The notes under the pieces are model-generated. The model had not been told where the DNA came from and ran no database searches. It worked only from the letters and a program-made list of their open reading frames with translations. The position numbers and the translations under genes were made by a program. This document shows positions 1-64,000 of a stretch of DNA of 64,000 nt, one piece after another. Position 1 is the first letter of the stretch. Each line of letters starts with the position of its first letter. Origin of the DNA: Schizochytrium sp. TIO01 (lineage: Eukaryota; Protista; Bigyra: Labyrinthulomycetes); NCBI GenBank assembly GCA_004764695.1, contig SMSO01000025.1, positions 3,782,001 through 3,846,000 of the forward strand, written 5' to 3'.

Positions 1-3000
1 ATACTAGCAGGAAGGAGGCCAACCGCTTAGAAACAGATCAGGCGCTAATAACATGAATACAACATTCAATATACTTGTTCCTCATCTTGTATCGACTATA
101 ATAATGCAAAATAGCAACTTTGGAATATGTGTGTTGAATGATGGACTAAAGGGACAGCACCTTCTTTTCCTGTTCCTTTGTTCCTTTCAGTGAGGCAGTC
201 ATTAATTTTTTTTAAGCAAGAAAGCTTACAAAAAAGAAAGAGCCTGCATTTAATTATAATAATTAAAAAAAAAAAAAAAAAAACTAGAGTATACAGCAGT
301 GCCTACTTAGAATTTTATTATTTCTTCTTTTTTAATGTATAAATAGATAGGTTGCAGAGGAAATCCAAATATTTATGTTTTTTACTTTGTTTTAGAAACT
401 AAGAGAGGACCGTAGTGGCGAGACCTTGGAGCGGACCATCGCTCTCGCGCTCTGTGCAAGAAAAGGTACCCGGGAGCGAGGCTTGGATAAGCGACCTCAT
501 TAACAGCGCTCTCCCAGCCAGAGCAGTGCTGCACGGCCCTTTAGTGCACCTTCCTCCTCGCACCGAGACAGTCGCACTTTGGGCAAAAAAAAAATTAAGA
601 CACCGCAAGCTTGTAAAAAACGACGCCAACAATTGTATTTTATCCATACTTCACGACAGAGAGTAGTAGTGTTAGTGCTATGTAGCTCTTAAACTTGTCA
701 TATGGAAGCATATTGTATTGTATCCTGATGTATTTTTGGACAACTTCTAAATAATAAAATAACTCATTTCAACTGAATGAAAAGGTGTACAAAGTAAAAA
801 AATCGTTTTTTTAAATAATCAATAAAACATCGAAATTCCCAGAGGCCGCGCAGAATGAAATTCCCTTCCTTTCGTATTGTATTTTGGTATTCTCGTTCGT
901 TCCACGCGAAGGAGATACGGGAAGTGGGATATAGCCCATATAGCTCACTTGGGAGGGGTTTAGTTTCACTTTGGAAAAGGCGTGAAAGTAGCTTATAGCC
1001 CGCAAAGAGCATTTGCTGCGCGGCAAAGAGGAAGCAGCAGCAGCACCAGGAAGGAAGGAATCGCAGGAGTAAGCAACACTCCACCGAGGAAAAGTCGAGG
1101 GAGTGAGTGTCTTCTCTTCGCCAAGTGAGAGTCGATATGGCGCTCTAGCTGGTCAGCCGAGAGCTTCTGTACACCACTGTCCTCGCTGGCCCGATCCATG
1201 CTCCAGATTCCCCGCCATTTTGTAGGGACCGGTGGGCAACCAGATCGCGATTGAAGATGTGAACGCAGCGACATCAAATGGTCTCACTCGTCATGTATAT
1301 CATGGCAGCTAGGTAACCTACCTACCGAATACCATGCTACTTCTTTTTGAAGTGTTTTTTTTTTATTAATTAAAAAATAAAACCTCAATGGGGGGGAAAT
1401 GACGAAATAAAAGTTTCTAAAAACTTGAAGTACTCCTTCTTTAAAGCTAGTGTCCAAAAGGCCAAGCTCCTTCGACTTTGTTCTGGAATTAAAATACACA
1501 AACTATCTTCTTTACTCTCCTGCTAAGTAGGCACTTATCGACTAAATAACTTGAAAAGGTTTGTTTTCTTCTGCTTTGTTTAATTTATGCATAGGTTATT
1601 TTTGTCATTTATTTAACTCGGAACGATTTTTGCTTCTTGGAAAGGTAAATTCTTGTCTTTGCAACTGCAAGGTTCAAAACCAGCCGCCAAATCGCTCTCA
1701 AAACTGCAAACAAACCAATAGCTGGACGCCGTCGGCAGCTGCTCCAGACGGAAGGACAGCCGCTTTCCAAGTCCTTATTTTTCAGAGACCTCGATCGCCA
1801 CCGCTTCTTCCTCTCGGCTCCAAGTGCGCCGCGACAATGGATAAGACAAGGTGTCATTAATGCTTGCTTTTGGAAGCTGAAGCGCAAACCAGACCAGGGG
1901 TGTGCGCGCGTGACTTATAGTGTTCTGGGTGACTGACCCTTAGTGGGACGCACTGAATGGGTGGTTCTGCTAAAATCAAGGATATTCTTGCTTGGTCGAG
2001 CGGCGCTTCAGTCGGGGCAAGGACTTGAACGCAGAGTTGAGTTCGTATGAAGATATTGAAGATCAAAGATCGCACTTGTTGAACTTGAAATTCAATTCAA
2101 GATGTGGGCTGGCGCAGTAATTGACAACCAGCTTGAAGTCACCGAGATGCTAACGCCCGACGGACAACCGGTCTCTGGACTGGCATGCCTTCTAGTACCA
2201 AGGTACCTACCTACCCTACTGCCTTCGCATGAGACAGCGTCCAAAGTTTGAATTAATTCGAAAACTTAAACTTGGATCAATGTCGCTCTCGCTGTCTCCT
2301 TCCCAGCACCACCTCTCAGTCAACTCTGCGAGACCGACCTATCATCGTGGCAGACTTTGATTGCACGCTTTCGCCATGCACCTCGTGACCCTGTCTGCTA
2401 TCTTTCTTCGCGCTCAGTATCGAGAATCCACGTCCTCTGCGACGAAGAGGCTATGAAGATTTGAACTTGAGGTTCTGCTCTGCTGCCGGGACCGCGGTTC
2501 TCTTCTCTTCTCTTTGCGACTTCTTGGGAATTTTCCTCTCGGCCTGGTGTGCCTCCTCAGCGGAGATCTGCTTGCCGGCCTGCCCGCCTGCCTCTGTCTT
2601 CAGCTTGCTGAGCGAGAGCGGAGACGCTGGCGAGTGCCCAGACCAGCTTCAATTGGAGTTCTGTCGTTGCTACCAACGAGGGTCGGCAATTCAAATGTCA
2701 GCTGCCTTCCAATAGTGGAGTCCAAGCCCGGCTTCCTCAAAGGCAGCAATAGCGGCGGCACTTTGTTGTTGTAGAAGGGCCGAATAGTGCTTGCTTGCTC
2801 TAGGCCCTTCGTTAATCTTTCAAAGTTGGTTGGAAAAGATCAAGATTAACCATTTTGAAAGATAGTAGAAGTGAAAGCTTTCTTGCGCTGTGTCTGGAGA
2901 ATTGAAATAGTCAACTTGCGTTGCGTTGCGTTACGTCACTATGAGATGTTTTTTTATTGATAGAAAGTAAGCTTTTTGTTAATTTGGTTTTAGAAATTCT

Positions 3001-4352
3001 TCTTTCCTTTCCTTTTCTTTTAATGAAAATGAAAATGAAAATGAAGAATAAAATACAATGGAATAAAATACACATGCTTTCTTGTCACTTTCTCTGTGGA
3101 AGGCAACCGCTTTTTTGTTTCCTGTTTCGTTCTTGAAGTTCTCTTTGAGAGAAGGAAAAGGGGGAGAAAGAGCAAAGATAGAGTGTACGTGAGGAGAAGA
3201 AAGAGGCACGCACTTCAATGGAAAGGCATTATTTTACATTTTTGCTTTAAAATATTTTTGTTTAATATGAGTTTTAATTTATTTATTATTATTATTTTTA
3301 ATAATAAAGTTTTAGAAAAGATGAATGCGTGTGTATTCATTCTACTTGTGGGAGATGAAGAGGTTGTGTGATAATTCGATGATTCTGCATCGACAGGGCA
3401 CGAAACATTGCTCCTGGAGTCACTAAGTATGTTTCTACAGGGCTTGTATCGCGTAAACATTCGATCTCGCGCTTCAGAAATATTAGTTAAGTGTTTCTTC
3501 TTAAGTCCAAGGTTCACATCTTGGCAATTGAATTTGGTAATTTCCAACAAAAATCGGAAATTCCAGGGATTTGGGAATTTTCGCTGTGAGTTTGAGCAAT
3601 TGAAAGAAGACCCGAAGGGCAGAATGATCCAGAAGAACCGCTCGGTGGAAAGGTTTGTCAACGATACCGTACGATTGATTGTCATATTCAAATCATCGTC
3701 CCTTCGCATATTTCATTTCACATTTTTTGCATACATTTTGCCAAACAGCAGCCAGCCCTGCAATTTTGCTCAACCAGAAGCTCGCTTGGTCGAGTAGCAC
3801 ATCGTACCTGGGTGTCTGAAGCTGGCATGGCCGTACGTACGTACAGACAGCACTCACGAGTTCCTTGCTTTGTTGTAGATCGCCGCTCTTCTGACCATAA
3901 ATCGGCCTTGGTTGATGCGATGCATCGCTGCGGCTTTTGCCAACCGTGCAAGGCACCTACCTACCTTGGACGAGCCAAGCTCGAGTCGCAGACTCCGTCA
4001 GAACTGAAAAGCGTATCGCATCTCGGAGTGAAGTGGACAGTCTTGGCAGATTCGCACGCTCGCTCTTGTGCGCTCTCATGATGGATGATCAGAGCAAGCA
4101 AGCAGCAGCTAGGGGCGACGGCTGAATGTGCAGTGAAGAGAGCAGACCCAGTGGAGAAGGAACTCGAGGTTCTCCTCCACAGACACACCATGCCGGCATG
4201 ACATGCAACTGACTGGTCCAGAGCGATGCTAGCTTCGGGCCCTGGTTCTCGAGAACCAGTTGTCTTCCTCTCCTCAGCCCCCCTTCATCTTCATCTTCAT
4301 CGTCATCGTCGCCGATTCGCCATTACGATCGCCGCCACCACCATCATCATCT

Positions 4353-4379
4353 GCAGCAGCAGCAGCAGCAGCAGCAGCA
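4353..4379. repeat. (GCA)n microsatellite
   Basis: Directly visible trinucleotide run of about 9 units. Confidence 0.9.
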
Positions 4380-6420
4380 TGAAATTTGAATAAGCAATGT
4401 GGCCACCATAACGCAGCGACACCAGACCGGCCTGGCGTCAGGGCTGCAGGGGCTCCGAGAGCCGCATGGAGAGAGAAGTCTAGCGCGATTGGAGAACGTG
4501 AACGCAGCGTGGCGTCGATGACCCGCCGCCACTGGCATGCCAAGCACGCAAGCAAGCAAGCAAGCAGTGGAGGATTTCAGAGTTTGAAAAGGGAGATTTC
4601 GAAATTTAGAGAGAAACTATGAAATGGAGAACGAACGAGAAAAAGAGAAAGAAAACAGACGCTCGATCACCTGGATGGAAATCGAGTTTGCAATTAAAGA
4701 AGCGAACTCCGGACCCTCGAGAGCGCCAGGTAGAAAGCGCGCAAGGAGGCCTGACGCCAAATTATGTGCGGGTCGCAAAGGCCTCGAGCGAGCTTGGAAC
4801 GTGGGCGGCTTCGAATCGGAGCCTGAGGGTTCATTCATTTCGTCAGGCCTCTCAAAGCATGACGCGAGAACCAGTCTTGAAAAAGAAAAAAGAAAAAAGA
4901 AAAAAAGGATTATTGGTGTTTTTTTAGCTTCTTGTTTTCTTTCTTTCTTTTAGTTTTCTCATTTGTTCTTTATTTTTATACTACCTTCCTCTCTAGTAGT
5001 TTATTTGCGAAGGAACGAATCAAAAAGCAGATGAATACGAGGAGACCACTCATTCGTTGAAAGCCCATTCTCGCATTCTCTCAAGTTGAAAGAGACGCGC
5101 GAGAGAGATGGAGAACTTGCTTCTCAAGGAAGACTTAGTTGGTTGAGTTGAAAAAATTGGTCTTAAAATAAATCATTCACAACTCGCCAACATTTTTTTA
5201 ATACCAAAAAGAAGCGTCATGATCATCGAAAATCGCCAAAGAGAAGAAAACACAGCGGGCTCGAATGACTGGTTCTACGCGCAGGGCGCTGCCGTTATTT
5301 TCGTCGTTGCGCGGTACTATTGAGCCCTCAGCCACCAGTCGTACGTGCCAAGCCTCGCCCGAAGCAAGCACACAGGCACGCAGGCACGCAGCTGTGCAGC
5401 CAGCCAGCTGGCTACGTGCGAAGACAGCAGGCAGCGGCAGGCTCGCGAGGAAGGCACGGCTGGTTCTTGGGCTCGAGATATACTGTAGTCCATATTGTGC
5501 CTAAGAACTGGAGCTCCTGGTTCTCGCCACCACCCACCACAGCCAGTCAAGAAAAGTCCTCCGAAGCGAGGAATGACTGGCCACGCAGAGCCCTGATACG
5601 AAGCTTTGGAACTCTCGCAACAGCGGACGGAGATTGCCGCGATGAAGAATAAAATCCCCAGCTCGTCACCGAGTCTGTCTATCCCAATAGGCGACGACGC
5701 CGCTCGAACGAGAGAGACTGCGTCTATATCTACATGAGCATGATAGTATTGTACTGCTACTAGGCACCTAGCTAGGTGTCTAATACATAGTATGATGATG
5801 TTTACTGGCTAGAGAGCACATGCAGCGCACAGTGGGGTGTGCGCTTTTTCTCTTCGCGGCGAAGATCTTCCCCGGAGTCAGGTCTTGAAAACCTGGAGGG
5901 ATCATTACTTTGGGCAAATCCCTGCTGCCATTATGGCTGCTGGTAGCGAGGAAAGACTAGCTTCTCCGTGGCATTTGATTCGCTAGAGTGATTGAAAAGC
6001 CCTCATCCTTGCAATGAATGAAGTTCTGTCTGTGGCTGAGTTGAAAGATCATTTTGCTGGTACTTTACGTGAGCTTAAAACTTAGACGAGTGAAGATAGC
6101 ACATAAATAAGCGTGTGGCAGGCGCTTTGGTATTGCTGTGGAGAAGGATAAACTCATCAAGCTCAAATCAATGCATCGCTCTTATTTTCAATTCCTTCTT
6201 TTTTATGAAGTAGGTTTGCTGGTACAAGAAAAGTAGAATGCTGAGGGAAATTCACAACCGGTATTATAGGGATGAATGCCGTCGATTTTAGAAATAGCTC
6301 ATGCTGTATGCTGTATGATGTATGATTGCTTGCATGCCTGGTTTATTCTTAGCCTTGGACAGCAACTTTTAAAGGCGACTAAGCTTTGTAAGAACAGAAG
6401 AATGGAACCAAGAAAGGATT

Positions 6421-6528
6421 TTACTCGAAGCAATGTATCTTATTATCTTACACGAAGCAATGTATCTTAGTATCTTACTCGAAGCAATGTATCTTATTAT
6501 CTTACACGAAGCAATGTATCTTAGTATC
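6421..6528. repeat. Minisatellite: 4 x 27 bp arranged as 2 x 54-bp dimers
   Basis: TTACTCGAAGCAATGTATCTTATTATC and TTACACGAAGCAATGTATCTTAGTATC alternate as A-B-A-B. Confidence 0.95.
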
Positions 6529-7440
6529 TTAGAAATGCAACTTGGGGGGGGGGGCGCAAAACAACTTCTAGGGTTTAGGCCGTGCCACAAAGGTGCCTTT
6601 TGCTAGTGAGAAATTAACTAATTGAAATAGTATCTCTAGAGTAATAAAAACAAGAGACCTTTCAAGAAAAAAAAAAATTCACTTGTGTTTGAAAATACAA
6701 GTTATGAGGATTGGAGATTGAACGACTAAACCTATCTAATGCTGTTAGGAGGTTTTTTATATGATCCAGTTGTTGCCTCGTCCACATTGCGCGAAATAAG
6801 GTGTTTGTTGACTAGTGCATAGGCCTAACTAGATGCTATAAGTAAATAGCACAACCGCTAGCTGACTCAATCGTGGTGTCCTGGAAGAAAACTCAGACTA
6901 GTAGACGTAATAGGGTACTAGGTTTCACTCAGAAGAAACGATCTTGGATATTGATAATGACAAGCGGACTTATCCAAAAACTTGGTGCAGGCAGTGGCAG
7001 ACGAACAGAATGACTGTTTTTGAGTCAAGCTGTGTCGACGAGGGTAGCGATACTAAGAAATGATCGTAGATTTTGCAAAGTGCAGCATGTGACGGTTGCA
7101 GTAATGATATGTACTGGCGGTGAGCGCACACTTGTGACAAAATGAAACGGTCTTTTCTTAACAAATCTTTCTCCCAAGATATTCTCGAATATTGCACCAA
7201 CTCCACATTATATTATGCGAGGTAACAGAAATGGCGACCATACAAAACATATTTTAATCAGGAGAACCTTCCAGCAAATGACACCTTATCATGGGAGCTC
7301 CTTAGGTAGATTTGTTACCAATTTTGTTCCCATTCCAATTTTGTTCCCATTAAGACAAGACAAGTTAGTCAGACACAATTTACCTTTACTTATTCTTCGA
7401 AATAATGAAAGAAGAAAATATTCAAATGTAAACCCATGTT

Positions 7441-8423
7441 TTACATCAACGCGATGGAACCATTTTTTACAAGGTCTTTGATGGGCCTGTAACGAATTGC
7501 GAATAAATCCCCGGTCTGCATATGTGCTGGCTCAGATAAATTATGGGGATCAACCTCAACATCGCCGAGATCTTCTTGCACACGACACAGGACAAAAGTG
7601 TCGAGGTTTGGCTCGGGAACTAGAATTTAATAAAATCACAAATCATAAGTTGGGAGGAGGGGATACAAATGCAAATTGAACGTCATTTTTGCAGAGCATA
7701 ATTAGTTAGTTTGCTACATCCATGCTTCATGCGGGCGAGAAATTAGTATTTCCCAAACTTACTCATATTGACTTGATCATTTTGATCCCCAAGCTTTTGA
7801 TGTACAGTAGGCATTTTAGACAGGGCTAACTTGCGCATGTGGGAGGCTTGCAAATCTGCGAAGCGCCGCACGAATTTCTGCTCCGCTGCGCTAAGAAGAT
7901 CCATCATATTCTCATCCTTGACGAGGAAAAAGGCATACTTCTCGATCTTCCGGAGACGCGTACGCAGGTATTCCACCACCAAATAATTTACGCGATCTAG
8001 CTCCATTTGATATACTAGCGCTTGCATCATCAGTCTCACGTTTCGCTGCATCTCCTCCACGAGATCCTGTTGCCGCTCAACAGCCTCTTTTAAATGTTTA
8101 ACCAGGAGAGCCTCGTAAGGAAGAATCTCAGGGGCCCCCTACAAATATATTCCGTCGTCATGTATACATTTATTATTTTAACAGCCTCGATTTGTTAGAA
8201 ACTCTGTCTCAAGTATTTGATTCTGCCTGAAAATTTGCAGTAGAGTGTAACTTACTTTTTCATTAAGAAGAGCCTTGCGCATCAGGTCCACGTCAACATT
8301 GCGAGAGCGGGCTCCAAGAGCATCAAAGTCAGCATATTCCTCTTGGAATTCTTGCTCGACCCTGGCTTCATCTACATCATCCTCGTTCAAGCCGCCTCTG
8401 TATGAAATCCCATCGTCTGACAT
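7441..8423 (-). CDS. SLD5: GINS complex subunit Sld5 (GINS4); exons 8423-8256, 8138-7763, 7619-7441; 240 aa
   Basis: Splicing at GTAAGT..AG sites (introns 8139-8255 and 7620-7762) gives a continuous frame: LLNEK|GAPEILPY..., MELDRVNYLVVEYLRTRLRKIEKY, M|IPEPNLDTFVLCRV...GDLFAIRYRPIKDLVKNGSIALM*. These are typical Sld5 motifs. Confidence 0.93.
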
Positions 8424-9317
8424 GTTGCCTTCTTCTTGTGCAGACAAGCCTTGCGCCTAACCACTGCTGCTCTTGTTGTTGCGATGTCAGCAAGCAATGT
8501 TTACCCAGTCCTCTCCGCACGTAAACCGGCTGCCCTTGGCTACAAAGAAAAGAAAGAACTCCACGTGCAGGATATGAGCAAGCTGATTGCCCGAATGCGA
8601 GCCCAACAGAAGCGGTCGAGTCGTGCTGCTGGTTGCGCGCGATGATGTTTTGCTCCGCTGATTTGATCTTGCAAGTTCGTCATTCAACTACCTAACGACC
8701 TGTCTCCACATTATAGGATTAGGTACTAGGGCCTACTGTTACAATGTAATACTTTTTACTACAAAACAAGCATTGCTACTAGTAGTTACTAATAACCAAC
8801 ACAATTCAATCCAATAGCAAGACTATATAGAAGTACTCTGATTCTTCGACACAAACTCTTTTGAATTCTATTGATCGGGACGTCGTAATATGCAGAACTT
8901 CCATGACAATCACAAGGGCAATCGCCAAGTACAAGGGGTTTGCTGCAGAGATTGTTCTTTCATGAGGTCTAATATCTTGTTATCTTGGTTTGGGGATTTA
9001 GACCTCTTCCTCATCATGATATATATATATATATTTTCCCTCGATAATTCAAGTTTGAATTTGTTTTCCATATAGCCCATTACGGTAGTTTGGAACCAAT
9101 AAATTCAAACCTTCAAATAGCTTCAAATTGTAAAATTGAATTTGCATTCTGAATTGCCTCAAAGGTCTGGGACCTAAATCGAATTGGGGGGTGCGAGTTG
9201 GAGACAGAATTGAGACTAAGCCTTCGTCGTGCAACATCCAGTAACTGCAGAGACTCGGTACTTTTTGTTCACTCTTCGAGTGTTTGGTCATCAAAGCATT
9301 GCTAAAGAGACGAAACC

Positions 9318-10868
9318 ATGGCGTTGTGGCAAAGCCTAGCCGATACCAATGTTGCTGTGGAGTCAGGTATTGTTGAGCAGAGAAAACGGCAGCAAGAAAG
9401 GTTTGTGGAGGTGCTATCCACTCGTGGAGGAGTAGCGCAAGAACATCGCGCAGAAGCAGTTCGGCAAGAATTGGCAATCTTCCTTGAAGCAGCTTCTATT
9501 GACGATTACAACTTAGCGTGTCTTATGGCCCAGACGAGGCTTTCCCAAGCAAGTTTTGCAGAACTTACGGCAGCGTTTGAAACGCAATGCGAAGAACTGG
9601 GCATCTCTGTACAAAATACGTTTTCTACGCCGTGTATCTTGGGGGGTAATGAGCAACAATTGGGCTTACTTGGTGTCAATAATCGGGCTCTTTCGCCCTA
9701 CTCTTTCTTCGATGATTTGTCAACTACATCAGAGGACGACAGACACTCTTCAGATTGTTTTTCGCAATGTAGCAACAGCCCTGATCTTGTGCTTCGTGCG
9801 ATCGCCTCGAAGATACCCTTTTCAGATGCAGAGACCGTTCAACTTGAATTCTCGCCCTTGAAGAGCAACACTGAAAGAGAAGAACACAGAGTCGAAGAAC
9901 AGAATCAAGATAATAACCCTAGCAAAGAGTCAACACAACCACGGAAAATCGGTAGCCGGAGAATCAGTGTTCGTCTTCTTTCATTACGTGAACAAACAAG
10001 TGCTGCAGGTACAGATGATCATAAGTCAACTTCAACATCGAAAAATAAGAAAAAGAGAACTTCTTCAACAAAGTCTCGCAACACAATTTCACAGAGCAAG
10101 CACAAAACAAATCAAAATTTATCCAGTCAGCACTCAAAACTGGCCCCAAAGTTTTCTAGTGATTCTGATGAATGCACAACAAAGAAAAGGCGTATGGCAG
10201 CCAGCAAGCAGCACTCATCTCTTGATGAAAACTTTCAACAAGAAGACCTAGTGGACAACGTTGGTGGCAGTGGTGGTGGACATAAGGACTCAAACGACGA
10301 GGATGAGGATAACTCAGACGCTATTAACAACAAAAGTTCAGACGAAGGATCTGCTGCAGAGGCAGCCTCGGAGCGCTCGAATTTTGATGAAGACTCCTAT
10401 CATCCAGACTCGGATTCCGATGAAGACTTTGTACTTGACAAGGATGAGGCGCAGGTAAAAAAATCACACCACCCCAAAAGCTCATGTAGAAGAAAGAAGA
10501 TCTCCAAAGTTTGTGGGGAAGGTGTTCCAAAGGCTAAACCCCCTTCTAAACTCAAGGATACTTGCCATTGCAAAAACTCAAAGTGTCTTAAACTGTACTG
10601 CATTTGCTTTGCTAAAGGAGCCATGTGCAATCCAGCTCTATGCGCATGCGTCGGATGTGAGAACAATGTTCATTACAAAGAAAAACGAGATCAAATTATG
10701 GAAGAACGCCTTGCTCAAGATGAAGATGCATTCACGCCAAAGCGTGAAAGATCATCAGGCTTTTGCAAATGCAAGCGTTCACATTGCTTAAAAATGTACT
10801 GCGATTGCTTCGCATGCAAGCGCAAGTGCACAAGTGAATGTCGCTGTGAAAACTGTGAAAACATCTGA
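9318..10868 (+). CDS. CRC-domain (tesmin/TSO1/LIN54-like) protein with two C-terminal CXC domains, 516 aa
   Basis: CHCKNSKCLKLYCICF...CVGCEN and CKCKRSHCLKMYCDCF...CENCEN joined by a hinge ending AFTPK (cf. RNPxAFxPK). The middle is disordered with K/R-rich NLS-like patches. Confidence 0.9.
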   Translation: MALWQSLADTNVAVESGIVEQRKRQQERFVEVLSTRGGVAQEHRAEAVRQELAIFLEAASIDDYNLACLMAQTRLSQASFAELTAAFETQCEELGISVQNTFSTPCILGGNEQQLGLLGVNNRALSPYSFFDDLSTTSEDDRHSSDCFSQCSNSPDLVLRAIASKIPFSDAETVQLEFSPLKSNTEREEHRVEEQNQDNNPSKESTQPRKIGSRRISVRLLSLREQTSAAGTDDHKSTSTSKNKKKRTSSTKSRNTISQSKHKTNQNLSSQHSKLAPKFSSDSDECTTKKRRMAASKQHSSLDENFQQEDLVDNVGGSGGGHKDSNDEDEDNSDAINNKSSDEGSAAEAASERSNFDEDSYHPDSDSDEDFVLDKDEAQVKKSHHPKSSCRRKKISKVCGEGVPKAKPPSKLKDTCHCKNSKCLKLYCICFAKGAMCNPALCACVGCENNVHYKEKRDQIMEERLAQDEDAFTPKRERSSGFCKCKRSHCLKMYCDCFACKRKCTSECRCENCENI

Positions 10869-11069
10869 CTTCAACCATGGGAAGTAGTTACGTGCAAAAT
10901 AATCTAGGTTTTCAAACCCATATTATCAATCCAATGTATGTATCAGACAACGAAAAGCCGAAAAAAAAAAGTCAATAACTACTCACAGAATTAAGTAAAA
11001 GTACTTCTAAAGCCTTGTTTGTTTATCTCTTATTAGCTTGGTCTTCGTTCAAGGTTAGGGTCACGAGGC

Positions 11070-14000
11070 TTAAGTTGCGACTTCTTGCATATCGGCATCC
11101 ATCAGTTGATTTGTACTTGGAGGTGGGCTTCGAGAAGTCAAAACCGGCCAGCATTGGTCGCAGACGGTCACACTGTCTTGAATCTGGAACTTGGTGATCG
11201 GATACTTGTGCTGGGAACACCTAGAACAACAAACCCGTGCACAATGCCTACAATGATGTTGATCACGGAAGTACCCAAACTGTGTTCTACAAAGCATACA
11301 AACTTTGGTATCTCGATGAAATTGCTTCGCTAGTGTCTCATCAGGGGGTTTACGGACAGATTGCAAAAGATCCACAGCAAAATCCTGGGTAACAGATTTC
11401 ATGTCGAGAGGAGTTTCTCTTTGATCATTCCAGATATAAAGCGGTGCACCCATTTGCACCAGTTTGCAAGCAATTTCTCTGTTGTTTAGCTGGCATGCAA
11501 GATGTAGAGCTGTATTTTTCAGGCGATCCTGCTCGTGGAAACGTACGTTGGGACGTTTGAACTTGGCCAGTGCTTTCTTTGTTGCACTCTTGTTTGAGCA
11601 AAGAATGCTAAGTGGTGTCGAGCCTGCATGGTTTTTCAAGTTCGGATCAAAGTCATTTTCAAGCAGAACATAAATAGCTCTTGACATCTCTGGATTCCCT
11701 GGACCCGCACAAACAAGATGGAGTGCAGTGTTACCACTGTTATCCGTCAGATCTCGAAGGTTTTTGCCACTTTCTGTAGGAGACTGTTGGGTTTTAGCCT
11801 GTCCATTGTTCGCCACAACGATCGAAGACTTCTCGCGCGAAAGTGATTTCCACCCTAAGAGGTTGTGAATCATAGTCACATTGCATGTCCGAGCTGCGTG
11901 ATGCAAAGCCGTTTGCCCTTGCTCATCACCCCGGGTAATGCTCGCCCCACTGTTTAGAAGCTCAACCATTGTATTCACCGCACCAATTCGCACGGCAGCG
12001 TGTAGAGGGGTCTGCCCATACTTGTTTGCTCCCTCCGGATCCTCAGAGTTATTACTCACGTTGGCATTGCCCTGGCGGATAGCTCCGTGTCGAATCAGAG
12101 TTTTCGTGAGACCGAGTGCATCGTCGCCCTTTAGCACTGCCTCCATCAAAGGCGTGTTTCCATGAGCATTTCGAGCGTAAACACTGGCACCGTGTTCGAG
12201 TAGCAACTCCACCATGCGTTCCGAGCCGTCATCTGACCACTGGAATGCCTGAATAGCGGCATGTAGAGCGGTACGATGCGTACGATTATCCTCTACGTTT
12301 GGATCTACACCATCCTTGAGAAGTTGCTCTAAGACAGGCAAAATACCATGCTCCGCAGCGAGAGAAAGGGGTGGGATGTTCAACGTTCTTGCAGTTTGAA
12401 GAACAGTATCCATATCAGCAACGAGTGGCTCCTTTTCAAAGTCTAGTAAGCCATCGCCATCCAACCCACGGGCTCCTACTTCCTTCAAAGTCAACTCGAA
12501 CGATGAATCTCCAGCTGCACTTCCGTTTGCATTACTTTTGGGTGCACCACTTGAGGGGCGAAAAAGGTCTACGCTTGTTCCTCGTCCGCGGTTAAAAGTT
12601 CGAGACGTGCCCTGATTTCCACGTCCAGGGGTCTGATTACTGCCATGCGTAGCCACGATTGTACCATCCTGGCTAAGCTTGAACGGTGTTACTCCATTCT
12701 CGCTAGAGTCTCCATGCGAGCCTGCAGAACCAGTTGAGTATGTAGATATCGAAGCGCCACGTCCTGGACGAACAGGTACAGTATCATGGCCTCGGTTTGA
12801 GCTCTGATGTCCATCCTGCATGAAATGGCTTGTCATAAAAACATCATGCGCATTCTTGGGTTTGCTATCAGACAAAGCTTTTCGCGTCCGGTAAGATGTG
12901 CTAGGTGATGGCGAGTAGAAACTGTCATGAAAATCTCCATCCTGTCCTCTCCCATCTCCACGAAGATGACGGTTTGCAAGATCCTCTGAATCGTCGTCGT
13001 CATCATCACCGCCATCACCATCGTCGTCTTCATCATCAGTTGGTAATTGCTCAATTTGTGGTGAGCGCGGCATCATATTAGCGAGACCCTCCTCTTCAAG
13101 CAAACTCTCTGAGAGATAGCGAAGATCACTCTTTGAGCCAGCATAGCGTCCTGGTGTAAGACGTGAACGATCTTCATCTTTCTCTTGCATGAAACGTTCA
13201 AGACGACTCATCAGCCTTGCCACAAGCTCAACGTCGCCCCGGCCTTGTCGAAGTGGCGAAGGCGAACCTTCATTACTACGCGGAGTAAGTTGTTCTTCCA
13301 CCACTGATGCAGTCGGCTTTTGGGCTTGCCTTGTTGCAGCCTCGCGAGACCAAGCATAGAAGACAGCCCGCATTAGGCGAGTCTGAGAATGCTCACGATG
13401 AATGCTCTCAAGCTTGCGTAAACGTCGCTCCGCTACAAACGTCACGTGCCAGGCAAGAAAGTGTCGACGCAGGCGATTTGCGTCAAAGATCTCTAAAAGT
13501 CGTTTGAACTGCACCTCGTCCTCTAAGCGCAGAGCAGCCCAGAGGTACCAAGCTTTAAAAACGCGTAGGCACAAGAATCGATGGTCGCGTACTGCCAGGA
13601 TTGTTTCAACGCGATCTGCATGCGTACCACGACGAGTTTCGTCTACCCATGCTGTAAATGCACGATGCAAAAGACGGTGTTCTCGACGGGCAAGAGCAAG
13701 ATCAACCACTATATCTTCGCTTTGTGAATCAGTGCCATGCATTGCAAGTGCATTAAACGCACTCTGTAAACGTCGTCGTTCAAGTAAACGGCGGGCAATC
13801 GCAATTCGCTCTCGAAGCACCTTGGCTTCACGAACTCCGGAAGACCATACACTAATGACGTGCTGGGCTGTTCGCCGAGATCGGCGGTCAATGAGAACTC
13901 GAGCTTGGAGAACACTTGTTGACCATGCCTTCGCTCTGTTCAGCTCTAGCATCTGCTTCTCCAGTAAGTTGATTTTTGCATTTGAAGACTCCCGGAAGTC

Positions 14001-17000
14001 ATCTAATGCTGCCGCCTTAAGCTCGTCATTCTTTTTCAGTCGTTCTACTTCGTGTCGGGATTCGTTCCTAGCCTTGCGTAGCTCGTCTGCTTCCTGATGG
14101 GCGTTCCGAAGCTCTGTTTCAAGTTCAATCACCGCGGAAGATCTCGCCATTTCGTGATTAGCTTGGCGCTCTCGTTCGAAATCTGCGATACGGACAGATA
14201 GTTCTTCTTCCTTTTTGCGCCCTTCTTCGAGCTCCCTCTCTAGCTTTTTCTGTCCCTCCTTTGCCGCATTGAGTGCTAATTCAAGCTCACCCTGCTTAAT
14301 TTCAGCCCGATTTTTCAAGCTCGTTTGTTGGGCAAGAAAATTCTTGACTTCATCAATCTCGATTTGCTTTGTTTCAAGTGCTTGTGTCATTTCGGCAAAT
14401 TTGTGTTCAAATTCATCTATGCGCGCCTCCAAAACAGCTTGCTGTTCATTCCGGACCATTTCGGCATGTTGTACGTCGAGTTCTACAGATGTGGGCTCAG
14501 GAATTTCACTTAGTTTAGCCCGTTTCTCCTCAATAAGAAGTCGCTTTTGACGCAGCTCTTCCTCAATACGATTTCTCTCCTCGGTGACCTGCGGGTTTGG
14601 CAAAGAAGAGAGTTGTGCTTCTTCTTGAGAAATCCTAGGGGTTGGCTCTTCATTATTGAGGTTTTTGTCCAGATGCTCGAGTTCTTCACCGAAAGTTTGT
14701 GCATACCACTCCTTGTCACTTGCTCCGTAAGATCCAACAGTCGCGAGAATCACCTGTGTAATCGGTTTGCTTGTGTCACTTGACATGGACGAAGCTACTG
14801 GTCTTGTGCCAGAAGTTGGTAAGTCCTGTGGGGATAACAAAGGCATCTTATCCTCTACACTGGCTGCAGGATCTCTAGAAATTTGAGGTATATAACTGGA
14901 AGGGGAATCACCGATCATGGGCTCATAATCTGGTATGGAGGTCGAACGCAATGTCTCCTTTTTACGTTGAATAATCTCGCGAACATCCTTCATGTAGAAC
15001 CATAAACGAGCGGTCACGGTAGCAGCAGCAAGGACCGCAAGCGAACGTGTACTCAAACGAGCAGGCTTCTCAACGTTATTTAAGGCCTGAACTTCTATTT
15101 GAGATGCCTCGTTTCTATCTCCATCGCAATTGTCTGATGTGGGGGGCGAGGAAGCTAAAGACGGCGAGGTGGAGGGTGCAAGCTCCCCACTTTTAATTTG
15201 ACGGCGAAGTTCATTCAGCTCTGCACGCAATGCATCCCTTTCCTGCAAAACTTTGCCAAGATCTCGAGCACCACGGCGTAATTCACGTACTGCGTCACGT
15301 GCTTGCCTTGCGCGAATTAAACATTGTATTTTAACAGCGCTTGCCCGTTGGCGCCGAAATTGACGCAAAATTTTAATCGCACGAGCCCAACTTTGAAGTG
15401 TCAGCCTTGCTCGCTCAATACGGAGCGAACGAGCTTCGACTCGCCCACGTCGCCCGCGCTCAGCAGCTTGGATTACAGTCGCACAATTACGAAGCTGCTT
15501 GAAGGCTGTGCGATAAAATAACATTCGAATCCACGTTTGTACACGTAGACTTGCGCGCTGGCAACGAAGCTTGTGGGCGCGCTGACGGGCAAGCTTACCC
15601 CTAATGAGCGACTGAATACGAAGGCCCGCGTTACGTTGTTTAAGGTAGTGCTGACGGCCAGCCCTGGCCTGAAGAGTCGCTACAACCAGAGAGACAGCCC
15701 TACGTTGCCAGCGAGACCACCACTTTTCGAGAATATCATGCCCCTGTTTGCGCATGAAGATTTTTGTTTTTCCGATTTGTGTGAGCTCTTCAATGTTATC
15801 CTGCGACCCACTAGATGCATCATGGGCTCGAAGAATGCTCAACACATCACTTGCGAGCTGCCGAGCTGCACTCCGCTCTAGCGTACCAACTTTTGGGATC
15901 TCCTCTAAAATCTTGCGACCTCGTAAAGTCTCTTTAGATGCTACCTGGTTTGGAAAAATCAAACGGGCTGCGGAAGGTCCAGCCAAGCGTCCATAACGTT
16001 CAACAAAAGTCTTATGCGGCATGCGGATGGGAAACCCTGCTCGGGCCACGCGCACGGCTTCAAGAACGCCTCCACAGCGCAATTGGCCCACAACGCGACC
16101 ACGGTGAATGACCTTAGCCTTTGCAACATCATTAGGCTTGATACAACGAATATAGTGCGGTGCTGTCTGCTCGATGGTTTCAATAAGTGAGTTGAGCTGG
16201 CGCTTAAACTCGGCACTTACAGAGGCCAAAGAAAGGGCAGAACGACGCTGAGCTGAGGATGTGGTGGAACTAGACGCCTTGCCTTTGCCACGTTTCTTAG
16301 ATGAACTATCCCCACCATCCTCACTGGCGCTGAAACGATCGCATATAAATTTGAATGATGACTCTTTCATAAGATCAACAACTTCTTGCCGTAATGCATC
16401 ACGATTCTTATCACAAAAATTTGCCGAGTTGTACGTTACTGCGCCAGCATAATGGTGAACGACAAATTCACCCCTTACGCGCTGGGCCTTTGAAGCTTCG
16501 AAACGATCACGGGATCCACATGAGTCGTATAATTTACTCGCAAAACCTTGGTCATTACCCTTGGGTAAGCGACACTCATCATCAAGAATAGCAAGAATGC
16601 CCATCTTTGCCTCCTCTTTGCTCCCTGCAGTACCGCTACTTCCACCAATTCCGCCGTCAATGAGCTCTACAGTAGACGCATTCGAAGGGAAGTCGATAAA
16701 GCTCCAGTTGATCTTCTCCTTGGCATAGATGGACTGTTCGTGTTTGAACACGAAATCGTTAAATTGTTGCTGAAGACGCTCGTTTGCATAGTTAATACAG
16801 AGCTGCTCGAAGGAGTTGTACTTGAAAATCTCAAACCCAAAGATATCTAAAACACCAATAAATCGTTTAACTTTGGAGCGATGATGAATGCACTCGTTGA
16901 CGCGAGCCACAAGCCAGTTAAACGTGCGACTGTAAAGGCTTTTGGCAAGTGCATCACGGCCATCAGTGGCATCCTCTGGTTTTAAAGGCACTTCAAAAGT

Positions 17001-18473
17001 TTCACCACCAGCGTTTACGTTACGCATGCACAACGCCTTATTAATGGCTTCCTCCTTTAGCCCCAGAAGATCAGTCAGAGCAGTAAGTGCGGCTTTTGAC
17101 TCAGCATCTTCAGAGTCGATGGTAGATCCTGGCAAATCCTGGTCTCCGCCCTTGGCATCGGCAAAAGTGATGTTACCAAGGTGGAGCACTACAGCTACCA
17201 CCTTGAACACGTCGACGCGTTCTTCATCTAAGAGGCCCATAATAGCCATAGAGCGCTTAGTAACAGCAAATTGGTCGGCGTCTGAAACACCGTCGCGACG
17301 GTCATAGCACGCTCCACCATTCAGAAATTCAAAGGCTTCCGGTTCGTCATTAGGATCAAGACGCCAGCTCTCTTTTTCTTCGTTCGAGCCGCCATAAAGC
17401 ATCTGGTAGAACACGTGGTATCCACGCTCACCTTCGCCTTGTTGGGTAATCCGTACTTTTTCTAGAAGGTACGTAGCAATGGAGGCTCCGACGATAAATC
17501 CATCTGCATCAAACTGGATTTGGATGAATTTTCCGAAGCGTGAACTGTTATCATTGCGAATTGTTCGAGCGTTACCAAAAGCTTCTAAGATTGGATTGCT
17601 CTCCAATACCTGCTGCTCGATGGAGTAATCTGCCAGTGCGGTTTGAGCATCAATCGATGCAGTTCGGCCCTTTGCTTTTGCGCTGGGTGAATTAGATTCG
17701 TCACCAAGGTACTCTGAGACATGAAGAAATTCCTTCGCTTCCTGACCATCTGCCCGGGGTCGCCGTGCCACGGTTGCAAGGTATTGCATCACAATTTTAG
17801 TTGACTCAGTCTTTCCTGCACCACTTTCGCCACTAATGAGAATAGACTGATCTTGATCACCACCCTCACGACCACTTTTATCAATCAGGCAAGCGTAGGC
17901 ATCTGCAGCCACTGCATATACATGAGGCTGGCGACCGATCTCATCCTCTGCAATAGAAGACTCAGCACTAGCGCGCTGGTAGCTTTCCAGGATAGAGTTA
18001 CTGTACAAAGGTAGGCGTTCGAAAGGGTTAAGCGCGAGGAGGATAGGTCCACACCATGTGTAGATAGTAGACGTCCAAAATCGCTCGCAAAGAGCCTGAA
18101 GAATAGCTGGTTCGTGCAAGTGAACCAGTTGTACGAGATCTGCTGGAGGTTCCTCCCAGTTGTTGCGCTCAACAATATTTTCGGGCTCTACTTTCACAAT
18201 TGCATCTTCATCTACACCCTTTTTCGAGTCTTCGCCAAAGTCGCTATCACTGTCATCACTATCGTCTCCTGAATTACCGGGTCGCTTTCTGTTCATGGCC
18301 TCCCATGACTCAAGTTGGACAGAGAGTTTGTTTTCTGGATCTGGTTCCCCGAGGACCAGCGCTGGCACCCAGCCAACCAGGTCCTCCTCTGAAATCTGGT
18401 CTGCATTTGAGCCCTTCCGCGCGCCCTCCTCCGGAAGAAGAGCAGTAGAACGGATCCAAACCTTACGGCTCAT
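11070..18473 (-). CDS. Unconventional myosin: motor, about 6 IQ, coiled coils, Sfi1-like repeats, ankyrin repeats, C-terminal FYVE-type zinc finger; 2467 aa
   Basis: P-loop GESGAGKT, LEAFGNARTIRNDNSSRFGKF, DIFGFE, PHYIRCIKPN. IQ motifs (IQSLIRGKLAR, VQTWIRMLFYR, IQCLIRARQAR) at ~15300-15690. Ankyrin motifs (GQTPLHAA, GNTALHLV) at ~11390-12370. CxxC..HHCRHC..CCxxC..CxxC at ~11150-11320. Confidence 0.96.
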   Translation of the reverse strand: MSRKVWIRSTALLPEEGARKGSNADQISEEDLVGWVPALVLGEPDPENKLSVQLESWEAMNRKRPGNSGDDSDDSDSDFGEDSKKGVDEDAIVKVEPENIVERNNWEEPPADLVQLVHLHEPAILQALCERFWTSTIYTWCGPILLALNPFERLPLYSNSILESYQRASAESSIAEDEIGRQPHVYAVAADAYACLIDKSGREGGDQDQSILISGESGAGKTESTKIVMQYLATVARRPRADGQEAKEFLHVSEYLGDESNSPSAKAKGRTASIDAQTALADYSIEQQVLESNPILEAFGNARTIRNDNSSRFGKFIQIQFDADGFIVGASIATYLLEKVRITQQGEGERGYHVFYQMLYGGSNEEKESWRLDPNDEPEAFEFLNGGACYDRRDGVSDADQFAVTKRSMAIMGLLDEERVDVFKVVAVVLHLGNITFADAKGGDQDLPGSTIDSEDAESKAALTALTDLLGLKEEAINKALCMRNVNAGGETFEVPLKPEDATDGRDALAKSLYSRTFNWLVARVNECIHHRSKVKRFIGVLDIFGFEIFKYNSFEQLCINYANERLQQQFNDFVFKHEQSIYAKEKINWSFIDFPSNASTVELIDGGIGGSSGTAGSKEEAKMGILAILDDECRLPKGNDQGFASKLYDSCGSRDRFEASKAQRVRGEFVVHHYAGAVTYNSANFCDKNRDALRQEVVDLMKESSFKFICDRFSASEDGGDSSSKKRGKGKASSSTTSSAQRRSALSLASVSAEFKRQLNSLIETIEQTAPHYIRCIKPNDVAKAKVIHRGRVVGQLRCGGVLEAVRVARAGFPIRMPHKTFVERYGRLAGPSAARLIFPNQVASKETLRGRKILEEIPKVGTLERSAARQLASDVLSILRAHDASSGSQDNIEELTQIGKTKIFMRKQGHDILEKWWSRWQRRAVSLVVATLQARAGRQHYLKQRNAGLRIQSLIRGKLARQRAHKLRCQRASLRVQTWIRMLFYRTAFKQLRNCATVIQAAERGRRGRVEARSLRIERARLTLQSWARAIKILRQFRRQRASAVKIQCLIRARQARDAVRELRRGARDLGKVLQERDALRAELNELRRQIKSGELAPSTSPSLASSPPTSDNCDGDRNEASQIEVQALNNVEKPARLSTRSLAVLAAATVTARLWFYMKDVREIIQRKKETLRSTSIPDYEPMIGDSPSSYIPQISRDPAASVEDKMPLLSPQDLPTSGTRPVASSMSSDTSKPITQVILATVGSYGASDKEWYAQTFGEELEHLDKNLNNEEPTPRISQEEAQLSSLPNPQVTEERNRIEEELRQKRLLIEEKRAKLSEIPEPTSVELDVQHAEMVRNEQQAVLEARIDEFEHKFAEMTQALETKQIEIDEVKNFLAQQTSLKNRAEIKQGELELALNAAKEGQKKLERELEEGRKKEEELSVRIADFERERQANHEMARSSAVIELETELRNAHQEADELRKARNESRHEVERLKKNDELKAAALDDFRESSNAKINLLEKQMLELNRAKAWSTSVLQARVLIDRRSRRTAQHVISVWSSGVREAKVLRERIAIARRLLERRRLQSAFNALAMHGTDSQSEDIVVDLALARREHRLLHRAFTAWVDETRRGTHADRVETILAVRDHRFLCLRVFKAWYLWAALRLEDEVQFKRLLEIFDANRLRRHFLAWHVTFVAERRLRKLESIHREHSQTRLMRAVFYAWSREAATRQAQKPTASVVEEQLTPRSNEGSPSPLRQGRGDVELVARLMSRLERFMQEKDEDRSRLTPGRYAGSKSDLRYLSESLLEEEGLANMMPRSPQIEQLPTDDEDDDGDGGDDDDDDSEDLANRHLRGDGRGQDGDFHDSFYSPSPSTSYRTRKALSDSKPKNAHDVFMTSHFMQDGHQSSNRGHDTVPVRPGRGASISTYSTGSAGSHGDSSENGVTPFKLSQDGTIVATHGSNQTPGRGNQGTSRTFNRGRGTSVDLFRPSSGAPKSNANGSAAGDSSFELTLKEVGARGLDGDGLLDFEKEPLVADMDTVLQTARTLNIPPLSLAAEHGILPVLEQLLKDGVDPNVEDNRTHRTALHAAIQAFQWSDDGSERMVELLLEHGASVYARNAHGNTPLMEAVLKGDDALGLTKTLIRHGAIRQGNANVSNNSEDPEGANKYGQTPLHAAVRIGAVNTMVELLNSGASITRGDEQGQTALHHAARTCNVTMIHNLLGWKSLSREKSSIVVANNGQAKTQQSPTESGKNLRDLTDNSGNTALHLVCAGPGNPEMSRAIYVLLENDFDPNLKNHAGSTPLSILCSNKSATKKALAKFKRPNVRFHEQDRLKNTALHLACQLNNREIACKLVQMGAPLYIWNDQRETPLDMKSVTQDFAVDLLQSVRKPPDETLAKQFHRDTKVCMLCRTQFGYFRDQHHCRHCARVCCSRCSQHKYPITKFQIQDSVTVCDQCWPVLTSRSPPPSTNQLMDADMQEVAT

Positions 18474-19905
18474 CGAGCGAGTATGGAGTTGTTTGAAGGC
18501 TTTCTACTTCGCAGGCAGACCACTTTCGCAGATATTCGAACACAGGTTTGAGATGAGTCAAGAGCGCTGAGATGACTGACAGGAGCACTAGCTTAATCTT
18601 CAGTCAACCACAAGACCTAATAGATGTCCCACTGCAAAGTGAACCCGAACTAGGGATAGAGAGATAGCCAAAGTCAGGTCAGGATGTCTTGCTAGAAATC
18701 TATTTTGCAAAATACCCCTGGAAGAAATCCCTTCCTACAATGCAAAGTCCGCGGGAGATTCCTGTTTCTATGAGGGTTCAAATTTACCACTAGTTATCTC
18801 ACTCTCCAAACTTACTCCGCCAACCACGAACAAGAGTTGCAGTCGTAGTCAAACCTGGGCTTGGAGTCGAAGCTGGAGCAAAGCAATTCGCGATATAGTT
18901 GCGCTGAGTTAACTTTTAAGATTGCTTCGAACAATTCCCGTGCACGAGAGAGCACGCTCCTCGCGGCATCCAGGTGAGAACGGTTGCTGTGGTGGCCCCG
19001 GGCTCCCGCGGGGCCATACACGGGAGAGCCGCGCTCCAGCAAAGCTCGGAAGCTGCAGCAGGCGGACTTGGCTTCGCCTCGGTATTCGCGATCTGTTGGT
19101 CTGCGACAATGAGTGTTGTTGCTTTTTCTTATTCTACTTCGTCGATCTTTGTAAAGTACAGCGTTAAGTGGAAAATGCCTACTACTACCTACCTCCAACT
19201 ACTCTCACACACAATATACGAGTTTAAACGCTATACTCCACTTGCCCCCCAGGATAACCCACTTGTCTCGCTGAGAAGATCTAATAGGTCTACTTTGCTA
19301 CAGACTGAAGAGGAAATGTTCTTAAAATTTATTCTGCTTACTTTATTTTATTTCCAAAAACTAACATCGCCCGTGAAAGAAAGAAAAGAGTTGTGACCAA
19401 TGTAAGGAAAGCCAATTACGAAGATGTGCTGGAAACCGCCAGTCAGTTGTGTACGACGCAGGTTTGTCGTCGAGCCTGATCAATGAATGGCAAGGAACAA
19501 ACTTGCAGACGTGATCACGGCGGAAATTTCGATACCTGCCAGTGCCACCCAGGTATATATATATGTATGTATGTATGGAAGAAAAGAAGCTATCGAGGAG
19601 TGCGACTGCTGGAAATCTCGGAAACAGCTCTTTTCCGTACCAGCGAAGAGTCATTGGATACCTATTAGGACTAAGTCTGTAAAACCAATGGAAAGTTACT
19701 GAGATCGTTATCTACAAGGTTCTTCAAGATCCTGCTGATGAGGAATACTAGAAAAGGAAGAGGTCCTATGGAAAGTGCCGGTGCCAGTGCTTAGCAAGCA
19801 AGCTCCAGGTTCTTTGTGAGCGGAGATTGCCGTGCGAAAAATGGTTCTTGGGCAGGAATGTTCCACTTTGGCGTTCTAGTTGAGAGTTGTGTACCTAGCT
19901 AGGTA

Positions 19906-19948
19906 GTATATATATGTGTATATACACATATATACATATATATATATA
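19906..19948. repeat. Imperfect (TA)n microsatellite
   Basis: TATATATATGTGTATATACACATATATACATATATATATATA. Confidence 0.85.
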
Positions 19949-20657
19949 AGACATCCTACTTCTCGTACAGCGAGAATTCATGAAGAACGTGAACACGAGA
20001 AGGGGCATCTGGGTCGAGCGATATCCCACCGCAGTGGTCGATTAAAGCCTAGTGCCTGCACTAGCCAGCTACTCTCTCAAGCTAGTGTTTCACACTGGCA
20101 AGTGTTGATTATGCAAACTCTGGTGAATATAGAGAAGTAGACGTAGTTTTTTGCCCTGGGAATGCTTAGCTACTATTCATATCAGGACATGACATGCCAT
20201 GACGTAAAGCTGAAAATGAAGACTACTACCAATAAATAAAGAAATCCATCAGAAGATGAGGATTTCGTGGTGGACTTCGAGTTGAACGCAAACCGGACCT
20301 GATGCGATTTCTTGTGCATGGTAGGTATAACTTTTGAGATAAACTCTATATTTCTATTAGTAGGTAACTGCTAGGTTAGATTGCTAGGACTAATACTGTT
20401 GCTGTTGATGAAATAAATCGACCTTTTGCTTTGCATACACCACGACGCATACCTTGGATTAGTTGCAAAACCGGACGCCCTGGGAGTGTCCTTTGTGAGT
20501 CTATAAAGTTGTCTCTGGTTTGAAGTGAATCCGGCTCGGCGTTCTTCTGAGCAAGATTTTCAATCCTTGCTCGAACGAGCGTTCTTAACTAGGCTCATCT
20601 TGAACGGCTCGCCTCTCGTATCTTTGAGATTGACGTCCAAATAAACATCACGCAAGG

Positions 20658-21881
20658 ATGAGCCAAGGTTTGGCACCGTCGACTCAGAACCTTACGGGCC
20701 GAGGTAGTGTGGCAACTGGCATTCGACCCCCATGGGAAAAGGCGTGCACATTTGAAGGCCCTCTGTTGAAGAAAAGCGAGTGGCTGAAGAAATGGAATTC
20801 GAGATACTTTCGTATTCGGGGTCGCACATTGTGCTACTACGATTCCCAAATGAGCAAGGTGGCAAGAGGAGAGATTCCACTCATCGGAGCTCAAGTTGCT
20901 TCTGTAAGTGTGCCGGAGCTTAATCGTAAATTTACATTTCAGATTCGCACAGCAAAAAACCAAGATTTTTTGTTTTGTGCGCTTAGTGAAGAAGATCGCC
21001 ACAATTGGATTTCACAAATTGACACTACAATTCACACAGGGCCACAAGCCCAGGCATCACGCCAGGTACAGCAACAGATTGCTGCCAGGGCACTCCCAGA
21101 TTCACAAGGATCTGAAACGGCATCTTCGGCTGCAGCGAACGTCACATCCGCTGGTGTTGCTGATGCATATCAGCTGGGAGGATCTCAGCAAGAAGAGCTT
21201 GATGCAGATGACAGTGCTACGATTACAGATGGAGATGACGTTGCAGAACAAAGCGCTAATTTACAAGGTATTACAGAAGATCTTGACGATTTAGAAATTG
21301 CTGGAAAGCATCGATTCCCGAGCAATTATGTTCCGCCACCGCCGCCTCCTGACGCGGAAGACCCTCTTTCTTACCTTCTCTCAGTACCGGAGCCGTCTAG
21401 TTCATCCTCCAAAAAACAGGCCAGCTCGCCTCGCGGGGGTCGTCGGCCGAAAACAAGTGCTTTTGCAAAATCTCAGGCGTCGGCATCCTCGTTTCAACGC
21501 ATCGCGTCGCCTCCATCTCGAAGTGTTCAGCGTACCAGCTCTGGCGAAGCTATGCAGCGAATGAATGACGCACCTAGTGCAGATCAAATTAATTTTGATG
21601 GTCCTGCTCTTCGCAATGCTGTGCGTGCGGGTGATCTCTCGTTGGTGAAAACAATTTTGGCTGCTCGCCCGGATCTCGCAACCTATCAAGACAACCAAAG
21701 CCTGACTGTCTTACACTATGCAGCTATGTTCAAGCACGAAGAAATCTGCATGCTTCTTCTCAGTATGGGGGCTGATGCAACTATTGAAAGCCCTAGCGGG
21801 GAGACCCCTCTTAAGCTGGCCCCTGTGTCGGTGGCTAATCATATGCGAGAATATCTCAATGACAACTCAAGTGCTGTGTAG
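20658..21881 (+). CDS. PH domain plus C-terminal ankyrin repeat protein, 407 aa
   Basis: FEGPLLKKSEWLKKWNSRYFRIRGRTLCYY...FCALSEEDRHNWISQI is a PH domain. A PPPPPP linker precedes ankyrin motifs ALRNAVRAGD, LTVLHYAA and GETPLKLA. Confidence 0.9.
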   Translation: MSQGLAPSTQNLTGRGSVATGIRPPWEKACTFEGPLLKKSEWLKKWNSRYFRIRGRTLCYYDSQMSKVARGEIPLIGAQVASVSVPELNRKFTFQIRTAKNQDFLFCALSEEDRHNWISQIDTTIHTGPQAQASRQVQQQIAARALPDSQGSETASSAAANVTSAGVADAYQLGGSQQEELDADDSATITDGDDVAEQSANLQGITEDLDDLEIAGKHRFPSNYVPPPPPPDAEDPLSYLLSVPEPSSSSSKKQASSPRGGRRPKTSAFAKSQASASSFQRIASPPSRSVQRTSSGEAMQRMNDAPSADQINFDGPALRNAVRAGDLSLVKTILAARPDLATYQDNQSLTVLHYAAMFKHEEICMLLLSMGADATIESPSGETPLKLAPVSVANHMREYLNDNSSAV

Positions 21882-23540
21882 GTATGATATACGCAACCTT
21901 AGCTTTCCCGCTTCCCACGCGGATAAGGCTGGCCTTAGGCAGCATCAGCAGATGGTTAGTATCCTGAATTAAATATAATTTTTTTGACCTTACGCCGCTC
22001 AAGCTGCATCACTCAATACATTGGTACACCTCCCAGCCTTGGCATTAATTTGTGGCTGTATGAAGAAAGAAAGCCATCTTCAGCTCACGCGCACCAATTG
22101 TCACCGCAGAATCATTGAACAAAACGCACGTTCTGTAGACGATAGTCTGAAAACAAATATTCACTGCACATCGTATTTATTTTAGGCTACATGGCAGTCC
22201 AAGTAAGTTAAGTAGGTTTATTCATAGAATGGTCAACCCTGAATCACACATAACTTAGTTCTTTTAGAAATATAAAATGTCAAAGTTGTATTGTCATCAT
22301 AGTAGCAGCAGTAGACGCAATCTGCTTCTTCAAGGTCATGCCGACTTCGTGGAATCAATCAAGGGGCGACTCTGATGCAGAAGCGGAGCTTCACAAAGGT
22401 CCTTGCATCCAATTCCAAGTCACGGTTTTATTTCTCGGAAGATGGGGACCTTGCTCATGATACCAAGGGGATGGGGCGCTTTTGAATCGTGATTATTGAC
22501 AGAGCGTTATACCCATGTTGCGGGTCGTAGAATGATAAAAATTGCATAAGTTGACTACCACAACTCGTGGCAGCCTCCATGCATGCAATACATAGTTTCA
22601 TCCTTGCACGAAATCCAAGTTCGACGCACTATAGTATTGTGTTTGCTTACGTCGCCAGCAGAGATCGGCGGATGGTACAAAGGAGCAGCAAGTAATCAAT
22701 TTGTCCATGTCAATTCACTTAAAATTTTGACTTAGGGAAACGCCCGAGTCCTTGAAAAGTGTTGATCTCACCGATGCGTTGCATCTGCGTGAGAGGTTGT
22801 TTAGTACTGAGGCATAGCAGTTAAGGTCGTTCCAAGTAATAGAGTCTCAAACATTTTTCACAAGGTTGTAGAGGTAGAAAATATGGAGAACGGTCGTGCT
22901 TCTCATGTCTAGAATTTCTTGTAATGTGTATCATCATTTTCTTTTATCAACATGATATCAAATAGCATATCAAAATACATACAAATCTCAAAATTACATA
23001 TAAATAAACTCATAGGAAAGAAGAAACATGGATTCAAAACTTAAAGTGCTAAAAATTTGAACAAATACAGAAGCAATATGATGTCTGCAATAATACTATA
23101 TCGATTAGAAATGTTAAATTAAATTTTGTGATGAGCTATTGAGTGGAATCATCAATAACCAAGAATCCAAAAACATAGAAACAAGATGTTTCCATCCCTT
23201 TCGCCATGACACAGATCACACAAGAACCCACACAGGCCCATTCGGCAAAGATTGAGAAGAACAATGCCAAGTCGATTAGGGAAGTCTCAAAACAAAAGTA
23301 TGTTTTAAAATATATCAGGCGTGACAGTAATTAGAAAACATGAAAATGATGTATCAATAAAATTGCTTGGGTGGTTGTATGAAAGAGGCGTCCTTTGCTT
23401 CGAAGAATGCCGGGCAGAAAAAGCAAAACCAAAGAATTCAGAAGGCAAGATTGCCCCTCCTTCTACACTACAGTATTATGCGTCTCAACAGCACACGTGC
23501 AACCTCATCATGCCCTTCGGTTTGAAGATCTGTGGATAAT

Positions 23541-25246
23541 TTAGTAGGCACCAACGAGGCGGAGGAAAGGTGTAGCCTGCTTAAGCTTTTCCAGCGAAGC
23601 CTGCAAGGCCTCGTAGTTAAGCTGCTTGCTCTCAATCTCGCAGAAGAAGGCAAAGTCAGAAGCAGCACCAGCCGGCTGCGGCATGCTCTCGAGGCAGGAC
23701 AGGTTGACAGCATCCAGGGCCTTGAGAGCCTCCACAAGAGATCCAGGGCGGTGGGCAACTCCGAAGAAGGCCACCACGTGAGACTTGCCCTCACTGAGCG
23801 TAGACTCAACAGGACTGATGACATAGTAGCGATTCCACCTGGACTCATCCTCGGGATCTACAAAGTGAACAAGACCGCATACCTTCAGGTTCGAAGCAAG
23901 CAGTGCGCGCTGAGTCTCCTTGCAAAATCCAGTGGAAGATCGCTGAATGGGCACGAGTCCAAAGCCGACTTGGTTACGGGCTACTGCGAGGAATGCATCC
24001 TCGATGCTGGAGCAAGACTTAAAATCGTCCTCCTTGACGTCAACGAATCGAGTGCGGGCAGCTGCGCGGGCAAGATCGTCATCAGAGCTGACAATAGCCA
24101 CTGCGGGACGGTCCAAACGCTGCAAAAGGTAGTCTACTTGCACATCCTTGTTGAGAGGAATGAGATAGTTGCGGTAGAGACGTGCGATGACGTCAGGGTC
24201 AACCTTGTAGCCCATTTCTTCGGAAGATGCACCGTCCGTACCGTAGCGAGAGGCCTTAGTGCGAACGCGCTCAACAACAGCATCCTCAACAGTGATGTTC
24301 GTGAGAGCGTCCATGATTCCTTCAGCGTCGTTGGCCTCGATCATCTTTGTGAAACGCTCGCGCTCAGCCTGAAACTTGGCCTCTGCAACGAACTTACCAT
24401 AGTGGATGCGCTTAGAGAGAGCCTGAAGTACGGCAATGTCACAGGTACAGGTAGAGCCATACTCGCCATCATCATCGACGTCACCGGTGGCGCAAAGCTC
24501 ATCAAGGATTTTGGACACGTAGACATTGCTCACCTCCTTGTTGATGTTGATCATGTTCGGCTTGAGTGGACTCTTCTTCGTGCTGGCAGTGACAATGCTC
24601 TTGGGCAAAAGGTCACCGAAGAAAGCATTCTCATCAGGACTGTTGTAGCGTCCGAGCTTGGCATGCAGAGTCTCAGTCTCCACGAGGAAGTGTTCCATGA
24701 AGCAGAGGTCTTGGGCAAGAGGTGTGGCACCCTGGGCCATCACACGGGCACGAAGAACCTCAGACTCGCCCTTCTCATAGCATACGCGGTTACGTGCAAA
24801 CTGCGAACGCTCGATAAGCGCAAAGATAATGGTCTCCTCCTGGCGGATGAGAGCACCGCGGATGTCCGCGAGCTGTTAACATTTAAATAAATTCAACATC
24901 CGTCACCACCATTATGAACGAAGTGCAACCATCGTTCATCGGTTCGTTCGTCGCGAAAATACAAGTATTCGTTAGTCCAAAGAGATTGCCAAAGAAACCA
25001 TATTTGACACGCAAGCCTCCGAGAGTCATCAGCAAAACTAAAGAATTTATCTCGGTGCTTTGCATAGATAATCACCAAGCTACATCACCAACATCCTAAA
25101 GGTCTCCATGATTTCAGCTTCTCACACCGAAGCCGCCGCTTTGAACCCTCACGACTTTCGAAGTGTGATCTGCGTGAAAATGGACAACACAAGCAACCTG
25201 GTTAGCTTCGATTGAGCTAGCTTACCTTGAGCGGGAGCGTCTCCAT
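23541..25246 (-). CDS. Eukaryote-type (Aro7-like) chorismate mutase fused to a truncated prephenate dehydratase-like domain and an ACT domain; exons 25246-25226 and 24872-23541; 450 aa
   Basis: A 21-nt exon METLPLK|GTAAGC...AACAG| joins LADIRGALIRQEETIIFALIERSQF. Also RYNSPDENAFF, LQALSKRIHYGKFVAEAKF and LIPLNKDVQVDYLLQRLD (CM hallmarks). Then SIEDAFLAVARNQVGFGLVPIQRS (PDT N-lobe) and HRPGSLVEALKAL..NLSCLESMP...LRLVGAY (PheA-type ACT). Confidence 0.92.
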
Positions 25247-25433
25247 TGTGCACAAGAGTCTTGATTCTCCAATCGTGCTCTGCTCTACCCTGCCTGTCTC
25301 AGTACTCGCTTCTTCATCCACTCACAGATCAATCTCCATATTGAGCAAACTTAGTACTACTACCTATAGCCACATAAGGATATCTATTGTAACCAATAGC
25401 ATAGAAACCTGGCCTTATCTACCTATCCAACTG

Positions 25434-25467
<34 letters not shown>
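25434..25467. repeat. (CTA)n microsatellite about 190 bp upstream of the chorismate mutase start
   Basis: Directly visible run of about 11 CTA units. Confidence 0.9.
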
Positions 25468-25471
<4 letters not shown>

Positions 25472-26549
25472 TACTACCCTAAAGTACCGTGTTGACAAGG
25501 GAGATGAAAGTTCAATAATTATAGCATTTCGGTTCTCATTTCATCATAATTAAATGTTATTTACTTTGCTGGTGGAGTCCATCATGAACTAAAGTCTTGC
25601 TTGGGATATTAGCAAGGCTCAATTATTCAATGTTGCATACTGGCTATCTCGGTCGTCGTGTCTCCTGAGGCGAGCACAGGCTCTGTCGGCGAACATTGCC
25701 GGAAGGATGATTATTGATAGATTGATAGCTACCCAGGTAGGGACCATTAGTGATACTATTAGAAGTAAAAAGGGTGTGCTACCAGCTCTGGCAAGGTTGA
25801 GGTTGGCTACAGAAGGAGGAAATGAAAGTCTCATACTTCCCGATCTACCTGAAGCCAGTACCCAAAATTATAATGTCTGCTTTCCAAAAAGGAAAGGGTG
25901 TGGGCAGCATTACCATGGCAGGTCCCTGCATACCTAATACTGATATGAGCTTCTACACTCTCAATCCTTTGACCAATGACTCAAAACATGGCGCTTTACC
26001 ACTACTATAGAATGAGAATGAGTAGGTGCATGTACGTGGTTAAAATTCAACCGAGATTTTGAATTCTAGATAGAGTCAAGCAATAAGCCCTCAAATTCTA
26101 TTTGAGGTCCATCCCATACTATGTATGCAGGTTATTTTATTAGATTGGCAGAAGTTAGAGCAAGGTCCCCGACTCTGTATTCGAGTAACAAGTTTGATAA
26201 TACCAGCGGAAGTGGTCTGATTTGTTAGAGTATTAAATGTGAAAGATTTAACTTGCTTCTAGCATGGTCAATCAAGCGTGCGCTCAAAGAAAACCTACCT
26301 CGCATTATGTGTCACTGCACCTGTAACGCAGCATCATGCTTTGATTGATGCCATTCCTAAATGAAGTTCTAAAAGCAAAGGAAATAGTTTGGAGTTTATT
26401 TCATTTTTATAAAGATTGTACCGGGCCTATGCTAGCAAGGTGCACAATAGTACCTGACATGTCCAAGACACGATGCGTGATAACGTGCTAGGAAGGCACT
26501 GCCAGCGGATCTTCTAGCCTCTGTTTTGTAAAAATAAAGTAGAGGCCTC

Positions 26550-29500
26550 CTAATTTTCTTCTAGACTGAGGTTCCCAAACATGTCAGCATCCAGATCTTC
26601 CTCGTCTAGATTTTGGCTTGCATTGTCTCTAGGAGAAGTAGAATCTACGATACTTTCCCCGTTTGTTTGCACAGTTTTTGGTGTGTCAACTGCTTTATTC
26701 GTTCTTTCAGGAGCAACGTATTTTTCAGACGTCTTAGTTTTATTGTTGGCGATTGGAGATGTCAAAAAAGGAATTTTACTTTGGGCTAATGGGGTTGGGG
26801 TCGACATCCCAAAATCAATGCTAGCCATGATGGCATCTACTTCTTCCTTACTCTCAAGTATACTCAAATATGGGGGGGCAAAAGCTTCGCTCTTTTCTAC
26901 TTTATCTGGCTCACCAGACACCAGATTGGGATCATTGGTAAATGCAATCGGTCTTGTCGTATTAATATCAGAGTCAGAGCCACCAATTTCATCATCCTCA
27001 GGTATACAAAATTCTGAAGAACTATTATCCCCATTGCTTATGATATATTTAGTGTGCCTACCAGCCGGGGAAGCTGCAAATGGGAGTTTGTTTTTGGCGA
27101 GCGGGGTTGGTGTTGTCACACCAAAATCAATACTCTCCATGATAGCATCCACAGTATCTCCGTCCTCATCCTCAAAAATGCTCAAAAAAGGAGCATTGTC
27201 AGAATTTTGATGGATCGTTGGCAAATTTACATGCGCAGGAGAACCAGGGAATGCAAATGTACTTTGAGCAAGTGGAGTTGGTGTGCTCATTCCAAAATCA
27301 ATACCTTCCATTATTGCATCTACATCAGCGTCATTGTTTGTAAACGAATCAAGATATAACGGCTCAGGTATATCATCCGGTTTTTCTTGACTGCTATTCT
27401 CTTCATTAAGGCATGCATTGATATCTAACTTGTTTTCTGACAAGCCTTTTTGAGAACTCTGAGCGCTATTCAATTTAGGCTTCGAAAGATACTTCTCAGC
27501 AAATTCGATCTCAGTCATTGCTTTGACTTGATCCTTGCTCCCGGTTTCGTTAAATGGTGTTACTTCATTTGAAGGATCGTCGGTCGTCCCCATAGCGCAG
27601 ATAACTTCCCAATCTTGATTCTGATTAATGTCTTCATCCGATTCAATTGCATTGGTTTTTAGATTTATCGACAAAGTTACATTAGAGTCCGTAGAAGCTA
27701 GGAGAGTGTGGCTTGTTGAAAGAAGCGGAGCTTCATGAACTTTCGCGAGAGTATCCACATGAGGGAGTCGAACCTCCTGTAAAGGGAATGCTTTTTTAAT
27801 AGCCGACGAATCGATACCATCTAGCATCCGAGGGGTTGTAGAACTAGACAGATCCTCCTCAATATGAACAATTTCATCAATCTCTGCATCCACAGAATAG
27901 TTTTGACCCATAAAATTATCTAAGTGAGCAATCTTCTCTACCGAGTCATGAGATGCATTGCTGAAACGTCGGACAGGCTGACCGGGCACGATAGGTTCTA
28001 TTTTATGTTTAACCACAGAGTCATTTTTACCTGGACTTGTTGGGTCTAACGCCGAATCGACATCCTCCCAGTCATCCTCAAACATACAAAGACTTTGTTG
28101 CTGTGATTCTCGAGACAGTGTGCAATCTAAATCAATCTCATCAAACAGTTGATTATCGCCATTACTTTCCTCCGACTTTGTCGAATTCGTTTGTAATTGA
28201 CTGCCCGGTGAAGCTTGCTCTGTGGTAAAATCCACCACCCATTTTCTGTTTACCAGCTCGGAAGACATATGATTCCCTTGAGTACTCACAAAAGCTTCTG
28301 TAGCTGTATTGTTTGCCATTTTTTGACTTAATTGGTTCTCATCAAGGCTATCCTTGGCTTCCGCATGTTGCATAATAGATGTAGAGGCCTCTGGGACGTC
28401 GCCCGTAGTCCCAGCCAGCGCCGTTTGTTGACTTCGACCCTCCTTGGGAGCATGCAGCGGTAAGCTACTTTCAAGTGTAGATGATCGAGAAGAGTGAACG
28501 CAACTACCGGAATTGAATAGTTCTTGAAGTTCTACGGGGAGCCCGGCAATCTCTTCCGCCCTCTCTTGCGCTTTTCGTTTATCCTTTTTGACTTGTAAGT
28601 CTTTGTTTTGTAGTTCTAAGCGGCGATTGAAGGAAGCATGACTCTTTATGATAAACTCAGTACGCTGATCATATAGTTGCGACATCTTTTCTACACGGTA
28701 AGCATCAGCGTTTAGACTTGCCTCATAACGAGCTTGTGCAGCTGCTGTTTCAATCGCAGCAGCAATTTGTTTCTGCTTCCTGCTTTTCATAGATTTTTTA
28801 GAAATGACAGACACTTTTTTATTCCCTGCACGTCGTTTTGTTGGCAGTTTCTTAGAAGTTTTGGTTGATAACTTTGTAGATCCCATTTGAGATGTAGAGT
28901 TTCGATCTCGTGCTTTCGGCGGAGCTGACCGAGGTCTTCGGCGAGTATTTGCCATCTCCATGACGAAAACTGGTTGGTTAGGGATAACTTGGGATGATCT
29001 CTTAACCTTGAGATCGCGAAACGCTTCTAGAATAGTTGCGTCATGCCCCCAGCATTCTAGTCGATGATGCCGAGGGGAATCAGTTCCACGTCCATTATCT
29101 TCATACGATTCAGCAATTTGGATGCCTCGGATATTGCGAAGCTTCGTCCGTGGTGTAATAGGGAGAGAGTCTAGGGAAAGAAGCAAAGTCATTGTTTCAT
29201 CAAAAACTTCCTCTAGATCACACGCCTCGTATAGCCTTCGAGATTTTTCATATGCTGTTGGATTCACATGTTGGTGAAGAATAGGAATTCGGTGAATGGT
29301 GGGGCCTTTCCTGCCACTAGAATATGGTCTTTGTCGTTGATTATGTTCAACAAAACCTTGTTCTTTAGAGTCTATGTGCTCCTTTTTCTTGTGTTCAGAG
29401 CTTTGTTTGGGCTTGGTTGTGGAGAAGTTAATCTCTGGTGACGCTTTTCGCTTCTTGGGTTTTTGGCGTGCAGCACTACTGCACTTTCCATCATGGAGAG

Positions 29501-29666
29501 TTTTTTTTAAAGTAATTGCTGACTTTGCAGGAGCTGTGCTTGTTGTTTCGTAGACCGCCATAAGAGTTGAATCTTCAGCTTGCACATCTGAGCGTTGAAG
29601 ATCCTCGAGCCAAGCTCTGGCTCGCAGCAGAGACATAGGATGGCCAACAGCAGCTTTGGCCACCAT
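26550..29666 (-). CDS. Hypothetical, largely disordered protein with basic N-half, short coiled coil, acidic C-half and three ~40-aa repeats; 1038 aa
   Basis: 3.1-kb uninterrupted ORF from ATG. Repeated motif VDAIMxxIDFGxxTPTPLA occurs three times. No family recognised. Confidence 0.8.
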   Translation of the reverse strand: MVAKAAVGHPMSLLRARAWLEDLQRSDVQAEDSTLMAVYETTSTAPAKSAITLKKTLHDGKCSSAARQKPKKRKASPEINFSTTKPKQSSEHKKKEHIDSKEQGFVEHNQRQRPYSSGRKGPTIHRIPILHQHVNPTAYEKSRRLYEACDLEEVFDETMTLLLSLDSLPITPRTKLRNIRGIQIAESYEDNGRGTDSPRHHRLECWGHDATILEAFRDLKVKRSSQVIPNQPVFVMEMANTRRRPRSAPPKARDRNSTSQMGSTKLSTKTSKKLPTKRRAGNKKVSVISKKSMKSRKQKQIAAAIETAAAQARYEASLNADAYRVEKMSQLYDQRTEFIIKSHASFNRRLELQNKDLQVKKDKRKAQERAEEIAGLPVELQELFNSGSCVHSSRSSTLESSLPLHAPKEGRSQQTALAGTTGDVPEASTSIMQHAEAKDSLDENQLSQKMANNTATEAFVSTQGNHMSSELVNRKWVVDFTTEQASPGSQLQTNSTKSEESNGDNQLFDEIDLDCTLSRESQQQSLCMFEDDWEDVDSALDPTSPGKNDSVVKHKIEPIVPGQPVRRFSNASHDSVEKIAHLDNFMGQNYSVDAEIDEIVHIEEDLSSSTTPRMLDGIDSSAIKKAFPLQEVRLPHVDTLAKVHEAPLLSTSHTLLASTDSNVTLSINLKTNAIESDEDINQNQDWEVICAMGTTDDPSNEVTPFNETGSKDQVKAMTEIEFAEKYLSKPKLNSAQSSQKGLSENKLDINACLNEENSSQEKPDDIPEPLYLDSFTNNDADVDAIMEGIDFGMSTPTPLAQSTFAFPGSPAHVNLPTIHQNSDNAPFLSIFEDEDGDTVDAIMESIDFGVTTPTPLAKNKLPFAASPAGRHTKYIISNGDNSSSEFCIPEDDEIGGSDSDINTTRPIAFTNDPNLVSGEPDKVEKSEAFAPPYLSILESKEEVDAIMASIDFGMSTPTPLAQSKIPFLTSPIANNKTKTSEKYVAPERTNKAVDTPKTVQTNGESIVDSTSPRDNASQNLDEEDLDADMFGNLSLEEN

Positions 29667-30172
29667 TGTGCGTGGATTTGCTCAGGCCAGTCAATCCGAG
29701 GCTTTTACAATGAGATATGCAAGTCTTCGATACACCCAGATTGAATATCTTGCAAAATGACTTGCTTGGGCCATTCACAGTGCTCTCCTTTGACTCAACT
29801 ATCTATTGAAGAAGCTTTGTGCATCGCCGCGCGACCGAAGTTATAAGTTCACATTCTCGTAAGAAGGGTGTGTACTACTACTATCACTGCTAGTGGTACT
29901 CAAGGGATTGTCATTTTTGACGACCTTTTCTTAAAACACAAAGTCTCCCTTGTTCTTGTGGATATGTTAGGGCAGATACAAAAAACAAAACAAAAACAAA
30001 AACATTATAATGTTTTCAATTCTATCACTAACGCAACGTGTATGAACAACAAACACGAAGAGAGAAGCATATATTCATGGCCTATCGCGGATCCGTATTC
30101 TACAATTTGTAATTTGGAGGAAAGGTTTCAGGTATCCCTATGGGTACCAAGTCGATTTGCACATTACAGTGT

Positions 30173-30464
30173 TTATTCAAAGGTGAAGAAGGTTTCACTA
30201 TCTTGAGAAGGAGGGGGCAGAAACTCACAACGAATCATACAATCCATTGCAACTTGGCTCAAGACCTCTCGAGGTGGATAATTCACATCAATCAGAGGGT
30301 CTACTGCAAATCTGACACGACAACTTGGCTCCATCGCACCTGCGTCTGCAGCAAACATCGGGAGAAGAGGATGAAGAGCATTTGCGGGCTCATCCTTATC
30401 CAGCACTGCAGCTAATTGACGTCGGGATGGCGGTGCTGCATTTGACGACTTTGACGAAACTGCT

Positions 30465-30495
<31 letters not shown>

Positions 30496-30539
30496 TAGGG
30501 CCAGATTCTGCACGTTTCAAAAGATGCTGCTGCTGCTGC

Positions 30540-30587
<48 letters not shown>

Positions 30588-33500
30588 TGCTGGGATGGAT
30601 CTTTAGCCTGCCGCAGAGTCTGTCCTAACAACGAGGCTCGTGGCTCTAACATTGGAACGGATGTAGAAGTCTGGAAAACAGAGACAGGCTTAGAGGCCAG
30701 AGAAGACGATGACGCTGTGGTAAACGGAGCTTGGCCACTTACGCTATCAGGATATGACTCGTCATCTGATGACGAGGAGGAGGATGAAGAGGATGTCGAG
30801 GTAGCTGACACGGCACGAGCTGGGTGGTCGAGGGGGCCACTTAAGTCACCCTCGGCATGCTCTCCAGGAGGCTTTTGCGTAGCAACACCTTTAGATTCAG
30901 AATCACGCACATTTGCTCCAACAGCTGTCTGCTCCTTGACAGCACGAAGCAAGCGTCCTCGCCAATCTACATAGGGAATCAGCTCACAATTAAAACCTGT
31001 GGAAGATACCCAGTCAAAGTACTCAGGAAGGTACCATGGGTCGGGATGACACATGTTGAAAGCGCGTCCCTCAACTTGCGAATGGGCCTCCGGAAGGGTC
31101 AACAACTTTATCATCGCGCGACATACAAAGTCCACCGGATTCATATCCATTACCCAATCTAAAACAGGCGCTGCTTGAAGCTGTAGGCAGCCCTTGAGGA
31201 AGAGACACATAAAATCGCCAAAACTTGCCATACCAGTGACAGAATGACCAGTAATGCGACCAGGTCTAAAAATGCATGTAGGAAGACCGCGATTTTGAGC
31301 TTCACGAACAAGATGCTCTGCAACCCATTTGGTTTGTGCATAGCCTTCAAGAAGGTGAAGGTCTTTACTGTCTGGGAGGGGGGCATCCTCGGCAAACTCA
31401 ACAATCTCTTTATTTTCTGGGCTTGTTTTAGACTCACCATCTGCACCATGAGGAGGTGCAAAAACAGACAGAGTCGAGACATGTAGCATATTAATGCGCC
31501 TGTCCTTTCGCGCGCATGCCAAACGAAGAACCTCCTGAGTACCACCAACGTTGACCGCGCGCAGACGTTTGTAGGGGAAGAGCGAGTGAACATAAGCTCC
31601 AGCATGGACAATCACATCTAGCTCTTGCGCTATTCTCTCAAAATCGTGCTTTGGCATTCCGAAGCGTTCCATCCCAAGATCTCCACGAAGCACCAAAATA
31701 CGCTGTTGTTGCTGAGTTTGCTGCTGCTGAGGCGTCTGAGTTTGCTGCTGCTGTTGTTGTTGAGATTGGAATGATTGTTGAGACTGAGTTTGTAAAGATT
31801 GCTGCTGCTGCGAAACAACGTCCCCAGCACTTGACCAATCCAAGTGAGAATCTTCAAAAGTGCCTATACTAGGCATGGTGTCTTCAGTGTAAAGATTGAA
31901 CTTCAGAAAGATCTCTCGAAGTTTCCCAAGTGCTTTTGATGCACTATCTGCCCTAACTAGGCAAACGATTGTAAGCTCAGGACGGCTTTCAGCCAAGGTT
32001 TCCAAAATTTGATGCACAAGGAACGCACCGAGGAAACCTGTCGCACCAGTCACAAAGATGCGTGACCACGTGTCAGGCAAACTCTTATCAAGAACACTAC
32101 CTTCTTGTGGGCGGATGTCTTGATCAAGAATGCATTCAACCTCTGGGTCAAATCCAAGAGGATAATCCACATCAGGGGTTGGCGCGGTGTTCGCTCGTCC
32201 GGCAGAATCTCCACCTTCAGTGCGCGCCGCAACAGCAGCGGCCATACCTTCAATAGATGGGTCAGCGAAAAAGACTGAAATCGGCAGGTCTACACCAAGG
32301 TTCTCTTGGACCATCGCAAGCAGCTGTGTAGCTGCAAGAGAATGCCCACCAAGATCGAAAAAGTTATCATGGATACTAATTGACTGTAAACCCAGCGTTT
32401 CTTTCCACAGGTCTGCGATAACAACTTCCTCCATGGACCTTGGCGCAACAAGAGCTCGAAGTGCTTGGCCATGTGCATCATGGGCACTTTCTGTAGGGGG
32501 TGGTAGGGCCCGACGATCAATCTTACCATTTGCTGTTAATGGTAGTTCGTCCATGAAAACCCATGCAACAGGAACCATATATGAAGGAAGTTTGTCCTTC
32601 ACCAAACTCTGTAAAGCGTGGATTCGCTCTACTTCACCATAGGTATCTTCTTCAGATTCTGAAGAAATAACAACGTAAGCACATAGTCGCTGCTGACCAG
32701 GCACATCCTCTCGTGCAACGACACACGCTTCAAGAACACTAGGATGCTGCTTAAGAACTGATTCAATCTCGCCTAATTCCACGCGCATGCCGCGGATTTT
32801 GACCTGAAAGTCAACACGACCTATGAACTCGATATTGCCGTCGCGTTGAAAGCGCACACGATCTCCAGTACGATAGAGCTTAGAACCCTTCAGATAGGCC
32901 AGTTCAGGTGTGTGCTCTACAATAGCAGCTATTGATTGAGGAAAATCAATGAATCGATCTCGCGTAAGCTCAGGACGGCCAAAGTAGCCGCGCGCAAGGC
33001 CAGGTCCTGCAATGCAGAGTTCTCCCGCGACCAGGGCGGGGACTGGCTCAAGGAACTCGTCAAGAACGAAAGCTGCAAAGTTATCAAGTGGTTTTCCAAT
33101 GCATGGGGCCAGAACAGCCTTTTGGTTCTGTAGTCCCTTGGTCGATAGAAGGAGTGAGTTTGTGACAAAATAGGTACACATAATTGTACCTTCCGATGGC
33201 CCATAATGGTTATCCAGACGAAAAGGCACAGTGGAAAGGACATCACGAGGTACGTGCAGTTTATCACCACCACCGTACACAACGCGAAGGCTTGATGGCC
33301 ACTGCTGTGAAGTTGATGACTTTGTACGTAGAAAGACCTCTAGAAGCGGGGTGGGGAGCAAAGAGACCGTGATGCGGTCATTATGAAGACATGTGCGCAA
33401 TGCATGAAGATCCTTCTTTTGCTCATCCTCAACAAAGTGCACGGAGGCGCCCACTGAGAGGAAAGGCCAGATCTCAAGACCAACAGGGTCAAAGGCTGAG

Positions 33501-36500
33501 CCGACAAGCTGTGAAGCACGGTCTTTGTTTGAGAGTTCATAAATTCGAACATGCCAGTTGATGAGATTGACCATCGATCGATGCTCCACGAGAACGCCTT
33601 TGGGATTTCCAGTACTCCCTGAAGTATAAATCATGTATAACGTGCTACGAGAACCATGCCATTGCTGAGCATTTGAGCCCCATGACGAAGAAGCTGGCGG
33701 GGGTAAATTTGTCACTGCTCGGATCGCTCCAAACGCTCGCTCAACCTTACTTGCAATGCGATCCCAGCGCAAGTCAACAGGAATAATTAGCGGGAGATTT
33801 GGGATACTCTCGAGGCCCTGATGGCTTAACAGTTGCAATGAATGCCGATCGCAGAGAAGAACACGCATCTGCGAATCCTTGAAAACATAGGTAAGGCGTT
33901 CTTGCGGCCAGGAAACATCCATAGGAACGTAAGCGCCTCCAGCTTTTGCAACAGAGAGCATACCCAAAATCATGTTGGGTGAACGCTCCATAAACAAGCC
34001 CACATTCACTGAAGGTTCAACCCGACAGCGGTAACGCAAGTAGCGCGCAAGCATGTTTGCTCTTGCATTCAGCTCGCCGTAGGTCCAAGTCCTACCTCGC
34101 CATGCCACAGCGCATGACAAAGAATTAGCCTCTGCACAGGCTTCGAAGAGTGCGTGTACACATGTGAACTGATCAAAGTCGCGCTTGGTTTGGTTCCATT
34201 CGGAAAGAATGAGCCTTTTTTCAGACTCGGTAAGAATTGGCAAACGACAGTACAAGCCTTGCGGGTTTTCCGCGCTGCCGTGGATTAACTGCTGCAAGTG
34301 GTCAGCGAAGCGAAGAATGGTGTCTTCGGCAAACAGCGCAGTTTTATACTGTAAGCCAGCACGGAGCCCACCCTCTTCTGTTTCAGATTTGGTGATGATC
34401 AACTGAAGGTCATAAGGCGATGCTTCCTGAATAACATCCCTGCGAAGTTTCATTTTTAAATGCGATCCAACCGTAACGGTTTCTCCAGACTCAAGCCGCG
34501 CCAACGAAGGCGTTTCTTTAGATTCAGCTGAAAAGGATTGATTAAGCGACAAGAGGACCTGAAAAATAGGGCTACGTCCCGCACTACGGTGAGCAGCCAT
34601 TTTCTCAACGAGAACAGCAAAGGGGTACTCTTGATGCTCGAATGCAGAGAGGACAACAGTTCGGGCTTGCCTTAGCAAACTACGGAAGTGGTCCTCCTTA
34701 CTTACGTGCATGCGTAATACGACAACATTTGTGATGTTTCCGACAGTACGATCAAGTTCGGGTACAGTGCGACATGCCATCGGAGTACCAATAAGAATAT
34801 CCTCTTTCCCGGTGTATCGATACAATAGACCAGCATAGAAGGCCACCAGTGCCATGAATAGGGTTGCACGTTCCAGGTGTATCGCCTCTTGCAGCTTAAC
34901 TAAACTTGCTGCGTCCAGATCAAAAAAGTGCCAGGCTCCGTCTCGAGTTGATACGTTTGATTCTTGCTGTGCTGAAGAAACTATAGACTCCGTGGGATCA
35001 GATTCCACAGGAAGGTCAAGAGATGCTTCGTGGCCAGCCAGCTGGCGTTGCCAAAAACTCCATAACCTCGAACCGGCTGAAGAATTCATTTCCTCTTTTT
35101 GTAACTTCGCAAACTCCGCCACAGTCATTGTTGGCTGAGAAGGCCGCACAATTGATGTTTCAGATACTGCAGCATCATACATTTCACCAAGATCCTCCAA
35201 TAAGACATCAAGTGACCATCCATCCATGGAAATATGATGAGCAGTAAGAAGCAGAACCGGGTGTTTGTTACTATCAACAAAAAGACGTGCTCGAAACGGG
35301 GCATTCCGAGTCAAGTTCCATGGACGATGCAGTTCTGCTTGCAAGAGCTCATGTAATGTTTCTTCGGAAGCTTGGGGATCCATGTCCGCGACAAAGTCAA
35401 CCTTGTTGGGCGCCAAAGCATCCCCATCATTGTGGACATCATTGTCATTATCGTCCTTTGCTTCGGACACTTCCAGATGTAACTTGGAAGGGACTTCATC
35501 TTGCTTCGAGGTGAGTGGAGGATAAACGATCTGGTATGGAACACCGTTTTCTTCTCCATACATTGTGCGCAAGGAAGGGTGGCGATTCACAAGCCCTTGT
35601 AGTGCAGTACGAAGATACCCAACATCTACTATCTTGTGTTTTTCATCTTGATCATTTTCTTCGAATAAAGCTTCGAGTGTGCAACAGACATGGACTACAT
35701 AGTCGACACGCTTGGGATCCATTTTATGCATGAACCAGAGAGATTGCTGATTGTATGAAAGAACACAAATTTCAGGTGTTTTGCCGGATGAGGATGGTGC
35801 AATGTTTGCTTTCTTAGTGGCTGCATTGAGCTTTTGAAGCCTTTCTTGCAACGCTTGCTGAGCACGCATGCTTCCAGACCACATTGGAGTATGAGCCATG
35901 GTCAATGGTGTCGTGAGATATTCAGAGTCCATCATCTGGCTATTGGATGAAGAACCTCCTTGATGGTAGCCACTTGTGTTATCAGACTCGAGAGAACCCC
36001 CAGGGTGTTGAGGGTCAGAAGATGGAGTCTGACCTTCTCTCACACGACGTAATGTTGATGATGTGTGCGATGTGGACAAAAGGCTTCCGCGCTCCTCTTC
36101 TGTGCGTGGGTAAAGACTTCCGACACCATCCCGACGGGCAGGTGCACGCCTTTCTTGAAGCCACTCACTAATCCCTGTATCGCGCAAACTTGAGGATACG
36201 AAAGAAGTGGAAAGACGCTTTGTTGTGGTAGGAGCACCAATAAGGGCGCCCTGGGGTGCTCCGTTGTTTTGATTTTGAGAACGTGATGAAGGTCCACGCA
36301 AGCTACTGCGCATGGAGAATGCCTGCGGTGTAGGACTAAAACGAACTGACGGGGTCTCGTAAAGACCCTTGATCTGAGATCTTGATCCACTTGGGGCGCT
36401 CGCACCGCCAGCACCTGTAATGGGCGTTTTTGCTTTAGCGGAGTTGATGTACATGACTACAGATTTTAGAGTCGGGGACTGAAGAAACTTCGAAAGGGGC

Positions 36501-39500
36501 ATATCAATGCCAAATTCTCCACGTAGTTTGCTCATCATACGCGCTGCTGATAAGGAGTGACCACCTTCTTCGAAAAAATCCATAGTTGCTTCCATTTCAT
36601 TCGGGTTTCTCCCAAGGGCATCGGCGAAAATCTTACGAACGGTTTGCGCAAGGTCCGAACTAACATCAAGTCCACGTATAGACCTGGATCCAACCGTTGA
36701 CCCAGAGTCACGCCGCTTTCCTAAGGACGTCGATCGAGCCGTGCCCTCCCCATCATCGGCTGGTTTACCTTCTTTCTTTTCCACAGTTTCTGAGGCTTGC
36801 GGATCCGGTAAAGCACGACGGTCAACTTTATGATTCTGAGTGAGCGGGAAGGCTTTTAGGAAGACGATCATACTTGGAACCATGAAGTTTGGAAAACAAG
36901 CACCTAAGAATTTGCGAAGGTCTGACGAAGTGGCTTGAGTACCCTCGCGTACAATCACATAACCAACGAGGAACTTGTCGCGGTCGCGCTGGCGTACGAC
37001 CACAACGGCTTCTTTCACCGAAGGATGCTGCAGCAGCTCTGATTCGATAGCCACAAGCTCTATGCGGTTGCCTCTGATTTTCACCTGTGTATCCCTTCGC
37101 CCCATGAACTCAACGTGACCATCCTCACGCCAGCGCACGAGATCGCCTGTTCGGTACATACGTGGATAGTCCTTCAATATGGGTGCAAGATCAGCAGCAA
37201 GGTCCTTAGGGACCGGCAGAAAACGCTCTTTGGTGAGTTCAGGGAGATTAAAGTAGCCACGTCCAACTTGAATACCAGCGATAAAAAGCTCTCCAAAGAC
37301 ACCAATAGGTAAAGGTGTAAGGTGCTCTTGATCTAGAATTAAACAAGCGACACCCGATGCAGGCTTGCCGATTGAAGGAGGTTCTCGCATACCTGGAGGA
37401 ACTGTAGTCATGGTGGCATTAACAGTGGTTTCTGTTGGACCATAGATATTCACCAGACGATATGGGGCATCTGAGCGAGTTCCAAAGTGCAGACGGTCTC
37501 CACCAGTATAAATGAGACGCAATGCGCCAAGCTTGGCACGAGGTCGCGCAGAATCCTCTTCGAGAACCATTTCGCAGAGTTGGGTAGTGAGGAAACCCAT
37601 ACTTACACGGTTTTCGACAACCCAATCTAGAAAACGCGGTGCCACAACGCTAACATCTGAGTCCGTGACCGGTACCAAACATGCTCCGACAGCCAGAGTA
37701 GGCCAGGTGTCAGCAATAGACGCATCAAATGCTAGTCCGGCACAGGCGAATACCCTATCCTCTTCCGTCATTTGGTAGTATTTGATATGCCAGTGAATGT
37801 AATTCACAATAGAGACATGTTCAAGAAGCACTCCTTTGGGTTTTCCGGTTGATCCAGATGTAAAAATAGCATAAGCAAGCTGCTTGCATGAATGACGGGG
37901 GTCATAAATCTGAGTCTCACTTGCCAAGGAAATGACATTATCCCAATCTCGATCAACGACAATTTGCCGACCCTCAAAGCTTTCCGGAATGCCTTGCACC
38001 AAAGAGGCCTCTGTGAGGATTACAGTTGAATTGGCTTCGTCAAGCATGGTTCGAACACGTTCCGGAGGATACTTAGGATCCATTGGCATAATCACGCCAC
38101 CAGCTTTTAAAATCGCAAGCCACGACACTGTTAGATGAGCAGTACGAGTCATGAAAACTGGAACGAGCGTTTCATGTCGAACTCCTGCAAAGCGCAAAAA
38201 GTTGGCCAAGCGGTTTGACCGAGAGTTCAGTTCTCGATATGTGAGTACCATAGAAGGAGTTTCAACACAGATTTTGTCTGGGGTCTGTGCTGCTTGTCTC
38301 TCGACGAGCTCATGTATTGTAGCCGTGCTGACCTCGGGTGCGGGGCGGGCTTGGTTGAAATCAAACAGAATATGCTTACGCTCCTCTTGAGAAAGCAGTT
38401 CAAGGTCAGAGATATGCAGCCGTTCTGGCTCAGATGCTGCCACTTGCTCAATAATTAATTGCAGACTATTGATAAGTCGAGTCATTGATTTTTCACGAAA
38501 GATGTCCGTGTTGTAATGAAACGAGGTCGCCAAGCGGTCGTCTTCTAGACACATCATCAATGTCAAGTCAAATTGAGCATGTAAATGCGGGCACGTAAGC
38601 GACTCCATTTCTGGAACTCCTTCGCCAAAGTTGAGCTTGACCCCGTCAAAACCAAGCAAGGTTTTGGCCAAACCAGGTCGCTTTACATGGGGGCGCTGTA
38701 ACACAAAAGCAACATTAAACATTGGGTTCTCACCAGTGCTACCACTGCTTTGTCCAGCTCCTGACCGGGCTAATTGTTCAACGAGGTAAGGGAATGGTAA
38801 TGCCTGGTTATCAATGCCACGAAGCATCACCGCAGCTACACGGTTCCAGAGCTGAACAAGTGTAGGATCACCTGAAAGATCTGCGCGCACAACGATAGGG
38901 TTCACAAAATAACCAATGATCTTTTCAAACTCCTCACGCCAGCGTCCAGCTGTGGGGACACCAAGTTGTATGTTGTTTGAGCCGGTATATGCTCGAAGTA
39001 CTATGCTGAAACAAGAAAACAAGATAACAGACAGTGTAAACCCGGTCTTCGTACAAATGTCCACAAGTTTCTTTGTGTTTTCAGTTCCGAGTTCAAAGCG
39101 CAAAGCGGAGCCACGAAAAGACTTTACTGCAGGGCGAGGGGCATCGAGGGGCAGTTCCATGTTGTCTCGAGAATTATCATCCCTGTTTTCCTGAAGCTCT
39201 TTCATCCAAAAATCAAGAAGACGCTGACCACGAGGGCCTTCAATGAGACGATGCTGCAGAGCGATGAAGTCTTTGTAGGTGAAGTCAGATTCAAGTGCAT
39301 CCGGCGGGGTGGGGTTTCCACGGTAGGCGTCCATCAACCTATCAAGAATAAGGACCATGCTCCAAAGGTCGGTGACAATATGATGAACAACAAGAAGAAA
39401 AATTTGGGTTCCATCCGGGAGATTTGCGAGACGAAGACGCATTAGAGGACCATTGGCAAGATCAAAGAGCTGGTATGTTTCACGACTTAGCCATGATTTG

Positions 39501-42500
39501 ATGGTTTCCATTGAATTAGAATTCAAATCTTCCTCTGACATGTCAACTTTTGCATCAAAAATTGGAATAATGACACGTTCCACAGTGGCATCTGCATGAG
39601 TAGCAGGGATATATTTCGCGCGTAAGGCTTCGCTATCTCTAGTGATCTGTTCAAGAGCTCTGCGAAGCTTCTTCGGATCGAGTGTATTCCCAGGCGTAAG
39701 TCGACATGAGAAAGGAACGTTGTAAGCCTTGCTCGCCCACTCATTTTGGGCTTGGCAAACCAGCCACAATGATTCCTCATTAAACGACGGCATATCGTTA
39801 TAGTCATGGACAGGAAGTTCATCTCCTTCATCCAAAATATCCATATTCTGAGGAAAATCACTTCCCTGAGATGCTTGTGTGCTGGAGTTCCCCAGAGTAG
39901 TTGCTGCGGCATGACAGTACGCCTCAAGCCGAGGAAATTTGTATAAAAGCGAGACAGGAACGTCTGTGTGCAACAGACGACTCATTTGCGCCGTTACACG
40001 CCCAGCACCCAAAGAATCACCTCCTGCTTCAAAAAAGTGCAAGGACCTTGGGTTTGCATGTGACGAATCCTGACTGCTGAGACCCAAAGCTTCACAGAAG
40101 ATTCCCCACATGTTGTCTACCAAAGCGCTATACTTTGTTTTGCCATCGCTCTTGCGCTCAACTTGCAAGCGAATGTTAGAGCTTGTAGGCCCAGATGGCG
40201 AATCCTTGCCACTATTATCAGAACCCGCCGCTCCATCTGAGGAACCATGACCCGTCCCCGGTGCTGGAAGACTTCTTCGATCAACTTTGTGATTTGGTGT
40301 GAGCGGAAAGCTTTCCATCTCAACAAAGGCAGAAGGTACCATAAAAGACGGAAGTTCTGATGCCAGGCTAGCTCGAATCTGACCAGCAAGTACACCCGGT
40401 GCCTCATCAGTAAAATTATCCTTGGCGATAAAGTATGCTACAAGACGCTTATTACCTGGTGTATCTTCACGTGCAATAACGATAGCTTCTTTAACTCCCT
40501 CGCATGACAGCATCGAACTTTCAATAGCCGTAAGTTCGACACGGTTTCCACGAATCTTTACTTGGGTATCAATTCGCCCAAGGAAGTCAATCTGGCCATC
40601 AGGCAGCCAACGGCAGAGATCACCAGTACGATACATGCGTGTCGTTCCAACATCAAACGGGTTAGAGATGAACTTTTCTGAAGAGACCTCAGGCATGTTT
40701 AAATAGCCTCGAGCCAGTTGCACGCCGGATAGGAAAAGTTCGCCGTACACACCAACAGGCACTGGCGTAAGCGTTTCTGCTTCAAGAATGAAACATTGGG
40801 TGTTTGGAGCGGGCGATCCAATTGATGGAGGAACACGCAACCCCTCTGGAACATAGCACATTGTTGAGTTGACTGTATTTTCTGTGGGACCATAAATGTT
40901 TACGAGCTCGTAACGGGCGCCCATACGTGTGCCCATGTGCAATCGATCACCGCCTGTATAGACGAGCCGGAGAGTTCGCAGATCTTGGCGTGGGTGTGAC
41001 GCATCCTCCTCAAGGAACATTTCACAGATTTGGGTTGTCAGAAAACCCATCGTGGCCCTTTCACGAATGATCCACTCAATAAGACGGGGCGGGACAACCG
41101 CAACATCAGGATTGACAATCGGAAGAAGACAAGCGCCAACAGAAAGAGTAGGCCACGTGTCTGCAATGGAAGCATCAAAAGCTAGACCTGCACAAGCAAA
41201 CACGCGGTCATCTTCAGTCATACGATAGTACTCAATATGCCAACGAATATAATTTGCAAGAGATCCATGCTCTAACATTACACCCTTGGGTTTTCCAGTG
41301 GAGCCACTGGTGTAGATTACATAGGCCAGGCTAGATAACTTCGACTGGCGCTCCTCTGCAGATGGAGGGGGCGGAGGTTGGCGACTGCCTAGCTGAATTG
41401 CACGATCCCAGTCGCTGTCAACGTTAACAAGGCGCGGCGAGGTTCCCGCAAAAAGATCTTCAAGACTCGACTCTGTTATGGCTATTTTCGCATTCGCGTC
41501 TTCTAGCATGACCTGGATACGGGATGCGGGAAATTTGGGATCAGTCGGCATAATCGCACAACCTGCTTTAAGGACAGCAAGCCACGCAACAGTCAACATA
41601 GGTCCGCGGTGCAACAGGACCATTATGGGATCCTGTGGTGCAACTCCAAGAAGCTGAAGAAAGTTAGCTAACTGATTTGCTCGTGCGTCAAGCTCACGGT
41701 ATGTCAAACTTTCACGGCCTCCATGGGCAGAAATTGCAACTGCATCGGGGGTACGTTTGGCAGCACGCTCAACAAGTTCATGCACACAAAGGTCTTGCAT
41801 GTCTGGAGCAAAAGTGCGGGATGTCTCATTGAATTTACGTATAACGAGGTCTTCCTCAGCGGGGGGGATAATTCGAAGGTCTGAGATGCGGGCTTCAGCA
41901 AAGCGTTGAACCACATCTTCCAATAGTGTTTGAAGGTGTACACCCATGCGCGCTACAGTATTTTCAGAAAGCGCGTGCATATTGTAGTGCAAGGCTAGAC
42001 GGAACACGGGTGAAGTAGTACCTACGAGTCGTATATCATCTGTACATTTCTCTACCATGAATTGGTGGGGAATGGGTTGCATTCGCACGCCACCAAATGT
42101 CAGTGGTTTGCTGAGTTGCTGCTGAAGCTGATAGGAGGCAATCTGAGAGGTGTCCATGGAAGAGAGCACGGAGGACTGATCATCCAGCCTACCATCCGAA
42201 CCGATCATGCTCCCTTGTTCAAGGCCCAGCACAAAACGCATTACTCTGGAGCTGATCAGTGGTAGGCCATAGTCCTCAACAATGTTTCCATACATTTCAA
42301 CGCCAGCGGAGTATATTGGTTCTGAATTGTTTCCAATTGCCTGAAGAATTTCTGTAAGGGGAACATCAGCATTGTTTTCAGCATCAACAAGAGCCTGATT
42401 CATGCGATCTGAAAACTCTCTCATGGATGGGTGATCTGCACTTTGTACGCGGAGAGGAACCCAATTTTCAAATGAGCCTACAATATTCTTCAATTCTGCG

Positions 42501-43309
42501 TGCTGTGTCCTGCCAGAGATATGACAACCAAGAATGATGTCTGTTTTGCCCGTATATTTGGAAAGAAGAGTATGGAAGGATGAGATTAGTAGCACGCGTA
42601 AAGAAATGTGTTCCTGCACAGCGAGTGTGCGAAGTTTATCGCCAAGCTCTGGTGGCAAGTTGATCACCGATTGTGCAACAAGGTTCTTCCGAGGTTGCGA
42701 GCTTGTTGAAGGCAGTGTGACAGACGGGGCCAATGATCGAGTGCAAGCCGGTTCTGGCGGAAGTTCCAGCTTTGGAAGTGGTCCTGCAAGTTCGTGTTGC
42801 CAAAAAGACATTTGTGTGTCCTCTCCCGAAGCTTTCACAGCTTCCCGTTGTTCGGCGCGCCATGCTTTGTAGTCTTCATACTGTACCTCGAGCGGCGAGA
42901 GAGTAAAGCTGATGCCTGATTCATACAGCAACTTCACATCCGAAATGAGCAAGCAAAATGACAAGGGATCCACAAACTTTCGGTTGGCTAGCATCGCTAG
43001 GATATCTTTGCCAGGGTAGCATCTTATGATACGAACCACGAGCACATGGCTTTGGTCTGGGTCGCTGAAACTAACATCTGCAAGATTGTTTTGCACAATT
43101 TCCGAGTCGGATTTGCCCTCAACGGCCTCGGAGTCATCAACCAGAATACGAAAATCAAGCTTTTCAGGTCCTGCTAGCAGCGCCTGCCGCTCACAGGCTC
43201 TCAGTATACTGCTTTCGAGCGCCTCGGCATCCAGGCTCCCCACGCTCGACGCCACAAACTGCACCACAGAGAGGCCCTCTACGCCGCGGTTCCCGGCGAC
43301 CTCCACCAT
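30173..43309 (-). CDS. Trimodular non-ribosomal peptide synthetase C*-A-T-C-A-T-C-A-T-R (terminal thioester reductase), about 4380 aa; true start may lie upstream
   Basis: Three A domains (Y/FTSGSTGxPKG, YGPT/SE, YRTGD, QVKIRG, A10 Lys). T domains FFEAGGDSL (~40015), FFEEGGHSL (~36555), FFDLGGHSL (~32340). C motifs HHIVTDL (39365-39385) and HHISMDG (35220-35240); degenerate NRKFVDP in C1. R domain with VTGATGFLG and YAQTKWVAE. First ATG is at 43309 (the ORF track starts at GTG 43342). Confidence 0.97.
30464..30590 (-). repeat. CAG/CAA runs encoding polyglutamine tracts in the NRPS C-terminus
   Basis: A poly-Q run of more than 20 residues and one of about 10 residues are visible in the translation. 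Confidence 0.9.
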
Positions 43310-46199
43310 CGTGTCGTGATTGCCACGACGGCTCTGCGCCACGCTTGAGACCCCTGGCTCACTGAGGAAGGGTGTCTACGCGCAAACGAGCTGCCGGCAC
43401 GCAGCAAACTCCGCTCGGACCCAACCTCGGTCCCAGTTTGAATCTATTTAGTTGAATTCAGGTTTGGATTTGGATTCGGATTTCTGTCTTTCTTTCTTTC
43501 TTTCTTTCTTTCTTCGCTCCTTATTTCTGCGATGTATTTCTTTTTTATAAAATCAAAAAAATCAACAAATTTTGAACAACAAATTCAAAAACTCATCATC
43601 AGCTCTTTAAGAGAGACAGTGGGCAAGCAGCCAGCCCCAGGCCAGGCAAGTGAAACAAATTTACCCGCAAGTAGGCTATCCGCATAGCCTACAGTGCCGC
43701 AAGTGGAACAAACCGCGCCACAAATAGAGTATCGAAATGCTACCGGCGCTAGCCACTCTCAGAGGCAGCAGGATTCCTTCTTTAAGACTTGAGACTCACA
43801 GAAGGAGGACTCGCCAATGCGCGAACGAATCGCTTGCCGCTGCCTGCCTGCCTCCTGTCCTTGTCCACAGGCCGTGTCTGCTCTTCGCGGACGATGCCTG
43901 CCTGCCTGCTGCCCGCCTGCCTATGTCAAGGACCACGATCATGATGACATGACAACGTCTATCTATCGATCTCTCTGTTTCGCAAAAAGCAAGAAATCAT
44001 AGCCTCGCCAAAAAGGTTGATACAGGTTCGGGGGTCATGCATTGCATTTATATGGGAAGCTGCAGAGCTTGTAGTAAAATCTGGGCAGCGTGGGAGCACG
44101 CGAGTCAAGGCTCTCTTCGAAGCTTTGGGCTACAAATCGAAAGGAGCTCCGCTTTCGAGGCCGCGCAGGGCCGGCAGTCTGGCCGGCGCGCGGGGGAAAG
44201 GGGCGGCGCGGGGACCTGCTCTCTCCATCTCGCCGATGCCGACGTGGCAACCTCCGTCGGGCAGGTTTCGCGGAGACCAGCTCCAAGCGCAGCGAACCAG
44301 ACTCGATGGACTGACCTCGAAAGACCCGCCATAGTATACGTACTCACTCACTACAAAGAAGAGCGAACTTATGGGTCGGGGAAAGCGCACACTATCTGCG
44401 CATCGGTCAGCTGCAACTCTTTGCCTGGAGAGGCTGCGCACGCCATTGGGCTCCAACGCTCGGCTGAAGGAGCTTCTTCTCGCGCCGATGAGACATCCGT
44501 AGCATTGATCGGTTTCCTGAGCGAAATATAAAGTTGCTCGAAATCTCGTGCTGGACATATTAGTTTTGTCCCTATGCGTGGTTAAGTTTTCGTGGAGTCA
44601 CTTGTGAGATATGTGATAGGCTTTCTCTTGTTCTCTAGCTAGAGCCGCTCTGATGTATTGTGATGTCGATATGGGAGTGTTGCTTTCATTCTGGGAAATA
44701 AGGAAATGACAGGAGTTGTTCCCGCAAGATATGTTATAGTATTCTTGTCCTGGTCTAAGCTAGTGCTAACGCCTTAGTGCAAGTTTTGCGTCAACTAAGA
44801 AAACTCAAGGTTCTCATGGGACGCCTTGCTACGCTTGACCTTTGCGCGGACTCCGTCTTGTCGCTAGCTATCTACCATTTTCGGTTGCTTCGAAGTGTGG
44901 CATTGTGCTGTTGTTGACCAAGCTTGACTTGCTACTTTAACCTTATCGAGCAACACCCTTTAGAATCGTTAGCATAACTTAGATATTTCAATTTGTACTT
45001 TACCTTTTAGTGGAGGCACACTCTGCGATCCTTACTCTAGAGTTATGTTGCTCGCCAAACTCTTTGGCCTCTAGCTGAAAATATGAGAATTGACACCATT
45101 AAAAACTGAAAATCCCAAAAGGAGTGGAGGAGGAGAGTCCGTGTTCATTTGATGTTCAAGAATCTAATCTGAAACCTTATCTTCAAGGGAACAAGACTGA
45201 AGAGGAGATAGCCCCTGCAACTACCTGCGTAGGTATCTAGACTAGGTATGGCGCTACTTTTCTTGACCACAAAATGCAAGAGAAGAAACCATACCAGCTA
45301 GGTGCGTAGTAGTAGCTTCGATACCTAGTAGTTTTTGGCCAAGTCAAAGGACTTACAGGAATAGTCTTACCTGCCTATGTTTTCCCTTCCTACTACATAA
45401 AATACCTGCTAGTTGCAATCGGACAGGCAATCAAAAGCCCAGGTTGTTGAAAGCAACCTGCTTCGTAGCAAGTTTGCCAAAGTCTTGCCACATAGGAGGA
45501 TAGCACTAGGTATACGGGCTTCCTGAGTGTGCCCCTCGAACCTTTTTTTCTCTCTTCCCCGCGAAACCTTGAATTTGCTGTGTTTTCATTTCACTGAGTA
45601 CATCGATCTAAGTAGGTGCTACGATGCTACGAAGAAGGTGGGTTTCTTCGCATTGGCTCCTTTAAGTTCCCTGCAATTTCTCCGCGATTAGGTTGCACCA
45701 AGCCTGGACACGTCCCACGTGCAACTTGTTCTCACGGTTTTCAAGGGTCTGCAGTGCGGATATGTACCTAGCTAGCTAGCTATCAACTGGTAGCACAACT
45801 GAGTCCAGCCTGTCCGCGAACTTGAAGAAACGAGAGTCAAGAAAAACGAGGGCAAACGACAGTGATGGGCCCTCAACGATAAGAGAGTGAGTGCCCTCTA
45901 GAGTAAGACACAGCTTTCATATATGCGGCCTTTTGGGTTCATGGTCGGACCCTATAGTATCCTCCTCAGTTTTACTCCGCCGCGCGGATAGTTGATACCC
46001 TAGAAGGTACCTAGCTAGTACACCCATGAGACTTGAAAGCAAGGGAACTTGATGTAATGTTATTTTTGGAGTGTAATCCGATTGCCGCCAAATCCAGTAG
46101 TCTGCCTGTATCATACCTCCCCTGAGGAACACGCGAGGTGGGCGCATTCGTAGGCTCTAATTCTGTTTTGTAGCGTGTTTTGCGGGACCAGTGGACAAG

Positions 46200-47132
46200 A
46201 TGTGCATTGGATTCGTGTACGTGGGCGAGTCCAGCTCGCCATATAAGTACATCATTGGAGCCAACCGAGACGAGTTTCTGGACAGGCCGTGTACTTCTGC
46301 TCACTGCTGGAATGATCCTCGTTCAGGCCATGGATACACATTTGCGGGGCAAGATTTGACTGCATTTGGAACGTGGCTAGGAGTGCGGGCCCAGCTGCTC
46401 AAAAAGCCCGGTGAACAAAGCCTTTTGGGCCCGCAGCCCAAACCAGGTAACTGTGAGGTTGATTTTCGATTTGGGCTCATCACAAACTTTCGTGAGGGCT
46501 CTGTGGCGAAGGACGAAAGCTTGCCATCGCGGGGGGACTTCATTAAAGACTTTCTAAACGAGAAAAATCGCCTGGATGCTCAAGCTGAATGTGAGAAGAT
46601 TGCAGACAACGGACATAAGTATGCCGGATTCAATCTGATTCTCGCTGACAAAGATGGGATGTACTACATTACGAACCGTGGTAAAACGCACCACCCTGTA
46701 TCCCTGGAAACGGGTGTGCATGGGTTGTCAAATGGCACGCTTGACGATGACTGGCCAAAGGTTGTTGACGGCAAACGTATGTTTGAGGAGGCCATAGAAG
46801 AGCATATCTCCAAGGGTGGGCGCATGGCGGTCACTGGCGAGGGCATTTTGATTGACAAGATCTTTCGAATTATGAGCGATGAGAAGGAGCGTGGCATCAC
46901 TCAAGTCTCCAAGGGCTTCACTCGCGACATTGAAATGCAGCAATCTGGTATTTATGTGAAGCAATTCCCGAATCGTCTCCCAAATGGATCCACAAGTTTT
47001 TATGGTACAAGAAGTACTGCAGTCATTATTATCCGACGCGATGGAACCATTACTTACAACGAAAAGTATTGCTCAGAGACACAAAATGCTACATGGAAGG
47101 TTGATCGCTTTGACCTTATTTGTAAGCCTTAG
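46200..47132 (+). CDS. TANGO2: TANGO2/NRDE family protein, 310 aa
   Basis: Starts MCI (ATG 46200), then GANRDEFLDRP, GTWLGV, LITNFRE, SRG, YAGFNLI, HGLSNGTLDDDWPKV and YGTRSTAVIII. Confidence 0.92.
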   Translation: MCIGFVYVGESSSPYKYIIGANRDEFLDRPCTSAHCWNDPRSGHGYTFAGQDLTAFGTWLGVRAQLLKKPGEQSLLGPQPKPGNCEVDFRFGLITNFREGSVAKDESLPSRGDFIKDFLNEKNRLDAQAECEKIADNGHKYAGFNLILADKDGMYYITNRGKTHHPVSLETGVHGLSNGTLDDDWPKVVDGKRMFEEAIEEHISKGGRMAVTGEGILIDKIFRIMSDEKERGITQVSKGFTRDIEMQQSGIYVKQFPNRLPNGSTSFYGTRSTAVIIIRRDGTITYNEKYCSETQNATWKVDRFDLICKP

Positions 47133-47674
47133 AAAGCTATCTAAAAGGGCAGGCCTTTATTTTAATGACAACGCACTTGACGGTTTTCGCTGTTTCTATG
47201 TGCAGACCTCTGTTAGATTCAATGACTAAACAACTCTCCCCTTCGTGTTAGTGAATACAACAACCTTTGAAAACCAGTAAGGCACAAACTAATTTATTAT
47301 GAAGTTTTTTTTTTTTTGAGCCACAGGCAAAAAACGGTTGGTGTTATAGAACACAGCCCTAAAGTGTGTTCATATCCAAAGGCGGTAAGAAAACAACAGG
47401 TTTCTAGTTGTAGCTGAAAATATGTGATTTGAATAAAGTACGATGTTCAACGTATGGCTTCACGCGTGGATACTTTCCTCGTGCACCTCGGGTTCTGTCA
47501 TACCAATAAGAAAAATGCAAAATCTAGCTAGACACAGAGTGCAAATAAATGCTTCGGCTATGGCGGCCGCAATCATCTGCAAATAAATTTTACCAAACAG
47601 AGGCGTTGAAAGAGGCTCAAAGAAGTGCGTAAGCTGCAACGCATATTTTTTTCTATGTGTGTCATCGATTGTGT

Positions 47675-49506
47675 TTACTGGCCAAACTTGGAGAACAATT
47701 CTTGGCCTGCGTGCCAAGTGCCAATCACGCCGAGGATTGAGCCAACAATGATAACAAAAATATCCACTGCTGCGGCGAACTTGGAGATTTGATCACCATA
47801 AAGCTTCAAGTGAAAATATGCTGGCAGAATTAGAGCAAGGAGGGCACATGCGCCCGCGCCAACGAGCGAGATAAAATCACCAAAGTTAGGGATACCAATG
47901 GCAATGAAGACAGCGCCAAATACCACAATTACTCGAACTAAACTTTTGACCCATTGAGACCGACCAGACAGAACAGAGGAGCTTTCGATAATCTATGATG
48001 TGTTGCAAAGGATTCAATAAAACGGTAGAAGAAATATGATCACCCACCCATACCACACACGCATTGGAATAAGGCAAATGTTAGTCTTTTGATACAAAAG
48101 GAGCAGATTGTCATCATTTGAGATGATGTTCCTATCAATGAAACAAGTCATGTGCTTATGATGGATAAACTTACCGTATAGACAGGGAGCATCATGAGCG
48201 GGAAGGTAAAGAAAAGGCCTGTCGAAAGTGCAACCTTGACTATCTTTGTCGGAATACCATCACCGAGATTGAGCGTGATGATTTCTTTTGTACTATCAGC
48301 ATAGGCAATGTAACCAAGTGACCCAAAGACAATATAGACTGAAGTAACCATGGCCATGGTAGTCGCAAGAATGCGACGAAAATGAGGTTTGTTCTGCATT
48401 GACTCATGAATGTTGAGAATAACACCGACACCTTCATAGCAGTAAATAGCCACGCCAAAAAAGTAAGGGAGATTAGCGAAAACAACCCCAAAAATGACAT
48501 TGCTCAAGGCATTTTCCATATGGAGTTCGTGCTCATGAAAGACCTCTACGTCAAAAGAGATAACTACGAGCATGCCGATAATGTTAGCTACATCTGCCAC
48601 GAGCGCAAATGGAGAAAGGTTCTTGATATGGCGATAAAGAGCGAGCAGTGAGAGACCAGGAATCGTGAGCAAGATGATAGTACTGTTGCTAAATTCGGGC
48701 ATGACTGTGTGCATATTCTCACCAATAAAAAGGACGTATGCACAACAAAAGGCCACCTGCGTAAGTACAAGTAAGAAGTCAATGATTACAGAGCCGGTGG
48801 GTCCGAGGACGCCGTAAGCAATGTCACCATAACCACGTACCATCTTGCCCTGTTGTTGTAGCTGTATCTTACAGTCCACCAAAAGCATCATGGCATACGT
48901 AGACATTGTGCCAACAAAGCCAACGACCCCGATGGAACCTAGGAGACCTGTTTTCATGAAGGCGTATGGTAAACCAAGCACGCCAGCTCCTACAAAGGAG
49001 ATGAACATGTGGGCCGCTGTGGACCGATCAGAGTTGAGAAGGGTTGTGGGGTTTGCTTCATCAGATGAACCCTTTAACTTCAACATGTCTTTGCCATCCT
49101 TACTACCACCGTCTTGGCTCGCACCATCCGGATCGAGAGCATCCTCTTCGCCATAGCTTTCATAAGAGTCATCATCTCCATCTCCTTTTTCCAGGTCATC
49201 GGGATGCTGGGACCCGCTTTTAGATTGTGATTTCTCGTAGTTGTCAGCAGAGTCAAAGCTGTCTTCATAATCTGAATCCTTTGCCCTAGATTTGTTTTGA
49301 CGCCATGAATCCTTAGTTGAGTTCCAGGACTTCCTAGCTGTGTTGCCGTTTTCATCATTTTCGTTGGCGCTGTCGGAGTTGAGCTTGTGATGCTGTTGAA
49401 CCTGCTCATCCCCGCTGACCTCACGCAACTCCACCCCGTTCTGGCTTCGTTTGCGAGCCGGTCTTCGGGCGTGCTGACCAGGATAGTCTTCCTCCACATC
49501 GAGCAT
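47675..49506 (-). CDS. Amino acid transporter, Aa_trans/AAAP (SLC36/Avt3-like); exons 49506-48175 and 47992-47675; 549 aa
   Basis: HMFISFVGAGVLGLPYAF, FFGVAIYCYEGVGV, GLFFTFPLMMLPVYT|IIE..., IPNFGDFISLVGA...LILPAYFHL. GTAAGT..TAG intron at 47993-48174 keeps the frame. Long acidic N-terminal tail. Confidence 0.93.
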
Positions 49507-52459
49507 GTCGACCCTCCGAAATATCCCTCGCACCAACTTCGAGCACGAGTTTTAATCGCTTTGTTGCGAAGGCGTTCGTGGAGATTGTAAATTGGGTTCA
49601 CGGAAAGTTAAATAGTAAAGAGATCCCTATTTGACTAGAGCGCCACCACGGTCGAAATGATTGGGTAGAATCGCGGTCGCCAAGGTCTATGTGGTCCTCA
49701 GTAGTGGAGTGGACAGGTATCTAAGGAGTGTTTTGGCTCGATGCCACGAGGGTCGTTGCTGTGCAGCAGGGCTTGGCGCGCCAGTCTCCAGCTGTGGCAA
49801 GACTTGCGTGTTTTTGTCAATAGAAGTTGCTCTCGTGCTACTTATACGAGTTCGACGAGTGCACCGCCTCTATCAATTTATGCATACAGAGTTTCATACA
49901 AATTTTATATGGGTCCAATTACCCTTCGTTAATAATAACGATGGTGAGACCAACTTAGAGACTTATCAAATGGTTCAAATGGGTTCACCGTCCCACCTTC
50001 CACAGGAATGATATAATAACTTAGTAGAAGGATAGTAGTAGGTATCTACTCTAACTCCATAGTGAAAGACTAATTGAGGGGTTAGAACGGGGTTATAGTG
50101 TTGTGATAGGAATCAGTACGGTGATGCGCGCATCAGGAGAACAGTTAGAACGATTCTTAGCATCCATTAGGTTAGGCCTAATCTAACAGGTGACCTTGTG
50201 GATCCGACCAAAGATGGCGATTCCATGCCACGTGCATCTTTGTAATGCTCTCGGTCGATCGTGTCTGAGTCGTATCTCGTTTTACATCAGCGGAGGAGAT
50301 TAATGGCTTGATTTGAAAGAGCTGCCTCGATCAACCCTATTGCGCTTCGTGCCCTCTCAAAGCACGATTGCGTTCTCCGATACAAAGTACCTGGGCACTC
50401 ACTCTCTAGAGGTAGGTAGGTGCCTGTGGTTCTCCGTTGGTCATTGACCAGAAACCACCACGAGCGTTATTCTTCGGAGATCCTGGGATATGCTGCTTTC
50501 ACTACCCACCAGCACAGCTTTGTAGACTCATAGGCAAGAATTTGCAAGAAGTATAGGCTCTCCCCTCAAAGTATCTGCTCTATGGATGAATGATAGGTAC
50601 AGGAAAGTCAGCAACAGGGCCCGTTTCTAGATCATTCGAGGGTCCCTCCGGCCGGAGGCTTCACGACTTCGTCGCTGACAGGTCTTGCCTGCAGCAAGAA
50701 TCACGCCCGGCATACTGACTGTGTCGAGGATGGTCGGCTGGCCAGAGCCTGTTCCAAGGTCAGCAGTTCATGGCAGTTTTGCCAGTTCTGGGTCGCGAGC
50801 GAGCTTGAAAATGTAATGCAATGTGATGTAGTGCAATGCAATGCAATGCACTCCTACAGTGCAATCTAATTGCAATTCAACGCAAGGTTCTGAAGCTCTT
50901 GGGGATTTGTCCTCACATCCATCTTGGCAGGAGCTCGTAATGAAATCACTCGCGAACTACGCCGACCGCTGCGGACAAGGCACACTCTCAGAGCGTCGGC
51001 ACCGACCCCGCCGGAGTTCTTCGCGACGAGTGTGCCTAACCAACGTCAGCCCAGCAAGCAGACGGCAGAGCCACCTGGCTAGACACGAGCTCGCCCGATC
51101 GCAACCAATCTGCTGTTCCCGCAACTTGAATGATCCAGAATGTCGGCCGCTCCTGGTCAGCTTGGCATTCATTCATTCATACATTCAATCCCTCATTCAT
51201 TCAATCAATCATTCCACAATCATCATTCATTCCACTGAAAGGAAGGAAGCATCCCAATATCCTCCAGAGCTCTTCCAATCAACGTGCAGTGCTTCGTAGA
51301 CTGCGAAAGATCGCTCGCTGTGCCCTCCGTCGCTCGTGGTCCTCCAGCTTGCCTGCCTGCCTGCCTGCCTGCCTGCTGCTCCGCGTCCTGAGCTCTGAGC
51401 TCTGAGCACTGCGAAGGAAGCGCCGCAAAGTCAGTCAGATTTCTGATCTCAGCGAATTTGAAATCCTGAAGAACGAGAAAGAGAGAAAGAAAGAAAGTCA
51501 AGTCAGAAAAAGAAAAGGCAAGGAAAGCAAAGGAAAGAAAAGCAGGTGGTAGTCGCCGCCTAGCGCGCGCTAGCAGTCGCCTCGCTGGTAGGCAGGCCCT
51601 AGCGCCGCTTAGTAGTGAGTGCATCATCATAGTTTTGTAGGCATCGATCGATCGATCATCAGTGTGGAATTAATTTCTCCATTCGCGCACTTGCGCGACC
51701 ACAGTGAAAAAAAGCAAACTAGACAACAATCGGCCAGACAATCAGTCAGACAATCAAACAGCGAACCTGCCAAGCAGCCACGCCTTGACCGGCCGTTTAA
51801 TCTAAGATAGTCAGTTCGTCGCACTCGGCACAACTTGAAGACAGACTGAGAGCAACCAATTATCTAGAAAGAGAGCGTGCGTGACATTTCCTCGCTTTTG
51901 TGACGGTGCTTAGTTAGCATTGTTTGTTTTTTGCTGCTTTTACTTTGCACTTTTTGGCTGCCTGAATAGGGATAAGCAGGAGCGAGCCATTCATTGGCAG
52001 CCTTTGCCGTGCTTAAACTCGTATCAGACTGTGGAGCGCACGGGGCCTGAGACCTCGACTTGGCGGAGACAGACAGCCGGCCGCCAGACCCATCTGGAGT
52101 TGGCTGCAACATAGAAATTGCTCAGGCTGGCGCGAGCTTTCCCAGCTCGGCAACGTGGGGATAGCTTGGGTGTCTATAGCTCGCGGCGTAAGGCCCGCTT
52201 TTACTAGAACCGCCTGCAATTTGGATTAATCGAGAAGGGTCTCAGCAATCCCTCCGCACGTCCATTCATTCAATCAAATAGACTCGCGACAAGCAATAGG
52301 CTGCACGCACAGAGGAGATTTCCTCACGGTGGATCTCTAGTCAGGCGTCTTGGAGTTAGCGCTTCAGGGTCCTGTCCTCTTTCCTTTTCCAAATTTTGAA
52401 TATCAAACGCACCGTCACTTCTCGTGTCGGATTTGCTACATCCCTCTCTCCATAGCAAT

Positions 52460-53743
52460 ATGTCTGCGCTGCTTAGCTCCGTGTTGCGTCACGCCCGTTC
52501 TTCCAGGCCTGTGTGCCGTTCTTGTGGCGCCTCGTCGTCCTTCCCTCGCCTTTCGGCCTCCTCTTCTGGCAGCCTCGCGGGTGCTGGCATTCCCTCATCA
52601 TCTCCGTTCCAGAGCACAAGCTCATGGCGGCGCGGGTTCCACGGATCTTCCCGCCTTTTGAATAAGGACTACTACGAGGTGCTCGGCGTGTCTCGCGATG
52701 CGGATGACAAGACCATCAAGAAGAAGTACCGTGAGCTCGCCAAAAAGTATCACCCTGACTCTAGTTCCGAGGATAATGCGACCGCGCGGTTCCAGGAGAT
52801 CACACAGGCTTATGAGGTCCTTTCCGACAAGGAGAAGCGACAGGCGTATGACAACTTTGGTCCGAACTTTGAGAACATGGCCGGAGGTGGTGGCGGCGGC
52901 GGCTTCGGTGGTGGCGGCTTTGGTGGCTTCGGTGGCTTTGAGGACTTTTTCTCTGGCGGCTTCGGGCAACAGTCGAGGGGCCCAGGCTCCATGCGTATGG
53001 CAGGTGAGGATCTCGGCGTGCGGGTCAACTTGAGCTTTGAAGAGGCTGTTCGCGGTACTACAAAGACCATCCATTTCCTCGCAGACCAGAAGTGCGGCAC
53101 CTGCAAGGGATCTGGAGCACGTGCAGGCGAGGACCCGGAGTTCAAGACATGCTCAGCATGTAATGGCCAGGGTGTGCGCATGACTATGGTAGGAGGGTTC
53201 ATCCAGGTGCCCACACCGTGTGAGGTTTGCCAGGGTGCTGGAAAGTCCATCAAGAATGAGTGTAACACGTGCCACGGATCAGGCGTGGAGAAGGAGGTGC
53301 GCCAGAGCCTCGATATTGAAGTCCCACCAGGTGTCGACACAGGCATGACCATGACTAGGGCTGGGTCAGGAAATGCAGGTATCAGAGGAGGACCTGCAGG
53401 AAATCTGATTCTGGAGTTTGGGGTTCTGCCGGACCACCACTTCAGACGCCGTGGAGCAGATGTCTACACGGAGTGCAAGGTATCCCTTGCCAAGGCAGTC
53501 ATGGGTGGCAAGGTACCGCTCCGCACACTTGATGGCGAGATCTTGCTCAAGGTCCCTGTCGGAGTGAGCAATGGAGAGACACAACGTCTTCGAAACAGGG
53601 GAATCGCGCAAGTCAACCGCCCGGGCGTACGTGGAGATCACTTCGTCAAGTTTGAGGTTGAGATGCCATCAAACCTCACGGATCGCCAGCGCGAGCTCAT
53701 GGAGGAGTTCGAGAAGGAGGAGGAAAAGAAGGGCAAGAAATAG
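52460..53743 (+). CDS. Type I DnaJ/Hsp40 chaperone, mitochondrial (Mdj1/DNAJA3-like), 427 aa
   Basis: Arg/Ser-rich presequence ending RGFHGSSRLL, J domain KDYYEVLGV...KYHPD, G/F region, four CxxCxGxG repeats and a C-terminal substrate-binding domain. ATG at 52460. Confidence 0.95.
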   Translation: MSALLSSVLRHARSSRPVCRSCGASSSFPRLSASSSGSLAGAGIPSSSPFQSTSSWRRGFHGSSRLLNKDYYEVLGVSRDADDKTIKKKYRELAKKYHPDSSSEDNATARFQEITQAYEVLSDKEKRQAYDNFGPNFENMAGGGGGGGFGGGGFGGFGGFEDFFSGGFGQQSRGPGSMRMAGEDLGVRVNLSFEEAVRGTTKTIHFLADQKCGTCKGSGARAGEDPEFKTCSACNGQGVRMTMVGGFIQVPTPCEVCQGAGKSIKNECNTCHGSGVEKEVRQSLDIEVPPGVDTGMTMTRAGSGNAGIRGGPAGNLILEFGVLPDHHFRRRGADVYTECKVSLAKAVMGGKVPLRTLDGEILLKVPVGVSNGETQRLRNRGIAQVNRPGVRGDHFVKFEVEMPSNLTDRQRELMEEFEKEEEKKGKK

Positions 53744-56700
53744 ATGCCCGCAATCCAATCCACTATTCCAGTCCCGGCCCTCTGCAACCAGCTAGCTAGT
53801 CAGCGAACCGCGTGTTCGAAAGAAAACCAACCCTCATCAACCTCAACAGCAATTATATCTACTACTATTGTCACAGGAATCTCAGCTTTAAAAACATGAA
53901 CCGAAAAAGAAAAAAGCACATCACATCAAAACTCACAACTTACTATTCGTCAAACTATTTTTTCCTCTTTCTTTAATAATTGCCTTCCGTTTTATCTTAC
54001 CAACCCGCTCTTTTTTATTTAGCTGCTCGTAATCTTTAAATCCTGAGATTTATTTAGATAAAAAGCTGTCTCGATGTATTCGTACGCTACAGGTATTTAA
54101 AAAAACCATGTTTCTTATTTCACGTTTTTTAATAGGTTAGGTCACCACATTTTGTAAATATCTTTTCTTGTTCATATCATCTACGGCAATAATTTCAATT
54201 TTGTAAACTTTTAAATTCTCATAAGTATAATGTCGCGATTGTTCCGACGAATTGCTGTGATTTCGAAAAGAAATTAAAAAAACATTTAAAAAAATCAAGA
54301 TGAAAGCATCCTAAAGGTCACAGTGCGGAGTAACATTTAGTCGAAAAATGGGAAAGGGAACAAATCGAACTGATGTCAAACCCGATATCCGCAGCAAGGG
54401 AAGTTTCTAGTTTTGAATGGTTGTACCATGGAACAAAATTGTCACGCTTCCCCATAGATTTGGGGGAATTCGAAGCTCGCTGGAGTCTTGACGAGGGTTA
54501 AGAGTTATATGACCTTTCTTTCTTTCTTTCTTTTTTATTAAAAATAAAAACTTGTTCGTTGTATTGATCTTATGAGAGCAACGCGCTCTCATATCTTCAG
54601 AGGCTGCTGAAAATTTATTGCTTTAGACAAACCTTTGTAATGAACATCTATCAACGTTCGCTTGTATCCTCTCTCATTGAAACTACTAACAACCTAACGG
54701 TTACAATTTATTATCAACTCTTTTCTCTGCATGGACATACTTGAGTCTGCCATACGAAGCGAATTCTTCTCTGATCTTCGCATTCATAGGCTAGTTGAAC
54801 CGGTTTATTTTCTTGTAACCCAATTATTCAATTATCATTCACCGACCTATTTTTCATCTCCACCGGACAAACCCCATACTTTACGTCAGCAGTTGCTTCC
54901 TCTGCCACATTGCTTGTGTCTACTACATGAGATGTTTGCCTAATTCTATAGTATTAATGTATGCAGTTAGGTAGGTACTAGGTACGACTGACTATTGACG
55001 CAAATTAAAAGAGTTCATCGTCAATCAATCTTGAGGAGCTGGCTCGTTCTACACCTCGTCGCATTTTCCCACAATCGCGTATCTAGTTAGTCCAATCATC
55101 TTCGCCATGGCAGTCAGGACTTTATACTTTTCACCTTATACTTAGTTGTATTGCGGCAACACCAGCTCCTCTCCCGCTAGCGCATTGATCCAGCATGAAC
55201 AGTCTCATATGATGCAGCAGGAATAGTTTTTCTACTCAGCTTCTAAAATCTTATCTGACCCCTAGTGCAACCCTATGTTTTGACCAAATAAGAAGGACTT
55301 CAAGTAGTGAGTAAGTACTTTGAGCACCTAGCTACCAAGTTACTTCTGATTTTGAGATTCCTTCTGGTTGCTTCGAGTTGACTTCCTTAAAGTGCTGCGC
55401 CGTACCTACCTAGTAGTACATACTACAAATGAAAAGCGACTTCTCTTTGTTTTTTACTCTTGCTATGCTCCTTTCTAACTTGAGTTTATGCAGACTTGTT
55501 AGTAGTGGTCGCTTAATAATAGATAGATAGATATGTAGGGGCTATCACTGGGGGATTTATAAGGTCGATTCCTACTGTACAATCCAGCCTGAGGCACCCT
55601 GCTTGCTTCAAAGGTGCGGAGCGGGTGCTTTGATTTGGGTAAACCTCAAGCAGAAGAAAAGCTTTGGAGGGTGTAATTGATAGGCCCTCTATGGTTTCTT
55701 TTATCTCAACGAAGTGGCTTTATGAGGTGGCCAACGACTTAGCTTTCGCACACCTCCTTGGACACAGTGCTTCTCTCACAAAACTCATCTATTCCTCTCT
55801 ACGACTACAATCTATATAGTGTCATGAGGCAAATTAAACACTGTGTTCTGTAATAAGAATTATTTGCACATGGCCAGCGGAGATCAAAGTGCCGAAAAGA
55901 GGAAACTTTTATTTACACGCGCTGAGGTTTGCTGGTAAATTGAAAGTGGTGCTGGTGCTGGTGCTGGCGCTGTTGCTTCGTACCTAAGACTGCTGTCGCA
56001 AATACAAAACCAGCCACTTGATCTTAGCTAGGTGGTCATAATCGAGTTGCATCGTTCTCACACTCTAAAAGCTTGAGCTGGAGAAGGAGAGGCATCGATT
56101 GCTGCGGCCAAACACCCTCGCCTACGGGTGTACACTCGCTGCTCATCCTAAGCGACTAAAGGAAACCTTTAAAAACAAGCACGAGTCTTTGAAAGAAGGC
56201 GCACTGGGCTTCGAGAGACATCTGAACACATTTACGTGGTAGCATCAATAGGTATTGCTGCTCCTAAATCTGAAAAAGCTGTGGTGACGCTTGATAACTT
56301 GCTTCAAATTGGTTTACCAGAAGGCTCTCTTCCATAGGTACCACCGAGTTTGAAGCTACTACCTAGTTTCCTGTATCTCTCTCTATCTACCTACCCGCCT
56401 AGGAAACTACTGAGTTTGCAACTTGAGCTGAGCACATCGTGAGCGAGTTTGCAGTACTATTTCTTACTACAAACCCAGATAAGCCTGTGGCGCGTGGCCA
56501 GTCTTGCGCAAGTCGCAGCAGAACCGCTTCACTCGCTCGGCTCGAGTTGCCTTTCGTTGCAGCTTGTTCGAGTGTAGGAAACAACTACTCGTGTACGTAG
56601 GACAGCCGAGGCAAGAATTAGCACATAAGAAGCAGTCACAACCTCAGACTGTTGCTATTCCTTAAATCACGAATCTCCCCTTGCTATTGCGCTGGCGCTT

Positions 56701-56789
56701 TAGAAAGGATTTATTTCTTCGACAAGTATTCAACTATATCGACCGAAAGATTAGTGGATTGATTAATTGATCATCTCACATCTGCAAAG

Positions 56790-59306
56790 ATGCCTGATGG
56801 CGCTATATCACCAGCAGTACTTCAAGTCGATAGTGAGGATAATGTCCAGCCAAACCGTCGTCGTGAATCCTTCGCAACACGATACGACCGCAAGTATGCC
56901 AAGCAGGGCTCTGTACTCTTAGACGAGGGTAAAAAGGCAACGGTTCCTCAGCAGATTGTGATTTTCATCCTTGTGCTAGTCTTTGGTCTCCTCTTCTTGT
57001 ACATTTTCAGTGCTCTCCCGTACTGTTTGGGAGGCTCGTTCTACTCCGCTCTCGACGCTCACTACAACCTCTTTAGCTATATTTTCGGATGCTCAGCTGC
57101 TCTAGCTGTTATTCTGTATGTGTTAGACGTCCGATTCTGGAGTGGTAGGTGGCACTACGTTGGACTTTGTCTTATTGTTATCACTGTGCTCGGCTTTTGT
57201 GTGTCTATGCTTTTTGCCACAGAAGCTTACGTCATTGCACCGATTGCTGTCTTTCTCTTTGGTGCACCTATAGTCTTGCTCAGTCTTAAGGTGACGTTGT
57301 TCAGGAAAATGGATCTTCTGGACCTGCTCAACGTTCTGGGTATCTCCCTATGGTTTGTTTTTGCCGCTTCATCTACACTATGGCTAGTGTGGATTATTGT
57401 AAGCGACCACTGGTGGAACTTAAGTACCAAGGTAGTGTTTTACGAGAAAATGACTTGTAACTCCTCAGGAGTTGACCTTGAGACTCTCACGTCAGACTAC
57501 ATTGCAAACCTTACATCCGATGAGTACAGCGAGATAAATGAAACTCTCGTCACCTGCACGAGTGCGTTCTTGCTCTGGCTCCTACCTCTGGTTCTTGCTC
57601 TTTGGGCCTTCACTTTCGCAGGCATGCTCTATTTTGTTGCACGCGCTGTGCGTACTTCTCGTATTGCTGACTCTGAGACGAAGGCCCTTGACCCTCTGGC
57701 TCAAGCGTTTCTCATGTTTGTCTCACTTGGTCTTCTTGGTATCTATGCTGCTTCAGGGATCGCTGGTGCTCAAATGGCCCTTACCAACATTGTACTCGCC
57801 CTTGGATTTTTGGCCCTCGTTGTTGCTGGTATAGTGGTGGTAGCGGTCTTCGGATGGAGCGACATTCTTGGTGCTCTTGAAGGGACACCACTTGGCAACC
57901 GAATGCTTGCGTTTATCAATTCGGACTGGGTCAAGGCAATGATGCTAATGCTCACCACCCCTCTGATGTTGATCTACTTCTTTTTGAGTATCATCACTCA
58001 AACAAATCGCAAACTTTGGTCATGTACGAAGCCCCTTGAACCAGAACATCGCAAGTACATTATGACAGCCAACGCTACCTCAATGTGGCGTTCTGTCTTA
58101 GCCTGGGAGTGGTCCAGCGTCTTGATAAAGACTCTTTGGATCGGAATTCTCTTCTTTCTTTTTGCCGTTGGTGTTACGCGTATTACCACGCTGTTCTTGT
58201 CCTGGCTCAATGGCGTGCTCTCGAGCGTCTCGCTTTTGATAACTACGTTTATCTTCATTGCTGTCGGTATCGTCATGTTTCTTCTGCCCCCGGTGCCTGG
58301 TGTGCCGGTGTACGTGGCTGGTGGTATTATTCTTGTCTCTAGCGCCACGGATCTGCTCACATTTTGGGGCGGTGTGGCCTACACCATGGGAATTTGCTAC
58401 ATGCTGAAGATGATCGCAATTATTATTCAACAAAAGGTCTTTGGTGAATATATGGCTTCCCGTAGCGTATGGGTGCGTAGCTTCATTGGTGTAAATAGCG
58501 TTGAGATGCGCGCTATTCGTCGCATTCTCCAGGCACCCGGTATGACTTGGCCTAAGGTTTCTGTTCTTTGCGGAGGACCTGACTGGCCAACTTCTGTGAC
58601 CACTGGCATCCTCAGATTAAATCTGGGTTCTATGCTCTTGGGCTCGCAACCAGTCTTCTTTTTAATTGCCCCGTGTGTGTTAGCAGGTGCTATGTTGCTA
58701 CGTTCTAGCGAGGGTGGCATTTGGTCAAGTGTTTCTACAATGACACTGGCGCTCGCAGTCATCACCCAAAGTGCTGCCATGCTTATTGCAGTGCATTTTA
58801 TTGCCAAGGTATCTGTTGAGGATCGCGAGGAGCTTCTTAAGGAGAAGGATGACGAAGAGGTATTGGAACTTGAAATCAAAAGCCGCAATAAGTTGTACCT
58901 TCACCGTACGATTTCTTCATGGAAGCACATTGGATGGTTTAATCGTATCCTGCTTGCATCATCTTCTCTTTGCATGACCGTTTCGTGTTATATGTTTGAG
59001 CTCTTAGGATCAGAGTGCTTTGTTTCCTTTGAAGTCAGTGACTCAATTGAGGATGACCTTGGAGGAAACGCTCTCAATCTTGTGAAACCTCTTGGCTGGT
59101 ATGCGCTCTTGCTGTTTGCCTACTCGACATGCGTTCTCTTTATCTATAACTTCTTTATGAACCAGGTGGTATCATATGCTTTCAAGAGACCGAACCACTG
59201 GGCTCATGCCGAAGCAAAGGAGCGCTTGGAAGCAGACATAGCAGCAGACAAGGTCCGCGCTTCGCCCTCCGAGGAGGGTAAGATTGGTGAACCCATACAA
59301 GCGTGA
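56790..59306 (+). CDS. Large polytopic membrane protein with probable DedA/VTT (SNARE_assoc) domain, 838 aa
   Basis: Roughly 17-19 hydrophobic segments. FLLPPVPGVPVYVAGGIIL and KVSVLCGGPDWPTSVTTGILRL resemble the two re-entrant motifs of DedA-family domains. The family call is by eye. Confidence 0.7.
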   Translation: MPDGAISPAVLQVDSEDNVQPNRRRESFATRYDRKYAKQGSVLLDEGKKATVPQQIVIFILVLVFGLLFLYIFSALPYCLGGSFYSALDAHYNLFSYIFGCSAALAVILYVLDVRFWSGRWHYVGLCLIVITVLGFCVSMLFATEAYVIAPIAVFLFGAPIVLLSLKVTLFRKMDLLDLLNVLGISLWFVFAASSTLWLVWIIVSDHWWNLSTKVVFYEKMTCNSSGVDLETLTSDYIANLTSDEYSEINETLVTCTSAFLLWLLPLVLALWAFTFAGMLYFVARAVRTSRIADSETKALDPLAQAFLMFVSLGLLGIYAASGIAGAQMALTNIVLALGFLALVVAGIVVVAVFGWSDILGALEGTPLGNRMLAFINSDWVKAMMLMLTTPLMLIYFFLSIITQTNRKLWSCTKPLEPEHRKYIMTANATSMWRSVLAWEWSSVLIKTLWIGILFFLFAVGVTRITTLFLSWLNGVLSSVSLLITTFIFIAVGIVMFLLPPVPGVPVYVAGGIILVSSATDLLTFWGGVAYTMGICYMLKMIAIIIQQKVFGEYMASRSVWVRSFIGVNSVEMRAIRRILQAPGMTWPKVSVLCGGPDWPTSVTTGILRLNLGSMLLGSQPVFFLIAPCVLAGAMLLRSSEGGIWSSVSTMTLALAVITQSAAMLIAVHFIAKVSVEDREELLKEKDDEEVLELEIKSRNKLYLHRTISSWKHIGWFNRILLASSSLCMTVSCYMFELLGSECFVSFEVSDSIEDDLGGNALNLVKPLGWYALLLFAYSTCVLFIYNFFMNQVVSYAFKRPNHWAHAEAKERLEADIAADKVRASPSEEGKIGEPIQA

Positions 59307-60170
59307 CTACCTATCCATTCTTTGGAAACGGAGTCTCGAAGACATCGATTGCCGTCCTTGTAGCACCATAATATCCGCACAATCACCTCTTGGTTCACAC
59401 CATACTTAGTTTTCCCATACGAGTTTTTCGAAAAACTGGGAAGAAAAGTTATTTGTTGAAACTTTGTGGGCTAATTAGCTACCCATTTCGCTCATCATAC
59501 GTGCGATGTACTCCATTTCTATTCTTTCGTTTTATAAGTACCCCTATCAACTCCTTTGGCAGTCTTCTTCTCTCAGCTTTCGAGAGCGAACGAGGGCCTC
59601 CGATAACGTAAGCACGAATGGATAGAACCTCCTCACAAACACGCAGCAATACTGCATTTGTCGCATCGTCTCCCCGCACATTTTCGTTACAGGGGAACGA
59701 TCCCTCCTCTAATTTTTAATAAATAACCCTCCAACATATGTGTTCTCTTAGTTTTTATATCCTTCGTCCTCTGTTCCAACTAAACCTCTTTCAGCAAAAA
59801 TCATTTGACCACTACTGTGAATCCCTGCATAGCTATATTTTAACCTGGTCAGGGTTTGTGAGTGACAATCATACAACATTGTTATTCTGAGGTAGGGTAG
59901 TAGGTCTATAAGGTAGCTAAAATGCCTCAATCCAAGACCCCTAGTGACACCCGTTATACACCTTTGGAAAAAAAATAACTGTATGGATAATTAGGGTAAA
60001 ATTAAATTTCTTAGACAAGAGACGCAAACCTAACCATCGAAGCCAAAAGCACCAAACTCACCTCCAAAGCCCAAGCTCTTAGGATCGTCCGCCGCAATAA
60101 TCAAGGATAACGCGGCTTGAGCGCCTTAGGCTCGTGGCGCCTTGTCTCGGCGGCTCGCAGTGCGACTTCC

Positions 60171-63100
60171 ATGGCATTTAACAGCGACGGCAACGATGGT
60201 GGTCGTTGGGGCCTCGACCAGGAGGATTTGGGCGTGGACGGCGGCTTCTTTAAGGGCAGCGACGAGGGCTCTAACTCCGATGACTTTGCCAACGAACTCG
60301 AGATTTCGAGGGACACTGGGGTTGGAGGTCGAAGTTTAGCATCCTTATCCGTAGTTGACGGTGGCTTGGAAGTAGATCTCGGTGAAGCCACGTTGCAGAT
60401 TCACAGCGCTGGCAACATTGATATTAATGTGCGCGAAGGGTCCCCAATGACTAAGAGACTGCCTCATAGCAGTGGGGTTCGACGCGTGAGATCGTCCTCT
60501 GCAAAATATTCCATAGGTTCTACAAACTCTGGGCGATCTGCAAAGGCTGGACCTGGTTCTGCAGCTGGACTTGATGAGTTCTTGCAGCAGCAGGGTTTTG
60601 ACACTTCTGCTATTGAGGGAGACGCCGTTCGCACAGCAGTAAGCTTTGGGGCAGACCTTGGGGACGAGGAGGATCTCGATGAAGACGATGATGGGATTTA
60701 TGGTGATATGCATAATGAGGACGAGGATGATGCAGATGATGAGGACGACCGCGACGAGGAGCTTGAGGATGAGGTCGCAGTGGACTTTGGCAAGTTGTTG
60801 CAAATGGACGAGGATGCTTCTGCGATGGACGGGGACCTGAGTCAAGATGCACATATAGATTCCAGGTCAAGGACTCACCATGCTCATGCTGGAAAGAGTG
60901 TTGATAGTCTCCGTACATCGCTACTTGGGCGGAGTAATGACAGTTTAAACACAAGCCTCGAGGCCCGCCTTAAACGCCTTGAAGTCCTATTGGAGGGTGA
61001 GGCTAATACAAGTCTTGAGGCTAGCCAAGTCAGCATCCAGAACACAGCCGTTAGGGGGCGCACAGCTGTTCAGGGAGGCAAGTCATCGGTACGACAAGAA
61101 GTAGTTGACCTCTCGGAAACAAATGCAAGTCTGGAGGCGAGAATGCAGAGACTGAACAAGCTGCTGCAGAGTACTGAAGGTGAGGATGAAGATGACTCTG
61201 AATTCTTATCGGGAGCTGTACGTGGTGACTTTGATGACTATATCGCCGAAGGAGATGGAGAGCCCAATGACAGTGAAGAGGCCGAAGGAGAAGAAGAGGA
61301 TGCTTTTCAAGTGCATGGGGAAAGCGACCACGTGTATAGAAACGAAGATAATCATGAAGGCGATGCAGAGCAAGACGAAGAAGAGAATCTCGAGTTTTCA
61401 TCATCCACATTCGAGCCAACTGTACCAGGGGAGGTCCAGGGAAACGGCAGGTATAGCCCCAATAGACTGAGAAGCACTCCGGGTGGCAGACGAAGTGAAA
61501 GTGGCCTTGATAGAACCCCAGCATCAACCACTCCCGCAAGAGGAGGTGTGGGGCGCGACGAGTCTATGGGTGCCGAGGAAGGTCTCGGATTTGATGCGTT
61601 GGATCGCCGTATGAGAGATGATGACACCTTTGAGCGGATGAACCGCGCGCTTCAGCAAGCCGGTTTTCATGCGATTCCGATGCGGGGTTCCGGTGGCCTA
61701 GATGCAGATGCTTTATTCTCCGAGGTGCGGGATCTGCTTGCGCAGTACAACAGGCGTGGGGAAATGATTCGAGAGCTCACTATGGAGGAATCTTCGAGTC
61801 GTCGCACAGACGAGGAGGCAGAAAACAGGTTGAAAATTGCTCAGCGAGAGGCATCTCGACTTCAAGAGCGTCTCAAATCTGCCGAGGCAGAGGTCCAGGA
61901 GTATAAAGAACAACTCCAGGCATCTCAGCGCGGAGATGCAGATCAGCTACGAAACCTTCAACGTGAGAATGCTGCCCTGCAGCAAAAATTAACCTTAAGT
62001 GAACACCGCGTGCGCGCAAAGGAGACTGAAATGGAGAGGTTGCTGAAGAAACTTGAGGCCGAGACACGCCATAGCACTGCACAGCGCGAACGAACACGCA
62101 CGTTGTTTCGAGAAGTTGTAAAACGAGACCCTCGCACAAATTCACAAGCAGACCAAAAGCTTTTGGATATTGTCGAAGGTTTTGAGACAAAGCAGCATGA
62201 GATGAATGAAGAACGCGATTTATTGAATGCCGAGATTCGTCGTCTTAACAAAGCCTTGGAGGATCGTGAAAATGAACTAAACGGAAGCCGCGCTTCATCT
62301 CTCGAGGAGATTGAGCGCTCACTTATACGAAAAGCCCGCGATGCAGAACTCGATCAACGTGTCTCCCGCGAAGCCCTTGAAAAGCGAGAGCGCGCAATCA
62401 TTAGCAAACTCAGCAAGCTGGAGGGCCAGCTAGCTGAAGCTCGTCGCGCTGAACAACGTTCACAGGACCACGTTGAGAACCTCAAACTAGAGCTTGCATC
62501 GCGGCCGACGATGCGAGACTGGAAAGCATCACAACACCGAATTGCGAAGCTCGAGTCACAGGTCCAGAGCGCTGTAGAAGCGCTCGAGGAGCAAGAAATT
62601 GCGGAAGCACGCCGCAACAATATCTTCGTGCCCGAGTCCCGTCGTCATGTACATGATGGTGTCACTGGAGGTGGTGGATTTGAGGGACCACGCCATACAT
62701 TCAACAAAGAACACTCAGGCGACCATCTCACTGCCCGTGATCGTGTCGAGCTGATGGCAAAAAGAGCAATGGCAGAGACTGAGAATAACCGCCGAAACGT
62801 GAGCACTGCTGAGTTGATCCGTCGTGATAAGCTCAACCACCGTTTAGGTTTGTCCAAATTGACATCCCTTCCCAAGACTGCTGCTCATGAGATCCTGCAA
62901 GACATTTGCCGCATTTTGGAGCTTTCTGATGTACACATGATTGTTCCAGCTTTGCAGAAAATGTGCTGGGTAGTTCGGGCTATGCCTCGTTTGGAAAAGT
63001 TCACAAAGGATGTGTCAAGCTTTGTGCTTTTGCATGGCGATGAGCTCACTCAGCAGACTACTGATGACATAAGTGGAGGAGTAAACCCCACAAGTACCGC

Positions 63101-63758
63101 TCTGCAAGCGATCCTCCCTCAGTTGAAGCGTTGGGTTAACGATGTGCGGACAGTGTCTGTGTGGCGTAAGTTCCGCGAGGATCTTCTTCACGAGTTGTCT
63201 AGGGCACCGTCCATGGCATTTCCTTCGGGTAACCCAATGCGTAACCGTCAGTCTTGTGATATGACAAATGATCAGATTGTGCAAGCTGTGGGAGACCTTG
63301 TTTCCCTGGAACGCGGAATGATGGATCACCAAGCAGCGTTTCGCGCTGCAGATGAGTATCTGCTGAATAACCCAGATGCATTGATGGCACGAGCTGTTAG
63401 CCATTTTCAACAACTTTTCGAGCTCCGTTCCGTGGAGGGTGTACTTCCGAAAATGAATGAACTATATGTGTATACGAATGAGATGCGCAACTTTATGCAA
63501 GTGGTCCGCCCAACCTTGGGGCTTGGTCCACAAGCCTCTGTGCATGCCTGTTTGGCAAAACTGCAAGAACTCACTATGCCGTCTTCAAGTTCCCAAAGGC
63601 GAGAGGCATCCTCTATGCGAAAAGTCGCAGAAACTGAAGACGATGCTGATGTTAATATGCAAATGAAATTGCAAGATAGGCCGATGCACTCGCGCTTGCG
63701 TCCTGATGAGATTGGCGTACCACAATGGGTGGATACAAGTCAAGACCAAGGAGTTTAA
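60171..63758 (+). CDS. CEP70-like centrosomal/basal-body coiled-coil protein with long acidic N-terminal extension, 1195 aa
   Basis: FERMNRALQQAGF precedes a long coiled coil. The C-terminal VSHFQQLFELRSVEGVLPKMNELYVYTNEMRNFMQVVRPTLGL resembles the conserved CEP70 C-terminus. First ATG at 60171. Confidence 0.72.
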   Translation: MAFNSDGNDGGRWGLDQEDLGVDGGFFKGSDEGSNSDDFANELEISRDTGVGGRSLASLSVVDGGLEVDLGEATLQIHSAGNIDINVREGSPMTKRLPHSSGVRRVRSSSAKYSIGSTNSGRSAKAGPGSAAGLDEFLQQQGFDTSAIEGDAVRTAVSFGADLGDEEDLDEDDDGIYGDMHNEDEDDADDEDDRDEELEDEVAVDFGKLLQMDEDASAMDGDLSQDAHIDSRSRTHHAHAGKSVDSLRTSLLGRSNDSLNTSLEARLKRLEVLLEGEANTSLEASQVSIQNTAVRGRTAVQGGKSSVRQEVVDLSETNASLEARMQRLNKLLQSTEGEDEDDSEFLSGAVRGDFDDYIAEGDGEPNDSEEAEGEEEDAFQVHGESDHVYRNEDNHEGDAEQDEEENLEFSSSTFEPTVPGEVQGNGRYSPNRLRSTPGGRRSESGLDRTPASTTPARGGVGRDESMGAEEGLGFDALDRRMRDDDTFERMNRALQQAGFHAIPMRGSGGLDADALFSEVRDLLAQYNRRGEMIRELTMEESSSRRTDEEAENRLKIAQREASRLQERLKSAEAEVQEYKEQLQASQRGDADQLRNLQRENAALQQKLTLSEHRVRAKETEMERLLKKLEAETRHSTAQRERTRTLFREVVKRDPRTNSQADQKLLDIVEGFETKQHEMNEERDLLNAEIRRLNKALEDRENELNGSRASSLEEIERSLIRKARDAELDQRVSREALEKRERAIISKLSKLEGQLAEARRAEQRSQDHVENLKLELASRPTMRDWKASQHRIAKLESQVQSAVEALEEQEIAEARRNNIFVPESRRHVHDGVTGGGGFEGPRHTFNKEHSGDHLTARDRVELMAKRAMAETENNRRNVSTAELIRRDKLNHRLGLSKLTSLPKTAAHEILQDICRILELSDVHMIVPALQKMCWVVRAMPRLEKFTKDVSSFVLLHGDELTQQTTDDISGGVNPTSTALQAILPQLKRWVNDVRTVSVWRKFREDLLHELSRAPSMAFPSGNPMRNRQSCDMTNDQIVQAVGDLVSLERGMMDHQAAFRAADEYLLNNPDALMARAVSHFQQLFELRSVEGVLPKMNELYVYTNEMRNFMQVVRPTLGLGPQASVHACLAKLQELTMPSSSSQRREASSMRKVAETEDDADVNMQMKLQDRPMHSRLRPDEIGVPQWVDTSQDQGV

Positions 63759-64000
63759 GTGTCAATAAGACAAGTACAATTACCTCATCTCAATTTATGT
63801 TTTGTAGTTATTTCAATAAGTTGATGCTTTCCTGAATGTCACCCTCGTGTTGTTGTGTCTTTATGAAACTTAAGCTGATGCCTTCACGGATGTTGCATTT
63901 TGCAGAGTTTGCAATAATTGAAAAAAATAAAAGAAAAGTAAACTTGATGGCTTCCTCTTTAAGCTATGTCTGGGCTATTTTCAGACCAGAAATTTGATAT

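Follow-up and report, generated by a model that had tools for sequence, protein, structure and literature searches.

The window analysed here, a stretch of 64,000 nucleotides from Schizochytrium sp. TIO01 (contig SMSO01000025.1), carries one long gene that, as judged from its sequence and with a probability of roughly three in four, encodes a functional, host-encoded, single-exon nonribosomal peptide synthetase (NRPS). The enzyme would join two residues of one amino acid, X, and one of another, Y, into an X-X-Y tripeptide and release it by reduction, its N-terminal condensation-like domain (C1) being most likely inactive. The NRPS type itself is canonical and well known, and the present gene is an uncharacterised addition within the literature searched; the initial annotation had called it uncharacterised, and neither a characterised orthologue nor a paper on this gene was found there.

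Industry cultivates the thraustochytrids Aurantiochytrium, Schizochytrium and Hondaea to obtain DHA oils and feed, and the source thraustochytrid is believed to be transformable. In the literature searched, thraustochytrid secondary metabolism is discussed almost solely in terms of PUFA and polyketide synthases. Thraustochytrid genomes have been surveyed with antiSMASH for NRPS genes (PMC6050695), and Aurantiochytrium limacinum has EFSA QPS status (PMC11261301); an analysis of this NRPS was not found in the genome survey or in the other literature searched. If the wider family reading given below is true, Labyrinthulomycetes would have their first NRPS natural product in this compound. The gene is a tractable target, as a single gene would be tied to a peptide aldehyde or alcohol that may be bioactive. 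This bears on natural-product discovery and on the knowledge of what production strains make.

Domain architecture and predicted product

In the ORF list, the gene is one open frame of 4389 codons on the minus strand, with a GTG start (30173..43342). Its first ATG, at 43309, gives a protein of 4378 aa, and the homologue N-termini line up with this ATG in the alignment of the clan described below; the stop codon is at 30173-30175 on the same strand. The complete coding sequence, defined by ORF list, translation, Pfam and motifs, is a single exon at 30176..43309 (minus strand), and the domain order is C*-A-T-C-A-T-C-A-T-R, without interruption over 13 kb. The initial annotation had proposed this uninterrupted ORF, with intact carrier serines and A10 lysines, two HHxxxD condensation motifs and an SDR-type reductase domain; the ORF list and Pfam uphold the ORF, on the minus strand, and each of the motifs was recovered as given below. 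Condensation, AMP-binding, AMP-binding_C and PP-binding are each matched three times in Pfam, and a C-terminal NAD_binding_4 follows (E 6.9e-60). The NRPS core motifs are intact throughout, C1 excepted.

All features lie on the minus strand. The adenylation domain A1 (residues ~500-1015, 40265..41812; Pfam, PDB matches and clan alignment) is followed by the carrier domain T1 (39905..40117) and the condensation domain C2 (residues ~1170-1640, HHIVTDLWS, 38390..39802), both from Pfam and motif, then by A2 (residues ~1650-2170, 36800..38362) and T2 (36440..36658; Pfam and motif). A low-complexity linker rich in S, G and Q, read from the translation (~200 aa, 35795..36424), connects T2 to C3 and is only 34-50% identical inside the clan. 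C3 (residues ~2510-3035, HHISMDGWS, 34205..35782; best Pfam stretch 2516-3034), A3 (residues ~3050-3605, 32495..34162; Pfam and clan alignment) and T3 (32225..32437; Pfam PP-binding 3631-3693) complete the third module. One carrier domain with a GGxS serine stands after each adenylation domain: S1099 (GGDSL), S2252 (GGHSL) and S3657 (GGHSL). HHxxxD is present between the modules, as HHIVTD at 1309 in C2 and HHISMD at 2691 in C3, and reads NRKFVD at 109 in C1. Regarding the adenylation domains, they carry the A3, A5, A7, A8 and A10 motifs with Asp235 and Lys517 expected of modular type I NRPSs: YTSGSTGKPKG (666), FTSGSTGKPKG (1816) and YTSGSTGNPKG (3228) for A3, NIYGPTE twice and NHYGPSE for A5, and the A10 lysines in HKVDR at 1007 and 2160 and in GKIDR at 3595. 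The TIGR01733 score, 1167 bits, exceeds the cut-off of 317.

The thioester reductase domain R (residues ~3745-4378, 30176..32077; NAD_binding_4) sits directly after T3 and resembles solved R domains along their length. It contains TGATGFLG at 3754, STLS at 3945-3948 and YAQTK at 3990, which are invariant across the clan. Among solved structures, it is closest to the R domain of MxaA (4U7W, E 4e-56), and CAR and AusA R domains were also matched. Two low-complexity stretches interrupt it, one of poly-Q (residues ~3816-3870, 31700-31864) and one rich in S and Q (residues ~4125-4300, ~30410-30937) that holds a CAG repeat at 30525-30592; these are insertions, because the metagenomic orthologue L016 has a compact R domain of 416 aa that aligns with the 420-aa MxaA chain. 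An AlphaFold2 model of the R region, made from a 6-row alignment, has low confidence (mean pLDDT 51).

The substrate codes were read by core-motif anchoring in PheA numbering; as a cross-check of the code columns, the canonical codes for Ser, Thr, Val, Gly, Leu, Phe and Tyr were recovered from the same alignment columns. A1 and A2, which are 53.6% identical overall, have the same code, DAAFYGIVNK, and A3 has DPLLYGHIMK; across the clan both are nearly invariant, as DAAFYGI[V/I]NK in A1 and A2 and DPLLYGH[I/V]MK in A3. Neither code matched any of the 1283 A domains of the retrieved NRPSs and, to our knowledge, neither corresponds to a canonical code, so that the residues keep the placeholders X and Y.

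These codes suggest that A1 and A2 would load the same alpha-amino acid X on T1 and T2, and that A3 would place a different one, Y, on T3. The three carrier domains could be primed by the Sfp/AASDHPPT-type PPTase of this genome (271 aa, AASDHPPT_N+ACPS, G000:C31:8409475-8410287), which has the features of the Sfp type; an MbtH gene was not found in the genome. Following canonical NRPS logic, C2 and C3 would then make two peptide bonds, giving an X-X-Y thioester on T3, and the SDR-type R domain with NAD(P)H would free the peptide as a C-terminal aldehyde or, if it is reduced once more, as an amino alcohol. The product is likely a conserved X-X-Y tripeptide freed by reduction; the sequence is compatible with both two- and four-electron reduction, which would lead to the aldehyde and the alcohol, respectively. 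MxaA, the best structural relative of R, performs a four-electron reduction to the alcohol. A protease-inhibitor activity of the product is something we would only infer, and the same is true of the word "pathway" for this locus, because the NRPS is its sole conserved gene.

Homologues, host origin and apparent expression

Five other clan sequences were found in total, at 45-69% identity and with MMETSP transcripts among them. The closest relative is Hondaea fermentalgiana GBG31706.1 (66-69%), and the four further sequences (45-52%) have the same architecture, dead C1 motif and nearly the same codes; HHIxxDLWS in C2 is shared by the clan as well. The phylogenetic tree was made with FastTree. 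P0002 (CAK9099421.1), P0004 and P0018 match A3-T3-R contiguously through R, and in the protein search with A3-T3-R the summed scores put giant multi-module bacterial NRPSs on top; fragment searches with A3-T3-R or C1 alone gave no extra clan members. A metagenome scan found at least one clan locus (L016), the contig of P0004 not being among the matches listed.

The six sequences may form a protist NRPS family, in thraustochytrids at least, that makes one conserved tripeptide aldehyde or alcohol with a core physiological or ecological role, such as osmotrophic protease control or signalling; this wider reading is tentative, and we hold it at somewhat less than even odds. On this reading, its two A-domain codes, seen nowhere else, are possibly for unusual amino acids. 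The gene is apparently expressed in ordinary culture and under purifying selection.

The NRPS lies inside a contig of 5.8 Mb and is flanked by eukaryotic genes, encoding a myosin-ankyrin-FYVE protein, TANGO2, DnaJ, Aa_trans and a CXC protein. The initial annotation had placed it among intron-containing eukaryotic genes; the eukaryotic neighbours are confirmed, and at least one of them, Aa_trans, is split into two frames, consistent with an intron. Its guess of a stramenopile or thraustochytrid also agrees with the Hondaea protein as best homologue and with the contig of an environmental orthologue, whose neighbours share 62-82% identity with proteins encoded in this genome. In the 64.07-Mb genome, Condensation domains were found only in this gene (n=3).

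That the gene is bacterial contamination, was transferred very recently or is a pseudogene in decay would fit its lack of introns and the purely bacterial set of domain relatives outside the clan, but such a reading is hardly credible here. The position within the 5.8-Mb contig, an RSCU correlation of 0.88 with the neighbours and a GC3 equal to that of the myosin gene (0.427 in both; GC 0.487 and 0.490, respectively) argue against a contaminant or a chimeric contig, which the initial annotation had named as a possible refutation. The 13-kb frame is intact and holds poly-Q/S insertions of eukaryotic style. Moreover, the clan-specific A1/A2 motifs occur in 0 bacterial genomes among 185,579 species, and bacterial sequences reach at best 40-44% identity for the A domains and 29-41% for R; no bacterial domain above ~44% identity to the NRPS was found. 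The gene adds a well-supported instance of a bacterial-type assembly line that is old and has become fully domesticated in a heterotrophic stramenopile.

Decay is likewise opposed by the strain differences and by transcript-like contigs. The coding sequence has 17 synonymous and 4 non-synonymous differences between strains, and the NRPS is under purifying selection. Four public runs from four studies, whose RNA nature is a guess, gave contigs of 12.86-13.0 kb colinear with 39000-43454, which stop between 43436 and 43585; the intergenic stretch has no coverage, or a depth of 2.4-3.6 where the flanks have 75-84. The far contig end is calculated to lie at the CAG repeat near 30576, and the last 400 nt at the 3' end of the gene had no coverage. 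Both ends fall on simple repeats, which could break DNA assemblies too, and RNA is favoured by the depth, which differs 20-30-fold, and by the lack of coverage between the genes. A probable 5' UTR was assigned to 43310..43585 (minus strand) from the contig ends at 43436-43585, with a TTTC repeat at 43481-43514 within it. Lack of expression had been named by the initial annotation as a ground for refutation; from the ~13-kb transcript-shaped contigs in the four runs and the 17 against 4 differences, the NRPS is apparently transcribed as well as constrained.

The N-terminal domain and the neighbouring chorismate mutase

C1 is a degenerate condensation-like domain (residues 1-470, 41900..43309, minus strand; Pfam profile positions 142-338 matched) with NRKFVDPLS where HHxxxDGxS is expected. 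In its best solved match, the TycC C domain (2JGP, E 8e-17), mhhsisDgvS pairs with lanrkfvDplS. The catalytic base of HHxxxD, its second His, is replaced by Arg in all clan members with C1, the first His is replaced by N, D, L or R, and xRxxxDPLS is kept in every member whose alignment covers the region. As both catalytic His are missing in all these family members, C1 most likely has no condensation activity, and since it is most likely inactive, the peptide N-terminus would probably stay free. Some role for C1 is nevertheless suggested by its conservation across the clan (35-64% identity among members covering it) and within the species, where codons 18-370 show 13 synonymous and 0 non-synonymous differences.

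Both observations also lend something to the idea that C1 is active or recruits a partner in trans, giving an N-acylated product of the fellutamide lipo-tripeptide aldehyde type, as lipo-initiation is the task of N-terminal C domains in many bacterial NRPSs. This is unlikely, given the uniform replacement of the catalytic base and the lack of an acyl ligase or acyl carrier gene beside the NRPS; in addition, C1 is nearer to elongation-type than to starter-labelled C domains, in a reference labelled by position and dominated by elongation types (LCL label on 71%). A still less probable proposal would have the NRPS form a cluster with the chorismate mutase/PDT-like/ACT gene at 23541-24872, two genes downstream, which would supply a prephenate-derived unusual residue of the BacA or SalX type. 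The gene in the window matches only part of the PDT profile (positions 14-74 of 181), and the two genes appear to be adjacent in Hondaea too, where the context is deduced from a gene model that fuses the NRPS with CM_2 and a partial PDT (residues 4514-4706). However, the two genera are fairly close and may simply have retained this synteny, and a full-length PDT is found elsewhere in the genome, on C31. The gene near the NRPS is the sole CM_2 match in the genome and is thus most likely the housekeeping chorismate mutase. On L016, the contig of a more distant orthologue, the genes beside the NRPS encode an aminotransferase, an asparaginase, a glycosyltransferase and a TPR protein, and a chorismate mutase gene is absent there, so that the cluster was largely rejected; a conserved gene cluster around the NRPS was not found.

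Comparison with known systems

The Hondaea protein GBG31706.1 is the nearest system, having the same C*-A-T-C-A-T-C-A-T-R order and codes, and it is uncharacterised. Its names, "ACV synthase" (NCBI) and "chorismate mutase" (UniRef), are automatic, and its gene model takes in the neighbouring chorismate mutase gene. The ACV synthase name was rejected: true ACV synthetases end in E-TE, whereas the protein here lacks an E or TE domain and ends in R, its A1 and A2 codes are equal, and the codes are unlike those of ACV synthetases.

Lys2, the alpha-aminoadipate reductase (TIGR03443, A-T-R), aligns with A3-T3-R, and the A3 code has a Pro at position 236, as in aminoadipate-activating domains. Nevertheless, its 975.8 bits, summed over six stretches, stay below the equivalog cut-off of 1030.1, as do the 1190.4 bits for MxcG (2300); the NRPS has three modules with active-type C domains and does not belong to the lysine pathway. 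Among solved structures, LgrA matches the A domains best (E 8e-183, a sum over two A domains). In the linear gramicidin synthetase LgrA-D and in the fellutamide and peptaibol synthetases, release by R ends a colinear assembly line, as is predicted here; however, these bacterial and fungal NRPSs are much longer or lipo-initiated, and their products are known. MxaA, the myxalamid synthase, has the same Rossmann and Tyr-Lys motifs in its R domain, but it ends a PKS/NRPS hybrid, the identity is moderate, and the R domain here has two long low-complexity insertions.

AusA of Staphylococcus aureus (aureusimine/phevalin, A-T-C-A-T-R) is of the bacterial type and, like the present NRPS, ends in T-R; it frees a short peptide aldehyde, as the NRPS here may. 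Its NCBIfam model ranks second among all matches, but with 1255.6 bits it stays far below the equivalog cut-off of 2500. It differs in having two modules instead of three and no N-terminal C-like domain. Moreover, the dipeptide aldehyde of AusA cyclises to a pyrazinone, whereas a tripeptide need not.

Architecture and proposed mode of action of the synthetase

The NRPS is encoded by a single open frame of the minus strand (43342 to 30173), whose first ATG, at 43309, gives a protein of 4378 aa. Pfam recognizes three Condensation, three AMP-binding, three AMP-binding_C and three PP-binding stretches, followed by a C-terminal NAD_binding_4 domain. The NCBIfam adenylation-domain model also matches three times, well above its cut-off, and the protein falls below the cut-offs of the AusA, MxcG and Lys2 equivalogs. 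As seen by motif scan, the A3, A5, A7, A8 and A10 motifs are intact in all three A domains, the carrier serines are S1099, S2252 and S3657, the condensation motifs read HHIVTD in C2 and HHISMD in C3, and the reductase possesses TGATGFLG and YAQTK. The N-terminal C-like domain, C1, carries NRKFVD in place of HHxxxD; the order C*-A-T-C-A-T-C-A-T-R given by the initial annotation is thus correct. The uninterrupted frame of about 13 kb, the intact T serines, the A10 lysines and the R-domain motifs that it had described were likewise recovered. The observation is real and its interpretation sound.

Regarding the proposed mechanism, a PPTase would prime T1, T2 and T3, amino acid X would be loaded by both A1 and A2 and amino acid Y by A3, and X-X-Y would be assembled on T3 by C2 and C3. 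The peptide would then be released by R through hydride transfer, as an aldehyde or, after further reduction, an alcohol. The host genome has a Sfp/AASDHPPT-type transferase of 271 aa on contig C31, with two further PPTase-domain loci alongside, and no MbtH gene was found in it.

T2 and C3 are separated by a linker of around 200 aa, and the R domain bears two low-complexity insertions. Among solved structures, the closest to this domain is the MxaA reductase (E 4e-56), and the structure model of this region is of poor quality. In the orthologue on the environmental contig L016, the R domain is compact (416 aa), matching the extent of the 420-aa MxaA chain; thus, the poly-Q and S/Q stretches are insertions in an otherwise complete domain. 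Meanwhile, C1 is a real C-fold relative without the catalytic histidines (TycC, 2JGP, E 8e-17). Strain differences within the covered part of the NRPS fall at 21 coding positions, 17 synonymous and four non-synonymous, and in C1 codons 18-370 all 13 are synonymous. Because C1 is conserved and constrained, its role is probably structural or docking, with N-acylation by this domain as a minor alternative.

Family, specificity codes and origin

The best match among 5.8 billion proteins is GBG31706.1 from Hondaea fermentalgiana, with 66% identity by BLASTP and 69% by alignment, whose record was automatically misnamed "ACV synthase". The other relatives, CAK9099421.1, two metagenome proteins and a pair of MMETSP sequences, are 45-52% identical. 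All members share the domain order, except P0018, whose gene model starts inside A1, as well as the motifs xRxxxDPLS in C1, HHIxxDLWS in C2, HKVDR in A1 and A2, NHYGPSE in A3 and YAQTK in R. CAK9099421.1 has, after the R core, where the window NRPS has a low-complexity insertion, a LCM-type methyltransferase domain (residues 4137-4274), which may represent either a genuine fusion or an artefact of the gene model.

The neighbours of the L016 orthologue are 62% and 70-82% identical to host-genome proteins, and this contig therefore derives from another thraustochytrid. Its NRPS is read in two overlapping plus-strand frames (2186-3832, the C1-A1 start, and 3825-13487, the remainder), due to a frameshift or assembly error, with a convergent aminotransferase class I/II gene directly downstream.

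Specificity codes were extracted by motif anchoring, checked by the recovery of canonical codes from those same columns of the alignment. In the family as a whole, A1 and A2 read DAAFYGI[V/I]NK, with one A1 bearing a Y-to-F change, and A3 reads DPLLYGH[I/V]MK. Both are unlike every canonical code known to us, neither was matched among 1283 A domains of retrieved NRPSs, and the strings were not found in the literature searched. A FastTree of the A domains places A1 and A2 together in a single clade, apart from that of A3; since A1 and A2 sort by module in most members, the duplication is old.

Outside the family, the nearest A domains are bacterial and 40-44% identical, and bacterial R domains retrieved with a motif pattern, mostly cyanobacterial, are 29-41% identical. 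The family-specific A1/A2 motifs occur in none of the bacterial or archaeal genomes among 185,579 species. The synthetase is thus of bacterial type, yet old and domesticated in its host, and no donor can be named.

Genomic setting and transcription

The window corresponds to C24:3782001-3846000 of an assembly of 64.07 Mb in 37 contigs, in which the only Condensation matches are the three of the NRPS. The flanks are plainly eukaryotic, encoding a myosin head protein with ankyrin repeats and FYVE, TANGO2, DnaJ, an Aa_trans transporter, tesmin-CXC and PH-ankyrin proteins. The Aa_trans amino-acid transporter gene (47675-49536, minus strand), located approximately 4.4 kb upstream of the start of the NRPS, is split over two frames, 48148-49536 and 47675-47926, pointing to an intron of roughly 200 nt, in line with the intron-containing eukaryotic setting previously described. 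The GC and GC3 of the NRPS (0.487 and 0.427) match those of the myosin gene (0.490 and 0.427), and in relative synonymous codon usage it shows a correlation of 0.88 with the pooled neighbours; together with the flanks, this excludes contamination or recent transfer.

Directly downstream lies a low-complexity ORF without Pfam match (26550-29666, minus strand, 1038 aa), near whose C-terminus a motif resembling VDAIMESIDFG(M/V)(S/T)TPTPLA occurs three times. Two genes downstream of the NRPS is a chorismate mutase (CM_2)/partial PDT/ACT gene (23541-24872, minus strand), whose counterpart in Hondaea is joined to the NRPS in one gene model. Three results speak against a functional cluster: this gene is the sole chorismate mutase (CM_2) match in the host genome, a full PDT is located elsewhere, and the neighbours of the orthologue differ in L016, so the adjacency is read as synteny rather than a cluster.

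Twenty public runs, belonging to seven studies, contain the NRPS stretch, and four of them, each from a different study, were placed on 39000-44900. Every one of the four gives a single contig (12,861-13,006 nt) that follows 39000-43454 colinearly, has no joints and has one end between 43436 and 43585. The intergenic stretch beyond is uncovered in two runs and, in a third, has only 200-240-nt contigs at a depth of 2.4-3.6, compared to 75-84 on either side. The opposite end lies, by arithmetic, at around 30576, within a CAG repeat (30525-30592), and the assembled totals are 31-40 Mb against the 64-Mb genome. The contigs have the shape of transcript assemblies, which speaks against the lack of expression that the initial annotation had weighed; however, as the RNA nature of the runs is only a guess and a simple repeat lies at each contig end, transcription is probable, short of proof. 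In another species, the MMETSP transcripts P0092 and P0124, an orthologue, show that the family is transcribed.

Comparison with known systems

This kind of enzyme is well known, and the NRPS is a further member of it; its interest lies in a conserved family of thraustochytrids, possibly including other protists, with substrate codes without match and an N-terminal C domain that is both dead and conserved. Two further reductase genes were found in the genome. On contig C36 (767750-771604, minus strand), a protein of 1284 aa fuses a NAD_binding_4 fatty-acyl/thioester reductase to acyltransferase and GPAT_C domains, possibly a bifunctional enzyme related to ether lipids or waxes. Some 0.66 Mb away from the window, also on C24 (4506959-4510828, plus strand), lies a NRPS-like protein of 1289 aa with A-T-R and a second short-chain dehydrogenase domain (A-T-R1-R2), the architecture of the fungal ATRR glycine betaine reductase. 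An antiSMASH survey of thraustochytrid genomes that included NRPS genes does not describe the present one (PMC6050695); beyond it, nothing relevant on a thraustochytrid NRPS was found in the literature searched. The A-T-R1-R2 architecture of the 1289-aa protein is also that of the diatom PtNRPS1, which is reported in a 2026 paper to convert tryptophan to tryptophanol (PMC13194791).
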